Shown: positions 1-64,000 of the stretch, piece by piece
Numbering within the stretch: position 1 is the first letter of the stretch
How the letters are laid out: each line of letters starts with the position of its first letter
Assembly: GCF_018977255.1 (NCBI RefSeq)
Contig: NW_024704951.1
Span: 1 to 64,000, forward strand
DNA: 64,000 nt
Direction: 5' to 3'
Source of the DNA: Callorhinchus milii
Lineage: Eukaryota
Made by a program: the position numbers and the translations under genes
The notes under the pieces: model-generated
Told to the model about the DNA's origin: nothing
Database searches by the model: none
What the model saw: only the letters and a program-made list of their open reading frames with translations

Positions 1-3000
1 TGAAGACGAAAGGATACGCAGGCAATCCGGGACGCTATTGATTCCAATATATGGTTAGTGGTAGTCAAATGTATTAAAGAACCGCAGGTATCGCCGCTCG
101 CCCTGTCTACTTGCCGCACTTACACCTCAGCACCTACCCCTGGGCATATCACCCTGCGTGGTGGGCAACACGTTGATGTTATTATATCAATGATTGCACG
201 GTCAACTGTAAGTCACTTCAGTTAGTTTTCGCCCCCATCGGATAACTATAGATCTCTGACAACCGCGCTTACTAAGGCCGGAGAAGGATCGCCGTAATAT
301 GGTACGGATGAAGGGCTAGGTGATACGATAGTAAGATGCACGGCCTGACCGCTAGTTACATCATCATCAGAAGAGAGGCCCTAGTTAGAGCTTGGTGGGC
401 TTCGACGTGCTACAAGTGATAAGATGCATCGTTCCGCCCGGTAGAATTGGGGAAGCTTTCCCCAATGACCCCTCTGGCTATAAGAGGCCGACGCGTTAGG
501 TGAAACGAACCTATCTCGCGTGCAGAAGTACATACATAATCCCGCCCCCATTACAGCTACTGGCCAATGCTTAGATCAATACCGCTATGCCGCTAAACGG
601 CGTCTTATCTCGTGGATGAATTGAATTAACCGATCGATGCATCTTTTGCAGACTATCAGAGTTACACAGAGAATTGCGCTCGCGGTCTGTCATAACGGCT
701 ATGGTTAATAGCGTATTCCGAACTTAATGGACATTTGTAGATTTTCACATTTGGTGTTTTCAATTCCCGCCCTGCATTCCCCGTCGCACAGTCTTACTCT
801 CTCAAGTTTTCGCGACTGGTAATAACGCCGGGCTTTGAACCCAACATCAGTGAGAAGTTAGGAGCCGTAGCAGGCGGCAACTTTTTTCTACGAGTAACTG
901 GATTAATAGCAAGCGGTTAAATGTAGTGTATGCGCGCATAAAAGCGTTTACTTTTCCTTTGTTACTAAGGATCGTATGTCCTCCACATTTGACATCTGCT
1001 TTACGAGGGATTCGACCTGTGCAGAGCGACCGATAGAGAACAAACTTGCACTCGTGAGCGGGTTCCCTCTTGACGATACGGTCAGCGACGAGCCGATCAC
1101 GACCTTGACACAGCAAGACAGGGGTAGAACCTAACTGAGAGCGAGGTTTTCACAATCGTGGACTGAATGCTTGCAACGGGGGGGCGTTACTTACCTTACT
1201 TCTGCCCGACACTATGGTGAGTCACAAACCCTTGGGTACTTCGGCCACTTATGTATGGAGCGAAGAGGGCATGACAAACAACCACCGTGCCTACTGGACA
1301 CCACTTAGTCATAGGTTTCTCGGACCGAGGTAGGTAATGAGCATACATCACTATGGATCCACGCTACTTAGATTCGAGAGTTCTCGCATACCAAGTGGAC
1401 CTCGACGCTTGGTAGCTCGCTCGCGTGAGGTAGGTGACATTTATCTTCTGGTTGTTTGGCTTTGGCTGCGGAGTTCGAAACTGTTGAATAGCCTTGCGTA
1501 GGGCCGGTGCACATATCTCTGGCAGCCTCCAACGTGATTAGTCGAGGATCTCCAGCAAGGGTCACTCCTACATTAGTAGTCCACCACCCGAATGGTCAAC
1601 TGCTTACGAACTAATACAGTGAGCGACTCTTGCTAGATTAAAACTTATGCCATCTAGGCCGAGCGGGGAGCCAATCATACACGCCATGGAAGTGGGGATT
1701 AGGGCTGATTGGACCTACGAGGACCGTAAACTCCCCGGCTTTCAGTTTTTACGCTTGAGAAATGGGTGGTGGTTACCCCCCAATAAGTGCGGAGACAGTC
1801 CGCAAGGATTTGTAGGCTACAGAACATAGACGATGCCCAGCGTGCTCTCCTTATAGGGATATGCTCTTTTGTTTCCTCGAACTCAATTGTCCTCCGCTCT
1901 GACGTTCGTTGGTTTCTGCATTAAAATCTCTTCATGCGCCCGCGGGATCGCTAAGTGGAGACATAAGCTGACAGAACCCCATGGGTTTAGCTAGTGTAAC
2001 CACAATCCGAGGGGAATATGATCTAGTACAATGACCGGGCTAGGAATAATATCGTTAACGTTCTTGTTCAACCCATTCTGGGATGGAGTTTTTACACTGA
2101 AACAGCATACCCTCTCCTCAAGACTCTGATTTAGCGTCCATGCATATCGACTTATTCAACGGTAGCGTATCGATACGTTCGCTTATTGGAGGCTAGTTTA
2201 CACTATTCACTGCACATACCAGGGGCATCTGCACCGCCTCAGCTAGTTCAGGGGCCCCCTACCCGGGAGATTGATCGTTTCGACAACAAATTGCCTGCAA
2301 CTTCTACTATCCCCTTAATCGGAGCCACGTGTACCCTAGATTAGATGTCCGCACGGTCATCACCGCGGTTAGCCGGGGAGAGAAATGCCCAGCGCATAAC
2401 GCTGGGTAAACAGCCCTTAAAATATTGGTATATACGGTCGGGTTACAGTAGCGCCTGGAGAAATGCATAGACTTGGGCTGGTTCCCCTCTTTACTGCCGT
2501 TAGCGGGTAGCCAGACTCGCCGTGCTAGGTACCGGCACTCACTAGAGATGAACGACCCGCAGTGTCTGAAACACTTCACGCAGAGAAAGAGGCTCAGACG
2601 TCCTTAGGACCGGATAAATGTATGTTCCCTCAAGCTAGGGAGATCTGGCACCGCTTATGTCCTTTTTTTTCATACATATCAGTTTGTTTGGGAGCTCGCA
2701 GCGAGTGATAAAGGCGGTTGGTGATAGCCCTTCAAATCCCTGAGTCGCGCCAGAGCTTAGTTGCTAGTGAAAGAAATCCTAGACGTGTCCACGCGCGAGT
2801 GGCGTAGGGCCAGAAAGAGCCCGTGCGTCGAACTGAACACGTGTGAAAGCTCCAGCCTTCAGAGCATGATGCGAGATATTTGATCTGCTTATGTGTATTT
2901 CTGGCGTAAGATTTAATCCTTAAGGACTCCCTTACTCGCGCCTAACCGCCACTGACGATTACAATACCGGAGGAAACTCACCCGGCTCAGCACTAACGTT

Positions 3001-6000
3001 ATGCCGTTGCCGCTGATCGGTCGGTTCGATGAGTACTATATGAGCGCACCATAAGACGCGTCCGTAATTAGACGCGACGCCTAGCACGCCCCCCGTCTGA
3101 CTTTACCACGGTCAGAAGTGTGCCGGACATATCCACATCCTAGCCAATTTTAGAGGCGTATTTGTTTGCCCCGAAGACAGGCTTCTGGTTCAAAGGGTCA
3201 GCTTTCGCACTGAAGGCGAGCAATTCCTTAGTCGCGGCCGGGTCCTTCTAGTCGGAGTTTATCCAAAACACGCTAACTGAAGGGGTGATCCAAGAGGTCA
3301 CATGTCGTATTGTGTATTGACGGTTTAGCTGAGTTATTGACGTACCCGATATGAAGAAGACTAATTTTATCTGTACTAAAGCCCTTTCGCCGTCGGGTAA
3401 ATCTTATATGAGGCGCCGAGTGATGAGTTTATCTCCACAAGCCTGTTATAGCGTTTTTATTGCATTACACTGTTACTTTGGATCACGTTGATGATTGAGC
3501 ATTGTGCCAGAAAGAGCGCTAGGTCCCTTACCCGTAATGTCGCACCTATGTCATCCATAATGCCCAATACTACATAATCAGTCTAACAGACGTGCGTAAT
3601 TTGTGGCGATTATCGGTCATTTCATACTGGGCTGGTAACACACCCAAGAGGGTTCCTGTACCAGCTATCTACATAGGTTCCTGTTAAAATGATTCATCCT
3701 GCATGGTTGAGCTGGAGGCCGGAGGTTTCAATCAGGTCCAAATGAATTGGATTGACCTATAAGTATCGGCCCAATGACTCGTAAAAACTATAACGTGTCA
3801 AAACAGTTGAAGTGAAATCTTTGGGATTCAAAGAGTGATCTCCGAGGCTGATGATAAGGTCCGTGACGGTCTAATAGTCCCACACTCTGTAGCGTGCAGA
3901 ACCGTGGGCTCCAGTTGCGATCGCCCGGTCCTACCAATTGTCTACTTGCCGATAACGTGTCCTGGACCTAAAGGTAATGTGTTTGTCCAAGTAGACAGTG
4001 TCGACTAGGTTGAGCGATTACATCGTCGCTTCAAATTCTACATTTAAGTGCAAACGGGGCAGTACTATTGGCGGTCCCTATTAAAAAAAGGCACCGACCG
4101 ACCGCCATGGCGATATGTATGTACATCCATCAGGAAAGAGATCGTCCGCGTCTCGTAATTTCACCCTTGAGCTGGGCAGCCGGATGTAGCTAAACCACGG
4201 CTTCAGGTAGGACACAGAATAACCGGTGGCGGAAACCCATATTTGCAAACTGGCCCACTGCTGACAAACGCTTGATCCGCGTGAATCAGTGAACACTGTT
4301 GCTCAGCGGTCCAGATAAGCGACCCTTGCCAAGGCAGCGCAGCTATCTATGAGATCGTGCACTCTTGAGTTGTCTGAGTATTCTAAATTCACATTCTTGC
4401 TTCCAACTGGGTAACAGGCTCCTTCAGACGGGATCACGGGTTGAGTGGCACACTTGGTGCTGGGTGCTTCTGTACAGCAAACTATAATAACCGGGGGGCA
4501 TGGAGCTTGGTCCCGCTGCCAAACACGCCGGTGCCACAACAGATGACAGGGCACGCCAAACTTGTGGGCTACGGAACGCGTGCAACGGAGGATATCGGTT
4601 CGTCAGACGTTTGACTCGCGGGCCTTGCGGTCAGTATAGCCTTTTCGCCTATAGCACTTTACATCCGCAATATTCCCACGTGCGGCGCTACCGGGATTTC
4701 ATTTTCGGACGGTGTCCAGGTTTTACTGGCGTTTTACCAAAAGTTGAATCTGTTCTGACCGGGTGTCCTACTTCCGAGGCACGCTTTTGTTTGGGTACCC
4801 TCGCGGGAGGAACAGCGTTATTGAGACGTGAGCTGCAAGAGCCTTCCGACAATTTGTAGCGTTGTAGGCAATTCTTGAGGGAAAACTATGCCTTTCAGGA
4901 ACGTGCTCTCGTCACGGCTGAGAGCTAGAACGTAACACCTCAAGTGTACCCCAAAGCGTCCGCGAGAGCCTGGTTTTATTTGCTGGAATGTCAGTTAAAG
5001 ACGGTCAACGGAGATCTGCACGTCCTTAATAAATAGTGCATGAACTGGACGCTTAAGCACCAGGTCTAAAGACTACGTCTGCGTAGGCTGTCAAAATATA
5101 CAGGGATTGCGGGGACCCCGTCATGCCGGGGGCTGCGGACAATATGTCTACTACTGACAACTCATACCACGTACCAAGTACGGGAAATCGCTCGGCTGGT
5201 CTCCCCGGCAAGCGGAGATCTACGACAAAAGTGGTCCCCGGCCTGATTTTATAATAAGCCATTGGGAGGGTAATAATAGGGTTTGCAATTGACAAAGCGA
5301 CCCCGCTATCGCCCTTGGCTGTTCACGCCGTCCCGGCTACGGTTCGCATCGAAAGCCTAAGTGTTTTGAAATAACAAGTACGAGGGTAGCCGTGCTAGTG
5401 GGGTGGTAATGGAAGTACTTGTTTGTTAAACACAGGAGACACGAGGTCCGAATGCTCACATACAGTATCATGTCGCAGGGTGAATCTGAAAGAGTAGTAG
5501 CGGAAGCCATAGGTGGCAAGCATAAAACCGTTTACGGGTGTTCCACTGCTAGACCGACCCAGACCTCCTCTGCCTACCGAGTCGTGATGGGCGTGGTGCG
5601 AACGTGCTAGCGTAAGACGGAACTAGTTTATGCTCTCTGATTAGTGCCCACAGCGGCCATGAAGAATACGTACACCCGTGTGCGTGTACTGTCGAGTGGG
5701 ACAAAATTAAAGGCAGAATTTGGCAAAAGAACTTACATGTAAGGATGAATTATCATGGGCTACACGGCACCTCGTCAGCTGACTGTCATACTTAGAGTAT
5801 CGAGTATTAGCCTCGTCTGTCTCTCCAGTGGCACAACCCCCATTTTCCGTAGAAACAGCGTGCACGCGATCGGGACGCTGGGTCATAGTTCAACTATTAC
5901 TCACTAGAAGATTCCGACGAAAAATGCTAAGCTCTACTAACGACATTGGACAAGCAAGCCACAGCATGCACCGAGCGAGCATGGCCGGATACGGGAACAC

Positions 6001-9000
6001 CCCGAGTACCCCTCCTACAATGACACGATGTAGTGTGATGCATCCTGTAACCGTGTGCTGACCTGTAGCGGAAAATTTAGTAGACTAGCTATGGGCTTGC
6101 TTCCGATGGTTCGCAAAATTGTTTGCCACTGGTCTTGGCGTGCTCCCCGTGGCCAGCGCTAGGCGGGTATGTGGTCCTGTTAAAGTCAAGGATTGCCAGC
6201 TTTGTTCAACGCTAGGCACACGTGACTGTACAGCAATAGGCGCTAAGACACTTTGGGCGGGGTAGCGTTCGTAGGCTACTATAAAATAATTGCTGTGAGC
6301 AGACCGACGTGGGCCCTGACACGTAGCAGAACAAAGGGTTACGTACAGACTGGTGAGCCCCTTCGTTTGATATGGCGGTCCATGCATGAGTCCCGCTAAC
6401 ATTGCTGATGTGTCACGCCTGCGAGGTTCGGTCAACGTTTCAGCCGCGTCCACCGCCAATGGGTATAGAACTACACACGGCAACGACGGGAGGCGCGGTA
6501 ATAATGCCGAAGGCAAGGTCTTATCTGGGAGGGGACCTGTTGGGCGCTGAGGCACGTAAGACTCATCAGTAACCGAAAACATTTGCAACGGGGCGATGGG
6601 CTTGGTACTCTTGAAAGCTAGCACACGGTCAACTGCTTTTGGGTGACGCTCCACAGAGCACGTTGATTAACAAATGTTACGGCTCGCTAGTACATTGCAC
6701 GAGCCCATCGCCGCAGAAACAGTTATCATGCACACGTTAAGTCCGGGATACCCATGTGAGCTTAGGGGAATCTAGGTAGCATATGAAGCTTTGTTGACCT
6801 TGGACCAGCCTGTAAGCGAGGCTGAGTGTCAGATAGGTAACTGATTCCGAGGGAGCTCCTGAATCTGCCAGGTTCTATACAAAGCGGGGAAGCGCAGTGC
6901 TTAGGCAAATAAGACCGTGCCCGCCTTCAATCTGCCTAGAGTTTAATGGATTTTTGTGCATCTTGATGTCGACCGCCTTGAATCGGTTGAGCATTCGCTT
7001 CGTCTGCTAGGGCGGGACTAGCAACGTACGGCATAAGAGGATATGCTCTCACTTGAATATGGGCATGCCTAGTCTTTCTAGGGGTCATCGAATCGAGCAC
7101 AATGGGAGCACGAGGGTTCATTTAGGGCAGTCTATGACAGTTCATGACATCAACATAAGTTATCGTTCATCTGTTGCTAAGTTGGGCTTCCGAAAAGATA
7201 GACGTAGGTACGTAGTCAGTGAAACGCCCCGCGGTCCCAGTCCCGTACATTCTGGTACAGCACGGGCTAAACACCACCCCTTATGCCATATCGGAGTGTC
7301 GTTAATTATTAGTTCACTTTATTCCGCTAACAGGAGTACTAGCTTATTTGTTTCGGTGTTACGTGCTTTTCATCGCGAGACATTAAGGTCCATCAAACCA
7401 CTGGAGGATAACAAGTTTAATTTCCATCCACTAGTGCGATTCAGCGGTGCTGGTCGCGCTGAAGGTTTGCCTCTTAGCCATGGTCTCGTAAAAGCGGTGT
7501 TCACGGACCATCATATAATCAAAAGGAACGGGCCGAGATGTCCCCTCGTCCATGAATGGTAATCGTTAACTACTGAGACTAATCGCGTTTTATTCGTTAG
7601 GGTACAAATCTCCCTGCCATCCAAAACCGGCCGAGTTTCATGATGTCCATTTAGAATCGATAACAATAATTGCAGAAGTTTGCATGTCTGGTCGGGTAGT
7701 CTCCATAATGCGAAGCTCTACAACCGCGACCGACGTACGTTATGCGTGCTAGAGTTCGACCTAACATTAACAGTTGTAATGTTCTCTGGTGTACTCGACT
7801 AAATACTTGATCTGCCGCTCTTTTTGGTAGGCGGATGCATCAACCAGGCGGGTTATATTTGCCTAAATGGTTCGTGCAACCTGTCCTTTGGTGCCCCAAT
7901 TCCCGATCGCGTAAACAGGACATATTACACTATCATGTAGGAGTGGGAATATGTTCCAGTTAGTTGATAACTAACGGTTAAAGGATGGAACTAAACGGGG
8001 TTACTTTATGAACCAAGTACCTGTAGTCTCTTAGTGAGTATTGCGTGCGCAGATACGTACTCTTCGCGGTCCTTCTGGCAAGGTTTACAAACCATTGAAA
8101 GTGTTATCAGAAGTATGTAGTTGGCAGCTAATTCGCTGTTTTGGTAACTGAAACATTGGTGTACGTGGAAATATGTGACTCTGTGAAACCGACCCAGGGC
8201 CCTGGGTTCCCTTAGTTTGCACACCAGACGTGCCTTAATATCAAGAACTTATGTCGATAAACTCTCTGGCGCCAGCCGTCTGCACTCGGTAGGAGCTATC
8301 TGAGTTCACTACCGCATCGGTTTTTTCAATCGCATCTACGTCGATTACTGGCAACTACAGACCTTCCGAAAATCCCAGTACGAACCCATTTATCGCCATC
8401 TGTACCTGTCCACAATGACGTCCCGCAGGTTTTCCAGGTGCTCAGCGTCCTATTGTAATAAGGGAGACGAAAAGCTTACGGGGTGTATGAATGAAACTGT
8501 TCGAAGGACTGTATGGCACCCAGGTAACCTCCGTAAAGGGGAACCCAAGGTATGCAGACACTGGCAGCCACCTAGTATTACACTCTTGAACCTGTTCTTT
8601 CCTTCGTCAAACCAAAGTGTATTACAATCAGTCATCGTAAGTTCCGGCAACACACAACCCAGCCTCCTCTGCAGATACACTACCTGCATTCACCTAAACA
8701 CGGGAGTGCGTATAGTTTCCAAGAGAGTGATCTTGTTTACCCAGCGGAAGCGCCGTGTTCCGGGCGTGTGGGTCCGGAACTGATCTACGGCAAGCGCCTA
8801 CCACCTGTGGCCCTACACAAGCCAAGCAGGTGGTCGTTTCCGGCGACCAGCCCGGGACAGTCAGGAAGATGGTCTGCCCGGAATTGGAACGTAGGTACAG
8901 TGCCCCCACTTTATCCACTCATATGCGTCTCACGCTGGGACTATACCATTGACGCAGCAACGGCTCAAGGGACGAAATAGGAGACCAGCCGTATGGTTCA

Positions 9001-12000
9001 CCACTGAGGTACGTATCTAGAGCAAAGAAGCCGATTAGCACATATAGGACAAGGAAAGCGTTGCGCCAAATAGGGATGGACGACGGGCGGGACTGGTAGG
9101 CCATTGCTAAGCATGTCGACAAGGCGTATTGTGTGCTGTCCACTACTGAAGGTGTAAGGCTTCACTGTCCCGAATACAATATGTATACACCATAATCGTC
9201 TGCAGTCTCTTCACACAACACGAAAACTTGCTCCCATCGGCTCTAGGTCTGGCGTCATTGATGAACGAGCAAAATCACGTAAGGGTATTTATGTCCGTGC
9301 TCATAATTTGAACACACGTACTTGCCGTACTGGCAGCATTTTTAGTGCACCGGAAGGTTACTCACAGGTTCTAACTCAAGCAAAGAGACCACATGTTGCG
9401 CGCCGCGGATCATTAATTCCGCTACAGCTGGGGCCTACTTAGAAAGTCCCACTTGTGCGTGGTTCGCTTGAGACCGTCCCCCGACACGTAAAGGTAAAAT
9501 TCGGGACGGAAGAACGGACGCTCCATTCTGGGCGCGAACACCAACGACGAAATAGGCGAGCTGAAATTCCTATCCCTAGAATCGGCATGAGTTGCGTATA
9601 GATTGTCTCTCTCAACCACTGGCTTAGAGATTAGCAATGGCAGGAACCCATCTGAACAACGTCTCCCAACCTTTACGTCCTGCGCTTACATACTGGACGA
9701 CCCAGTAACGTTTTACACCGCTGACGAAGACAAACCGACTTGTCCTGATAAGAGCTCGCAAAAAGACGTCCGAATGTACCATAGAACAGGGCTTACTTAA
9801 GCTTTTGCCTTCCAGAGCTCAATCGTAAATTCAGCTACTTGTTTCTTCAGCACTACTCAGCCTTACCTAATGTGATAAGGTCTGGGCCAATCAACGCGTA
9901 GCGTTAACACAAAGTGCCCCAGAGGACCTTATTGGCGACTATACTCACCTAAAGCTAAACGACTTGGAAAGAGCCCTGAAGTCCTTTGCATCTCTAAGAA
10001 CCGTTACTCATAAGCTCGCGGTTTAGGCAGTTACCCCTTCCCTCCGGGTCGAAGAAAGTACCCACCCAGTTATTGTGACGCCCATACCTTGTATCATGGT
10101 CCAATGGGCTAGTCAGCCATGCTGAGGACCTAGGACTGAATAGATCACAAGCGTCGTCTCAGGCTATAGTAGCTTGGTCAAAAAGGGATCGCCTCTGGCC
10201 CGATGGCGAGATCTATGCCGGACTCACAACGATGAACCCCACTACAGGGACTTGGGCCAAGTCTACATAGACGGCCGACAAGAGACGGAGTATCTATAGC
10301 TACAGCCCTGTAGAAGACGCTGTCGTGTTCGCCAGCAGTACACCCTCGCGCTGTGGATTTAGCGAGCTCGAGCTGCGATTATAACTTGCTAGGGCTGAGG
10401 CGTGCATGGCCATCGCCGGATTGAGAGTGCAAATAAATATGCTGCCGATACTTAGAACGGCGCTTTAAATATGATCGGAGAAAGGAGCACCGTGAGTATC
10501 AACTGTCAGCATTAGTGGGCGTGCACACACGAATTCGTTACGTGACAGCCGACCGGGTCCGGATCTCCATGGTAGATCTCACCGATCTGCTGGTCTTAGA
10601 TTGCCGTTGTACTTGCCCAGGGGGGTTTACAGTGAGACCCACCCGATATCTAATATCATAATGCAACGACAGATATATTTTGAATTCTGCCTCCCTATGG
10701 GTACCTATAAACAGTTCTGTACAATTGCAGCACTAATGGTTGTAAGTTGTCTATGAACTACGTTCTAGAGTATTGGAACGTGCAGATAGACACTTACACT
10801 TATGCAAAAGGGAAAATTCGGAGCGAACAACCATCTGACGCCGCCGAAAGCACAGACTGCATTTATGTCCAAATAACGGTTCATTCGCACAGGAAATGCT
10901 GATTCTCAGGTTCACTGGGTACATGGGGGTTTATGCTCCCTCGACAGAAGTGAGTTAGAGCCCGTGAGTCACTCCTCACGCCTATGAACATACCTGGACG
11001 GCCCCCTTATAAGACCTCGCTCTGGTTTGGACCCACCAGTAGTCATCATGGTATCCGCCGTATGGGACTGCCGGAGTTCCTGCGAGACCCCTGCGGCACT
11101 CAAGTTCGTGCCGATTGCGTCACTGTCAATTTGACCTATCCGTCAGCTAAGATTCAAATACCCGACTCACCCCGCCAAACAAGTCTTCTATTCCTAGATC
11201 CTGGAGCAAAAGTGTCCTTCTCAATTTCAGATCTCTGGCCAAACGATCTGCCATTAATGGAGCCTCAGATTTTGCTACGTCGATGTGCTGTATGAAATGG
11301 TAAAGCAATGTACCGGGCGCGAGAACAAACCCGTTCCCATATGACGCGGATCTGATCTCACCAGAGGCACAACCAATACGATTTAGTACGAGTAACCTTT
11401 GCGTGCCCTGGTTTACACGATTGGTTGGCCTCAAGGCTTATCGCGATTATTCTATGTGTCCTTCCCACCTCGGGATCAATGTGACCAATGCGGATCCGGT
11501 CGAATCAGGAGGCTGATGTGTGCATATGGAATGAATTACCTAAAAAGCTTCTTGTTGATGTTCAAAGGCGGATGAGTGTACGGCATTACTCTTGGCTACA
11601 TACGATCAACATTGCGTATTTAAATATAATCGACAACAGATTATATTTGTACAATATAGGCTGCGATCGCAACTTACATCGTCACTTCTTATGAATGCAA
11701 CCTAACCAGAACTCTTGACCGAGCGCCATATTGACTGCGCCGCCAAGGGGCTAAGGAAAAGCTTGAATTGTGCGCGTCGAGTGCGTCATTACATCCTGAC
11801 TGCTTGAACCCGATCAGAACGCCTCCTCCCTAGGGGAGCGCCCGCTAAGGAATATGTCTTCACGTCCGCTACTACCATTTCGGGATATGGCATGTCTTTT
11901 TACGCAGCATTCAAGGTTCCGGGAACCTCTAGCGCCTGTTGGAAATCTGGCTCCAATCCCCATAATGGTGGCGTTGAATGTTGTCCCACGGCCCGACGCA

Positions 12001-15000
12001 CCCCAGATCTCCTCTCGATACTATTCCCCGATAGAGAAAAAATCAGTACTCAAATTTCGAGGCGACCTGCAATCAATTTTTCCTGTAGATAAAGTAAAGA
12101 GTATACGTCGAGGGAAACACACCTTAAGCATGGAGAAGCACTGAAACACCTGGGGGTAGCTCTTATACGATACTTAACCCCTACTTACCTTCATTCATTA
12201 GGATCACGACCATATATTCTACTCAATCGCTCGCTCAGCCCTGGCTAAATCAGGACAACCCACGTGAATTTGTGTCAGCTGTCCTGTAGGTACCCGCACC
12301 GCGTAGACATAACTCAAAAGCAAATCAGCGCCTTCAAGGGCGGTTTTGGTAAGCGCGCCATGATACTTCAGCTGCGGGGTGCGATACGTCACTCGCCCTT
12401 GACTATAAGCTATATGACCAACACAGTCTACAGCGCTTGCAAAAACCAAAACAGTGCATCCAAGTTTGAGACTGGCCTTTACATGTACGTGCCATAACGG
12501 TAGACATGGTGACCACTGCACAACCGGTGATCCCTCAGCATTAGAATGGGGAGCCCCGGAGACGAACAGCGACTCGAGAAGCAAAGCCCAAGATTATATC
12601 GGGCGTCGGCTAAGGTCCTGATTTATAGCGTCTAAGTTCCGGCCAACATGTTCAGGTTTATATCCATCATGAGTACTATATGCCATCATAAGTGTGGTCA
12701 TTTTGGTAAAGCCGATGGGGCAGCACTTAACGATACAAGGAGAATGAGCACGTTTACGAAAGCAGATAGCGCTCGCTGGCGGTCCATGACATAACCTATG
12801 TAAACGACCCTTTGTACCAATTCGCTTGTCCAGCTGTCTACAGGTACCAAAAAAGCATCCAATTAAGTACATTCCTATATGTCGAGGCGTGGTTTGTTAG
12901 TCGACAATCAACAGAATCCAGGGTTCTGCGCCTATCTCTGCCGTGAATACTTGTAGGTCTGGTGAACTCAAAGCGGTAGGGTAGCTCGCCAATGCGCATA
13001 CTATGTACATTCGGCGCGTTTAGCGCCGATCATACTACTTCCCTAACAAACAACGTTAGATACATTTATCGTATGTAATCCCTTAAGTGAGATATTCATT
13101 AAAAGTAAAACGGATAGCATTTGCGAGATAGATCAGGGTTGTGTAAACTATAAACAGCGTTGCTCGCCCCCATCGTCCGTTTGCCTGCCATACGAATCTC
13201 GTCTTTTGACCCGAGAGCAGATTTAATCCGCTACTCTTAGTTCGAGCTGGCGGGTACGGGATTCACCAATAGCCTGACTGGTGACTGAATTCAGCTGTCA
13301 ACCCGCCTAACGCAGAAGCCTTGCAAATAGAGACTTTGGCCATCTAGAGCCCCTTTCGCCTCCCCACGCCGACGAGCGTGAAAGATGAGACTCACCTCCT
13401 AGTTCTATCGCGACACGGAGAGCTAGAAATGAAAGACAGACTGGGCAGTATATCTGCCCTGTCTTGATGCATTGTACGTCTCCAGATACTGGGAGAGTGA
13501 GCATCGGTTTGCCATGCGCGACGTGAGGTCGTCCCACCTAAACGCAATGAGTGCGCTTAACCAAAGTTCTGTTTAGAAAGAACCATAAGAAGACTAAGTA
13601 TACGTAAGTTGTACTTACAAGTCCAAGCTAGAGTCGACCAAGGTTACGTTCATACTACGGCTGCGCACAAGACACGCGGGGATCGACCAGCATGGTCTTA
13701 ACATTTAGGATCTAGATTCGGGCTTCGTAGCTAAAGGCATGTAACTGTCCCGGACATTCAATCTCAGGTTGAGGCCGGAATAAACTACGTCTTTAAGTCC
13801 GTCTCCTTTTGACGTTTTTATACTCGTGAAGAGTATGGTTTCGTCGACCCTGGGCTATTGGGAAAGAAAGAGTGTACGAGACATGCACATTGGCGTCCCA
13901 ACCATACGGCTAGGGTTACTATGCAGTCTCTTACTGCTAAAAAAGCTCCACAAACTCGTTTTGTCACCGAGTCGTAATCATGAATATGCGGCTAAAACGG
14001 TTCCTTTAAGTTCTCCTGGGTTTAAACCGCCAATTTAAATCAGCAACGGGTAAGGCGTTTCCGAATACAATATTAAATGCATCTGAGTCGCCTACTTTTC
14101 ACGACAGCCGACGTGTCATCGAATATATCTGGAGCTTGAAACATACTGGCACAACGTGTAAACTCCTACGTAACTCTACCGTAAGGGAATAAAGCATGTG
14201 AGGCCTGGGTCTCATACAGTGTCGCCAAGATGGACGACTACCGATCGAACTAGCTAAGTCACCACGGCCCACCGACCTCTACTAAGATAGCACTTAAGGA
14301 ATTTCCACCTCTACCCGCCGGTTCAAGATAGCACGTTATCCGTTGGGCAATGCGCCCATCGAGGAGACGGGATCGCGACTGTTTAACGCTTCCTTGATAA
14401 AGAGTTCTGAACGGATAAAGAAGTCTCCAGGAAATTCCAATAGGGTGGCAATTTACCGGCTTAACCCTAGAATGGAGGTGGCATAGGTAACAATAACCGT
14501 GTGAAAGTGCGGTCGATTAGCTACACAGGGTTGTCAATCACGAAGCCCTTGAAGGGAACAATGTCCCTTAGCTCTAAGAATTTAGGGGCGCCTTCGACAC
14601 CGCCACATGATGATGGCAGATAAAAGCGCGCTATTATTGATTACGGCTTAGTGATTCGTTGATTTGTTGCAATTCTGTTACGCCTAGGGATTGCCTGGTC
14701 ATTGCTCCCGTAGGCCCATGCTGGGAGAACGACGCACATTTGCGTCCTCCCTCGTCACGAATACCCACAGGTACGCGGCTCAGTAGCATTTCTGAATTCG
14801 ACCGTTTATCCTCGGGAAGTCGGGCCCCGAGTCAGTCTTCACGATTTATCCCCAATTCATACACTTATCATAGTTAGAGACAGGAACGCTCAGTGGGCGA
14901 GGACTTTACGACCTAATTGGAATGCACAGCTAGAATGAATGATCGTTGACACCCACGGAAGACGAACCAGCGAGATTGAGAAATCACCAAGTGATGAACT

Positions 15001-18000
15001 GTCAATGGTAAGTCTGTGTTAACGACGCGCTAAGAATGAGTCAAAACAAAGTACAAATGGAACGTGAATAAATACGAGTCTTTCGGGGCATTCGGTCGTA
15101 GGGCGCATTCTGAGCTAACGTTCACTATACAGAGAGGACGGGTTAGCTTGTGTACCGACAAGGTTTTCGTTTCAATTGGATATTGCGCACAATCTGTTAC
15201 CGACACAGATGGCCTGGCTGATAGTAGGAGCGCCCATCGTCCATCCCGGTTCTGAGTGACCGCTACGCTACGGAGAATGTACGGCAAACTCCTCTAGTTT
15301 CCTATGATGAATAGGCAAGGCAGTCAAAGAACACTACGCGTGTAACATAACACGGTCGAGTCCGATTTAGAAAGGATTCCGTCGGCGACATTTTCCAGGG
15401 ATGACCCGTTCATTAATTGAGTCCTGGCATGGGGGTCAGGCACAGAACCAGAGTTAAGAGACTTTCGTTGAGCGGTGCTGTGGGAGTATGCCCGCTGGCC
15501 AGCTGAACAGCCCCATATAAGGCGTCCCCCAGCATTGGAACGTATACGTCCATTTCCAGTCCACGTAAGTGGCAGCGCCGCTACACAAACAATCTTCAGG
15601 GCTGTACTTCGCCCCCTGTTTCGGGGTTTCATTTGGGCTCTTGCATTTCAGTTTCGTGCGGAGGCGCGCTCCACTATACGGAGCTCAGATGGACGCTGGA
15701 CACGCACCCTATTCGCGCGGGGTCTACCAATATTCCTAGTTAGTAAAGTCCCCCGAGCATCCATACCGCGTTAAGCTCATAACTCATACGGCACGCTTTG
15801 TGAAACCAATTTAAGTGATTTCTCGAGTTTTGTACTGCTAAGTTCACATGCTAGTCCATGCATCCGAAAAGAGACACTTACTGTATAATATAGCGGAACC
15901 ACTTGACCGCGATAGCCCCACTATCCAGCTTCGTTAGTTATGGAGACAAAGACTCGTTGTAGTTTAATAGTGTACTCATAGGGTAGACAGGGTAAACTGC
16001 TCAGCTGTTGAAAGCTCTAGAGGAACGACCTCATGACGTCGGCAGCTCTGGCGACGGCCGGGCTGGTAGCACCTTCATGGCAAAGGGTAGCTTCTCAAAG
16101 CGAACAGCTACGCAGATTAGAATCGTTCAAGCCGTAGGAACATTAGGTCACGGAACTTGGCTCGGGGGAACCCCCGGCGTGTCATGCTTATCGTTAAGGG
16201 CACTCAAATATTTTAGATACTTCGGATGCCTATGCGCCACCGTATGTGGGGTAAAACCATTAAGCATCGGGTAATGTAGGGTGACCTTGTCCTGATCCCT
16301 AGACTGTTGTCCTTGGGTTACGCCAGACGAAAAAACCCTTCTTGAGTGGCTGATCTTATCTTAGTAATAGAGGGGAGGGGAGATCCCGTCTCCATGACTG
16401 CTGCAACTCCGTTCTAACTAGCCTATGCCTCTCAGTTATTTAACGGGTAGCCATGGTGAATGCGTCCCTGAGACCCGGGCATGGAAATAATACGTAAAGA
16501 ATACCACCTTTCCGGTCAGCCAAGGTGCATAAGTGCTCTATTTAAGGTTCAAGATCCGGTCAGGGTATAATCCCTTTAATCTAAACGAATACTAGCGTCT
16601 CAGATTTAAGTCTGGGCTGCGGAACCAATCGTCCGCAAGTCTCATGAATGCCCAGTCCTGGGCCCAGGCTCTTCTAGGGTCGAAACATGGCCACTGACTG
16701 TAGACCCAAATAAGCTCCGTTCGAACCTTTCTTTCTTATAGTCCGCGTATCGCGCATAGCGAACGCAACGGATGTGGTAATTTACGTCGATGAGGGGTTA
16801 ACTCCTTCGTGTATTGTTGTTACATCAGTCAAATGAAACAACTCACACAGGTGTGATCATTTGTAGTTATACAGCTAATCTTCACGGACTGGGGAATAAT
16901 GATTAACTGTGCTCGTAACTATACGATGAGTACGACACCATTGGCGTTGTTGTTGCCTATATTCGAGTGATGTCATACTTATCCTCAAGGTTCTATAAAT
17001 TGTACGGTTCTAAACGTTGGACCGCGTGCTCTGGTGAGCCGCTACTCTATTTGCTTCCTATATCGCTAAGTCTAGCCGATTAATCTCGCTATCCTTACCG
17101 TCATATCAGCTGTCCGTAAATATCGAATTAATGTCCAGCGATAGTGTGTTACTTGTGGGTCTCGCTTGGGACGATACACAGGCGTTCCCCCGGATTAAGG
17201 TTACCATTCTTCTGCTAGGTCATATCTTAGGGACGAGAAGAAAGAGGGGCTATAACATGATGGCGATCCAGAATAGACCACTGATACCCACAAAACATAC
17301 TACGATGTCACGCCTTGGGTTGGGGGGGGTCGGAGTGGGAGCCTACCATCAATGTGCGTTCAGTCCTGTTCTTGAACTGCATTAGTAACGCCCATAGAGC
17401 GAGGCTACCCCGGTTCAACATGGATGAAGACTAGCGGAGTGCACGGTGTCCGGGAGTCATTATGGGGAGTCTCTTCGTACCACCTACTGCTCTATGATGC
17501 ATCATGAGAGATATGTGAGGGATATGGGATAAGAAAGCAGTGGTAGGGTCGTTCCCTGTTCGCACCGTTCCTGCTTCCACTTCTCCCCTGCGTGAAGGGT
17601 GTATCGCCCGCGCGCAATTTGCGACACTGTAAATTCTGAAATCGCGCGAACTCAAGATACCGTCATAAATACGAAAGCCACCAGTTTAAGGTGGTCACTA
17701 ATATACGGTTTACCCTTTAGCTCATTTAAGCCCCCAGTCGGTCGATAGCGCAAAAAAGGGTGTATGTCTCACTCGGAAACAGATATCAAGCGAGTTATAT
17801 GGAGTCTTTCTTGTCCTAGAATGGCTAGTGATGGACTACAGGTGAGCTATTTCAGACACAAGGTGATTGTGGCTTGCCCATAGGCGTTAGGATCTTGAAC
17901 TGATAAATATGTGGAAGAATGACAAGTAAGGGACACTCTTTCTAACCTCGAGCGTGCCGGATAGCACGCGGACGGTCCGGGAAGACGAGACCGGTGATAA

Positions 18001-21000
18001 GGATGCCGGGGTTCCTATGACAACGAACCCCACGGCGAATTACACCAACTACGTGTGCGCATGGACTCCTATCTGAGGCCCATCCGGTTAAATCGACGAT
18101 CGCAGCAGCCCGTAGCCATGAAAAGTATCTTACTCGTTCACCTCCCAGGGCACGTAATACCCCCGACCTCGATGTTAGGCACAACATGGGCATTGATCAA
18201 AGCCTCCCAGGACATTCGCGACAGCACCCCATTCCCGAGGTAGAATTTGGCATTAGTTCAGCGGAGAGCGATAGAGGGACGTCCAATTTTCCGATAGTTC
18301 TGTCTATTTCCTGGTCGCCCAGTATTTAGTTAGTGATAGTACTCACCACTCTGCGGTGAAGTTCACGTCCCGGTTGAGTTGGGAAAAGCTGCCCGATGGT
18401 TGCGCCCCGGCGTGTTAAGTCTTGGTGGGACGTCCAGCCGTCTCTGTGAGATATCACCTAGGGAGTAGGCATTGACGCCTTAGCGAATGGATTTGGCAAC
18501 AGGTGGCAAATCCGCCTCATATTCCTGTAAATTTAAAAGGCGGCCATTACCACATCCTCCGTAGGATTTCGATGTTCAGTTATAATGGCTTCCCGTATCC
18601 ATAGGTCTCTTAAAGTCGTATATGTTAATGTGCCTGGGCCATAGCCAGTTGAATGATAGCACACCCGGGGTGTGTCAATTATCTAAGTGCGAACCCCCAC
18701 GGCCTGAGTAATAGTCATTCGAGTTCCGTACCAGCCAGCAGCACCGTAGCCATGGCGAGTGTAAGTTACACAGAGGGAGCGATGCTCACTAGGTGATGCC
18801 ATCCTAGCAAACGAAGTGGAATAGCACGCGTGGGGCAAAGTTGCCCGGCGACTTTTTGTCAAGCCCAATACTTTTCAATGTCCAGTTAGATCAGATGCAT
18901 GGATCAGGCGTTGGGAACAGCGGCATTCATCAGTACGTTGTGCCAAGTACAAAGCTGCGGTAACGTCAACGAGCCGTAGAACAAGGAAGCATAAATCGTT
19001 CGACACTCGGGGTACAAGGTGGAGACGTAAGAAGTCTTTCTTTCGCGCTAGTGGTAATCTAAGGCCTAACGCGACAGGGAAACACTGCAATTATACCGGA
19101 AGAGTCAAATCTAAGCGGAATTAGACTACAAAACGATTATGCGGCCGGTTACAGTGGTGTGAGAGAACGTGCGCGTCATAGTGTTGGGAGTTACCTGTAA
19201 CTTGTCGAATCGATCTGGGGCCTAGTGGGCCAAGATACCCCCAGTCTTGCACTGGTAAGGTCAGTTGAATGCATTCCGTGCGATTGGAGTCGGCGATCGA
19301 AAAAACTTCACTATTTAGTCGGATGTGTGCACCCAGTCGCCAAGAATATGTGCTCCCTGGCAACCCCGGATCCGAATCTTCCATCCGTTGGCGCGGACAG
19401 GGGAAGTCACGACAACACCCTACGTCAGGGCGGATATCAAGGCGGTGAGCAACTTCAATGTGGCATAGGCCTTTCCATACAGCCAAGTACTTCGCGATAC
19501 TATAGTTTGTCTAGATAATTAAGGAACCTTTAAAGGCTCATGACAACCCTGCGCCCCTCATAGCCTGCACGGAGGTGTTGGGTGAATAATCAATTATCGA
19601 TAGAAAAGAAGGGCAGGATGTCCTAAGAATCTCGTATTGGTAAGTTCGACTGTCGTTAGACTTGCGCACCCTCCGTCAGACAGCAGGGCCCCCTAGCGGC
19701 GGGGACATAACATAATCATTATGGGGCCGTGAAAGATTAGAACAAAGCCGAAGCTCACATTCTTCGAAACAGACATTAAAATTAACGCTATCCCCACCGG
19801 GCAGCATGTTAGTCTAATATTGCTCTAGTAATCCGGTTCATACAGAGAACGAGTGCATCATCCAGCTACACAACGCTCCGAGTTGAGTATTTCCTAGCCT
19901 GAACTGTTTGCGCAGAGTCCTTGGCGGTACATATAACATGCTCAACAATCCTAAGGCCTTGCATCTACCCTCGGTCTAGTGATTTGCCGCTCTATGTCTT
20001 CCCCAAGCTAAACAAAACTCCGGGGGTTTCCCCCACGCATCGATACTTCGGGTATCAACACCTGCTCTAGAGCCGGGAATATTTATTGGACAACTTGCGA
20101 TTGTAAGAGCCTAGCCTTAGTCACGGAATGATATCTTGGCGGCGTAAGTACTTCGAAGGAACCATGTGCATGAAATCGGGTTATCGGACCTGTACGCGTG
20201 TAAATGGGAACTTTCGGCCAGGAGACACCCAACTCGTTGCTTTGCTCAGTCACGCATCTTCGCTATGGCCCGGGTAGTATTCTGATTACGGTTCGGGTAG
20301 TTCCCGCCTAGATCTGAGCAATCTACCCCCGAGACCCCTAGGGCCACAATAACTAGGAATAGGGTAGCCTTCTGAATAGGAGTCATCATGTCTCCAAGAA
20401 GAATGTGGTAAATTCCCAAATTGAATGCAAGAGTGTCCAGCGGACTCATAAAACGTGTAGCCCTTTGGTGACGGAAGATACCGACTTTGCCCACGAACAG
20501 ATAACGATTCGCTGCTCATGGAGCACTGAGACTGTTCCCGAACACAAGCCACATTTTCTCGAAGGTGGAGAGCTTATCAAGTATTGCTACATTGACAACA
20601 ATGTACTCAATAAAACTTCTATCTATAAATAGTTAGCCAACTGTGCGGCGCGACGGACTCATAACGCGGATCATCTTGCGGCTATGTCACGCCGAGGTCG
20701 GTCGTCCCCGCCACCACTCGAACAATGATGATGCTCTGATCGCAATCCTTAAATATTTGACCACAGGTGACGGGGTATTGCCATCTGCTAAGACTGCACC
20801 TGACTCCATCCGTACCATTTGACACTTCCTGTATCATCTCCCAAATACTATTCAAGTTCTATAGAACGGATGTTTTAATAGCAAGTAAGCTTGCATGTCA
20901 TGGAACTTTCCCAAGGTTCCAAGGGGAGTCCACTCTAGGAACCTCTTTCTAATGATTATCGTTTCAACTGGTAGATGGTCATTACGACTAAGTATATAAA

Positions 21001-24000
21001 AGTTTCACGACTTAGAGGTTTCCGCTATGGCACAAAATTCAATGGCGCTGCGCACAGTGCTGTATGAACGAGAGTTAGTATGACACAGCGTACTTATTTA
21101 AGATCGTTCGCCGCAGATATGCTTTCACCAAGCACGAACTAAAGCAGCACGCAGCATTTTGACCCGTTGTTGATGATCGTGGTCACAGATCCCCGCACGG
21201 TGAGCAAGGAGTCTTGATAATGTCTATGGAGCAGACTCAGTGACACTTCGCGTGTACTCAAAATCTCTGTTTAGGTCGCCTCCACCAACAAGCCCAGATT
21301 CGTCCACGTATCCGCCACAATTGGGTAGTTTGACGGATTAGGAAGGTATGCTGGCAGGGATGAATAGTATTATGAAATCCCGACATATCAGGATTTTATC
21401 CCTGCGACAGGCCTCTAAAGCCACGATCTCACACCATGGCTAGGACGCAAACCTGAATATCTGGCAGTTCAGGAAATTTAGTTGTTCTCTGTATGGAGAG
21501 TTGTAATTTTGCCGCCATTTCAGAGAGGACCATAATACCAAGTAACTCGCTCGTAGTCTGCTACGAATTGATTGTCTGAGTAAAATCATCCATCCATGAG
21601 TCGGACTTTCGAATTGCGCCCGGCGACATTGTAAAGTGCTGGAACGGCGGTAAATCCGTTCTCCTCCGTAGGGAGTTTTAACCCGGGCAACCTAGCAGTC
21701 CAGTGCTTAGCGTAGAACTTAGGCGCCATAATAGGATACACGGGTATCCCTAACAACGATCAGTGTGGCCAAGGTTTAAGTAAACCTGAGTAGTGCTTGC
21801 AGCACCCGGGTCTCATTACGGGCAAGTAGATAATAGCAAGTAGTAGATTTAGAGTAGCTGTATTGTAGGAGGTATAGACATGTCGTTGGTGGGCTTGAAA
21901 AGTCCATTGACCATTTTTAGGTAATGTGACGCAATCGTCATTTGGCTTAAGCATAACGAGTGTAATGATAGGACCACCAAACGTAGCTGTTGCTGGATAG
22001 TTCCCTAACTCGCCGGTGTAATCTATGGAAAACTTCTCAGCCATTGAAAGAGCTAGTCAGCGACACAATCACGGTGTTACGATTCTATGGAGCCGTACTG
22101 TAATCGTAGTACTCGGTGAGATAAAAACGCAGTACGTTGTGATCCAGCTCGGCCTCTATGCTTAGACACCCTTTACGCGCCGCGCCCTTACCACGCTTCT
22201 ATAGGCGAGTGTAACTGCACTGGCGGGAACACCCAGCGTGAGGCTGCTCCCAACTTTTCAAGAATGTTTTTGCGTTATCTTCCGGCACAAATGGGCTCTA
22301 GCGTAATGCCGTTAACCGTTATTTGATCGCCCAACTTCGGACGCCGCTGTATCTACTTCTTAACTACGCATTTGTCCGGTGGTACGGAAAGGAGTGGCCT
22401 TTCCTTAAGTTATATGAAGGGCGATCAATTTACGCATGTCACATTAAGGTTGGAAATGGAGCGTAAGCCGAGGTGTACCAATTGAGACAAGGAACGGGTC
22501 TCCCGCGGAAGTTCTCGATGATTGAACTCGAAAAGAATATAGGGCTTTTATACCGTTTGGTCGCTTAGCTGTGCCGAGAACTCGACACGTTTAATTCAAA
22601 TAACCCGGTATGTCTGTTACATAATACGAGTATTTACATGATGTGAAGGTCTGGCGTCTTGATATCCGATTCCTATGGGTATGGTGTATCTCAGAGACGG
22701 TTAGTACACTGGAACTGATGGGCCGGTTCATTTATACAACACTACCCTGTCTCGAACGAGCAGGTAATCTCACACTGCGTTTCCTGGACCCCTTGACGAC
22801 GTAAGATTACTGCTAGGACCAAGTATGCGGAGTCCCACTATAATTAATACGACCCCCCACGGCGGCTAATAACCCAGCTACTCTTACGGTGAATGAGCGA
22901 TTCAAGCTGCTCGTGCAATGCGCACGACGAGTTAGCAATTGGATGGACCAGCCGAGTGACTCTTTATCACCCCCCTCATCCGGGTACTAATCCAGGATGA
23001 GAACCCTGTACAACGTATACACTCATCCGAAAATCGATAATGGGAGAATTTTCCAACAATGGTCCGGTTGCGGGTTCGATCTGAGCTGTAGCCTAGATGG
23101 GCGCCGGACAGTGACATAGGGGAATACAGTGGGATCACGGTTTCGAGTATAAATATGATTACCACGCCTAAGAATGTCGTCGCGACCTGAGAAGCCAGGT
23201 TCTAACCGATCTCAGGGTCCAGTCGGTGGCGTTTTTATCGTTGTTAGGTAGTACATAGTACTTTTTACGGAGAAATGAGGCAACACCTATCGTTCTGACG
23301 GCTAACTTCGGGTTTATTAGAGTCTCTGCAGACAGTATACGTTAGTTAAGAATTAAGCACATTACCTGAACTGCGAGGCCGACTTTGGGCCCTAGCGTTA
23401 GCTCTTAGGATATTGTCTCAGTTATTACCACCTATTTGGACAGACCATCACCAGGCTCTGGCGTGCAATCGCAAACAGTTGTCCGGTAGTCAATGAAACG
23501 AGAACGCGATATTTGGGAGGATAGGGAGCTATCAATATTCAACAAGGAATCCAGTCTAATCCTGGTACGGGGCACATTTCCGGACCTATCTGAACGGAAA
23601 ATCCTATAACCCCCAATCGCTATCCCGAAGTGGGTCTCCAATACCCGACACGGGCCGTGATATTCACATGATGTGACAGCTTTAAAGGAGGCAGATTGAG
23701 CTCAATTATTCTTCAGGGCGTACTTAAACCACCTGATCCGACACAAATATAAGTTCCCCTTCTCCAAGGTCGTCGCAGAAGCGCAGTAGTGATATTCCGT
23801 GCTAACACCGGCCCAGCCGCTTAGCTCCAAAGTCTTATCTTAGAAGGTTTAGTGACCTACTCAGCGGCTTGAGATTAGTTCCAAGGTAGTGCAGTGTCTT
23901 AGTTGGGACAACATTCCATGCGTGCAAGTAGGCGGCGGTTTTGATGTGCTGAGGTTATTATGAGCATCGGGGGCGTGCTCTGCGCCTTGAATGTCGGTAT

Positions 24001-24923
24001 ACAAAGGTTGTCAGTGACATTCATGTCGCGGGCAGGGATATTTACCTGCACGATGATAGACTCGCTCATGCTGTGTGAGCTAAAATGGTTTATGATGATA
24101 GTTTACCAGACCGTAGCGTGGGTAGCAAGCGGGTGCGGAGAACCGAGTGTACACATCAACTTCAGGCATAGCCGCCAGCTCGGACCTTGCTACTTTGTCT
24201 ACCGACCTTAGCTCAAAATAGGGGGAAGACAGAACTTTCTCATGACGTTGCGAAACCCTATGTGAGTTGGATGGAGTGGAGGGCGGATAAACTCGAAGAG
24301 GACGCAGGAGGGCGACCTATATAGTAATCTGAACGACTTACAATTCGGGATATCACGGTAATTCCTACGTATTTGTCGCTGGGAAGCAACACTGCAGGTG
24401 TGCCGTTAAAAGCTCACTAGAAGAGCCCGTATTCATCGTGACGGAAGAAGATTCAGATTCCTAAGCGACAACTCTCTAGCAGGATGGCGGATTCCACACG
24501 GTTGCGATGCGAAATACCTAAGCATCATCTAACACCCCCAGAATCAACAGAGTTAAGTCCGCCGCTGGAAGCTAGAGACCGTAGTTTGGCCCATACAGTT
24601 GGCGCCCGAGGATCCCTTCAGATTTTAAACGCGCTTATAGGGCAGGAACTTGGGACTTCTCAGAGAAATTGTTGGATGCGAGCGCTTGCTATTATACCGA
24701 GATTGCCCTGTCTCTGCCATGTCTTTTCATGCATAGAGTAAACACACCTGCCCCTCACGATTGAAACCTCGCAGATTGGTATCGTGACTTCCACTTAGAG
24801 TCAAGTACCACTTGACCTCGGCGATAGCATACAGATGTACAAAATCAGCATGGAACATAAAAGGTTGACTCCGGGTAATGAGCGTTAGAGTGTCGAGGGA
24901 TATAGTTATCCCCGTGCCCATGC
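1..24923. other. Random-like sequence with no supportable features (probable filler or replaced assembly gap)
   Basis: Near-uniform composition, abundant CpG and TpA, no homopolymer or microsatellite tracts, and only short ORFs (max 189 aa) with no recognisable motifs. It switches abruptly at ~24924 into the middle of a repeat unit. Confidence 0.8.
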
Positions 24924-24964
24924 AATGCACTACAGTACTTGTTTCGATTGTGATGTGAATTTTA

Positions 24965-25030
24965 TATTCTTATTCTTGGTTCTTTCGGTAAAGTCACGTA
25001 GAAGGGAAATAATAAAATAATAATAAAAAA
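24965..25030 (-). mobile_element. Penelope-like terminal fragment (also ~33895, ~42635, ~51275)
   Basis: TTCTTGGTTCTTTCGGTAAAGTCACGTAGAAGGGAAATAATAAAAT, the same motif found in the hammerhead-bearing insertions. Confidence 0.65.
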
Positions 25031-25399
25031 CGATAAATATGCCTCGAAGCCCTATGTTAATCCAAAACTCGAAGCATACAATTTCGGTTGTCTGACTAGA
25101 AAATGAATATTTATGAAAGCTAAATTCAGCTAACAAAGCAAAGGGTGTTGAAAATAATACTGTTTGTATTATGCATAAATTAATGTTCAAACGAAACTTA
25201 GAGGTGTGAAGCCAGGCTTAAGTATTGAATATCGCACTTTTAGCTTTCGCTCAGCAATTTCCAAGAAGGTAATTTATTTTCTGTCGATCGAGTACAGAAG
25301 AGGAGTACGGATTTTTAGCGGAAACTCGATTTCTGCATTTTTATATAATTAATGCCTATAGTATCATAAAGAGGCTTGGGGCTTTTGGTTGTTTGTTTC

Positions 25400-25883
25400 G
25401 GGTCCAGTTCCACTTGTTGGAGACTCAGTGGAACGTAGACCCTAGATGTAGACGAAGGTTTCTTAAGGTTGAACAACAACGCCGGTTCCTCTGGGGGACC
25501 CGGCTTATATTCTCTGCGGTTTGGCTGGCTCCCTCCCTTGGCCACGACCACTTTCCAGAATCCTCGAGCAGGATCTGGACCTCGACCACGTGACCACCCC
25601 TAGCCCCCACTTGGGGCCCTTCGTAGACTTAACTGGTCACGTGTCCTCTCGGGTCAACCAGAGTGCCATGGCCTTTAGTAACCTCATTCCTACGGCCGTC
25701 ACTCCCACACCCTATCCTGTAGGGCCAGCACTGCATGCCAAGCGTGGTGCCATCCTGCGCTATCAATCAGCGCTCTAGGGCTGGTACGACACCCACCATA
25801 GTGGTATCCGCGATGTCGTTACACCGCACGCCGTGCCTCTCGAGGGCCAGCACGACACAGTGACATCCCGCGATGTCACTAGA
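25400..25883 (-). mobile_element. Truncated solo LTR (copies in units 2-4)
   Basis: Homologous to the right-hand ~470 bp of the complete LTR at 59614-60250; ends in GTCACTAGA (from TCACTACA). Confidence 0.7.
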
Positions 25884-25925
25884 TCTGTAAGAGTTTATCT
25901 GTGGGGAGCGGTGGCGCAGTTATTA

Positions 25926-26221
25926 CACTGTGTAACAAAAAAACATTTTTGTTCCTGGGTAGTGTTATTTCCTCATTGCCTATTCCTCAAAAGTACAGAT
26001 TATTCCCCACAAACTTTGCTTTTTTGATCAGGACAGTGATATTTTGAAATTTACCTATTTTCAATGAGAAAACGGGCTAATTTGTGTCTTTTCGTTCACA
26101 TAAAGTCCTGGTCACAAAAGCAAAGTTTGTGGGGAATAATAGCGATTTTGTATACTTTTTAGGCATACGCAATTAAAAAATAACACTTTGTACACAGGAA
26201 CAAAAATTGTGTTACATAGTA
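25926..26221. mobile_element. ~300-bp palindromic MITE, TA-flanked on the left (copies in all five units)
   Basis: CACTGTGTAACA...TTTTTGTTCCTG pairs with CAGGAACAAAAATTGTGTTACATAGT. Internal arms TATTCCCCACAAACTTTGCTTTT / AAAAGCAAAGTTTGTGGGGAATA also pair. It appears to interrupt a tRNA-SINE head (GTGGGGAGCGGTGGCGCAG at ~25901). Confidence 0.7.
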
Positions 26222-26968
26222 TTATTACTGTATTATGAATTCAATAATTTGAGTTTGATTATCTCCGACAACAAACGTGATTGATAAGTGAAAACTTAAC
26301 TTCTTGTGGGTCTCGGCTATGTTGATTGATCTTCAATTAATTACTTGGTGAAGTGAGAGAAGCATTCATATTGAGCAGATGAAGGTGGCCAGGCATGGTT
26401 CTGGACACACCACCACCTTTTTACCATGCCAGTGTGTAACAGTGTCAAGTTTGTATTTGCAGTAAAGTATATTAACTCTATTGAACACGGAGGTTAAATC
26501 AAAACAATAGTTTATTTTAGTTTTCCTTTGGAACTTTTTACGAAAATGAACACGACACATATGCAGCTGAAGTTAGTTCTGTTCATCCCAGCATTCAAGG
26601 AAATCTGAGCCTGGCTTCACACCTCTAAGTTTCGTTTGAACATTAATTTATGCATAATACAAACAGTATTATTTTCAACACCCTTTGCTTTGTTAGCTGA
26701 ATTTAGCTTTCATAAATATTCATTTTCTAGTCAGACAATCGAAATTGTATGCTTCGAGTTTTGGGTTAACATAGGGCTTCGAGGCATATTTATGACTATT
26801 TGCCCTCATTGTTTGTCATAACAGCCCGTGTGATGAATTTGGGAATATTAATAAGTATAGACGTGTAAGTCATATGTGCCTCGATACTTACGTAGATGGT
26901 GTGGATATTCTCTTTTTTCTGTCTGCAGCTGACGCTTCCTCTGACGCTTCCTCTGCAGAATTGGTCTG

Positions 26969-28158
26969 ATGGAGCAAAGACCCTCAGCGCAGTTTGGTAC
27001 AAAAATGCAACAATGCGACCAGTGTGCATACAGCACGGATCGTCCTGGACATTTGACACAGCACCAGAGAACTCACACAGGAGAGAAACCCTTAAAGTGC
27101 ACTTTGTGTGAAAAGTCATTTGCATGGCCATCAGTTCTTCAGAGCCACCAGAGAACACACACGGGAGAGAAACCCTTCAGGTGCACTCTGTGCGGGAAGG
27201 CGTTTGCCGAGTCATCACATCTTAAACTACACCAGAGAACACACACGGGAGAGAAACCCTTCAAGTGCAGTGTGTGTGGGAAGGCATTTTCAGATTCATC
27301 TGCTCTTAAAAAACACCGGAGAACACACACAGGAGAGAAACCCTTCAAGTGCAGTCTGTGCGGGAAGGTGTTTTCACAGTCATCTGGTCTTGTATTGCAC
27401 CAGAGAACACACACGGGAGAGAAACCCTTCAAGTGCAGTCTGTGCGGGAAGGCGTTTGCAGTGTCATCACATCTTAAACAACACCAGATAACACACACAA
27501 AAGAGAAACCTTTCAAGTGCACTGTCTGTGAGAAGTCATTTGCATGGTCATCAGGTCTTAATTGCCACCAGAGAACACACACGGGAGAGAAACCCTTCAA
27601 GTGCACTCTGTGCGGGAAGGCGTTTGCTGAGTCATCGCATCTTAAACTACATCAGAGAACACACACGGGAGAGAAACCCTTCAGGTGCACTGTGTGCGGG
27701 AAAGCATTTGCAGGTTTATCAAATCTTAACAGACACCAGAGGACATACAATCATCAGAAGATCCCCAAGGAGTGGAGTCTGAAATCGGCTTGTGAAAGTC
27801 AAAGTGCTGCAATGAGCCCATCCCTCATGAAACCAGAACTAAATCCCAGCATGGACACTTTTAAAGGTATCAAGGTGAAATGTGAAGAGGCGAAGGTGAA
27901 ATGTGAAGAAGTGATGAGCGAAGAAGTGAAGGTGAAATGTGAAAAAGTGATGGTGAAGAGCGAAAAAGTGACAGTAAACTGTGAAGATGAAGATTCAACT
28001 CCAAAATCGGACCTTCACATCGATGGGGCAACGTGAAGCAGGAGGAGAATTCTGACTGTGAGTCAGAGCGAGGCAACTCCCAACAGTTTGTGGAAGTGGA
28101 GGTGTGGGTGGACTTCTTAGACAATGCAAAGTCAAATGGAGACCCGGTAGATGTGTAA
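26969..28158 (+). CDS. C2H2 zinc-finger protein, copy 1 (8 canonical fingers plus 1 atypical HQRTYNH finger) with a C-terminal VKCE-repeat/acidic tail
   Basis: ORF 26969-28036 has TGEKP-linked CxxC...HxxxH repeats. One missing G at ~28025-28029 (GATGGGGCAAC vs GATGGGGGCAAC in copy 2) shifts the frame; restoring it extends the protein to ...NGDPVDV-TAA at 28158. Polypyrimidine-CAG acceptors end at 26928 and 26958. Confidence 0.9.
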
Positions 28159-28685
28159 GCTTAATGAAGCTCCAATAGATTCACCTTTGTCACAGGCCTT
28201 TAATGAAAATGAACGTGAAGTCGAACACTCAATTCCTGGGTTCAGCCTGCAGAATAAGAGCGGCGAGTATTTGTTGACCTGTGGGTTGGGTAGATGAATA
28301 ATCAGGATCAAGAGACAATATGCTCCCAAGTATTCCACTGTTATATTTATATTTGCATTGATATGGTGCTTGCTTTATTGCCTTAGCAACTCAGTTGTTT
28401 CATGTCTCATCACAGACACTCGAAGAGCACCTTCAAGTGGCAGCTGCCTCTGTGTGATAAGGTGACCCTGCTCGAGCCTGCATGTGGGCATGAGTCTGTC
28501 AGTAGGGAGTGATGATCGATGTGTAATCTCCATTATGTAATTTCTGGATAATGTTTGGAATTATCCAAATATTGACCATGACCCCAACATGCAATGACCT
28601 ATGCGTTTTGAATGACAATAGTATGTTTTACATCCACTGTTAAGCAGACGGTGCATATTTGGTTTAATGTTACTGGAGTAGCCAG

Positions 28686-28753
28686 GGGTGCCTGTCGGAT
28701 TTGAGCCTTGAACCTCTGTAATAAATAGAGAATGTGCTACCACTGGGCTTCCC
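28686..28753 (-). mobile_element. Degenerate tRNA-derived SINE head in the ZNF 3' flank
   Basis: The minus strand reads AGCCCAGTGGTAGCAC (A-box-like) ... GGCTCAAATCC (B-box-like). It also supplies a plus-strand AATAAA at 28720-28725. Confidence 0.45.
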
Positions 28754-29111
28754 TTAATCTGAGTGTAGGCATGACAGCCTGAATGTTTCTAACCGGAGCA
28801 GATGTTCAATTTAGAGGGGTCCACGTTTTACATGGCTACAGAAGGGAGGGCATTACTGTGGCCGAGAAGAACCGAAGCTTCATGCGGAGTGACAGACCAG
28901 GTAGCTTCCACACAGCATTGCGCAGCCGATGAAATGATAATGCCGCCCGACTGATTCGGACCACCCACACAGTGTACACACACCATGTCTACACAGAGCG
29001 TACACAGTGTACCCGCACAGTATACAAACAGCCTGTACACACACAGTAACAAAACAACCGCCATTTGTCACTAAGTGTTAATGAGCCCGACACATTATCA
29101 TAATTTATTCA

Positions 29112-29295
29112 TATTGGTTCTTTCGGTAAAGTCACGTAGAATGGAAATAATAAAATAAAAATAAAACTATAAAATAATTCTCACGTTTCGGCCACAACGC
29201 AAGCAGCCGTCACCAGGTGAAGACCAGGTCTGTCGATTTTACCGAAAGAACCAAGAATATGAATCCCTGCAGTCACGAAAGCTTTAAATCGAAAT
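29112..29295. mobile_element. Fold-back Penelope-like insertion with a 12-bp TSD and a degenerate hammerhead (copies ~37865, ~46522, ~55196)
   Basis: TTGGTTCTTTCGGTAAA / TTTACCGAAAGAACCAA inverted ends and a CCTGCAGTCACGAAAGCTTTAAA tail. ATAATTTATTCA is duplicated at 29100-29111 and 29296-29307. Confidence 0.75.
29180..29221 (-). ncRNA. Degenerate minimal hammerhead ribozyme (probably inactive)
   Basis: Minus strand TTCAC-CTGGTGA-C-GGCTGC-TTGCGTT-GTGGCC-GAAACGT-GAG: core A6 is changed to G and 3 nt are lost at the cleavage site. The intact form AAACGTCGTGAG is seen at ~29674. Confidence 0.65.
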
Positions 29296-29591
29296 ATAAT
29301 TTATTCACCATTGTAACCTCATTTGCCAGAAGAAAAAATATGATAATTGTTTTTTTACCCCTTTTAGCTGTCAACAAAACTGATCTGGTCCAACACCATG
29401 TGAGACTATGCTCTTAAGGAAAGCTGTCTTGGGTGTGGACCAATCAACTTCAAGGACAGTGCATACATTATCAGAGTTATATTTTTTGTTTGTATTACGA
29501 CTGCAGGTATTGTGGTCTATGCAAACATGACTCCTTGTAAAAAAGGTGTCAGTTTTGTTGCCAGATAAAATGGTAAAACAAATGATAATTT

Positions 29592-29762
29592 TTCGATTTA
29601 AAGCTTTCGTGACTGCAGGGATTCATCTTCTTGGTTCTTTCGGTAAAGTCACGTAGAAGGGAAGTAATAAAATAAACGTCGTGAGAATTATTTTATTATG
29701 TTTTATTTTTATTATTTTATTACTTCCCTTCTACGTGACTTTACCGAAAGAACCAAGAAGAT
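29592..29762. mobile_element. Second fold-back Penelope-like insertion, opposite orientation, 12-bp TSD (copies ~38342, ~47000, ~55674)
   Basis: ~50-bp perfect arms ATCTTCTTGGTTCTTTCGGTAAAGTCACGTAGAAGGGAAGTAATAAAATAA and reverse complement. TSD AAATTATAATTT is perfect in units 2 and 4 and has 1 mismatch in unit 1. Confidence 0.78.
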
Positions 29763-29799
29763 AAATTATAATTTATTCAAGTTACACTGCTGCTCGATA

Positions 29800-29975
29800 G
29801 GGGAGGGGATTGTGTGGACCCCGCAAGTGACGTCATGTCACCTCCTGCCGCATGACGTCACGGCATACCAGGAAGCTTCTGCTCCGCGCACGTTCGCGCA
29901 CGGAGATCCGTGGTGAGAAGATTACATCGTGGTGGTTGTGGTTATTGTTGTGGTTGTTGTTGTGAACCTAGGTAG
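29800..29975 (+). promoter_or_regulatory. Candidate CpG-rich promoter and short first exon (copies at ~38560, ~47210, ~55880)
   Basis: Two perfect CRE palindromes TGACGTCA (29828-29835, 29853-29860), an ETS-like CAGGAAG and CGCGCAC twice. Possible donors follow: TG/GTGAGA (29913) and AG/GTAGAG (29972). Confidence 0.5.
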
Positions 29976-30540
29976 AGCCTCGCTCCTTCTCCCTCTCGTA
30001 TGGATATCAATTGAGTAGCAGCGAGTATGGAATCGATGTCCAGGTTGGAACATTACAACGCAGGGCCTAGCCATGCGGGGCCTTGCCTCCTGCCCTCGCC
30101 TGATTGCATTTGCTTTAATTCTCAGCTTAAGTTTAATTTGTCTTCACCTGGCTCACTACTTTGAAACTTTTTTTTACTTTAAATATTTCTACGTTTTTTT
30201 ATTTTACCAGGCATAGCCCACTTGAGCTACACCGCTCGTTTTCAGAAGCGACCTGCCCACAACACAGTGGGCTTATCAACGCGTGGAAATGTTTATCGGT
30301 CAAATACTCTAAACGCGTGGTGATGTTGACTCTAAATGTGCAGGGGAAAACCGCAGGATCCGGAGGAAAATCCACGCGACCACGGAGAGAGAGGGACACG
30401 CAAACTCCAAATATACAGCCATAATACAGGTTTGTTTGTGTGAGATCGCGTAAATAAATCAATGTGTCGTTAACCCCGCCACCACCCGACACAGCCAATT
30501 AGCAAGGGTTGTCACGTAAACAGAACGTGGACCATGTGTC

Positions 30541-30627
30541 ACTAGTACAGCACTAGTGTGTAGTGTAGTGTATAGTAGTGTATAGTGTAGTGTATGGTAG
30601 TGTATAGTGTAGTGTACTAGTACAGCA
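30541..30627 (+). repeat. (TAGTG/TAGTGTA)n microsatellite bracketed by ACTAGTACAGCA direct repeats
   Basis: Seen directly. Copies at ~39292 and ~47930, and a longer one at 56619-56737. Confidence 0.85.
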
Positions 30628-30689
30628 TATCGGTATGTTGGAGAGCCAAGCCACAACATTTACAATCTGAGTACGACGTTTTGACAGTA

Positions 30690-31254
30690 CAGTGGTACCC
30701 CGGGGATCGAACTTAATTCGTTCCAGAAGGCCATTCGAACACCGATTTGTTGGAACACCGAATTAATTTCCCCCATAAGAGTTAATGTTAAGGACATGAA
30801 TTGGTTCCAGACACAATACATCTCTCATACAGCATTTTTACACGAAGTTTACAGTAATTACATGAATAAAAAAATACAAAAACAAACACAAATGAAATAA
30901 ATGAACATTGAACTTCACTACCACTAACCTTCTTAGGAGACATTGTGTATGGATAAACACCAAAAAACACTAAAATAAAGGAAATTAACTAAAAAGTTAA
31001 GGAACGATGTTTTGCCGGTCTGCACTGGGTGAGAGCTACGCGTTAACTAAGCCTCTCACACGGTAAAACATTTGTCTGGGTAAGCGTCATGCATGCTGGC
31101 CATACACGTCTCAGCCAAACAGGTTTTTTCAAGTCGTGATTGCCCGTTCGACCTCCGAATTTCGTTCGGTTTCCGGGGCAAAAAATGGTCGGAAATATCG
31201 TTCTAACACCGATTTGTTCGAGTTCTGGTGCGTTCCATCTCCGAGATTCTTCTG
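30690..31254. mobile_element. Tc1/mariner (Tigger/pogo-like) MITE with TA TSD (copies 39441-39998, 48079-48640)
   Basis: TA-CAGTGGTACCCCGGGGATCGAAC...GTTCCATCTCCGAGATTCTTCTG-TA has imperfect 23-bp TIRs. The empty site ACAG-TA-ATT is visible in unit 4 at ~56793-56801. Confidence 0.85.
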
Positions 31255-31413
31255 TAATTTCAACAAACTTCATCAGGCGACAGCCAAATGTTGTGGCTTG
31301 GCTCTGTGGGAATATAAATTGGCTCACTGGGTTCATAGCGCAGCACGCTAACTGTTGCACCACCGCTCCCCACTCACGCAAAAACTTCATCGGAAGTATA
31401 GTATTTTTCCAGT

Positions 31414-33768
31414 AATGACTAAGTTACCCGGCTTAGCTCAGGTCTCAGTAATTAAACATTAAGAGTAATGTCTTGCCATTCTGACTTTATTACAATTATT
31501 GAATTTTGCCAATGAAGTCTGTAAATGTGTGTATATTGTCTCGGTTTTTTGGTTGTGTTATACAATATCAGGGCTTGTTTGTTTCATAATGAGGACAACT
31601 TCTAAATCAGTGGCCCTTGGAGAGCTTCATGATAGACAATGTTGGATGTTTTGCCATCTGGTGGGTTTCATCAAATGAAGCTTCCATTTTGGTATACATG
31701 TCGACAGAAAATTTGTGGAAGAGCTCTTTGCATCTCAAGAACAGATTGAAGTTGCCGTTCGCACCATGATCCTGAAGGCAAAGCAGTCCATGGCGGAAAT
31801 CTTCTTTTGTGTTGGCAAGCCTGTTGCTAGGTCCGTTTGGTGAAGTCGGAAAAATTGTAGCCATCATCACCTTGCCAGAAAATCAGTAGACATTGCAGAG
31901 CATCATGGGATCGGTGTGTTTCATTTCTGTGTAGGGTGTTGTTCCTCAGTTGCAAGACGATGCCTCGAGTGCCATGTTCAGCAGTCAGAATGACAGCGAC
32001 TTCAGATGTGAGTGCATTTAAGCGGCACTCATGTTGACCATGTGGAATTTAGTCTGCATGAATGACAACATTGTAACTCTGAAGTCATTTTTTACATGGC
32101 ACACTTGAAACTGAATGTAAGAGTTTTCCTTATGGAGCATGTCTTGCAACAGCAATAGGACTGGCATCTTGGTGTTTATGACATTTTTGCAATGCTGGTG
32201 AGCCTGTCTGGTATTGTCAGATATGCAAGTAGATCTCTGGTAATGTAGGTAGGTTATTAGGTAGTGGCAGCAGACTGACAATGCGAGTATGTACCTGGCC
32301 CTGCACTTAAATGTGGGCATGTAGCCAGATGTTACGATGAGTTGGTCGGTGCCAAAACATGATCATTTGGAACCATGAGTTATATTTTAAATTGTTGTTT
32401 TGGAAATGGCTTTTCAGGTATCAATACATGAATAGGCTCGGTATGGTCATTAATTGTAGGAAGCTGAACCATGGTACTGTTGCAGAATAGCCTTGGAGGG
32501 TCTCCTTTCAATGTCATTGTATGGCAGTAGCTGCAAGAAGTAGACATGGAACCAATAGCAACTAATGGATCGGTGTAAATGAAGTGAGAAATTTATGGAA
32601 AAAATACTTATCCTTTTGGCTGCAGGGTAGGCACCTGGTTGCAGCCATTGTAGTACTGTTTGCAAGCTGAGGTGCTTGTTGGCGGACTGGAGTCTATTAG
32701 CTGTTGCAACAGCCAATTGTGCTGTGTTACTTTCTGTGGAGCTTATTGCTTTTGATGAGATGCATTCACTGTAGGTGCAGGCATAGCAGCACTGGCAGCA
32801 TGCCGTCTTGTTTGGTGTTCAGCAGTGTCCTCAATAGGTGCAGCCATCGCAGCACTTATACAAATAGCATCAATTATTGTAATCCGCTTTGGTGAAGAGA
32901 AGCGCATGTTTTCCGCAAGGAACATTATAGGTGGAGGTAAAAGTTAGTAAGCAGAAAAAAGCATGAATAGTGAGTGTGTGAGTAAATGCTGTGGTGAGAT
33001 TATTTATTAAATTATAGTTGAATGTGGAATCGTTGTAAGAATATGAAGACATAGCTGCAACGGAATAAAGTATGAGGATGTAAGTTGTTGGAGGGAGTAA
33101 TTGTTTGTAGTGCTTGAAGTGGGTATGAATAGTATGTGTGTGGTGGTGCGTATACACAAAATAAGTTGAATGTGTGTGTGCGTGCTTTTTATTCCTTACC
33201 AGGCGATCTAGACTTGATTTATTTTGTCGTAGCTGTTGCATAGCGTCTATATTGTGTAGGAGGAGGTCGGTAGTCCTGGCACATAGATGTAGATATTTTA
33301 GAATCGTACATGTCTTTTTAAAATAAATATTGCAGTGTGTGTTAGAGGTGAGCCGTGCATGTGCATAGAGGACAGTAAGGAGCTGGAAGTGGATGAATTT
33401 GGCAGCAAAAGCGCAGGTCTGATAATAGGGAAGGATAACATGGTAAATATGACAACAAATATTGCAGTGCAGACACTTATGTTATGATGAGTGCTTGGAA
33501 TTGTAGTATATGAAATGTCATAATGTGTTTGCGTGTGTGGCTAACCCATGGTGATAGAAATGGAGGGGGGGGGGAGGAATGGTGGGGGGTTGGAGTGTGC
33601 AGGTGTCTGAGGTTTGAAGTTGAGCAGGTAAGCTAAAAATAGTGTGACAAACACACTAACTCACCTGTGAGTACTCATTGAATGTTTACGCTGTGTAGGT
33701 TTAATGGTGTTGGCACAATTTGGTTCACAAAAAATTTACATGCGCAAAGTCTGCTTTATTTAATTAGC
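31414..33768 (-). mobile_element. Internally deleted Helitron (Rep-helicase relic), unit 1
   Basis: Minus-strand peptides match RepHel N-terminal motifs: HFQNNNLKYNSWFQM, MPTFK, LQDMLHKENSYI, VVIHAD*IPHGQHECRLNALTSEVAVI...ETHRSHDALQCLLIFWQGDDGY, KKISAMD, ELFHKFSVDMYTKME. These are fused to the helicase C-terminus PDGKTSNIVYHEALQ. A decayed subterminal hairpin lies at ~31425-31443. Confidence 0.85.
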
Positions 33769-35888
33769 TTCATACTATTTTTTCGTCTTCAATTTTTTTT
33801 TGTTTACGGTTTCTGAATGTTTATTTCAATTGTTTAGTTTTTAGTTGATTTGGAATGCACTACAGTACTTGTTTCGATTGTGATGTGAATTTTATATTCT
33901 TATTCTTGGTTCTTTCGGTAAAGTCACGTAGAAGGGAAATAATAAAATAATAATAAAAAACGATAAATATGCCTCGAAGCCCTATGTTAACCCAAAACTC
34001 GAAGCATACAATTTCGGTTGTCTGATTAGAAAATGAATATTTATGAAAGCTAAATTCAGCTAACAAAGCAAAGGGTGTTGAAAATAATACTGTTTGTATT
34101 ATGCATAAATTAATGTTCAAACGAAACTTAGAGGTGTGAAGCCAGGCTTAAGTATTGAATATCGCACTTTTAGCTTTCGCTCAGCAATTTCCAAGAACGT
34201 AACCTCCGATATTCAAGGGGGTAATTTATTTTCTGTCGATCGAGTACAGAAGAGGAGTACGGATTTTTAGCGGAAACTCGATTTCTGCATTTTTTATATA
34301 ATTAATGCCTATAGTATCATAAAGAGGCTTGGGGCTTTTGGTTGTTTGTTTCGGGTCCAGTTCCACTTGTTGGAGACTCAGTGGAACGTAGACCCTAGAT
34401 GTAGACGAAGGTTTCTTAAGGTTGAACAACAACGCCGGTTCCTCTGGGGGACCCGGCTTATATTCTCTGCGGTTTGGCTGGCTCCCTCCCTTGGCCACGA
34501 CCACTTTCCAGAATCCTCGAGCAGGATCTGGACCCGACCACGGACCACCCCTAGCCCCCACTTGGGGCCCCTTCGTAGACTTAACTGGTCACGTGTCCTC
34601 TCGGGTCAACCAGAGTGCCATGGCCTTTAGTAACCTCATTCCTACGGCCGTCACTCCCACACCCTATCCTGTAGGGCCAGCACTGCATGCCAAGCGTGGT
34701 GCCATCCTGCGCTATCAATCAGCGCTCTAGGGCTGGTACGACACCCACCATAGTGGTATCCGCGATGTCGTTACACCGCACGCCGTGCCTCTCGAGGGCC
34801 AGCACGACACAGTGACATCCCGCGATGTCACTAGATCTGTAAGAGTTTATCTGTGGGGAGCGGTGGCGCAGTTATTACACTGTGTAACAAAAAACATTTT
34901 TGTTCCTGGGTAGTGTTATTTCCTCATTGCCTATTCCTCAAAAGTACAGATTATTCCCCACAACTTTGCTTTTTTGATCAGGACAATGAGAAACGGGCTA
35001 ATTTGTGTCTTTTCGTTCACATAAAGTCCTGGTCACAAAAGCAAAGTTTGTGGGGAATAATAGCGATTTTGTATACTTTTTAGGCATAAGCAATTAAAAA
35101 ATAACACTTTGTACACAGGAACAAAAATTGTGTTACATAGTATTATTACTGTATTATGAATTCAATAATTTGAGTTTGATTATCTCCGACAACAAACGTG
35201 ATTGATAAGTGAAAACTTAACTTCTTGTGGGTCTCGGCTATGTTGATTGATCTTCAATTAATTACTTGGTGAAGTGAGAGAAGCATTCATATTGAGCAGA
35301 TGAAGGTGGCCAGGCATGGTTCTGGACACACCACCACTTTTTACCATGCCAGTGTGTAACAGTGTCAAGTTTGTATTTGCAGTAAAGTATATTAACTCTA
35401 TTGAACACGGAGGTTAAATCAAAACAATAGTTTATTTTTGTTTTTCTTTGGAACTTTTTACGAAAATGAACACGACACATATGCAGCTGAAGTTAGATCT
35501 GTTCATCCCAGCATTCAAGAAAATCTGAGCCTGGCTTCACACCTCTAAGTTTCGTTTGAACATTAATTTATGCATAATACAAACAGTATTATTTTCAACA
35601 CCCTTTGCTTTGTTAGCTGAATTTAGCTTTCATAAATATTCATTTTCTAGTCAGACAACCGAAATTGTATGCTTCGAGTTTTGGGTTAACATAGGGCTTC
35701 GAGGCATATTTATGACTATTTGCCCTCATTGTTTGTCATAACAGCCCGTGTGATGAATTTGGGAATATTAATAAGTGTAGACGTGTAAGTCATATGTGCC
35801 TCGATACTTACGTAGATGGTGTGGATATTCTCTTTTTTCTGTCTGCAGCTGACGTTTCCTCTGACGCTTCCTCTGCAGAATTGGTCTG

Positions 35889-36909
35889 ATGGAGCAAAGG
35901 CACTCAGCGCAGTTTGGTACAAAAATGCAACAATGCGACCAGTGTGCATACAGCACGGATCGTCCTGGACATTTCACACAGCACCAGAGAACTCACACAG
36001 GAGAGAAACCCTTCAGGTGCACTCTGTGCGGGAAGGCGTTTGCCGAGTCATCACATCTTAAACTACACCAGAGAACACACACGGGAGAGAAACCCTTCAA
36101 GTGCAGTGTGTGTGGGAAGGCATTTTCAAATTCATCTGCTCTTAAAAACACCGGAGAACACACACAGGAGAGAAACCCTTCAAGTGCAGTCTGTGCGGGA
36201 AGGTGTTTTCACAGTCATCTGGTCTTGTATTGCACCAGAGAACACACACGGGAGAGAAACCCTTCAAGTGCAGTCTGTGCGGGAAGGCGTTTGCAGTGTC
36301 ATCACATCTTAAACAACACCAGATAACACACACAAAAGAGAAACCTTTCAAGTGCACTGTCTGTGAGAAGTCATTTGCATGGTCATCAGGTCTTAATTGC
36401 CACCAGAGAACACACCGGGAGAGAAACCCTTCAGGTGCACTGTGTGCGGGAAAGCATTTGCAGGTTTATCAAATCTTAACAGACACCAGAGGACATACAA
36501 TCATCAGAAGATCCCCAAGGAGTGGAGTCTGAAATCGGCTTGTGAAAGTCAAAGTGCTGCAATGAGCCCATCCCTCATGAAACCAGAACTAAATCCCAGC
36601 ATGGACACTTTTAAAGGTATCAAGGTGAAATGTGAAGAGGCGAAGGTGAAATGTGAAGAAGTGATGAGCGAAGAAGTGAAGGTGAAATGTGAAAAAGTGA
36701 TGGTGAAGAGCGAAAAAGTGACAGTAAACTGTGAAGATGAAGATTCAACTCCAAAATCGGACCTTCACATCGATGGGGGCAACGTGAAGCAGGAGGAGAA
36801 TTCTGACTGTGAGTCAGAGCGAGGCACCTCCCAACAGTTTGTGGAAGTGGAGGTGTGGGTGGACTTCTTAGACAATGCAAAGTCAAATGGAGACCCGGTA
36901 GATGTGTAA
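35889..36909 (+). CDS. C2H2 zinc-finger protein, copy 2 (7 fingers; two 1-bp frameshifts)
   Basis: ORFs 35889-36326, 36203-36532 and 36397-36909 tile one protein. The shifts lie in an A-run (~36145) and an AC-run (~36415), which is typical of read error. Confidence 0.8.
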
Positions 36910-39900
36910 GCTTAATGAAGCTCCAATAGATTCACCTTTGTCACAGGCCTTTAATGAAAATGAACGTGAAGTCGAACACTCAATTCCTGGGTTCAGCCTG
37001 CAGAATAAGAGCGGCGAGTATTTGTTGACCTGTGGGTTGGGTAGATGAATAATCAGGATCAAGAGACAATATGCTCCCAAGTATTCCACTGTTATATTTA
37101 TATTTGCATTGATATGGTGCTTGCTTTATTGCCTTAGCAACTCAGTTGTTTCATGTCTCATCACAGACACTCGAAGAGCACCTTCAAGTGGCAGCTGCCT
37201 CTGTGTGATAAGGTGACCCTGCTTGAGCCTGCATGTGGGCATGAGTCTGTCAGTAGGGAGTGATGATCGATGTGTAATCTCCATTATGTAATTTCTGGAT
37301 AATGTTTGGAATTATCCAAATATTGACCATGACCCCAACATGCAATGACCTATGCGTTTTGAATGACAATAGTATGTTTTACATCCACTGTTAAGCAGAC
37401 GGTGCATATTTGGTTTAATGTTACTGGAGTAGCCAGGGGTGCCTGTCGGATTTGAGCCTTGAACCTCTGTAATAAATAGAGAATGTGCTACCACTGGGCT
37501 TCCCTTAATCTGAGTGTAGGCATGACAGCCTGAATGTTTCTAACCGGAGCAGATGTTCAATTTAGAGGGGTCCACGTTTTACATGGCTACAGAAGGGAGG
37601 GCATTACTGTGGCCGAGAAGAACCGAAGCTTCATGCCGAGTGACAGACCAGGTAGCTTCCACACAGCATTGCGCAGCCGATGAAATGATAATGCCGCCCG
37701 ACTGAATTCGGACCACCCACACAGTGTACACACACCATGTCTACACAGAGCGTACACAGTGTACCCGCACAGTATACAAACAGCCTGTACACACACAGTA
37801 ACAAAAACAACCGCCATTTGTCACTAAGTGTTAATGAGCCCGGCACATTATCATAATTTATTCATATTGGTTCTTTCGGTAAAGTCACGTAGAATGGAAA
37901 TAATAAATAAAAATAAAACTATAAAATAATTCTCACGTTTCGGCCACAACGCAAGCAGCCGTCACCAGGTGAAGACCAGGTCTGTCGATTTTACCGAAAG
38001 AACCAAGAATATGAAGCCCTGCAGTCACGAAAGCTTTAAATCGAAATATAATTTATTCACCATTGTAACCTCATTTGCCCAGAGGAAAAAATATGATAAT
38101 TTTTTTTTACCCCTTTTAGCTGTCAACAAAACTGATCTGGTCCAACACCATGTGAGACTAGGCTCTAAGGAAAGCTGTCTTGGGTGTGGACCAATCAACT
38201 TCAAGGACAGTGCATACATTATCAGAGTTATATTTTTCGTTTGTATTACGACTGCAGGTATTGTGGTCTATGCAAACATGACTCCTTGTAAAAAAGGTGT
38301 CAGTTTTGTTGCCAGATAAAATGGTAAAACAAATTATAATTTTTCGATTTAAAGCTTTCGTGACTGCAGGGATTCATCTTCTTGGTTCTTTCGGTAAAGT
38401 CACGTAGAAGGGAAGTAATAAAATAAACGTCGTGAGATAATTATCTTATTTTATTATGTTTTATTTTTATTATTTTATTACTTCCCTTCTACGTGACTTT
38501 ACCGAAAGAACCAAGAAGATAAATTATAATTTATTCAAGTTACACTGCTGCTCGATAGGGGAGGGGATTGTGTGGACCCCGCAAGTGACGTCATGTCACC
38601 TGCCGCATGACGTCACGGCATACCAGGAAGCTTCTGCTCCGCGCACGTTCGCGCACGGAAGATCCGTGGTGAGAAGATTACATCGTGGTGGTTGTGGTTA
38701 TTGTTGTGGTTGTTGTTGTGAACCTAGGTAGAGCCTCGCTCCTTCTCCTCTCGTATGGATATCAATTGAGTAGCAGCGAGTATGGAATCGATGTCCAGGT
38801 TGGAACATTACAAACGCAGGGCCTAGCCATGCGGGGCCTTGCCTCCTGCCCTCGCCTGATTGCATTTGCTTTAATTCTCAGCTTAAGTTTAATTTGTCTT
38901 CACCTGGCTCACTACTTTGAAACTTTTTTTTACTTTAAATATTTCTACGTTTTTTATTTTACCAGGCATAGCCACTTGAGCTACACCGCTCGTTTTCAGA
39001 AGCGACCTGCCCACCAGCAGTGGGCTTATCAACGCGTGGAAATGTTTATCGGTCAAATACTCTAAACGCGTGGTGATGTTGACTCTAAATGTGCAGGGGA
39101 AAACCGCAGGATCCGGAGGAAAATCCACGCGACCACGGAGAGAGAGGGACACGCAAACTCCAAATATACAGCCATAATACAGGTTTGTTTGTGTGAGATC
39201 GCGTAAATAAATCAATGTGTCGTTAACCCCGCCACCACCGGACAGCCAATTAGCAAGGGTTGTCACGTAAACAGAACGTGGACCATGTGTCACTAGTACA
39301 GCACTAGTGTGTAGTGTAGTGTATAGTAGTGTATAGTGTAGTGTATGGTAGTGTATAGTGTAGTGTACTAGTACAGCATATCGGTATGTTGGAGAGCCAA
39401 GCCACAACATTTACAATCTGAGTACGACGTTTTGACAGTACAGTGGTACCCCGGGGATCGAACTTAATTCGTTCCAGAAGGCCATTCGAACACCGATTTG
39501 TTGGAACACCGAATTAATTTCCCCCATAAGAGTTAATGTTAAGGACATGAATTGGTTCCAGACACAATACATCTCTCATACAGCATTTTTACACGAAGTT
39601 TACAGTAATTACATGAATAAAAAATACAAAAAAAACAACAAATGAAATAAATGAACATTGAACTTACTACCACTAACCTTCTTAGGAGACATTGTGTATG
39701 GATAAACACCAAAAACACTAAAATAAAGGAAATTAACTAAAAAGTTAAGGAACGATGTTTTGCCGGTCTGCACTGGGTGAGAGCTACGCGTTAACTAAGC
39801 TCTCACACGGTAAAACATTTGTCTGGGTAAGCGTCATGCATGCTGGCCATACACGTCTCAGCCAAACAGGTTTTTTCAAGTCGTGATTGCCCGTTCGACC

Positions 39901-40158
39901 TCCGAATTTCGTTCGGTTTCCGGGCAAAAAATGGTCGGAAATATGTTCTACACCGATTTGTTCGAGTTCTGGTGCGTTCCATCTCCGAGATTCTTCTGTA
40001 ATTTCAACAAACTTCATCAGGCGACAGCCAAATGTTGTGGCTTGGCTCTGTGGGAATATAAATTGGCTCACTGGGTTCATAGCGCAGCACGCTAACTGTT
40101 GCACCACCGCTCCCCACTCACGCAAAAACTTCATCGGAAGTATAGTATTTTTTCCAGT

Positions 40159-42507
40159 AATGACTAAGTTACCCGGCTTAGCTCAGGTCTCAGTAATTAA
40201 ACATTAAGAGTAATGTCTTGCCATTCTGACTTTATTACAATTATTGAATTTTGCCAATGAAGTCTGTAATGTGTGTATATTGTCTCGGTTTTTTGGTTGT
40301 GTTATACAATATCAGGGCTTGTTTTGTTTCATAATGAGGACAACTTCTAAATCGTGGCCCTTGGAGAGCTTCATGATAGACAATGTTGGATGTTTTTGCC
40401 ATCTGGTGGGTTTCATCAAATGAAGCTTCCATTTTGGTATACATGTCGACAGAAAATTTGTGGAAGAGCTCTTTGCATCTCAAGAACAGATTGAAGTTGC
40501 CGTTCGCCCATGATCCTGAAGGCAAAGCAGTCCATGGCGGAAATCTTCTTTTGTGTTGGCAAGCCTGTTGCTAGGTCCGTTTGGGAAGTCGGAAAAATTG
40601 TAGCCATCATCACCTTGCCAGAAAATCAGTAGACATTGCAGAGCATCATGGGATCGGTGTGTTTCATTTCTGTGTAGGGTGTTGTTCCTCAGTTGCAAGA
40701 CGATGCCTCGAGTGCCATGTTCAGCAGTCAGAATGACAGCGACTTCAGATGTGAGTGCATTTAAGCGGCACTCATGTTGACCATGTGGATTTAGTCTGCA
40801 TGAATGACAACATTGTAACTCTGAAGTCATTTTTTACATGGCACACTTGAAACTGAATGTAAGAGTTTTCCTTATGGAGCATGTCTTGCAACAGCAATAG
40901 GACTGGCATCTTGGTGTTTATGACATTTTTGCAATGCTGGTGAGCCTGTCTGGTATTGTCAGATATGCAAGTAGATCTCTGGTAATGTAGGTAGGTTATT
41001 AGGTAGTGGCAGCAGACTGCAATGCGAGTATGTACCTGGCCTGCACTTAAATGTGGGCATGTAGCCAGATGTTACGATGAGTTGGTCGGTGCCAAAACAT
41101 GATCATTTGGAACCATGAGTTATATTTTAAATTGTTGTTTTGGAAATGGCTTTTCAGGTATCAATACATGAATAGGCTCGGTATGGTCATTAATTGTAGG
41201 AAGCTGAACCATGGTACTGTTGCAGAATAGCCTTGGAGGGTCTCCTTTCAATGTCATTGTATGGCAGTAGCTGCAAGAAGTAGACATGGAACCAATAGCA
41301 ACTAATGGATCGGTGTAAATGAAGTGAGAAATTTATGGAAAAAATACTTATCCTTTTGGCTGCAGGGTAGGCACCTGGTTGCAGCCATTGTAGTACTGTT
41401 TGCAAGCTGAGGTGCTTGTTGGCGGACTGGAGTCTATTAGCTGTTGCAACAGCCAATTGTGCTGTGTTACTTTCTGTGGAGCTTATTGCTTTTGATGAGA
41501 TGCATTCACTGTAGGTGCAGCAGCATAGCAGCACTGGCAGCATGCCGTCTTGTTTTGGTGTTCAGCAGTGTCCTCAATAGGTGCAGCCATCGCAGCACTT
41601 ATACAAATAGCATCAATTATTGTAATCCGCTTTGGTGAAGAGAAGCGCATGTTTTCCGCAAGGAACATTATAGGTGGAGGTAAAAGTTAGTAAGCAGAAA
41701 AAAGCATGAATAGTGAGTGTGTGAGTAAATGCTGTGGTGAGATTATTTATTAAATTATAGTGAATGTGGAATCGTTGTAAGAATATGAAGACATAGCTGC
41801 AACGGAATAAGTATGAGGATGTAAGTTGTTGGAGGGAGTAATTGTTTGTAGTGCTTGAAGTGGGTATGAATAGTAATGTGTGTGGTGGTGCGTATACACA
41901 AAAATAAGTTGAATGTGTGTGTGCGTGCTTTTTATTCCTTACCAGGCGATCTAGACTTGATTTATTTTGTCGTAGCTGTTGCATAGCGTCTATATTGTGT
42001 AGGAGGAGGTCGGTAGTCCTGGCACATAGATGTAGATATTTTAGAATCGTACATGTCTTTTTAAAATAAATATTGCAGTGTGTGTTAGAGGTGAGCCGTG
42101 CATGTGCATAGAGGACAGTAAGGAGCTGGAAGTGGATGAATTTGGCAGCAAAAGCGCAGGTCTGATAATAGGGAAGGATAACATGTAAATATGACAACAA
42201 ATATTGCAGTGCAGACACTTATGTTATGATGAGTGCTTGGAATTGTAGTATATGAAATGTCATAATGTGTTTGCGTGTGTGGCTAACCCATGGTGATAGA
42301 AATGGAGGGGGGGGGGGAGGAATGGTGGGGGGTTGGAGTTGCAGGTGTCTGAGGTTTGAAGTTGAGCAGGTAAGCTAAAAATAGTGTGACAACACACTAA
42401 CTCACCTGTGAGTACTCATTGAATGTTTACGCTGTGTAGGTTTAATGGTGTTGGCACATTTGGTTCACAAAAAATTTACATGCGCAAGTCTGCTTTATTT
42501 AATTAGC
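40159..42507 (-). mobile_element. Helitron relic, unit 2
   Basis: Copy of 31414-33768; ORFs 40241-40525 and 40480-40830 show the motifs. Confidence 0.85.
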
Positions 42508-44606
42508 TTCATACTATTTTCGTTTCAATTTTTTTTTGTTTACGGTTTCTGAATGTTTATTTCAATTGTTTAGTTTTTAGTTGATTTGGAATGCACTACA
42601 GTACTTTGTTTCGATTGTGATGTGAATTTTATATTCTTATTCTTGGTTCTTTCGGTAAAGTCACGTTAGAAGGGAAATAATAAAATAATAATAAAAAACG
42701 ATAAATATGCCTCGAAGCCCTATGTTAACCCAAAACTCGAAGCCATACAATTTCGGTTGTCTGATTAGAAAATGAATATTTATGAAAGCTAAATTCAGCT
42801 AACAAAGCAAGGTGTTGAAAATAATACTGTTTGTATTATGCATAAATTAATGTTCAAACGAAACTTAGAGGTGTGAAGCCAGGCTTAAGTATTGTATCGC
42901 ACTTTTAGCTTTCGCTCAGCAATTTCCAAGAAGGTAATTTATTTTCTGTCGATCGAGTACAGAAGAGGAGTACGGATTTTTGCGGAAACTCGATTTCTGC
43001 ATTTTTATATAATTAATGCCTATAGTATCATAAAGAGGCTTGGGGCTTTTGGTTGTTTGTTTCGGGTCCAGTTCCACTTGTTGGAGACTCAGTGGAACGT
43101 AGACCCTAGATGTAGACGAAGGTTTCTTAAGGTTGAAAACAACTCCGGTTCCTCTGGGGGACCCGGCTTATATTCTCTGCGGTTTGGCTGGCTCCCTCCC
43201 TTGGCCACGACCACTTTCCAGAATCCTCGAGCAGGATCTGGACCCGACCACACGGACCACCCCTAGCCCCCACTTGGGGCCCCTTCGTAGACTTAACTGG
43301 TCACGTGTCCTCTCGGGTCAACCAGAGTGGCCATGGCCTTTAGTAACCTCATTCCTACGGCCAGTCACTACACACACCCTATCCTGTAGGGCAGCACTGC
43401 ATGCCAAGCGTGGTGCCATCCTGCGCTATCAATCAGCGCTCTAGGGCTGGTAACGACACCCACCATAGTGGTATCCGCGATGTCGTTACACCGCACGCCG
43501 TGCCTCTCGAGGGCCAGCACGACACAGTGACATCCCGCGATGTCACTAGATCTGTAAGAGTTTATCGTGTGGGGAGCGGTGGCGCAGTTATTACAACTGT
43601 GTAACAAAAAACATTTTTGTTCCTGGGTAGTGTTATTTCCTCATTGCCTATTCCTCAAAAGTACAGATTATTCCCCACAACTTTGCCTTTTTTGATCAGG
43701 ACAATATGAAAAACCTATCGCGGCTAATTTGTGTCTTTCGTTCAACATAAGAGTCCTGGTCACAAAAGCAAAGTTTGTGGGGAATAATAGCGATTTTGTA
43801 TACTTTTTAGGCATAAGCAATTAAAAAATAACACTTTGTACACAGGAAAAAAATTGTGTTACATAGTATTATTACTGTATTATGAATTCAATAATTTGAG
43901 TTTGATTATCTCCGACAACAAACGTGATTGATAAGTGAAAACTTAACTTCTTGTGGGTCTCGGCTATGTTGATTGATCTTCAATTAATTACTTGTGAAGT
44001 GAGAGAAGCATTCATATTGAGCAGATGAAGGTGGCCAGGCATGGTTCTGGACACACCACCACCTTTTTACCATGCCAGTGTGTATACAGTGTCAAGTTTG
44101 TATTTGCAGTAAAGTATATTAACATATTGAACACGGAGGTTAATCATAGTTTATTTTTGTTTTTCTTTGGAACTTTTTAACGAAAATGAACACGCACATA
44201 TGCAGCTGAAGTTAGATCTGTTCATCCCAGCATTCAAGAAAATCTGAGCCTGGCTTCACACCTCTAAGTTTCGTTTGAACATTAATTTATGCATAATACA
44301 AACAGTATATTTTCAACACCACTTTGCTTTGTTAGCTGAATTTAGCTTTCATAAATATTCATTTTCTAGTCAGACAACCGAATTGTATGCTTCGAGTTTG
44401 GGTTAACATAGGGCTTCGAGGCATATTTATGACTATTTGCCCTCATTGTTTGTCATAACAGCCCGTGTGATGAACTTTGGGAATATTAATAAGTGTAGAC
44501 GTGTAAGTCATATGTGCCTCGATACTTAGCGTAGATGGTGTGGATATTCTCTTTTTTCTGTCTGCAGCTGACGTTTCCTCTGACGCTTCTCTGCAGAATT
44601 GGTCTG

Positions 44607-45589
44607 ATGGAGCAAAGGCACTCAGCGAGTTTGGTACAAAAATGCAACAATGCGACCAGTGTGCATACAGCACGGATCGTCCTGGACATTTACACAAGCA
44701 CCAGAGAACTCACACAGGAGAGAAACCCTTCAAGTGCATGTGTGCGGAAGGCGTTTGCAGTCATCACATCTTTAACTACACACAGAGAACACACGGAGAG
44801 AAACCCTTCAGTGCAGTGTGTGGAAGGCGTTTGCACAATTCACTGCTCTTAAAAACACCAGAGAACACACACAGGAGAGAAACCCTTCAGTGCAGTCTGT
44901 GTGGGAAGGGTTTGCACAGTCATCTTCTTATTCACCAGAGAACACACACGGGAGAGAAACCCTTCAAGTGCAGTCTGTGGGGAAGGCGTTTGCACATTCA
45001 TACATCTTAACAACACCAGAAACACACACAGAGAAACCTTCAAGTGCACTGTCTGTGAGAAGGCATTTGCAGTCATCAGGTCTTAACACCAGAGAACACA
45101 CACGGGAGAGAAACCCTTCAGTTGCACTGTGTGGGAAGGCGTTTGCAGTCATCAATCTTAAAGACACCAGAGGACACACAAGCATCAGAAGATCCCCAAG
45201 AAATGGAGTCTGAAATCGGCTTGTGAAAGTCAAAGTGCTGCAATGAGCCCATCCCTCATGAAACCAGAAGTGAATCCCAGCTTGGACACTTTTAAAGGTA
45301 TCAAGGTGAAATGTGAAGAGGCGAAGGTGAAATGTGAAGAAGTGATGAAGAGCGAAGAAGTGAAGGTGAAATGTGAAGTGATGGTGAAGAGCGAAAAAGT
45401 GACGGTAAACTGTGAAGATGAAGATTCAACTCCAAAATCGTACCTTCACATCGATGGAGGCAACGTGAAGCAGGAGGAGAATTCTGACTGCGAGGCAGAG
45501 CTAGGCAACTCCCAGAGTTTGTGGAAGTGGAGGTGTGGGTGGACTTCTTAGACAATACAAAGTCAAATGGAGACCCGGTAGATGTGTAG
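44607..45589 (+). pseudogene. C2H2 zinc-finger copy 3, heavily frameshifted (pseudogene or poor consensus)
   Basis: ATGGAGCAAAGG start and HTGEKPF remnants in several frames, with many 1-6 bp deletions; the VKCE tail is present (ORF 45243-45551). Confidence 0.75.
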
Positions 45590-48500
45590 CTTAATGAAGC
45601 TCCAATAGATGCACCTTTGTCACAGGCCTTTAATGAAAAGAACGTGAAATTGAACACTGAATTCCTGGGTTCAACCTGCAGAGTAAGAGCGGCGAGTATT
45701 TGTTGACCTGTGGGTTGGGTAGATGAATAATCAGGAGCAAGAGCCAATAAGCTTCTAAGTATTCCACTGTTATATTTATATTTGCATTGATATGGTGTTT
45801 TAATTGCCTCAGCAACTCAGTTTTCATATCTCATCACAACACTCGAAGAGCACCTTCAAGTGGCAGCTGCCTCTGTCATAAGGTGACCTGCTGTCACCTG
45901 CATGTGGGCATGAGTCTGTCAGTAGGGGGTGATGATTGATGTGTAATCTTCATTATGTAATTTCTGGATAATGTTTGAAATTGCCCAAATATTGACCATG
46001 ACACCAACATGCAATGACCTATGCGTTTTGAATGACACATCGTATGTTTTACATCCACTGTTAAGCAGACGGTGCATATTTTGTTAATGTTACTGGAGTA
46101 GCCAGGTGCCTGTCGGATTTGAACCTTGAACCTCTGTAATAAATAGAGAATGTGCTACCACTGGCTTCCCTTAATCTGAGTGTAGGCATGACAGCCTGAA
46201 TGTTTCTAACCGAGCAGATGTTCAATTTAGAGGGGTCCACGTTTTACATGGCTACAGAAGGGAGGGCATTACTGTGAGAAGAACCGAAGCTTCATGCGGA
46301 GTGACAGACCAGGTAGCTTCCACACAGCATTGCGCAGCCGATGAAATGATAATGCCGCCCGACTGATTCGGACCACCCACACAGTGTACACACACCATGT
46401 CTACACAGAGCGTACACAGTGTACCCGCACAGTATACAAACAGCCTGTACACACAGTAACAAAACAACCGCCATTTGTCACTAAGTGTTAATGAGCCCGG
46501 CACATTATCATAATTTATTCATATTGGTTCTTTCGGTAAAGTCACGTAGAATGGAAATAATAAAATAAAAATAAAACTATAAAATAATTCTCACGTTTCG
46601 GCCACAACGCAAGCAGCCGTCACCAGGTGAAGACCAGGTCTGTCGATTTTACCGAAAGAACCAAGAATATGAAGCCCTGCAGTCACGAAAGCTTTAAATC
46701 GAAATATAATTTATTCACCATTGTAACCTCATTTGCCAGAGGAAAAAATATGATAATTTTTTTTTACCCCTTTTAGCTGTCAACAAAACTGATCTGGTCC
46801 AACACCATGTGAGACTAGGCTCTTAAGGAAAGCTGTCTCGGGGTGTGGACCAATCAACTTCAAGGACAGTGCATACATTTCAGAGTTATTTTTTTGTTTG
46901 CATTATGACCTGCAGGTATTGTGGTCTATGCAAACATGACTCCTTGTAAAAAAGGTGTCAGTTTTGTTGCCAGATAAAGATGGTAAAAACATAATTATCT
47001 TTTTTCGATTTAAAGCTTTCGTGACTGCAGGGATTCATCTTCTTGGTTCTTTCGGTAAAGTCACGTAGAAGGGAAGTAATAAAATAAACGTCTAAACTTA
47101 TTTTATTATGTTTTATTTTTTATTATTTTTTTTTATTCCTTCTACGTGACTTTACCGAAAGAACCAAGAAGATAAATTATAATTTATTCAAGTTACACTG
47201 CTGCTCGATAGGGAGGGGATTGTGTGGACCCCGCAAGTGACGTCATGTCACCTGCCGCATGACGTCACGGCATACCAGGAAGCTTCTGCTCCGCGCACGT
47301 TCGCGCACGGAGATCCGTGGTGAGAAGATTACATCGTGTGGTTGTGGTTATTGTTGTGGTTGTTGTTGTGAACCTAGGTAGAGCCTCGCTCCTTCTCCTC
47401 TCGTATGGATATCAATTGAGTAGCAGCGAGTATGGAATCGATGTCCAGGTTGGAACATTACAACGCGGGCCTAGCCTGCCTTGCCTCCTGCCTCGCCTGA
47501 TTGCATTTGCTTTAATTCTCAGCTTAAGTTTAATTTGTCTTCACCTGGCTCACTACTTTGAAACTTTTTTTTCTTTAAATATTTCTACGTTTTTTATTTT
47601 ACCAGGCATAGCCCACTTGAGCTACACCGCTCGTTTTCAGAAGCGACCTGCCCACAACGCAGTGGGCTTATCAACGTGTGGAATGTTTATCGGTCAAATA
47701 CTCTAAACGCGTGGTGATGTTGACTCTAAATGTGCAGGGAAAACCGCAGGATCCGGAGGAAAATCCACGCGACCACGGAGAGAGAGGGACACGCAAACTC
47801 CAAATATACAGCCATAATACAGGTTTGTTTGTGTGAGATCGCGTAAATAAATCAATGTGTCGTTAACCCCGCCACCACCCGACAGCCAATTAGCAAGGGT
47901 TGTCACGTAAACAGAACGTGGACCATGTCACTAGTACAGCACTAGTGTGTAGTGTAGTGTATAGTAGTGTATAGTGTAGTGTATGGTAGTGTATAGTGTA
48001 GTGTACTAGTACAGCATATCGGTATGTTGGAGAGCCAAGCCACAACATTTACAATCTGAGTACGACGTTTTGACAGTACAGTGGTACCCCGGGGATCGAA
48101 CTTAATTCGTTCCAGAAGGCCATTCGAACACCGATTTGTTGGAACACCGAATTAATTTCCCCCATAAGAGTTAATGTTAAGGACATGAATTGGTTCCAGA
48201 CACAATACATCTCTCATATACAGCATTTTTACACGAAGTTTACAGTAATTACATGAATAAAAAAAAAAAAAAACACAAAAATGAAATAAATGAACATTGA
48301 ACTTCACTACCACTAACCTTCTTAGGAGACATTGTGTATGGATAAACACCAAAAAACACTAAAAAAGGAAATTAACTAAAAAGTTAAGGAACGATGTTTT
48401 GCCGGTCTGCACTGGGTGAGAGCTACGCGTTAACTAAGCCTCTCATGGTAAAACATTTGTCTGGGTAAGCGTCATGCATGCTGGCCATACACGTCTCAGC

Positions 48501-48799
48501 CAAACAGGTTTTTTCAAGTCGTGATTGCCCGTTCGACCTCCGAATTTCGTTCGGTTTCCGGGGCAAAAAAATGGTCGGAAATATCGTTCTAACACCGATT
48601 TGTTCGAGTTCTGGTGCGTTCCATCTCCGAGATTCTTCTGTAATTTCAACAAACTTCATCAGGCGACAGCCAAATGTTGTGGCTTGGCTCTGTGGGAATA
48701 TAAATTGGCTCACTGGGTTCATAGCGCAGCACGCTAACTGTTGCACCACCGCTCCCCACTCACGCAAAAACTTCATCGGAAGTATAGTATTTTTCCAGT

Positions 48800-51149
48800 A
48801 ATGACTAAGTTACCGGCTTAGCTCAGGTCTCAGTAATCAAACATTAAGAGTAATGTCTTGCCATTCTGACTTTATTACAATTATTGAATTTTGCCAATGA
48901 AGTCTGTAAATGTGTGTATATTGTCTCGGTTTTTTGGTTGTGTTATACAATATCAGGGCTTGTTTGTTTCATAATGAGGACAACTTCTAAATCAGTGGCC
49001 CTTGGAGAGCTTCATGATAGACAATGTTGGATGTTTTGCCATCTGGTGGGTTTCATCAAATGAAGCTTCCATTTTGGTATACATGTCGACAGAAAATTTG
49101 TGGAAGAGCTCTTTGCATCTCAAGAACAGATTGAAGTTGCCGTTCGCACCATGATCCTGAAGGCAAAGCAGTCCATGGCGGAAATCTTCTTTTGTGTTGG
49201 CAAGCCTGTTGCTAGGTCCGTTTGGCGAAGTCGGAAAATTGTAGCCATCATCACCTTGCCAGAAAATCAGTAGACATTGCAGAGCATCATAGGATCGGTG
49301 TGTTTCATTTCTGTGTAGGGTGTTGTTCCTCAGTTGCAAGACGATGCCTCGAGTGCCATGTTCAGCAGTCAGAATGACAGCGACTTCAGATGTGAGTGCA
49401 TTTAAGCGGCACTCATGTTGACCATGTGGATTTTAGTCTGCATGAATGACAACATTGTAACTCTGAAGTCATTTTTTACATGGCACACTTGAAACTGAAT
49501 GTAAGAGTTTTCCTTATGGAGCATGTCTTGCAACAGCAATAGGACTGGCATCTTGGTGTTTATGACATTTTTGCAATGCTGGTGAGCCTGTCTGGTATTG
49601 TCAGATATGCAAGTAGATCTCTGGTAATGTAGGTAGGTTATTAGGTAGTGGCAGCAGACTGACAATGCGAGTATGTACCTGGCCCTGCACTTAAATGTGG
49701 CATGTAGCCAGATGTTACGATGAGTTGGTCGGTGCCAAAACATGATCATTTGGAACCATGAGTTATATTTTAAATTGTTGTTTTGGAAATGGCTTTTCAG
49801 GTATCAATACATGAATAGGCTCGGTATGGTCATTAATTGTAGGAAGCTGAACCATGGTACTGTTGCAGAATAGCCTTGGAGGGTCTCCTTTCAATGTCAT
49901 TGTATGGCAGTAGCTGCAAGAAGTAGACATGGAACCAATGCAACTAATGGATCGGTGTAATGAAGTGAGAAAATTTATGGAAAAACATACTTATCCTTTT
50001 GGCTGCAGGGTAGGCACCTGGTTGCAGCCATTGTAGTACTGTTTGCAAGCTGAGGTGCTTGTTGGCGGACTGGAGTCTATTAGCTGTTGCAACAGCCAAT
50101 TGTGCTGTGGTTACTTTCTGTGGAGCTTATTGCTTTTGATGAGATGCATTCACTGTAGGTGCAGGCATAGCAGCACTGGCAGCATGCCGTCTTGTTTGGT
50201 GTTCAGCAGTGTCCTCAATAGGTGCAGCCATCGCAGCACTTATACAAATAGCATCAATTATTGTAATCCGCTTTGGTGAAGAGAAGCGGCATGTTTTCCG
50301 CAGGAAATTATAGGTGGAGGTAAAAGTTAGTAAGCAGAAAAAAGCATGAATAGTGAGTGTGTGAGTAAATGCTGTGGTGAGATTATTTATTAAATTATAG
50401 TGAATGTGGAATCGTTGTAAGAATATGAAGACATAGCTGCAACGGAATAAAGTATGAGGATGTAAGTTGTTGGAGGGAGTAATTGTTTGTAGTGCTTGAA
50501 GTGGGTATGAATAGTATGTGTGTGGTGGTGCGTATACACAAAATAAGTTGAATGTGTGTGTGCGTGCTTTTTATTCCTTACAGGCGATCTAGACTTGATT
50601 TATTTTGTCGTAGCTGTTGCATAGCGTCTATATTGTGTAGGAGGAGGTCGGTAGTCCTGGACATAGATGTAGATATTTTAGAATCGTACATGTCTTTTTA
50701 AAATAAATATTGCAGTGTGTGTTAGAGGTGAGCCGTGCATGTGCATAGAGGACAGTAAGGAGCTGGAAGTGGATGAATTTGGCAGCAAAAGCGCAGGTCT
50801 GATAATAGGGAAGGATAACATGGTAAATATGACAACAAATATTGCAGTGCAGACACTTATGTTATGATGAGTGCTTGGAATTGTAGTATATGAAATGTCA
50901 TAATGTGTTTGCGTGTGTGGCTAACCCATGGTGATAGAAATGGAGGGGGGGGGGGAGGAATGGTGGGGGGTTGGAGTGTGCAGGTGTCTGAGGTTTGAAG
51001 TTGAGCAGGTAAGCTAAAAATAGTGTGACAAACACACTAACTCACCTGTGAGTACTCATTGAATGTTTACGCTGTGTAGGTTTAATGGTGTTGGCACAAT
51101 TTGGTTCACAAAAAATTTACATGCGCAAAGTCTGCTTTATTTAATTAGC
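48800..51149 (-). mobile_element. Helitron relic, unit 3
   Basis: Copy of 31414-33768; ORF 48992-49339 has ETHRSYDALQ...FWQGDDGY. Confidence 0.85.
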
Positions 51150-53261
51150 TTCATACTATTTTTCGTCTTCAATTTTTTTTTGTTTACGGTTTCTGAATGT
51201 TTATTTCAATTGTTTAGTTTTTAGTTGATTTGGAATGCACTACAGTACTTGTTTCGATTGTGATGTGAATTTTATATTCTTATTCTTGGTTCTTTCGGTA
51301 AAGTCACGTAGAAGGGAAATAATAAAATAATAATAAAAAACGATAAATATGCCTCGAAGCCCTATGTTAACCAAAACTCGAAGCATACAATTTCGGTTGT
51401 CTGATTAGAAAATGAATATTTATGAAAGCTAAATTCAGCTAACAAAGCAAAGGGTGTTGAAAATAATACTGTTTGTATTATGCATAAATTAATGTTCAAA
51501 CGAAACTTAGAGGTGTGAAGCCAGGCTTAAGTATTGAATATCGCACTTTTAGCTTTCGCTCAGCAATTTCCAAGAAGGTAATTTATTTTCTGTCGATCGA
51601 GTACAGAAGAGGAGTACGGATTTTTAGCGGAAACTCGATTTCTGCATTTTTATATAATTAATGCCTATAGTATCATAAAGAGGCTTGGGGCTTTTGGTTG
51701 TTTGTTTCGGGTCCAGTTCCACTTGTTGGAGACTCAGTGGAACGTAGACCCTAGATGTAGACGAAGGTTTCTTAAGGTTGAACAACAACGCCGGTTCCTC
51801 TGGGGGACCCGGCTTATATTCTCTGCGGTTTGGCTGGCTCCCTCCCTTGGCCACGACCACTTTCCAGAATCCTCGAGCAGGATCTGGACCCCGACCACGG
51901 GACCACCCCTAGCCCCCACTTGGGGCCCCTTCGTAGACTTAACTGGTCACGTGTCCTCTCGGGTCAACCAGAGTGCCATGGCCTTTAGTAACCTCATTCC
52001 TACGGCCGTCACTCCCACACCCTATCCTGTAGGGCCAGCACTGCATGCCAAGCGTGGTGCCATCCTGCGCTATCAATCAGCGCTCTAGGGCTGGTACGAC
52101 ACCCACCATAGTGGTATCCGCGATGTCGTTACACCGCACGCCGTGCCTCTCGAGGGCCAGCACGACACAGTGACATCCCGCGATGTCACTAGATCTGTAA
52201 GAGTTTATCTGTGGGGAGCGGTGGCGCAGTTATTACACTGTGTAACAAAAAAACATTTTTGTTCCTGGGTAGTGTTATTTCCTCATTGCCTATTCCTCAA
52301 AAGTACAGATTATTCCCCACAACTTTGCTTTTTTGATCAGGACATATAGAATCTAAATGAGAAAACGGGCTAATTTGTGTCTTTTCGTTCACATAAAGTC
52401 CTGGTCACAAAAGCAAAGTTTGTGGGGAATAATAGCGATTTTGTATACTTTTTAGGCATAAGCAATTAAAAAATAACACTTTGTACACAGGAACAAAAAT
52501 TGTGTTACATAGTATTATTACTGTATTATGAATTCAATAATTTGAGTTTGATTATCTCCGACAACAAACGTGATTGATAAGTGAAAACTTAACTTCTTGT
52601 GGGTCTCGGCTATGTTGATTGATCTTCAATTAATTACTTGGTGAAGTGAGAGAAGCATTCATATTGAGCAGATGAAGGTGGCCAGGCATGGTTCTGGACA
52701 CACCACCACCTTTTTACCATGCCAGTGTGTAACAGTGTCAAGTTTGTATTTGCAGTAAAGTATATTAACTCTATTGAACACGGAGGTTAAATCAAAACAA
52801 TAGTTTATTTTTGTTTTTCTTTGGAACTTTTTACGAAAATGAACACGACACATATGCAGCTGAAGTTAGATCTGTTCATCCCAGCATTCAAGAAAATCTG
52901 AGCCTGGCTTCACACCTCTAAGTTTCGTTTGAACATTAATTTATGCATAATACAAACAGTATTATTTTCAACACCCTTTGCTTTGTTAGCTGAATTTAGC
53001 TTTCATAAATATTCATTTTCTAGTCAGACAACCGAAATTGTATGCTTCGAGTTTTGGGTTAACATAGGGCTTCGAGGCATATTTATGACTATTTGCCCTC
53101 ATTGTTTGTCATAACAGCCCGTGTGATGAATTTGGGAATATTAATAAGTGTAGACGTGTAAGTCATATGTGCCTCGATACTTACGTAGATGGTGTGGATA
53201 TTCTCTTTTTTCTGTCTGCAGCTGACGTTTCCTCTGACGCTTCCTCTGCAGAATTGGTCTG

Positions 53262-54243
53262 ATGGAGCAAAGGCACTCAGCGCAGTTTGGTACAAAAATG
53301 CAACAATGCGACCAGTGTGCATACAGCACGGATCGTCCTGGACATTTCACACAGCACCAGAGAACTCACACAGGAGAGAAACCCTTCAGGTGCACTCTGT
53401 GCGGGAAGGCGTTTGCCGAGTCATCACATCTTAAACTACACCAGAGAACACACACGGGAGAGAAACCCTTCAAGTGCAGTGTGTGTGGGAAGGCATTTTC
53501 AAATTCATCTGCTCTTAAAAAACACCGGAGAACACACACAGGAGAGAAACCCTTCAAGTGCAGTCTGTGCGGGAAGGTGTTTTCACAGTCATCTGGTCTT
53601 GTATTGCACCAGAGAACACACACGGGAGAGAAACCCTTCAAGTGCAGTCTGTGCGGGAAGGCGTTTGCAGTGTCATCACATCTTAAACAACACCAGATAA
53701 CACACACAAAAGAGAAACCTTTCAAGTGCACTGTCTGTGAGAAGTCATTTGCATGGTCATCAGGTCTTAATTGCCACCAGAGAACACACACGGGAGAGAA
53801 ACCCTTCAGGTGCACTGTGTGCGGGAAAGCATTTGCAGGTTTATCAAATCTTAACAGACACCAGAGGACATACATCATCAGAAGATCCCCAAGGAGTGGA
53901 GTCTGAAATCGGCTTGTGAAAGTCAAAGTGCTGCAATGAGCCCATCCCTCATGAAACCAGAACTAAATCCCAGCATGGACACTTTTAAAGGTATCAAGGT
54001 GAAATGTGAAGAGGCGAAGGTGAAATGTGAAGTGATGGTGAAGAGCGAAAAAGTGACAGTAAACTGTGAAGATGAAGATTCAACTCCAAAATCGGACCTT
54101 CACATCGATGGGGCAACGTGAAGCAGGAGGAGAATTCTGACTGTGAGTCAGAGCGAGGCACCTCCCAACAGTTTGTGGAAGTGGAGGTGTGGGTGGACTT
54201 CTTAGACAATGCAAAGTCAAATGGAGACCCGGTAGATGTGTAA
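53262..54243 (+). CDS. C2H2 zinc-finger protein, copy 4 (7 fingers; frameshifts near 53874 and 54112; shorter VKCE tract)
   Basis: ORF 53262-53906 holds 7 fingers. ORF 53936-54121 continues the tail, and the homologous stop TAA is at 54241-54243. Confidence 0.82.
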
Positions 54244-56944
54244 GCTTAATGAAGCTCCAATAGATTCACCTTTGTCACAGGCCTTTAATGAAAATGAACG
54301 TGAAGTCGAACACTCAATTCCTGGGTTCAGCCTGCAGAATAAGAGCGGCGAGTATTTGTTGACCTGTGGGTTGGGTAGATGAATAATCAGGATCAAGAGA
54401 CAATATGCTCCCAAGTATTCCACTGTTATATTTATATTTGCATTGATATGGTGCTTGCTTTATTGCCTTAGCAACTCAGTTGTTTCATGTCTCATCACAG
54501 ACACTCGAAGAGCACCTTCAAGTGGCAGCTGCCTCTGTGTGATAAGGTGACCCTGCTTGAGCCTGCATGTGGGCATGAGTCTGTCAGTAGGGAGTGATGA
54601 TCGATGTGTAATCTCCATTATGTAATTTCTGGATAATGTTTGGAATTATCCAAATATTGACCATGACCCCAACATGCAATGACCTATGCGTTTTGAATGA
54701 CAATAGTATGTTTTACATCCACTGTTAAGCAGACGGTGCATATTTGGTTTAATGTTACTGGAGTAGCCAGGGGTGCCTGTCGGATTTGAGCCTTGAACCT
54801 CTGTAATAAATAGAGAATGTGCTACCACTGGGCTTCCCTTAATCTGAGTGTAGGCATGACAGCCTGAATGTTTCTAACCGGAGCAGATGTTCAATTTAGA
54901 GGGGTCCACGTTTTACATGGCTACAGAAGGGAGGGCATTACTGTGGCCGAGAAGAACCGAAGCTTCATGCGAGTGACAGACCAGGTAGCTTCCACACAGC
55001 ATTGCGCAGCCGATGAAATGATAATGCCGCCCGACTGATTCGGACCACCCACACAGTGTACACACACCATGTCTACACAGAGCGTACACAGTGTACCCGC
55101 ACAGTATACAAACAGCCTGTACACACACAGTAACAAAACAACCGCCATTTGTCACTAAGTGTTAATGAGCCCGGCACATTATCATAATTTATTCATATTG
55201 GTTCTTTCGGTAAAGTCACGTAGAATGGAAATAATAAAATAAAAATAAAACTATAAAATAATTCTCACGTTTCGGCCACAACGCAAGCAGCCGTCACCAG
55301 GTGAAGACCAGGTCTGTCGATTTTACCGAAAGAACCAAGAATATGAACCCTGCAGTCACGAAAGCTTTAAATCGAAATATAATTTATTCACCATTGTAAC
55401 CTCATTTGCCAGAGGAAAAAATATGATAATTTTTTTTTACCCCTTTTAGCTGTCAACAAAACTGATCTGGTCCAACACCATGTGAGACTAGGCTCTTAAG
55501 GAAAGCTGTCTTGGGTGTGGACCAATCAACTTCAAGGACAGTGCATACATTATCAGAGTTATATTTTTCGTTTGTATTACGACTGCAGGTATTGTGGTCT
55601 ATGCAAACATGACTCCTTGTAAAAAAGGTGTCAGTTTTGTTGCCAGATAAAATGGTAAAACAAATTATAATTTTTCGATTTAAAGCTTTCGTGACTGCAG
55701 GGATTCATCTTCTTGGTTCTTTCGGTAAAGTCACGTAGAAGGGAAGTAATAAAATAAACGTCGTGAGAATTATTTTATTATGTTTTATTTTTATTATTTT
55801 ATTACTTCCCTTCTACGTGACTTTACCGAAAGAACCAAGAAGATAAATTATAATTTATTCAAGTTACACTGCTGCTCGATAGGGGAGGGGATTGTGTGGA
55901 CCCCGCAAGTGACGTCATGTCACCTTGCCGCATGACGTCACGGCATACCAGGAAGCTTCTGCTCCGCGCACGTTCGCGCACGGAGATCCGTGGTGAGAAG
56001 ATTACATCGTGGTGGTTGTGGTTATTGTTGTGGTTGTTGTTGTGAACCTAGGTAGAGCCTCGCTCCTTCTCCCTCTCGTATGGATATCAATTGAGTAGCA
56101 GCGAGTATGGAATCGATGTCCAGGTTGGAACATTACAACGCAGGGCCTAGCCATGCGGGGCCTTGCCTCCTGCCCTCGCCTGATTGCATTTGCTTTAATT
56201 CTCAGCTTAAGTTTAATTTGTCTTCACCTGGCTCACTACTTTGAAACTTTTTTTTACTTTAAATATTTCTACGTTTTTTTATTTTACCAGGCATAGCCCA
56301 CTTGAGCTACACCGCTCGTTTTCAGAAGCGACCTGCCCACAACGCAGTGGGCTTATCAACGTGTGGAATGTTTATCGGTCAAATACTCTAAACGCGTGGT
56401 GATGTTGACTCTAAATGTGCAGGGAAAACCGCAGGATCCGGAGGAAAATCCACGCGACCACGGAGAGAGAGGGACACGCAAACTCCAAATATACAGCCAT
56501 AATACAGGTTTATTTGTGTGAGATCGCGTAAATAAATCGATGTGTCGTTAACCCAGCCACCACCGGACAGCCAATTAGTAAGGGGCTTGTCACGTAAACA
56601 GAACGTGTCCAATGCGTCACTAGCACAGCACTAGTGTGTAGTGTAGTGTATAGTGTAGTATATAGTAATGTATAGTGTAGTATATAGTAGTGTAGTGTAT
56701 AGTGTAGTGTATAATAGTGTAGTGTACTAGTACAGCATATAGGTGTGTTGGAGAGCCAAGCCACAACATTTACCATCTGAGTACAACTTTTTACAGTAAT
56801 TACAACCAGCTTCATCAGGTGACGGCCAAATGTTGTTTTTGGCTCTGTGGGAATATAAATAGGCTCACTGGGTTCATAGCGCAGCACGCTAACCGTTGTA
56901 CTACTGCACATGCACAAACTTAATCGGAAGTATAGTATTTTTCC

Positions 56945-57225
56945 AATAACTAAGTTAACCGGCTTAGCGCAGGTCTCAGTAATCAAACATGCTGGCTTTA
57001 TTACAATTATTGAATTCTGCCAATGAAGTCTGTAAATGTGTGTATATTGTCACGGTTTTGTGGTTGTGTTATACAATTGCAGGGCTTGTTTGTTTCATAA
57101 TGAGGACAGCTTTTAAATACATTGCCCTTGAAGAGCTTCAGCATAGACAATGTTGGATGTTTTGCCATCTGGTAGTGTTGGCACAATTTGGTTCACATGC
57201 ACAAAGTTTGCTTTATTTATATAGA
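56945..57225 (-). mobile_element. Minimal Helitron relic (ends only), unit 4
   Basis: The 5' terminus reads A|TCTATATAAATAAAGC on the minus strand (TC at 57225). About 2 kb of internal sequence is missing at CCATCTGGT-A-GTGTTGG (~57173). Confidence 0.7.
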
Positions 57226-58144
57226 TTGTTTCCATTTTGTCTTGCAAATGTTTTTGTGTATGGTTTCTCAATGTTCATTTCAATTGTTTAGTTATTTTTA
57301 TTTTACTTTTACCTCATGCCATTATTTAGGTAAGGCTTAAGTATTGAATATCGCACTTTTGGCTTTGCGAGGCACTTTCCCAGATCGTAACCTCTGATAT
57401 TCAAGGGGCTGAGGATTACGGATTTTCAGCAGAAACTATATCTCTGCTTTATTGATGTAATTAAGGCATATAGTACCATATAGAGGCTTGGGGCTTTGGG
57501 TTCTTTGTTTTTTATGTCTCTGCCTCTGCTCACATTCTTTGATGATTTTTATGATTTTGGGCAAGCCCGTCTAAAGCTGCGTGACCAGGAGTTGGAGCCA
57601 TTTCCTGTTCAACTTGGCTTGTGACAGAAATTCACTCTGGCCCCATGCATTACATTACAGAGCATCTTCAATAATTATGTCGTTTGAGAAGCTCTCAATG
57701 GCCATAGAAATAAATTGCATTTGTTACGGTTAAAATTATACGCGCATCGATGCCTGGTTATAGTTAAGGGATCGTTCCCTGGTCAACCATGTTATATATG
57801 CTGATGATCTGGTCATGGCTACTCAATGAGATGGGGTTAGAGAATCTTGTTCTGTGCCTGGATAATTCCATCATGAAATGGTTCTTATCATATGTTCCTC
57901 AACAAAACATCACCTGCCTGAGAATTTGATTTCATACAACACTATACCTGCTCAACTCTCCATGAGTAATCAGGCTGTTCTACAAGTGGTGGAGGAGCTC
58001 CCATACCTGGTTAATGTGTTCACGACCAGCTCTGGTTTGGCAGCCAAAGTCTCACTTTAAATTTGTCTAGCAGCATTCTTTCATTAGACTGTGTAACACT
58101 GTGTGGACACTTCCTGGACTTTTCCTCCCTACAAAGCTGTGAGT

Positions 58145-58563
58145 GTCCATCGCCAAGGTCTAGTCTACTAGCATCGCACCCGCCTCTCTTCGTACTGTGG
58201 ATGGTGGACGCACAGGACGGTGCCACGTAGCCATTCCAGGCTGGACACAAATGGATTACATGAGTCACCTAGCCACCAGGCCTCGTTTCATGAGTGATAT
58301 CAATATAGAATATCTGTGAGGAGGCCCCCAATAGACTGCCCCTGGAACTCTACCGGGCACGTCCCACTGGGGGAAGTCATCGGGGCCTGGCCCTTGGACA
58401 TGCTGGTGGGAATATGTCGCTTGACTGGCTTGGGAACGCCTGGGAATTCCCCAGGAAGAGCTCGAGTCTGTCGCCAGGGAAAGGGAGGTCTGGACTGCCC
58501 TACTCAATGTGCTGCCGCCACAACCCTCAACCAAGACGAGAGGATTTAGAAATGAATGAACGA
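58145..58563 (+). mobile_element. Short Rex3/Expander-like RTE-derived retroelement with a 14-bp TSD
   Basis: TSD ACAAAGCTGTGAGT at 58131-58144 and 58564-58577. It encodes RLPLELYRARPTG and LAWERLGIPQEELESVAREREVWTALLNVLPPQP, and ends in a (GAAT/GAAC)n tail. Confidence 0.82.
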
Positions 58564-58931
58564 ACAAAGCTGTGAGTCTTCTTGGCCACAGATATTACTC
58601 CTTTCTCTGTGGATGCAAAATATTATCTTATTTAAAGGACCGTCTGTTCTGGCTTATAATTAAGGCTGGCCTGCCTATAATTCCCTCTATTGAACCAAAC
58701 AAGATTGTATTAGAACCTTGCAGATCCTTAAAATATCAGTCCAGAATATAATCAATGAGTCTCTTTGGCAGGCCGAGCTGCATTGGTTGGGTCATGAATC
58801 CCACATAAACAGACAACATGCTCAAGCATCTTCTGTTAGTCCAGATGTTACGGGCTAATTAGGTATGGCATTACTCTTTGGTTCTTTCGGTAAAGTCACG
58901 TATAAAGATAAAATAATAAATTAAATAATAG

Positions 58932-58976
58932 CATACGACGTTTCGATTGCAACACAAGCAAGCATCATCAGGTATA
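58932..58976 (-). ncRNA. Minimal hammerhead ribozyme, inverted copy
   Basis: Minus strand TATAC-CTGATGA-T-GCTTGC-TTGTGTT-GCAATC-GAAACGTC-GTATG, with one mismatch in stem II. Confidence 0.78.
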
Positions 58977-59160
58977 AATGAAATAGCAACAAAAATCTAA
59001 CCAGAAAACTATAGACAGACATATAAGCAGACAGATATCACCAAGATACATATCTTGGTGATATCTGTCTGCTTATATGTCTGAGATACATATCTTGGTG
59101 ATATGTCTGCTTATATGTCTGTCTATAGTTTTCTGGTTAGATTTTTGTTACTATTTCATT

Positions 59161-59205
59161 TATACCTGATGATGATTGCTGGTGTTGCAATCGAAACGTC
59201 GTATG
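59161..59205 (+). ncRNA. Minimal type I hammerhead ribozyme (Penelope-type)
   Basis: TATAC-CTGATGA-T-GATTGC-TGGTGTT-GCAATC-GAAAC-GTC^-GTATG: intact core, 5-bp stem I, 6-bp stem II and a palindromic ACGT in place of stem III. Predicted cleavage is after C59200. Confidence 0.85.
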
Positions 59206-59613
59206 CTATTATTTAATTTATTATTTTATCTTTATACGTGACTTTACCGAAAGAACCAAAAAGTAATTCCTGCAGTCACGAAAGCTCAAATTTAAGGTAT
59301 GGCATTGTCTAGAGAAGAGATTGGAGGATGTGGAGGTGATCAGACCTGCTGATGACTGGTACCAGGAGTGTCAAGGTCGGCCTCTGTATAGGAGGCCCGT
59401 GATATATGCTGCAGGGCAGGTAGAGATATTTTCTCTACAACAACAGTGAGGTCAGAGTAGCAACGCTTAAATGAATGGGTGGAACGCTAGGTGCCTAAAA
59501 TGCAGCAAGACTGCAGGAAGCACAGCTGGTGCGTCTGTTAATCATCTCAGTCACTCATCCCTTGACACATGGATCATTCCCATGACCTCCTGACAAGTGA
59601 TCACTACAGTATG

Positions 59614-60250
59614 TGTAGTGAGTTCAACTGAGTCGCAGACGTACACTTGGAGGCAACACATTTAACACCAACACACGGGGTAACTGCCCCTTAACAGAAA
59701 AACAACCTATGGTGGTGACCACCAGGCTAACTACACTAATTACAACACAACGAGCTACGACGGACCGGGACTACAGCATGGGTCCAGTTCCACGTGTTGG
59801 AGACTTGGTGGAACGAAGACGAAGGTTTCTTCGGGTTGAACAACAACGCCGGCCCCTCTAGGGGACCCGGCTTATATTCTCTGCGGTGTGGCTGGCTCCG
59901 CCCTTGGCCACGACCACCTTCCAGATCCTCAAGCAGGATCTGGACCCCGACCATGTGACCACCCCTAGCCCCTACTTTAGGCCCCTTTGTGGACTTGTCA
60001 CGTGTCCTCTCGGGTCATCCAGATTGCCTTTCGTAACCTCATTCCTACGGCCGGTACTCACACACCCTATCCTGTAGTGCCGGCACTGCACGCCAAGCAT
60101 GGTGCCATCCTGCGCTATCAGTCAGCGCTCACCGTGCCCCTTTAGGGCCGGTAGTACACCCATCATAGTGGTATCCGCGATGTCGTTACACCGCATGCCA
60201 TGTTTCTCTAGGGCCGGCACTACACAGTGACATCCCGCGATATCACTACA
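59614..60250 (-). mobile_element. Complete solo LTR (637 bp, Gypsy-like)
   Basis: TGTAGTGA...TCACTACA perfect 8-bp inverted termini, TATG/TCTG 4-bp TSD with 1 mismatch, and a minus-strand AATATAAG TATA-like box at ~59871-59878. Confidence 0.75.
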
Positions 60251-61380
60251 TCTGTAAGAGTTGATTTATGTGGTGAGCGATGGCGTAGTTATTACACTGT
60301 GTAACAAAAAAACATTTTTGTTCCTGGGTAGTTATTTCCTAATTGCCTATGCCTCAAAAGTACAGAAAATGCTATTCCCCACAAACTTTGCTTTTCTGAC
60401 TAGGACAGTGATATTTTGAAACGTGCCTATTTTCAATGATAAAATGGGCGAATTTGTGTCTTTTCTTTCACATAAAGTCCTGGTCACAAAAGCAACGCTT
60501 GTGGGGGATAATAGCGATTTTCTATACTTTTTAGGCAAAATAAATTGAAAATAACACTTTGTACCCAAGAACAAGATATGTTTTACATCGTATTATCATT
60601 GTATTATGAACTCAATAATTAGAGTTTGATTATCTCCGACAACAAACGTGATTGATAAGTGAAAACTTAACTTCTTGTGGGTCTCGTCTGTGTTGATTGA
60701 TCCTCAATTAATTACTTGGTGAAGTGAGGAAGCATTAATATTGAGCAGATGAAGGTGGGCAGGCATGGTTCTGGACACACCACCACCTTTTTACCATGCC
60801 AGTATGTGACGGTGTAAAGTTTGTATTTGCAGTAAAGTATATTAACTCTTTTGAACACGGAGGTTAAATCAAAATAATAGTTTATTTTGTTTTCCTCTGG
60901 AACTTTTTATAAGAATGGAAACAGGAAATTAACACAGCACATATGCAGCTGAAGTTAGATCTGTTCATCCCAGCATTCATGGAAATCTGAGCCTCGCTTC
61001 ACACCTTGAAGTTGTGATTAAGTTGTGATTGAACATTAATTTAAGCTTTGTTAGCTGAATTTAGCTTTTATAAATATTAATTTTTTAGCCAGACAACCGA
61101 AATTGTGTGCTTGGAGTTTGGGTTAACATTCATTTTGAAGATACTTGGGCTTACAGGCATATTTATGACCATTTGCCCTCTCATTGTTTGTCATAACAGC
61201 CCGTGTGATGAATTTGGAAATATGTTTCACTATATCATGAACATGTCAATAAGTATAGATGTGTAAGTCATGTGTAACTGTGTATATAATTATTCCTCTG
61301 TGCCTCGATACTGATGTAGATGGTGTGGATATTCTCTTTTTTCTGTCTGCAGCTGACGCTTCCTCTGCAGAATTGGTCTG

Positions 61381-62482
61381 ATGGAGCAAAGGCGCTCAGC
61401 GCAGCTTGGTACAAAAAGGCAACAATGCGACCATTGTGCATACAGCACGGATCAAACTGGACATTTGACACAGCACCAAAGAACTCACACAGGAGAGAAA
61501 CCCTTCAAGTGCACTTTGTGTGACAAGGCATTTGCATGGTCATCAGGTCTTCATCACCACGAGAGAACACACAAAGGAGAGAAACTCTTTAGGTGTACTC
61601 TGTGCGGGAAGGCGTTTGCACAATCACCACATCTTCAAATACACCAGAGAACACACACGGGAGAGAAACCCTTCAAGTGCAGTGTGTGTGGGAAGGCGTT
61701 TTCACAGTCATCTAATCTTGTATCACACCAGAGAACACACACAGGAGAGAAACCCTTCAGGTGCACTTTGTGCGGGAAAGCGTTTTCAGGCTTATCAAAT
61801 CTTAAAACACACCAGAGAACACACACGGGAGAGAAACCCTTCAAGTGCAGTCTGTGCGGGAAGGCGTTTACAGTGTTATCACATCTTAAACAACACCAGA
61901 GAACACACACAAAAGAGAAACCTTTCAAGTGCACTGTCTGTGAGAAGGCATTTGCATGGCCATCAGGTCTTAATTGCCACCAGAGAACACACACGGGAGA
62001 GAAGCTCTTCACGTGCACTCTCTGCGGAAGGCGTTTGCTCAGTCATCCATTCTTAAAACACACCAGAGGACACACAATCATCAGAAGATCCCAAGGAGTG
62101 GAGTCTGAAATCGGCTTGTGAAAGTCAAAGTGCTGCAATCAGCCCATCCTCATGAAACCAGAACTAAAGCCCAGCTTGGACACTTTTGAAGGTATCAAGG
62201 TGAAATGTGAAGAGGCGAAGGTGAAATGTGAAGTAGTGATCAAGAGCGAAGAAATGACGATGAAATGTGAAGTGATGGTGAAGAGAGAAGTGATGGTAAA
62301 CTGTGAAGATGAAGATTCAACTCCGAAATTGGACCTTCACATCGGAGGGTGGCAACGTGAAGCAGGAGGAGATTTCTGACTGTGAGGCAGAGGGAGGCAA
62401 CTCCCAGCAGTTTGTGGAAGTAGAGGTGTGGGTCGACTTCTTAGACAATACAAAGTCAAATGGAGACCCGGTAGATGTGTAA
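61381..62482 (+). CDS. Diverged C2H2 zinc-finger paralog, copy 5 (8 fingers; several 1-bp frameshifts in the 3' half)
   Basis: ORF 61381-62121 has 7 intact fingers plus an eighth broken at ~62026. ORF 62152-62379 carries the VKCE tail. The same acceptor and GATGTGTAA end are present. Confidence 0.82.
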
Positions 62483-62889
62483 GCTTGGGACAATGAAGCT
62501 CCAATAGATTCACCTCTGTCACAGGCCTTTAATGAAAAGAACGTGAAGTCGAACACTCAATTCCTGGGTTTAACCTGCAGAGTAAGAGCGACCAGTATTT
62601 GTGGATCTGTGGGTTGGGTAGATGATTAACCATGAGCAAGAGCCAATAAGCTCCCAAGTGTTGTATATATTAGGTCTTGAAAAAGAATGAAAATTAAATG
62701 ATAACTGAAAATGCGCAATGTTTTGAAATGATGCTAATTATGTATTTATGCTATATCTCGGGGTATTACCAATCGTGATAATAATATAAAGGTGTAATTG
62801 TATGAAGTTATGCAAGTGTATGTAATTATGCGAATTAGGCTCTGCTTCGTTGTCTCAGGGTGTATTACCAATCGTGCTAATACATTGAC

Positions 62890-63000
62890 TTAAAGCTGGA
62901 TTCATATTCTTTGGACCTTTCGGTAAAGTCACGTAGGTAGGTTTTTGTTATTTTCTTTGAACCTATCAACGTGACTTTACCGAAAGACCTAAAGAATATA
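62890..63000. mobile_element. Small diverged Penelope-like hairpin
   Basis: ATATTCTTTGGACCTTTCGGTAAAGTCACGT...ACGTGACTTTACCGAAAGACCTAAAGAATAT inverted arms. Confidence 0.7.
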
Positions 63001-64000
63001 ATACAGTCTTTCTCGCTTGATCATTTACCGATTATGTTTTAGTGTGTTTATGTCAGGTCTCAAAATTCAGATCTCACCGCAGGATACAGTTCTTATAATT
63101 ATGATTATTACGAATGAACTTAGGAAGGGACACTCAGACTCTTCTGCGTTAAGCAACTTTAATATCTAAAAACAAAACACTGTAATATGCTAACTCTTAC
63201 GCTAGGAATTGTCAACCCAGTATTCCTGGAAATGTTCTACTCATTGATCCATACAAGTAACCCTCAATGGTTATGTTTATTAACTGGATAACAGAACAAT
63301 ATGCTAATTGCTCAGAGTAAAGCGACCATACACGCCGATAGGAAAAAAGTCCTTAAGAATCTGTTACAATATTCATACGAACAGTAGTAAAGAAACATGT
63401 GCCCAAGGCCAAAGTAGTTTTCAATGAATTAATTGGTATGATTATGCAATTGATCGAAATGCCCTGGAACAATAATGTGTGTCAGTGTGCCTGTTTGCCT
63501 AATAAATGCTTATCAATTGGTTAATGGGCTTGAATCCGCGGGCAAGATTCCGTGATCAAAAGAAATAAATCTCAACACAATAGTATTCCTGTGAGTGTGT
63601 AGATTCATAACATCGCTTATAAATGTTTAACGTCAATTAATGTATTGCTAAAGCTATGCAATTAACGAACCGAATGACTAAAATACTTCTATACGACCTT
63701 ATTCAAGCAGCTCAATGGACCAGACAATGTTTTCCACGATCAGCTAATAGTTAACGCACCACCTTAGGATGGCCTTTTCGAAACAAAGATCACTTTTGGA
63801 GCAATCTTATTAGTTCCCGATATGTGTGTTGTGTGTGTGGGTGTATTGTCTTCGTGCTCAACTCTTTGAGTGAAGCCGGCGCCGAGGTGGGGCTTTCCTT
63901 GTACGGAGAATACCTCTGTTCGCTTGCCTCCTGGGCGATGAGTCGTGTGTGTGTGTGTGTGCGGGCGTGTCATACACACGGCGCTCTCTCTTGATAGCAG

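Follow-up and report, generated by a model that had tools for sequence, protein, structure and literature searches.

The zinc-finger gene that begins at position 26,969 of the window (the whole stretch of 64,000 nucleotides that was analysed) encodes a C-terminal tail rich in psi-K-x-E, the SUMO acceptor consensus, and raises the question of whether this tail serves as an effector in place of KRAB. The answer that we tentatively prefer, with confidence a little short of even, is that the tail is a lamprey-specific, motif-based effector, probably repressive and SUMO-assisted, whose core is a hydrophobic peptide and not the repeat. The gene is the first of five copies in a tandem array.

The First Gene Copy and Its Reading Frame

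24921..64000, plus strand: five units in tandem, each some 8.7-9 kb long and with one zinc-finger gene
26905..26958, plus strand: pyrimidine tract and two AG splice-acceptor-like sites before the ATG (from the sequence; in all five units)
26969..27751, plus strand: ATG, 15-residue leader and nine C2H2 fingers with TGEKP-type linkers (from the sequence, and from Pfam on the intact paralog P0001)
27752..28158, plus strand: C-terminal tail shared by the family (intact paralogs have about 134 aa), acidic with a net charge of -11 in P0002 and predicted to be disordered
28025..28028, plus strand: run of four G (five in the next copy); the loss of one base shifts the frame, which meets a stop at 28034-28036

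The coding exon of the first copy encodes no N-terminal effector domain, its ATG standing 15 codons before the first finger, and 26905..26958 would, we infer, mark the start of a single coding exon. The open reading frame that holds the fingers extends from stop to stop over 26945-28036 and ends in ...DLHIDGAT. Because the G run is one base short, the VKQE site, a ten-residue peptide and the terminal GDPVDV with its stop lie outside this frame; in the next copy (L002, window 36.5-36.9 kb) five G stand where the first copy has four. The earlier note had read the tail as one joined segment of protein. All the peptides that it quoted are present in the DNA, but they occupy two frames in the first copy, everything from VKQEE onward, GDPVDV included, being out of frame; for the family the joined protein is right, since in 55 of the 80 loci fetched for the analysis a single frame continues after the last finger to the end of the VEVW motif. 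The tail frame is broken in 27 of the 80, and as assembled none of the five genes of the array, the fingers of which start at 27.0, 35.9, 44.7, 53.3 and 61.4 kb, is a single open frame from the ATG to the tail end.

The fourth copy of the array (L013) shows the same loss of a G; it has another variant in common with L002 that is absent from the first copy, which points to repeated loss within the homopolymer or to gene conversion. Comparison of the 27 broken tails with their nearest open paralogs gave 32 single-base deletions, some of these events being alignment artefacts, and 11 of the 32 fall in runs of at least three bases, in which 16% of the bases lie. An extra base at the position of 28025-28028 is found in contigs of four public runs; these contigs, a mixture of paralogs and other species, cover all 30 bins of 27760-28950. 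The stretch is contained in 20 of 24 sequencing-run rows, the RNA status of which is guessed, none being on record as RNA. That the one-base loss is an assembly error is plausible; the first copy could also be a young pseudogene. As assembled, its product would be without the two best-conserved elements of the tail. About 95 nt past the stop (window 28248-28260), a donor-like AG-GTAAG or AG-AGTAAG occurs in many paralogs, where the first copy has AATAAG; an intron in the 3' UTR could expose transcripts to nonsense-mediated decay, and no joint of such an intron was seen in the contigs of the four public runs.

A Lamprey Gene Family without KRAB

In the genome from which the window comes, a DNA search for the tail, in which 40 of 149 candidates were scored, found 41 matches, and a protein search, with 150 of 234 scored, found 165. 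Frame-shifted copies match twice in such searches, and we estimate the number of family loci at about a hundred or more; the 80 that were fetched were taken from the better matches. The 150 matches listed for the protein search, and likewise the 150 listed for one further search, all lie on contigs numbered C106 or higher (range C106-C1745), none of them on multi-megabase scaffolds, and the fetched contigs of the family are 3-157 kb long. Clusters that are difficult to assemble are the probable location of the family.

All 14 database homologs of the tail, among proteins of lengths 299-952 only, come from lampreys (Lethenteron, Lampetra and Petromyzon). A tail profile run against 1.84 billion representatives produced 12 hits, nine of which, with E < 1e-10, are all lamprey proteins, the other three being low-complexity repeats. 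Among 22 homologous proteins from the three lamprey genera the distal psi-K-x-E site was found in 20, the other two ending before it, and the ten-residue peptide in 17, with models that are too short or shifted accounting for the misses; the peptide is kept in homologs that are only 55-64% identical. P0143, the homolog that diverges most, lacks an expanded repeat but contains three psi-K-x-E sites and the peptide FVDVEVWVDY.

The proposal that the tail is an undescribed module is supported in that the tail matched no Pfam family (best E 0.17) and its profile none of the PDB sequences at E up to 10; the ESM Atlas returned no usable hit for the tail and is uninformative. The description of the family as a KRAB-free one held as well, the tail being common to a large family: no KRAB was present in P0001 among the best 25 of 32 Pfam families (the remainder having E > 0.012), and a genome-wide search with PF01352, run without a positive control, found KRAB in none of 14 candidates. 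A conserved upstream coding exon was considered and rejected. The N-termini given in databases fall on leader or repeat sequence, and as these extensions disagree in frame and sequence they do not make up a shared N-terminal domain. Databases already list genes of the family, either under a generic zinc-finger name or as encoding uncharacterized proteins. A literature search of main texts outside subscription journals met no description of the family or of its tail, nor is the family mentioned in the accessible parts of papers on a lamprey genome (10.64898/2025.12.15.694513), cyclostome domain shuffling (PMC11788884) and a lamprey methyltransferase (PMC12803185).

Elements of the Tail

27827..27838, plus strand: MKPE, the proximal psi-K-x-E site (most paralogs have psi-K-Q/K-E)
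27869..27988, plus strand: 21-nt minisatellite encoding V-x-V-K-x-E-E heptads, with four psi-K-x-E sites
28033..28044, plus strand: distal psi-K-x-E site VKQE, out of frame in the first copy
28087..28116, plus strand: ten-residue hydrophobic/acidic peptide, the most constrained element of the tail, out of frame in the first copy
28138..28158, plus strand: GDPVDV and stop, an unconstrained end

The AlphaFold2 model of the tail has a mean pLDDT of 52 and a pTM of 0.14, and its best block (72) is formed by residues 101-110, which are the hydrophobic peptide. Disordered regions are the usual context of SUMO-type short motifs. A coiled coil was rejected, as the hydrophobic residues occupy heptad positions 1 and 3 and no confident helix is predicted. 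In the subfamily of the first copy a 6-nt deletion at 27827-27838 turned M-K-Q-E-P-E into M-K-P-E, with psi-K-x-E kept. The number of heptads differs between paralogs, and the last heptad has N instead of K in this subfamily.

Five psi-K-x-E sites lie in the frame of the first copy (MKPE at 27827, VKCE at 27875, 27896 and 27932, and VKSE at 27953), one fewer than the approximately six of the earlier note, a figure that fits the family, in which the median is 6 and the range 4-8 (52 distinct tails); all open copies (49/49) retain 4-8 sites. Shuffling the in-frame tail of the first copy yielded 0.49 sites on average, and none of 10,000 shuffles reached five. In the family sequences 98 sites were counted in 2,318 tail residues and none in 3,064 residues of the finger arrays, and the inverted motif E/D-x-K-psi is not enriched in the family tails (median p 0.22). 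The shuffle test overstates the enrichment because most of the sites are copies of one 21-nt unit (the repeat length is 54+21n nt in 34 of 53 open-frame copies), and selection is therefore a better test than composition.

Selection on the Tail

Codon models were applied to 76 distinct copies of the tail, chosen without a motif filter, with the 49 open copies as a subset. The omega of the whole tail is 0.77 (p 0.005 against 1), near neutral, the 0.63 of IQ-TREE codon runs without a transition parameter having been discarded; the 0.77 and the following estimates come from one tree, with few events per site and with gene conversion, CpG effects and multiple testing ignored, for loci picked by similarity and with noise added by assembly errors. 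Constraint is concentrated on the ten-residue peptide, where omega is 0.25 against 0.8 for the remaining tail in the 76 copies (p 6e-7) and 0.1 against 0.8 elsewhere in the tail in the 49 open copies (p 1e-7). This peptide is the run that the earlier note had called SIM-like; in the family it is under clear purifying selection, and the first copy has it out of frame. In the distal V-K-Q-E site the K is present in 76 of 76 and the E in 75 of 75 distinct copies.

The glutamate of the psi-K-x-E motifs is also constrained, with an omega of 0.2-0.3 against 0.8 for other glutamates (p 0.007), and of 0.3 against 1.25 for the residue that follows it (p 1e-4). Motif lysines have an omega of 0.6 against 0.7 for other lysines (p 0.81) and as a class are unconstrained, the heptad lysines reaching 0.8-0.9 and the variable x 1.1. 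Taken together, motif K and E differ from x (p 7e-4); their difference from other K and E is borderline (p 0.047 for all copies, 0.089 for the open ones). Of 64 first heptads 12 have lost the K, and N stands in its place in 16 of 71 last heptads, the subfamily of the first copy included, a count that takes in 30 of the 35 irregular repeats; without these 35 the last heptad looks invariant. Retention of K and E across paralogs is seen for the motif E and for the distal K and E and does not extend to the lysines of the repeat (p 0.81), which drift; the earlier note had named a lack of selective retention of K-x-E as refuting its claim, and in part this lack is observed. The pattern of constraint shifts the emphasis from the repeat to the peptide and the distal site.

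The end of the tail after DFL evolves like the rest (omega 0.8). The P of the P-V-D-V end is present in 62 of 72 copies, and in 6 of 76 (L041, L042, L043, L034, L047 and L073) a change of CGA to TGA puts a stop directly after DFL, with the conserved ten-residue peptide as the very C-terminus in these copies. The suggestion of a weakly PxDLS-like end fails, as this end is unconstrained and is lost to early stops in several copies. A CtBP-binding PxDLS was rejected for the further reason that most copies hold only a P-x-D core, with neither L nor S, and P-V-D-V-stop does not fit the CtBP motif PL[DN]Lx as given in the accessible part of 10.1101/2022.08.26.505496.

Possible Function of the Tail

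If the tail is an effector of the kind that we prefer, the diversifying fingers would pick the DNA targets, which by analogy with KRAB-ZFPs and FiNZ-ZNFs may be fast-changing ones such as transposons. The conserved ten-residue peptide, a candidate SIM-like peptide for partner docking (28087..28116), would dock either SUMO itself or a cofactor; SUMO would be attached to the psi-K-x-E sites, chiefly to the invariant V-K-Q-E, with the heptads as redundant extras, and the attached SUMO would recruit silencing complexes. Judged by their sequence, the tail motifs and the peptide are likely to bring in partners that silence genes. The link between the motif and repression is taken from data for human repression domains, where SUMO sites are needed in 149 of the 166 domains with such sites and MGA has an IKEE tile that represses on its own (10.1101/2022.08.26.505496, accessible part). 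SUMO2/3-type genes are present in lamprey. As a predictor psi-K-x-E is weak: it occurs in 12.3% of inactive tiles in the accessible part of the same study and is without enrichment in fly repression domains in that of PMC9890238.

The core of a SIM, which we take to be psi-psi-x-psi or psi-x-psi-psi with an acidic flank, is matched by V-E-V-W and W-V-D-F only when W and F are admitted as psi. A complex predicted for SUMO (P0018, residues 27-111) and the last 41 residues of the tail scored 0.02, in a run without alignments and with its controls not folded, and speaks neither for nor against an interaction. A more far-reaching version of the preferred reading, which we regard as speculative and rather unlikely to hold in full, is that jawless vertebrates own a genome defence like that of the KRAB-ZFPs, made up of at least 100 arms-race ZNFs in which a minisatellite-tuned C-terminal array of SUMO acceptors and an invariant SIM-like peptide would nucleate SUMO-based repressive assemblies, with no KRAB or TRIM28.

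Somewhat less likely still, though it is the strongest of the rival explanations, is that the peptide alone is functional, as a strand with alternating hydrophobic residues to which a cofactor or a further member of the family would bind without any need for SUMO, and that the psi-K-x-E sites are a side effect of the minisatellite, which lies in a charged spacer. The peptide does show much the strongest constraint, the heptad lysines are near neutral, and most of the sites were copied from one unit; the unrelated P0147 also has a repeat rich in VKCE. Against this stand the distal V-K-Q-E, which lies outside the repeat with K and E invariant, the constraint on the motif E and not on neighbouring E or D, and the three sites retained by the repeat-poor P0143. 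The repeat of P0147, a protein of 882 aa, is a long G-V-K-C/Y/S-E-G-G array that begins at residue 434 and forms another tandem psi-K-x-E array.

The disorder of the tail, its net charge of -11 and its C-terminal position would also suit an acidic-aromatic activation domain (F, W, F and L among D/E) whose output is damped by flanking SUMOylation, the proteins being activators or bifunctional, and aromatics among acidic residues are described for activation domains in the accessible part of 10.1101/2022.08.26.505496. We consider this unlikely, as the tail is rich in valine and poor in leucine, the peptide is conserved letter by letter while activation domains have little fixed grammar (same source and part), and the expanded ZNF families with diversifying contacts studied to date are repressors (PMC10547256, accessible part). 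That the tail has little function, and that its copies are alike because they were duplicated recently and converted by one another in a cluster that is decaying, agrees with the overall omega of 0.77, the broken frames in 27 of 80 loci and a 3' flank that by eye is about as similar as the coding tail, but it is very improbable given a constraint that is focused on one peptide and grows stronger without the broken copies (0.25 to 0.1), the retention of this peptide across three genera and in homologs of 55-64% identity, and the fact that many of the breaks are single-base losses, typical of long-read error.

Relation to Other Zinc-Finger Families

The fingers of the family evolve like those of KRAB-ZFPs, with diversifying DNA-contact residues. 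In a codon tree of 220 of the 561 distinct fingers, omega reaches about 4 at helix positions -1, +3 and +6 and 2 at +2 and +5, values that recombination between fingers can inflate; the core F and L have 0.3-0.4, and C and H are invariant through the filter applied to the fingers. The helix positions with the excess are the base-contacting ones.

The likeness to KRAB-ZFPs, which act through the TRIM28/SETDB1 pathway, extends to tandem C2H2 arrays with TGEKP linkers, clustered copies, variable finger number and diversifying contacts. KRAB, however, is an N-terminal, folded domain with an exon of its own, whereas the lamprey tail is C-terminal, encoded in the finger exon, predicted disordered and motif-based; KRAB genes are called sarcopterygian-specific in the accessible part of PMC12803185. 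The FiNZ-ZNFs of cyprinid fish, as described in the accessible part of PMC10547256, are likewise a lineage-specific, KRAB-less and clustered expansion with adaptive evolution, and their accessory sequence is, like the tail, short, conserved, rich in glutamate and unannotated. By that description the two are set apart, FiNZ being a cyprinid-only N-terminal domain of 28 aa in a separate exon and the tail a lamprey-only C-terminal sequence of about 134 aa. A link of FiNZ to TRIM33, suggested as the fish cofactor, is possible according to the accessible part of PMC11603059. The words 'lamprey' and 'SUMO' do not occur in the main text of Wells et al. 2023 (PMC10547256), the supplements with ZNF counts lying outside that scope. 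As far as its sequence tells, the lamprey family resembles KRAB-ZFPs and FiNZ-ZNFs in gene-family evolution and is a member of neither, having no KRAB and no N-terminal accessory exon.

In build the tail resembles SUMO-dependent repression domains such as the IKEE sites of Sp3 and MGA, where psi-K-x-E also belongs to a DNA-binding protein and lies in a part of it that is acidic and disordered (10.1101/2022.08.26.505496, accessible part). The tail differs from them in its 4-8 sites, its 21-nt repeat, its family-wide occurrence and its place beside an invariant hydrophobic peptide, and it is known from sequence alone. The mechanism by which KRAB-less ZNF families silence their targets is left open in the accessible part of PMC10547256, where this is stated for FiNZ. 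With the lamprey family, from jawless animals, the vertebrate cases number three, and its candidate effector is placed and built differently; the pattern of selection narrows the residues of interest down to the ten-residue peptide and one lysine. Should SUMO-dependent repression prove true, ZNF-guided silencing can do without a KRAB/TRIM28 adaptor; otherwise about a hundred transcription factors still carry a conserved peptide motif that is specific to lampreys and has no annotation.

Other Features of the Window

29828..30266, plus strand: stretch resembling a promoter (two TGACGTCA), with leader exons that are probably non-coding, both putatively serving the next copy, to which they belong

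This stretch recurs in four units of the array, and no equivalent for the first gene copy was found within the window. The sequence upstream of the array (1-24920) is statistically random-like, with all 16 dinucleotide ratios between 0.97 and 1.02 and a compression of 0.311 against 0.310 for random sequence; no tandem repeat, self-match or open reading frame above 200 aa was found in it. It is unlike lamprey genomic DNA and is likely an assembly or processing artefact. Within the array, weak matches (E ~0.03) to the N-terminal part of P0011, presumably the end of a LINE reverse transcriptase, were found at 28600-28930 (minus strand) and at 37351-37679, and each unit of the array probably contains a decayed retroelement.
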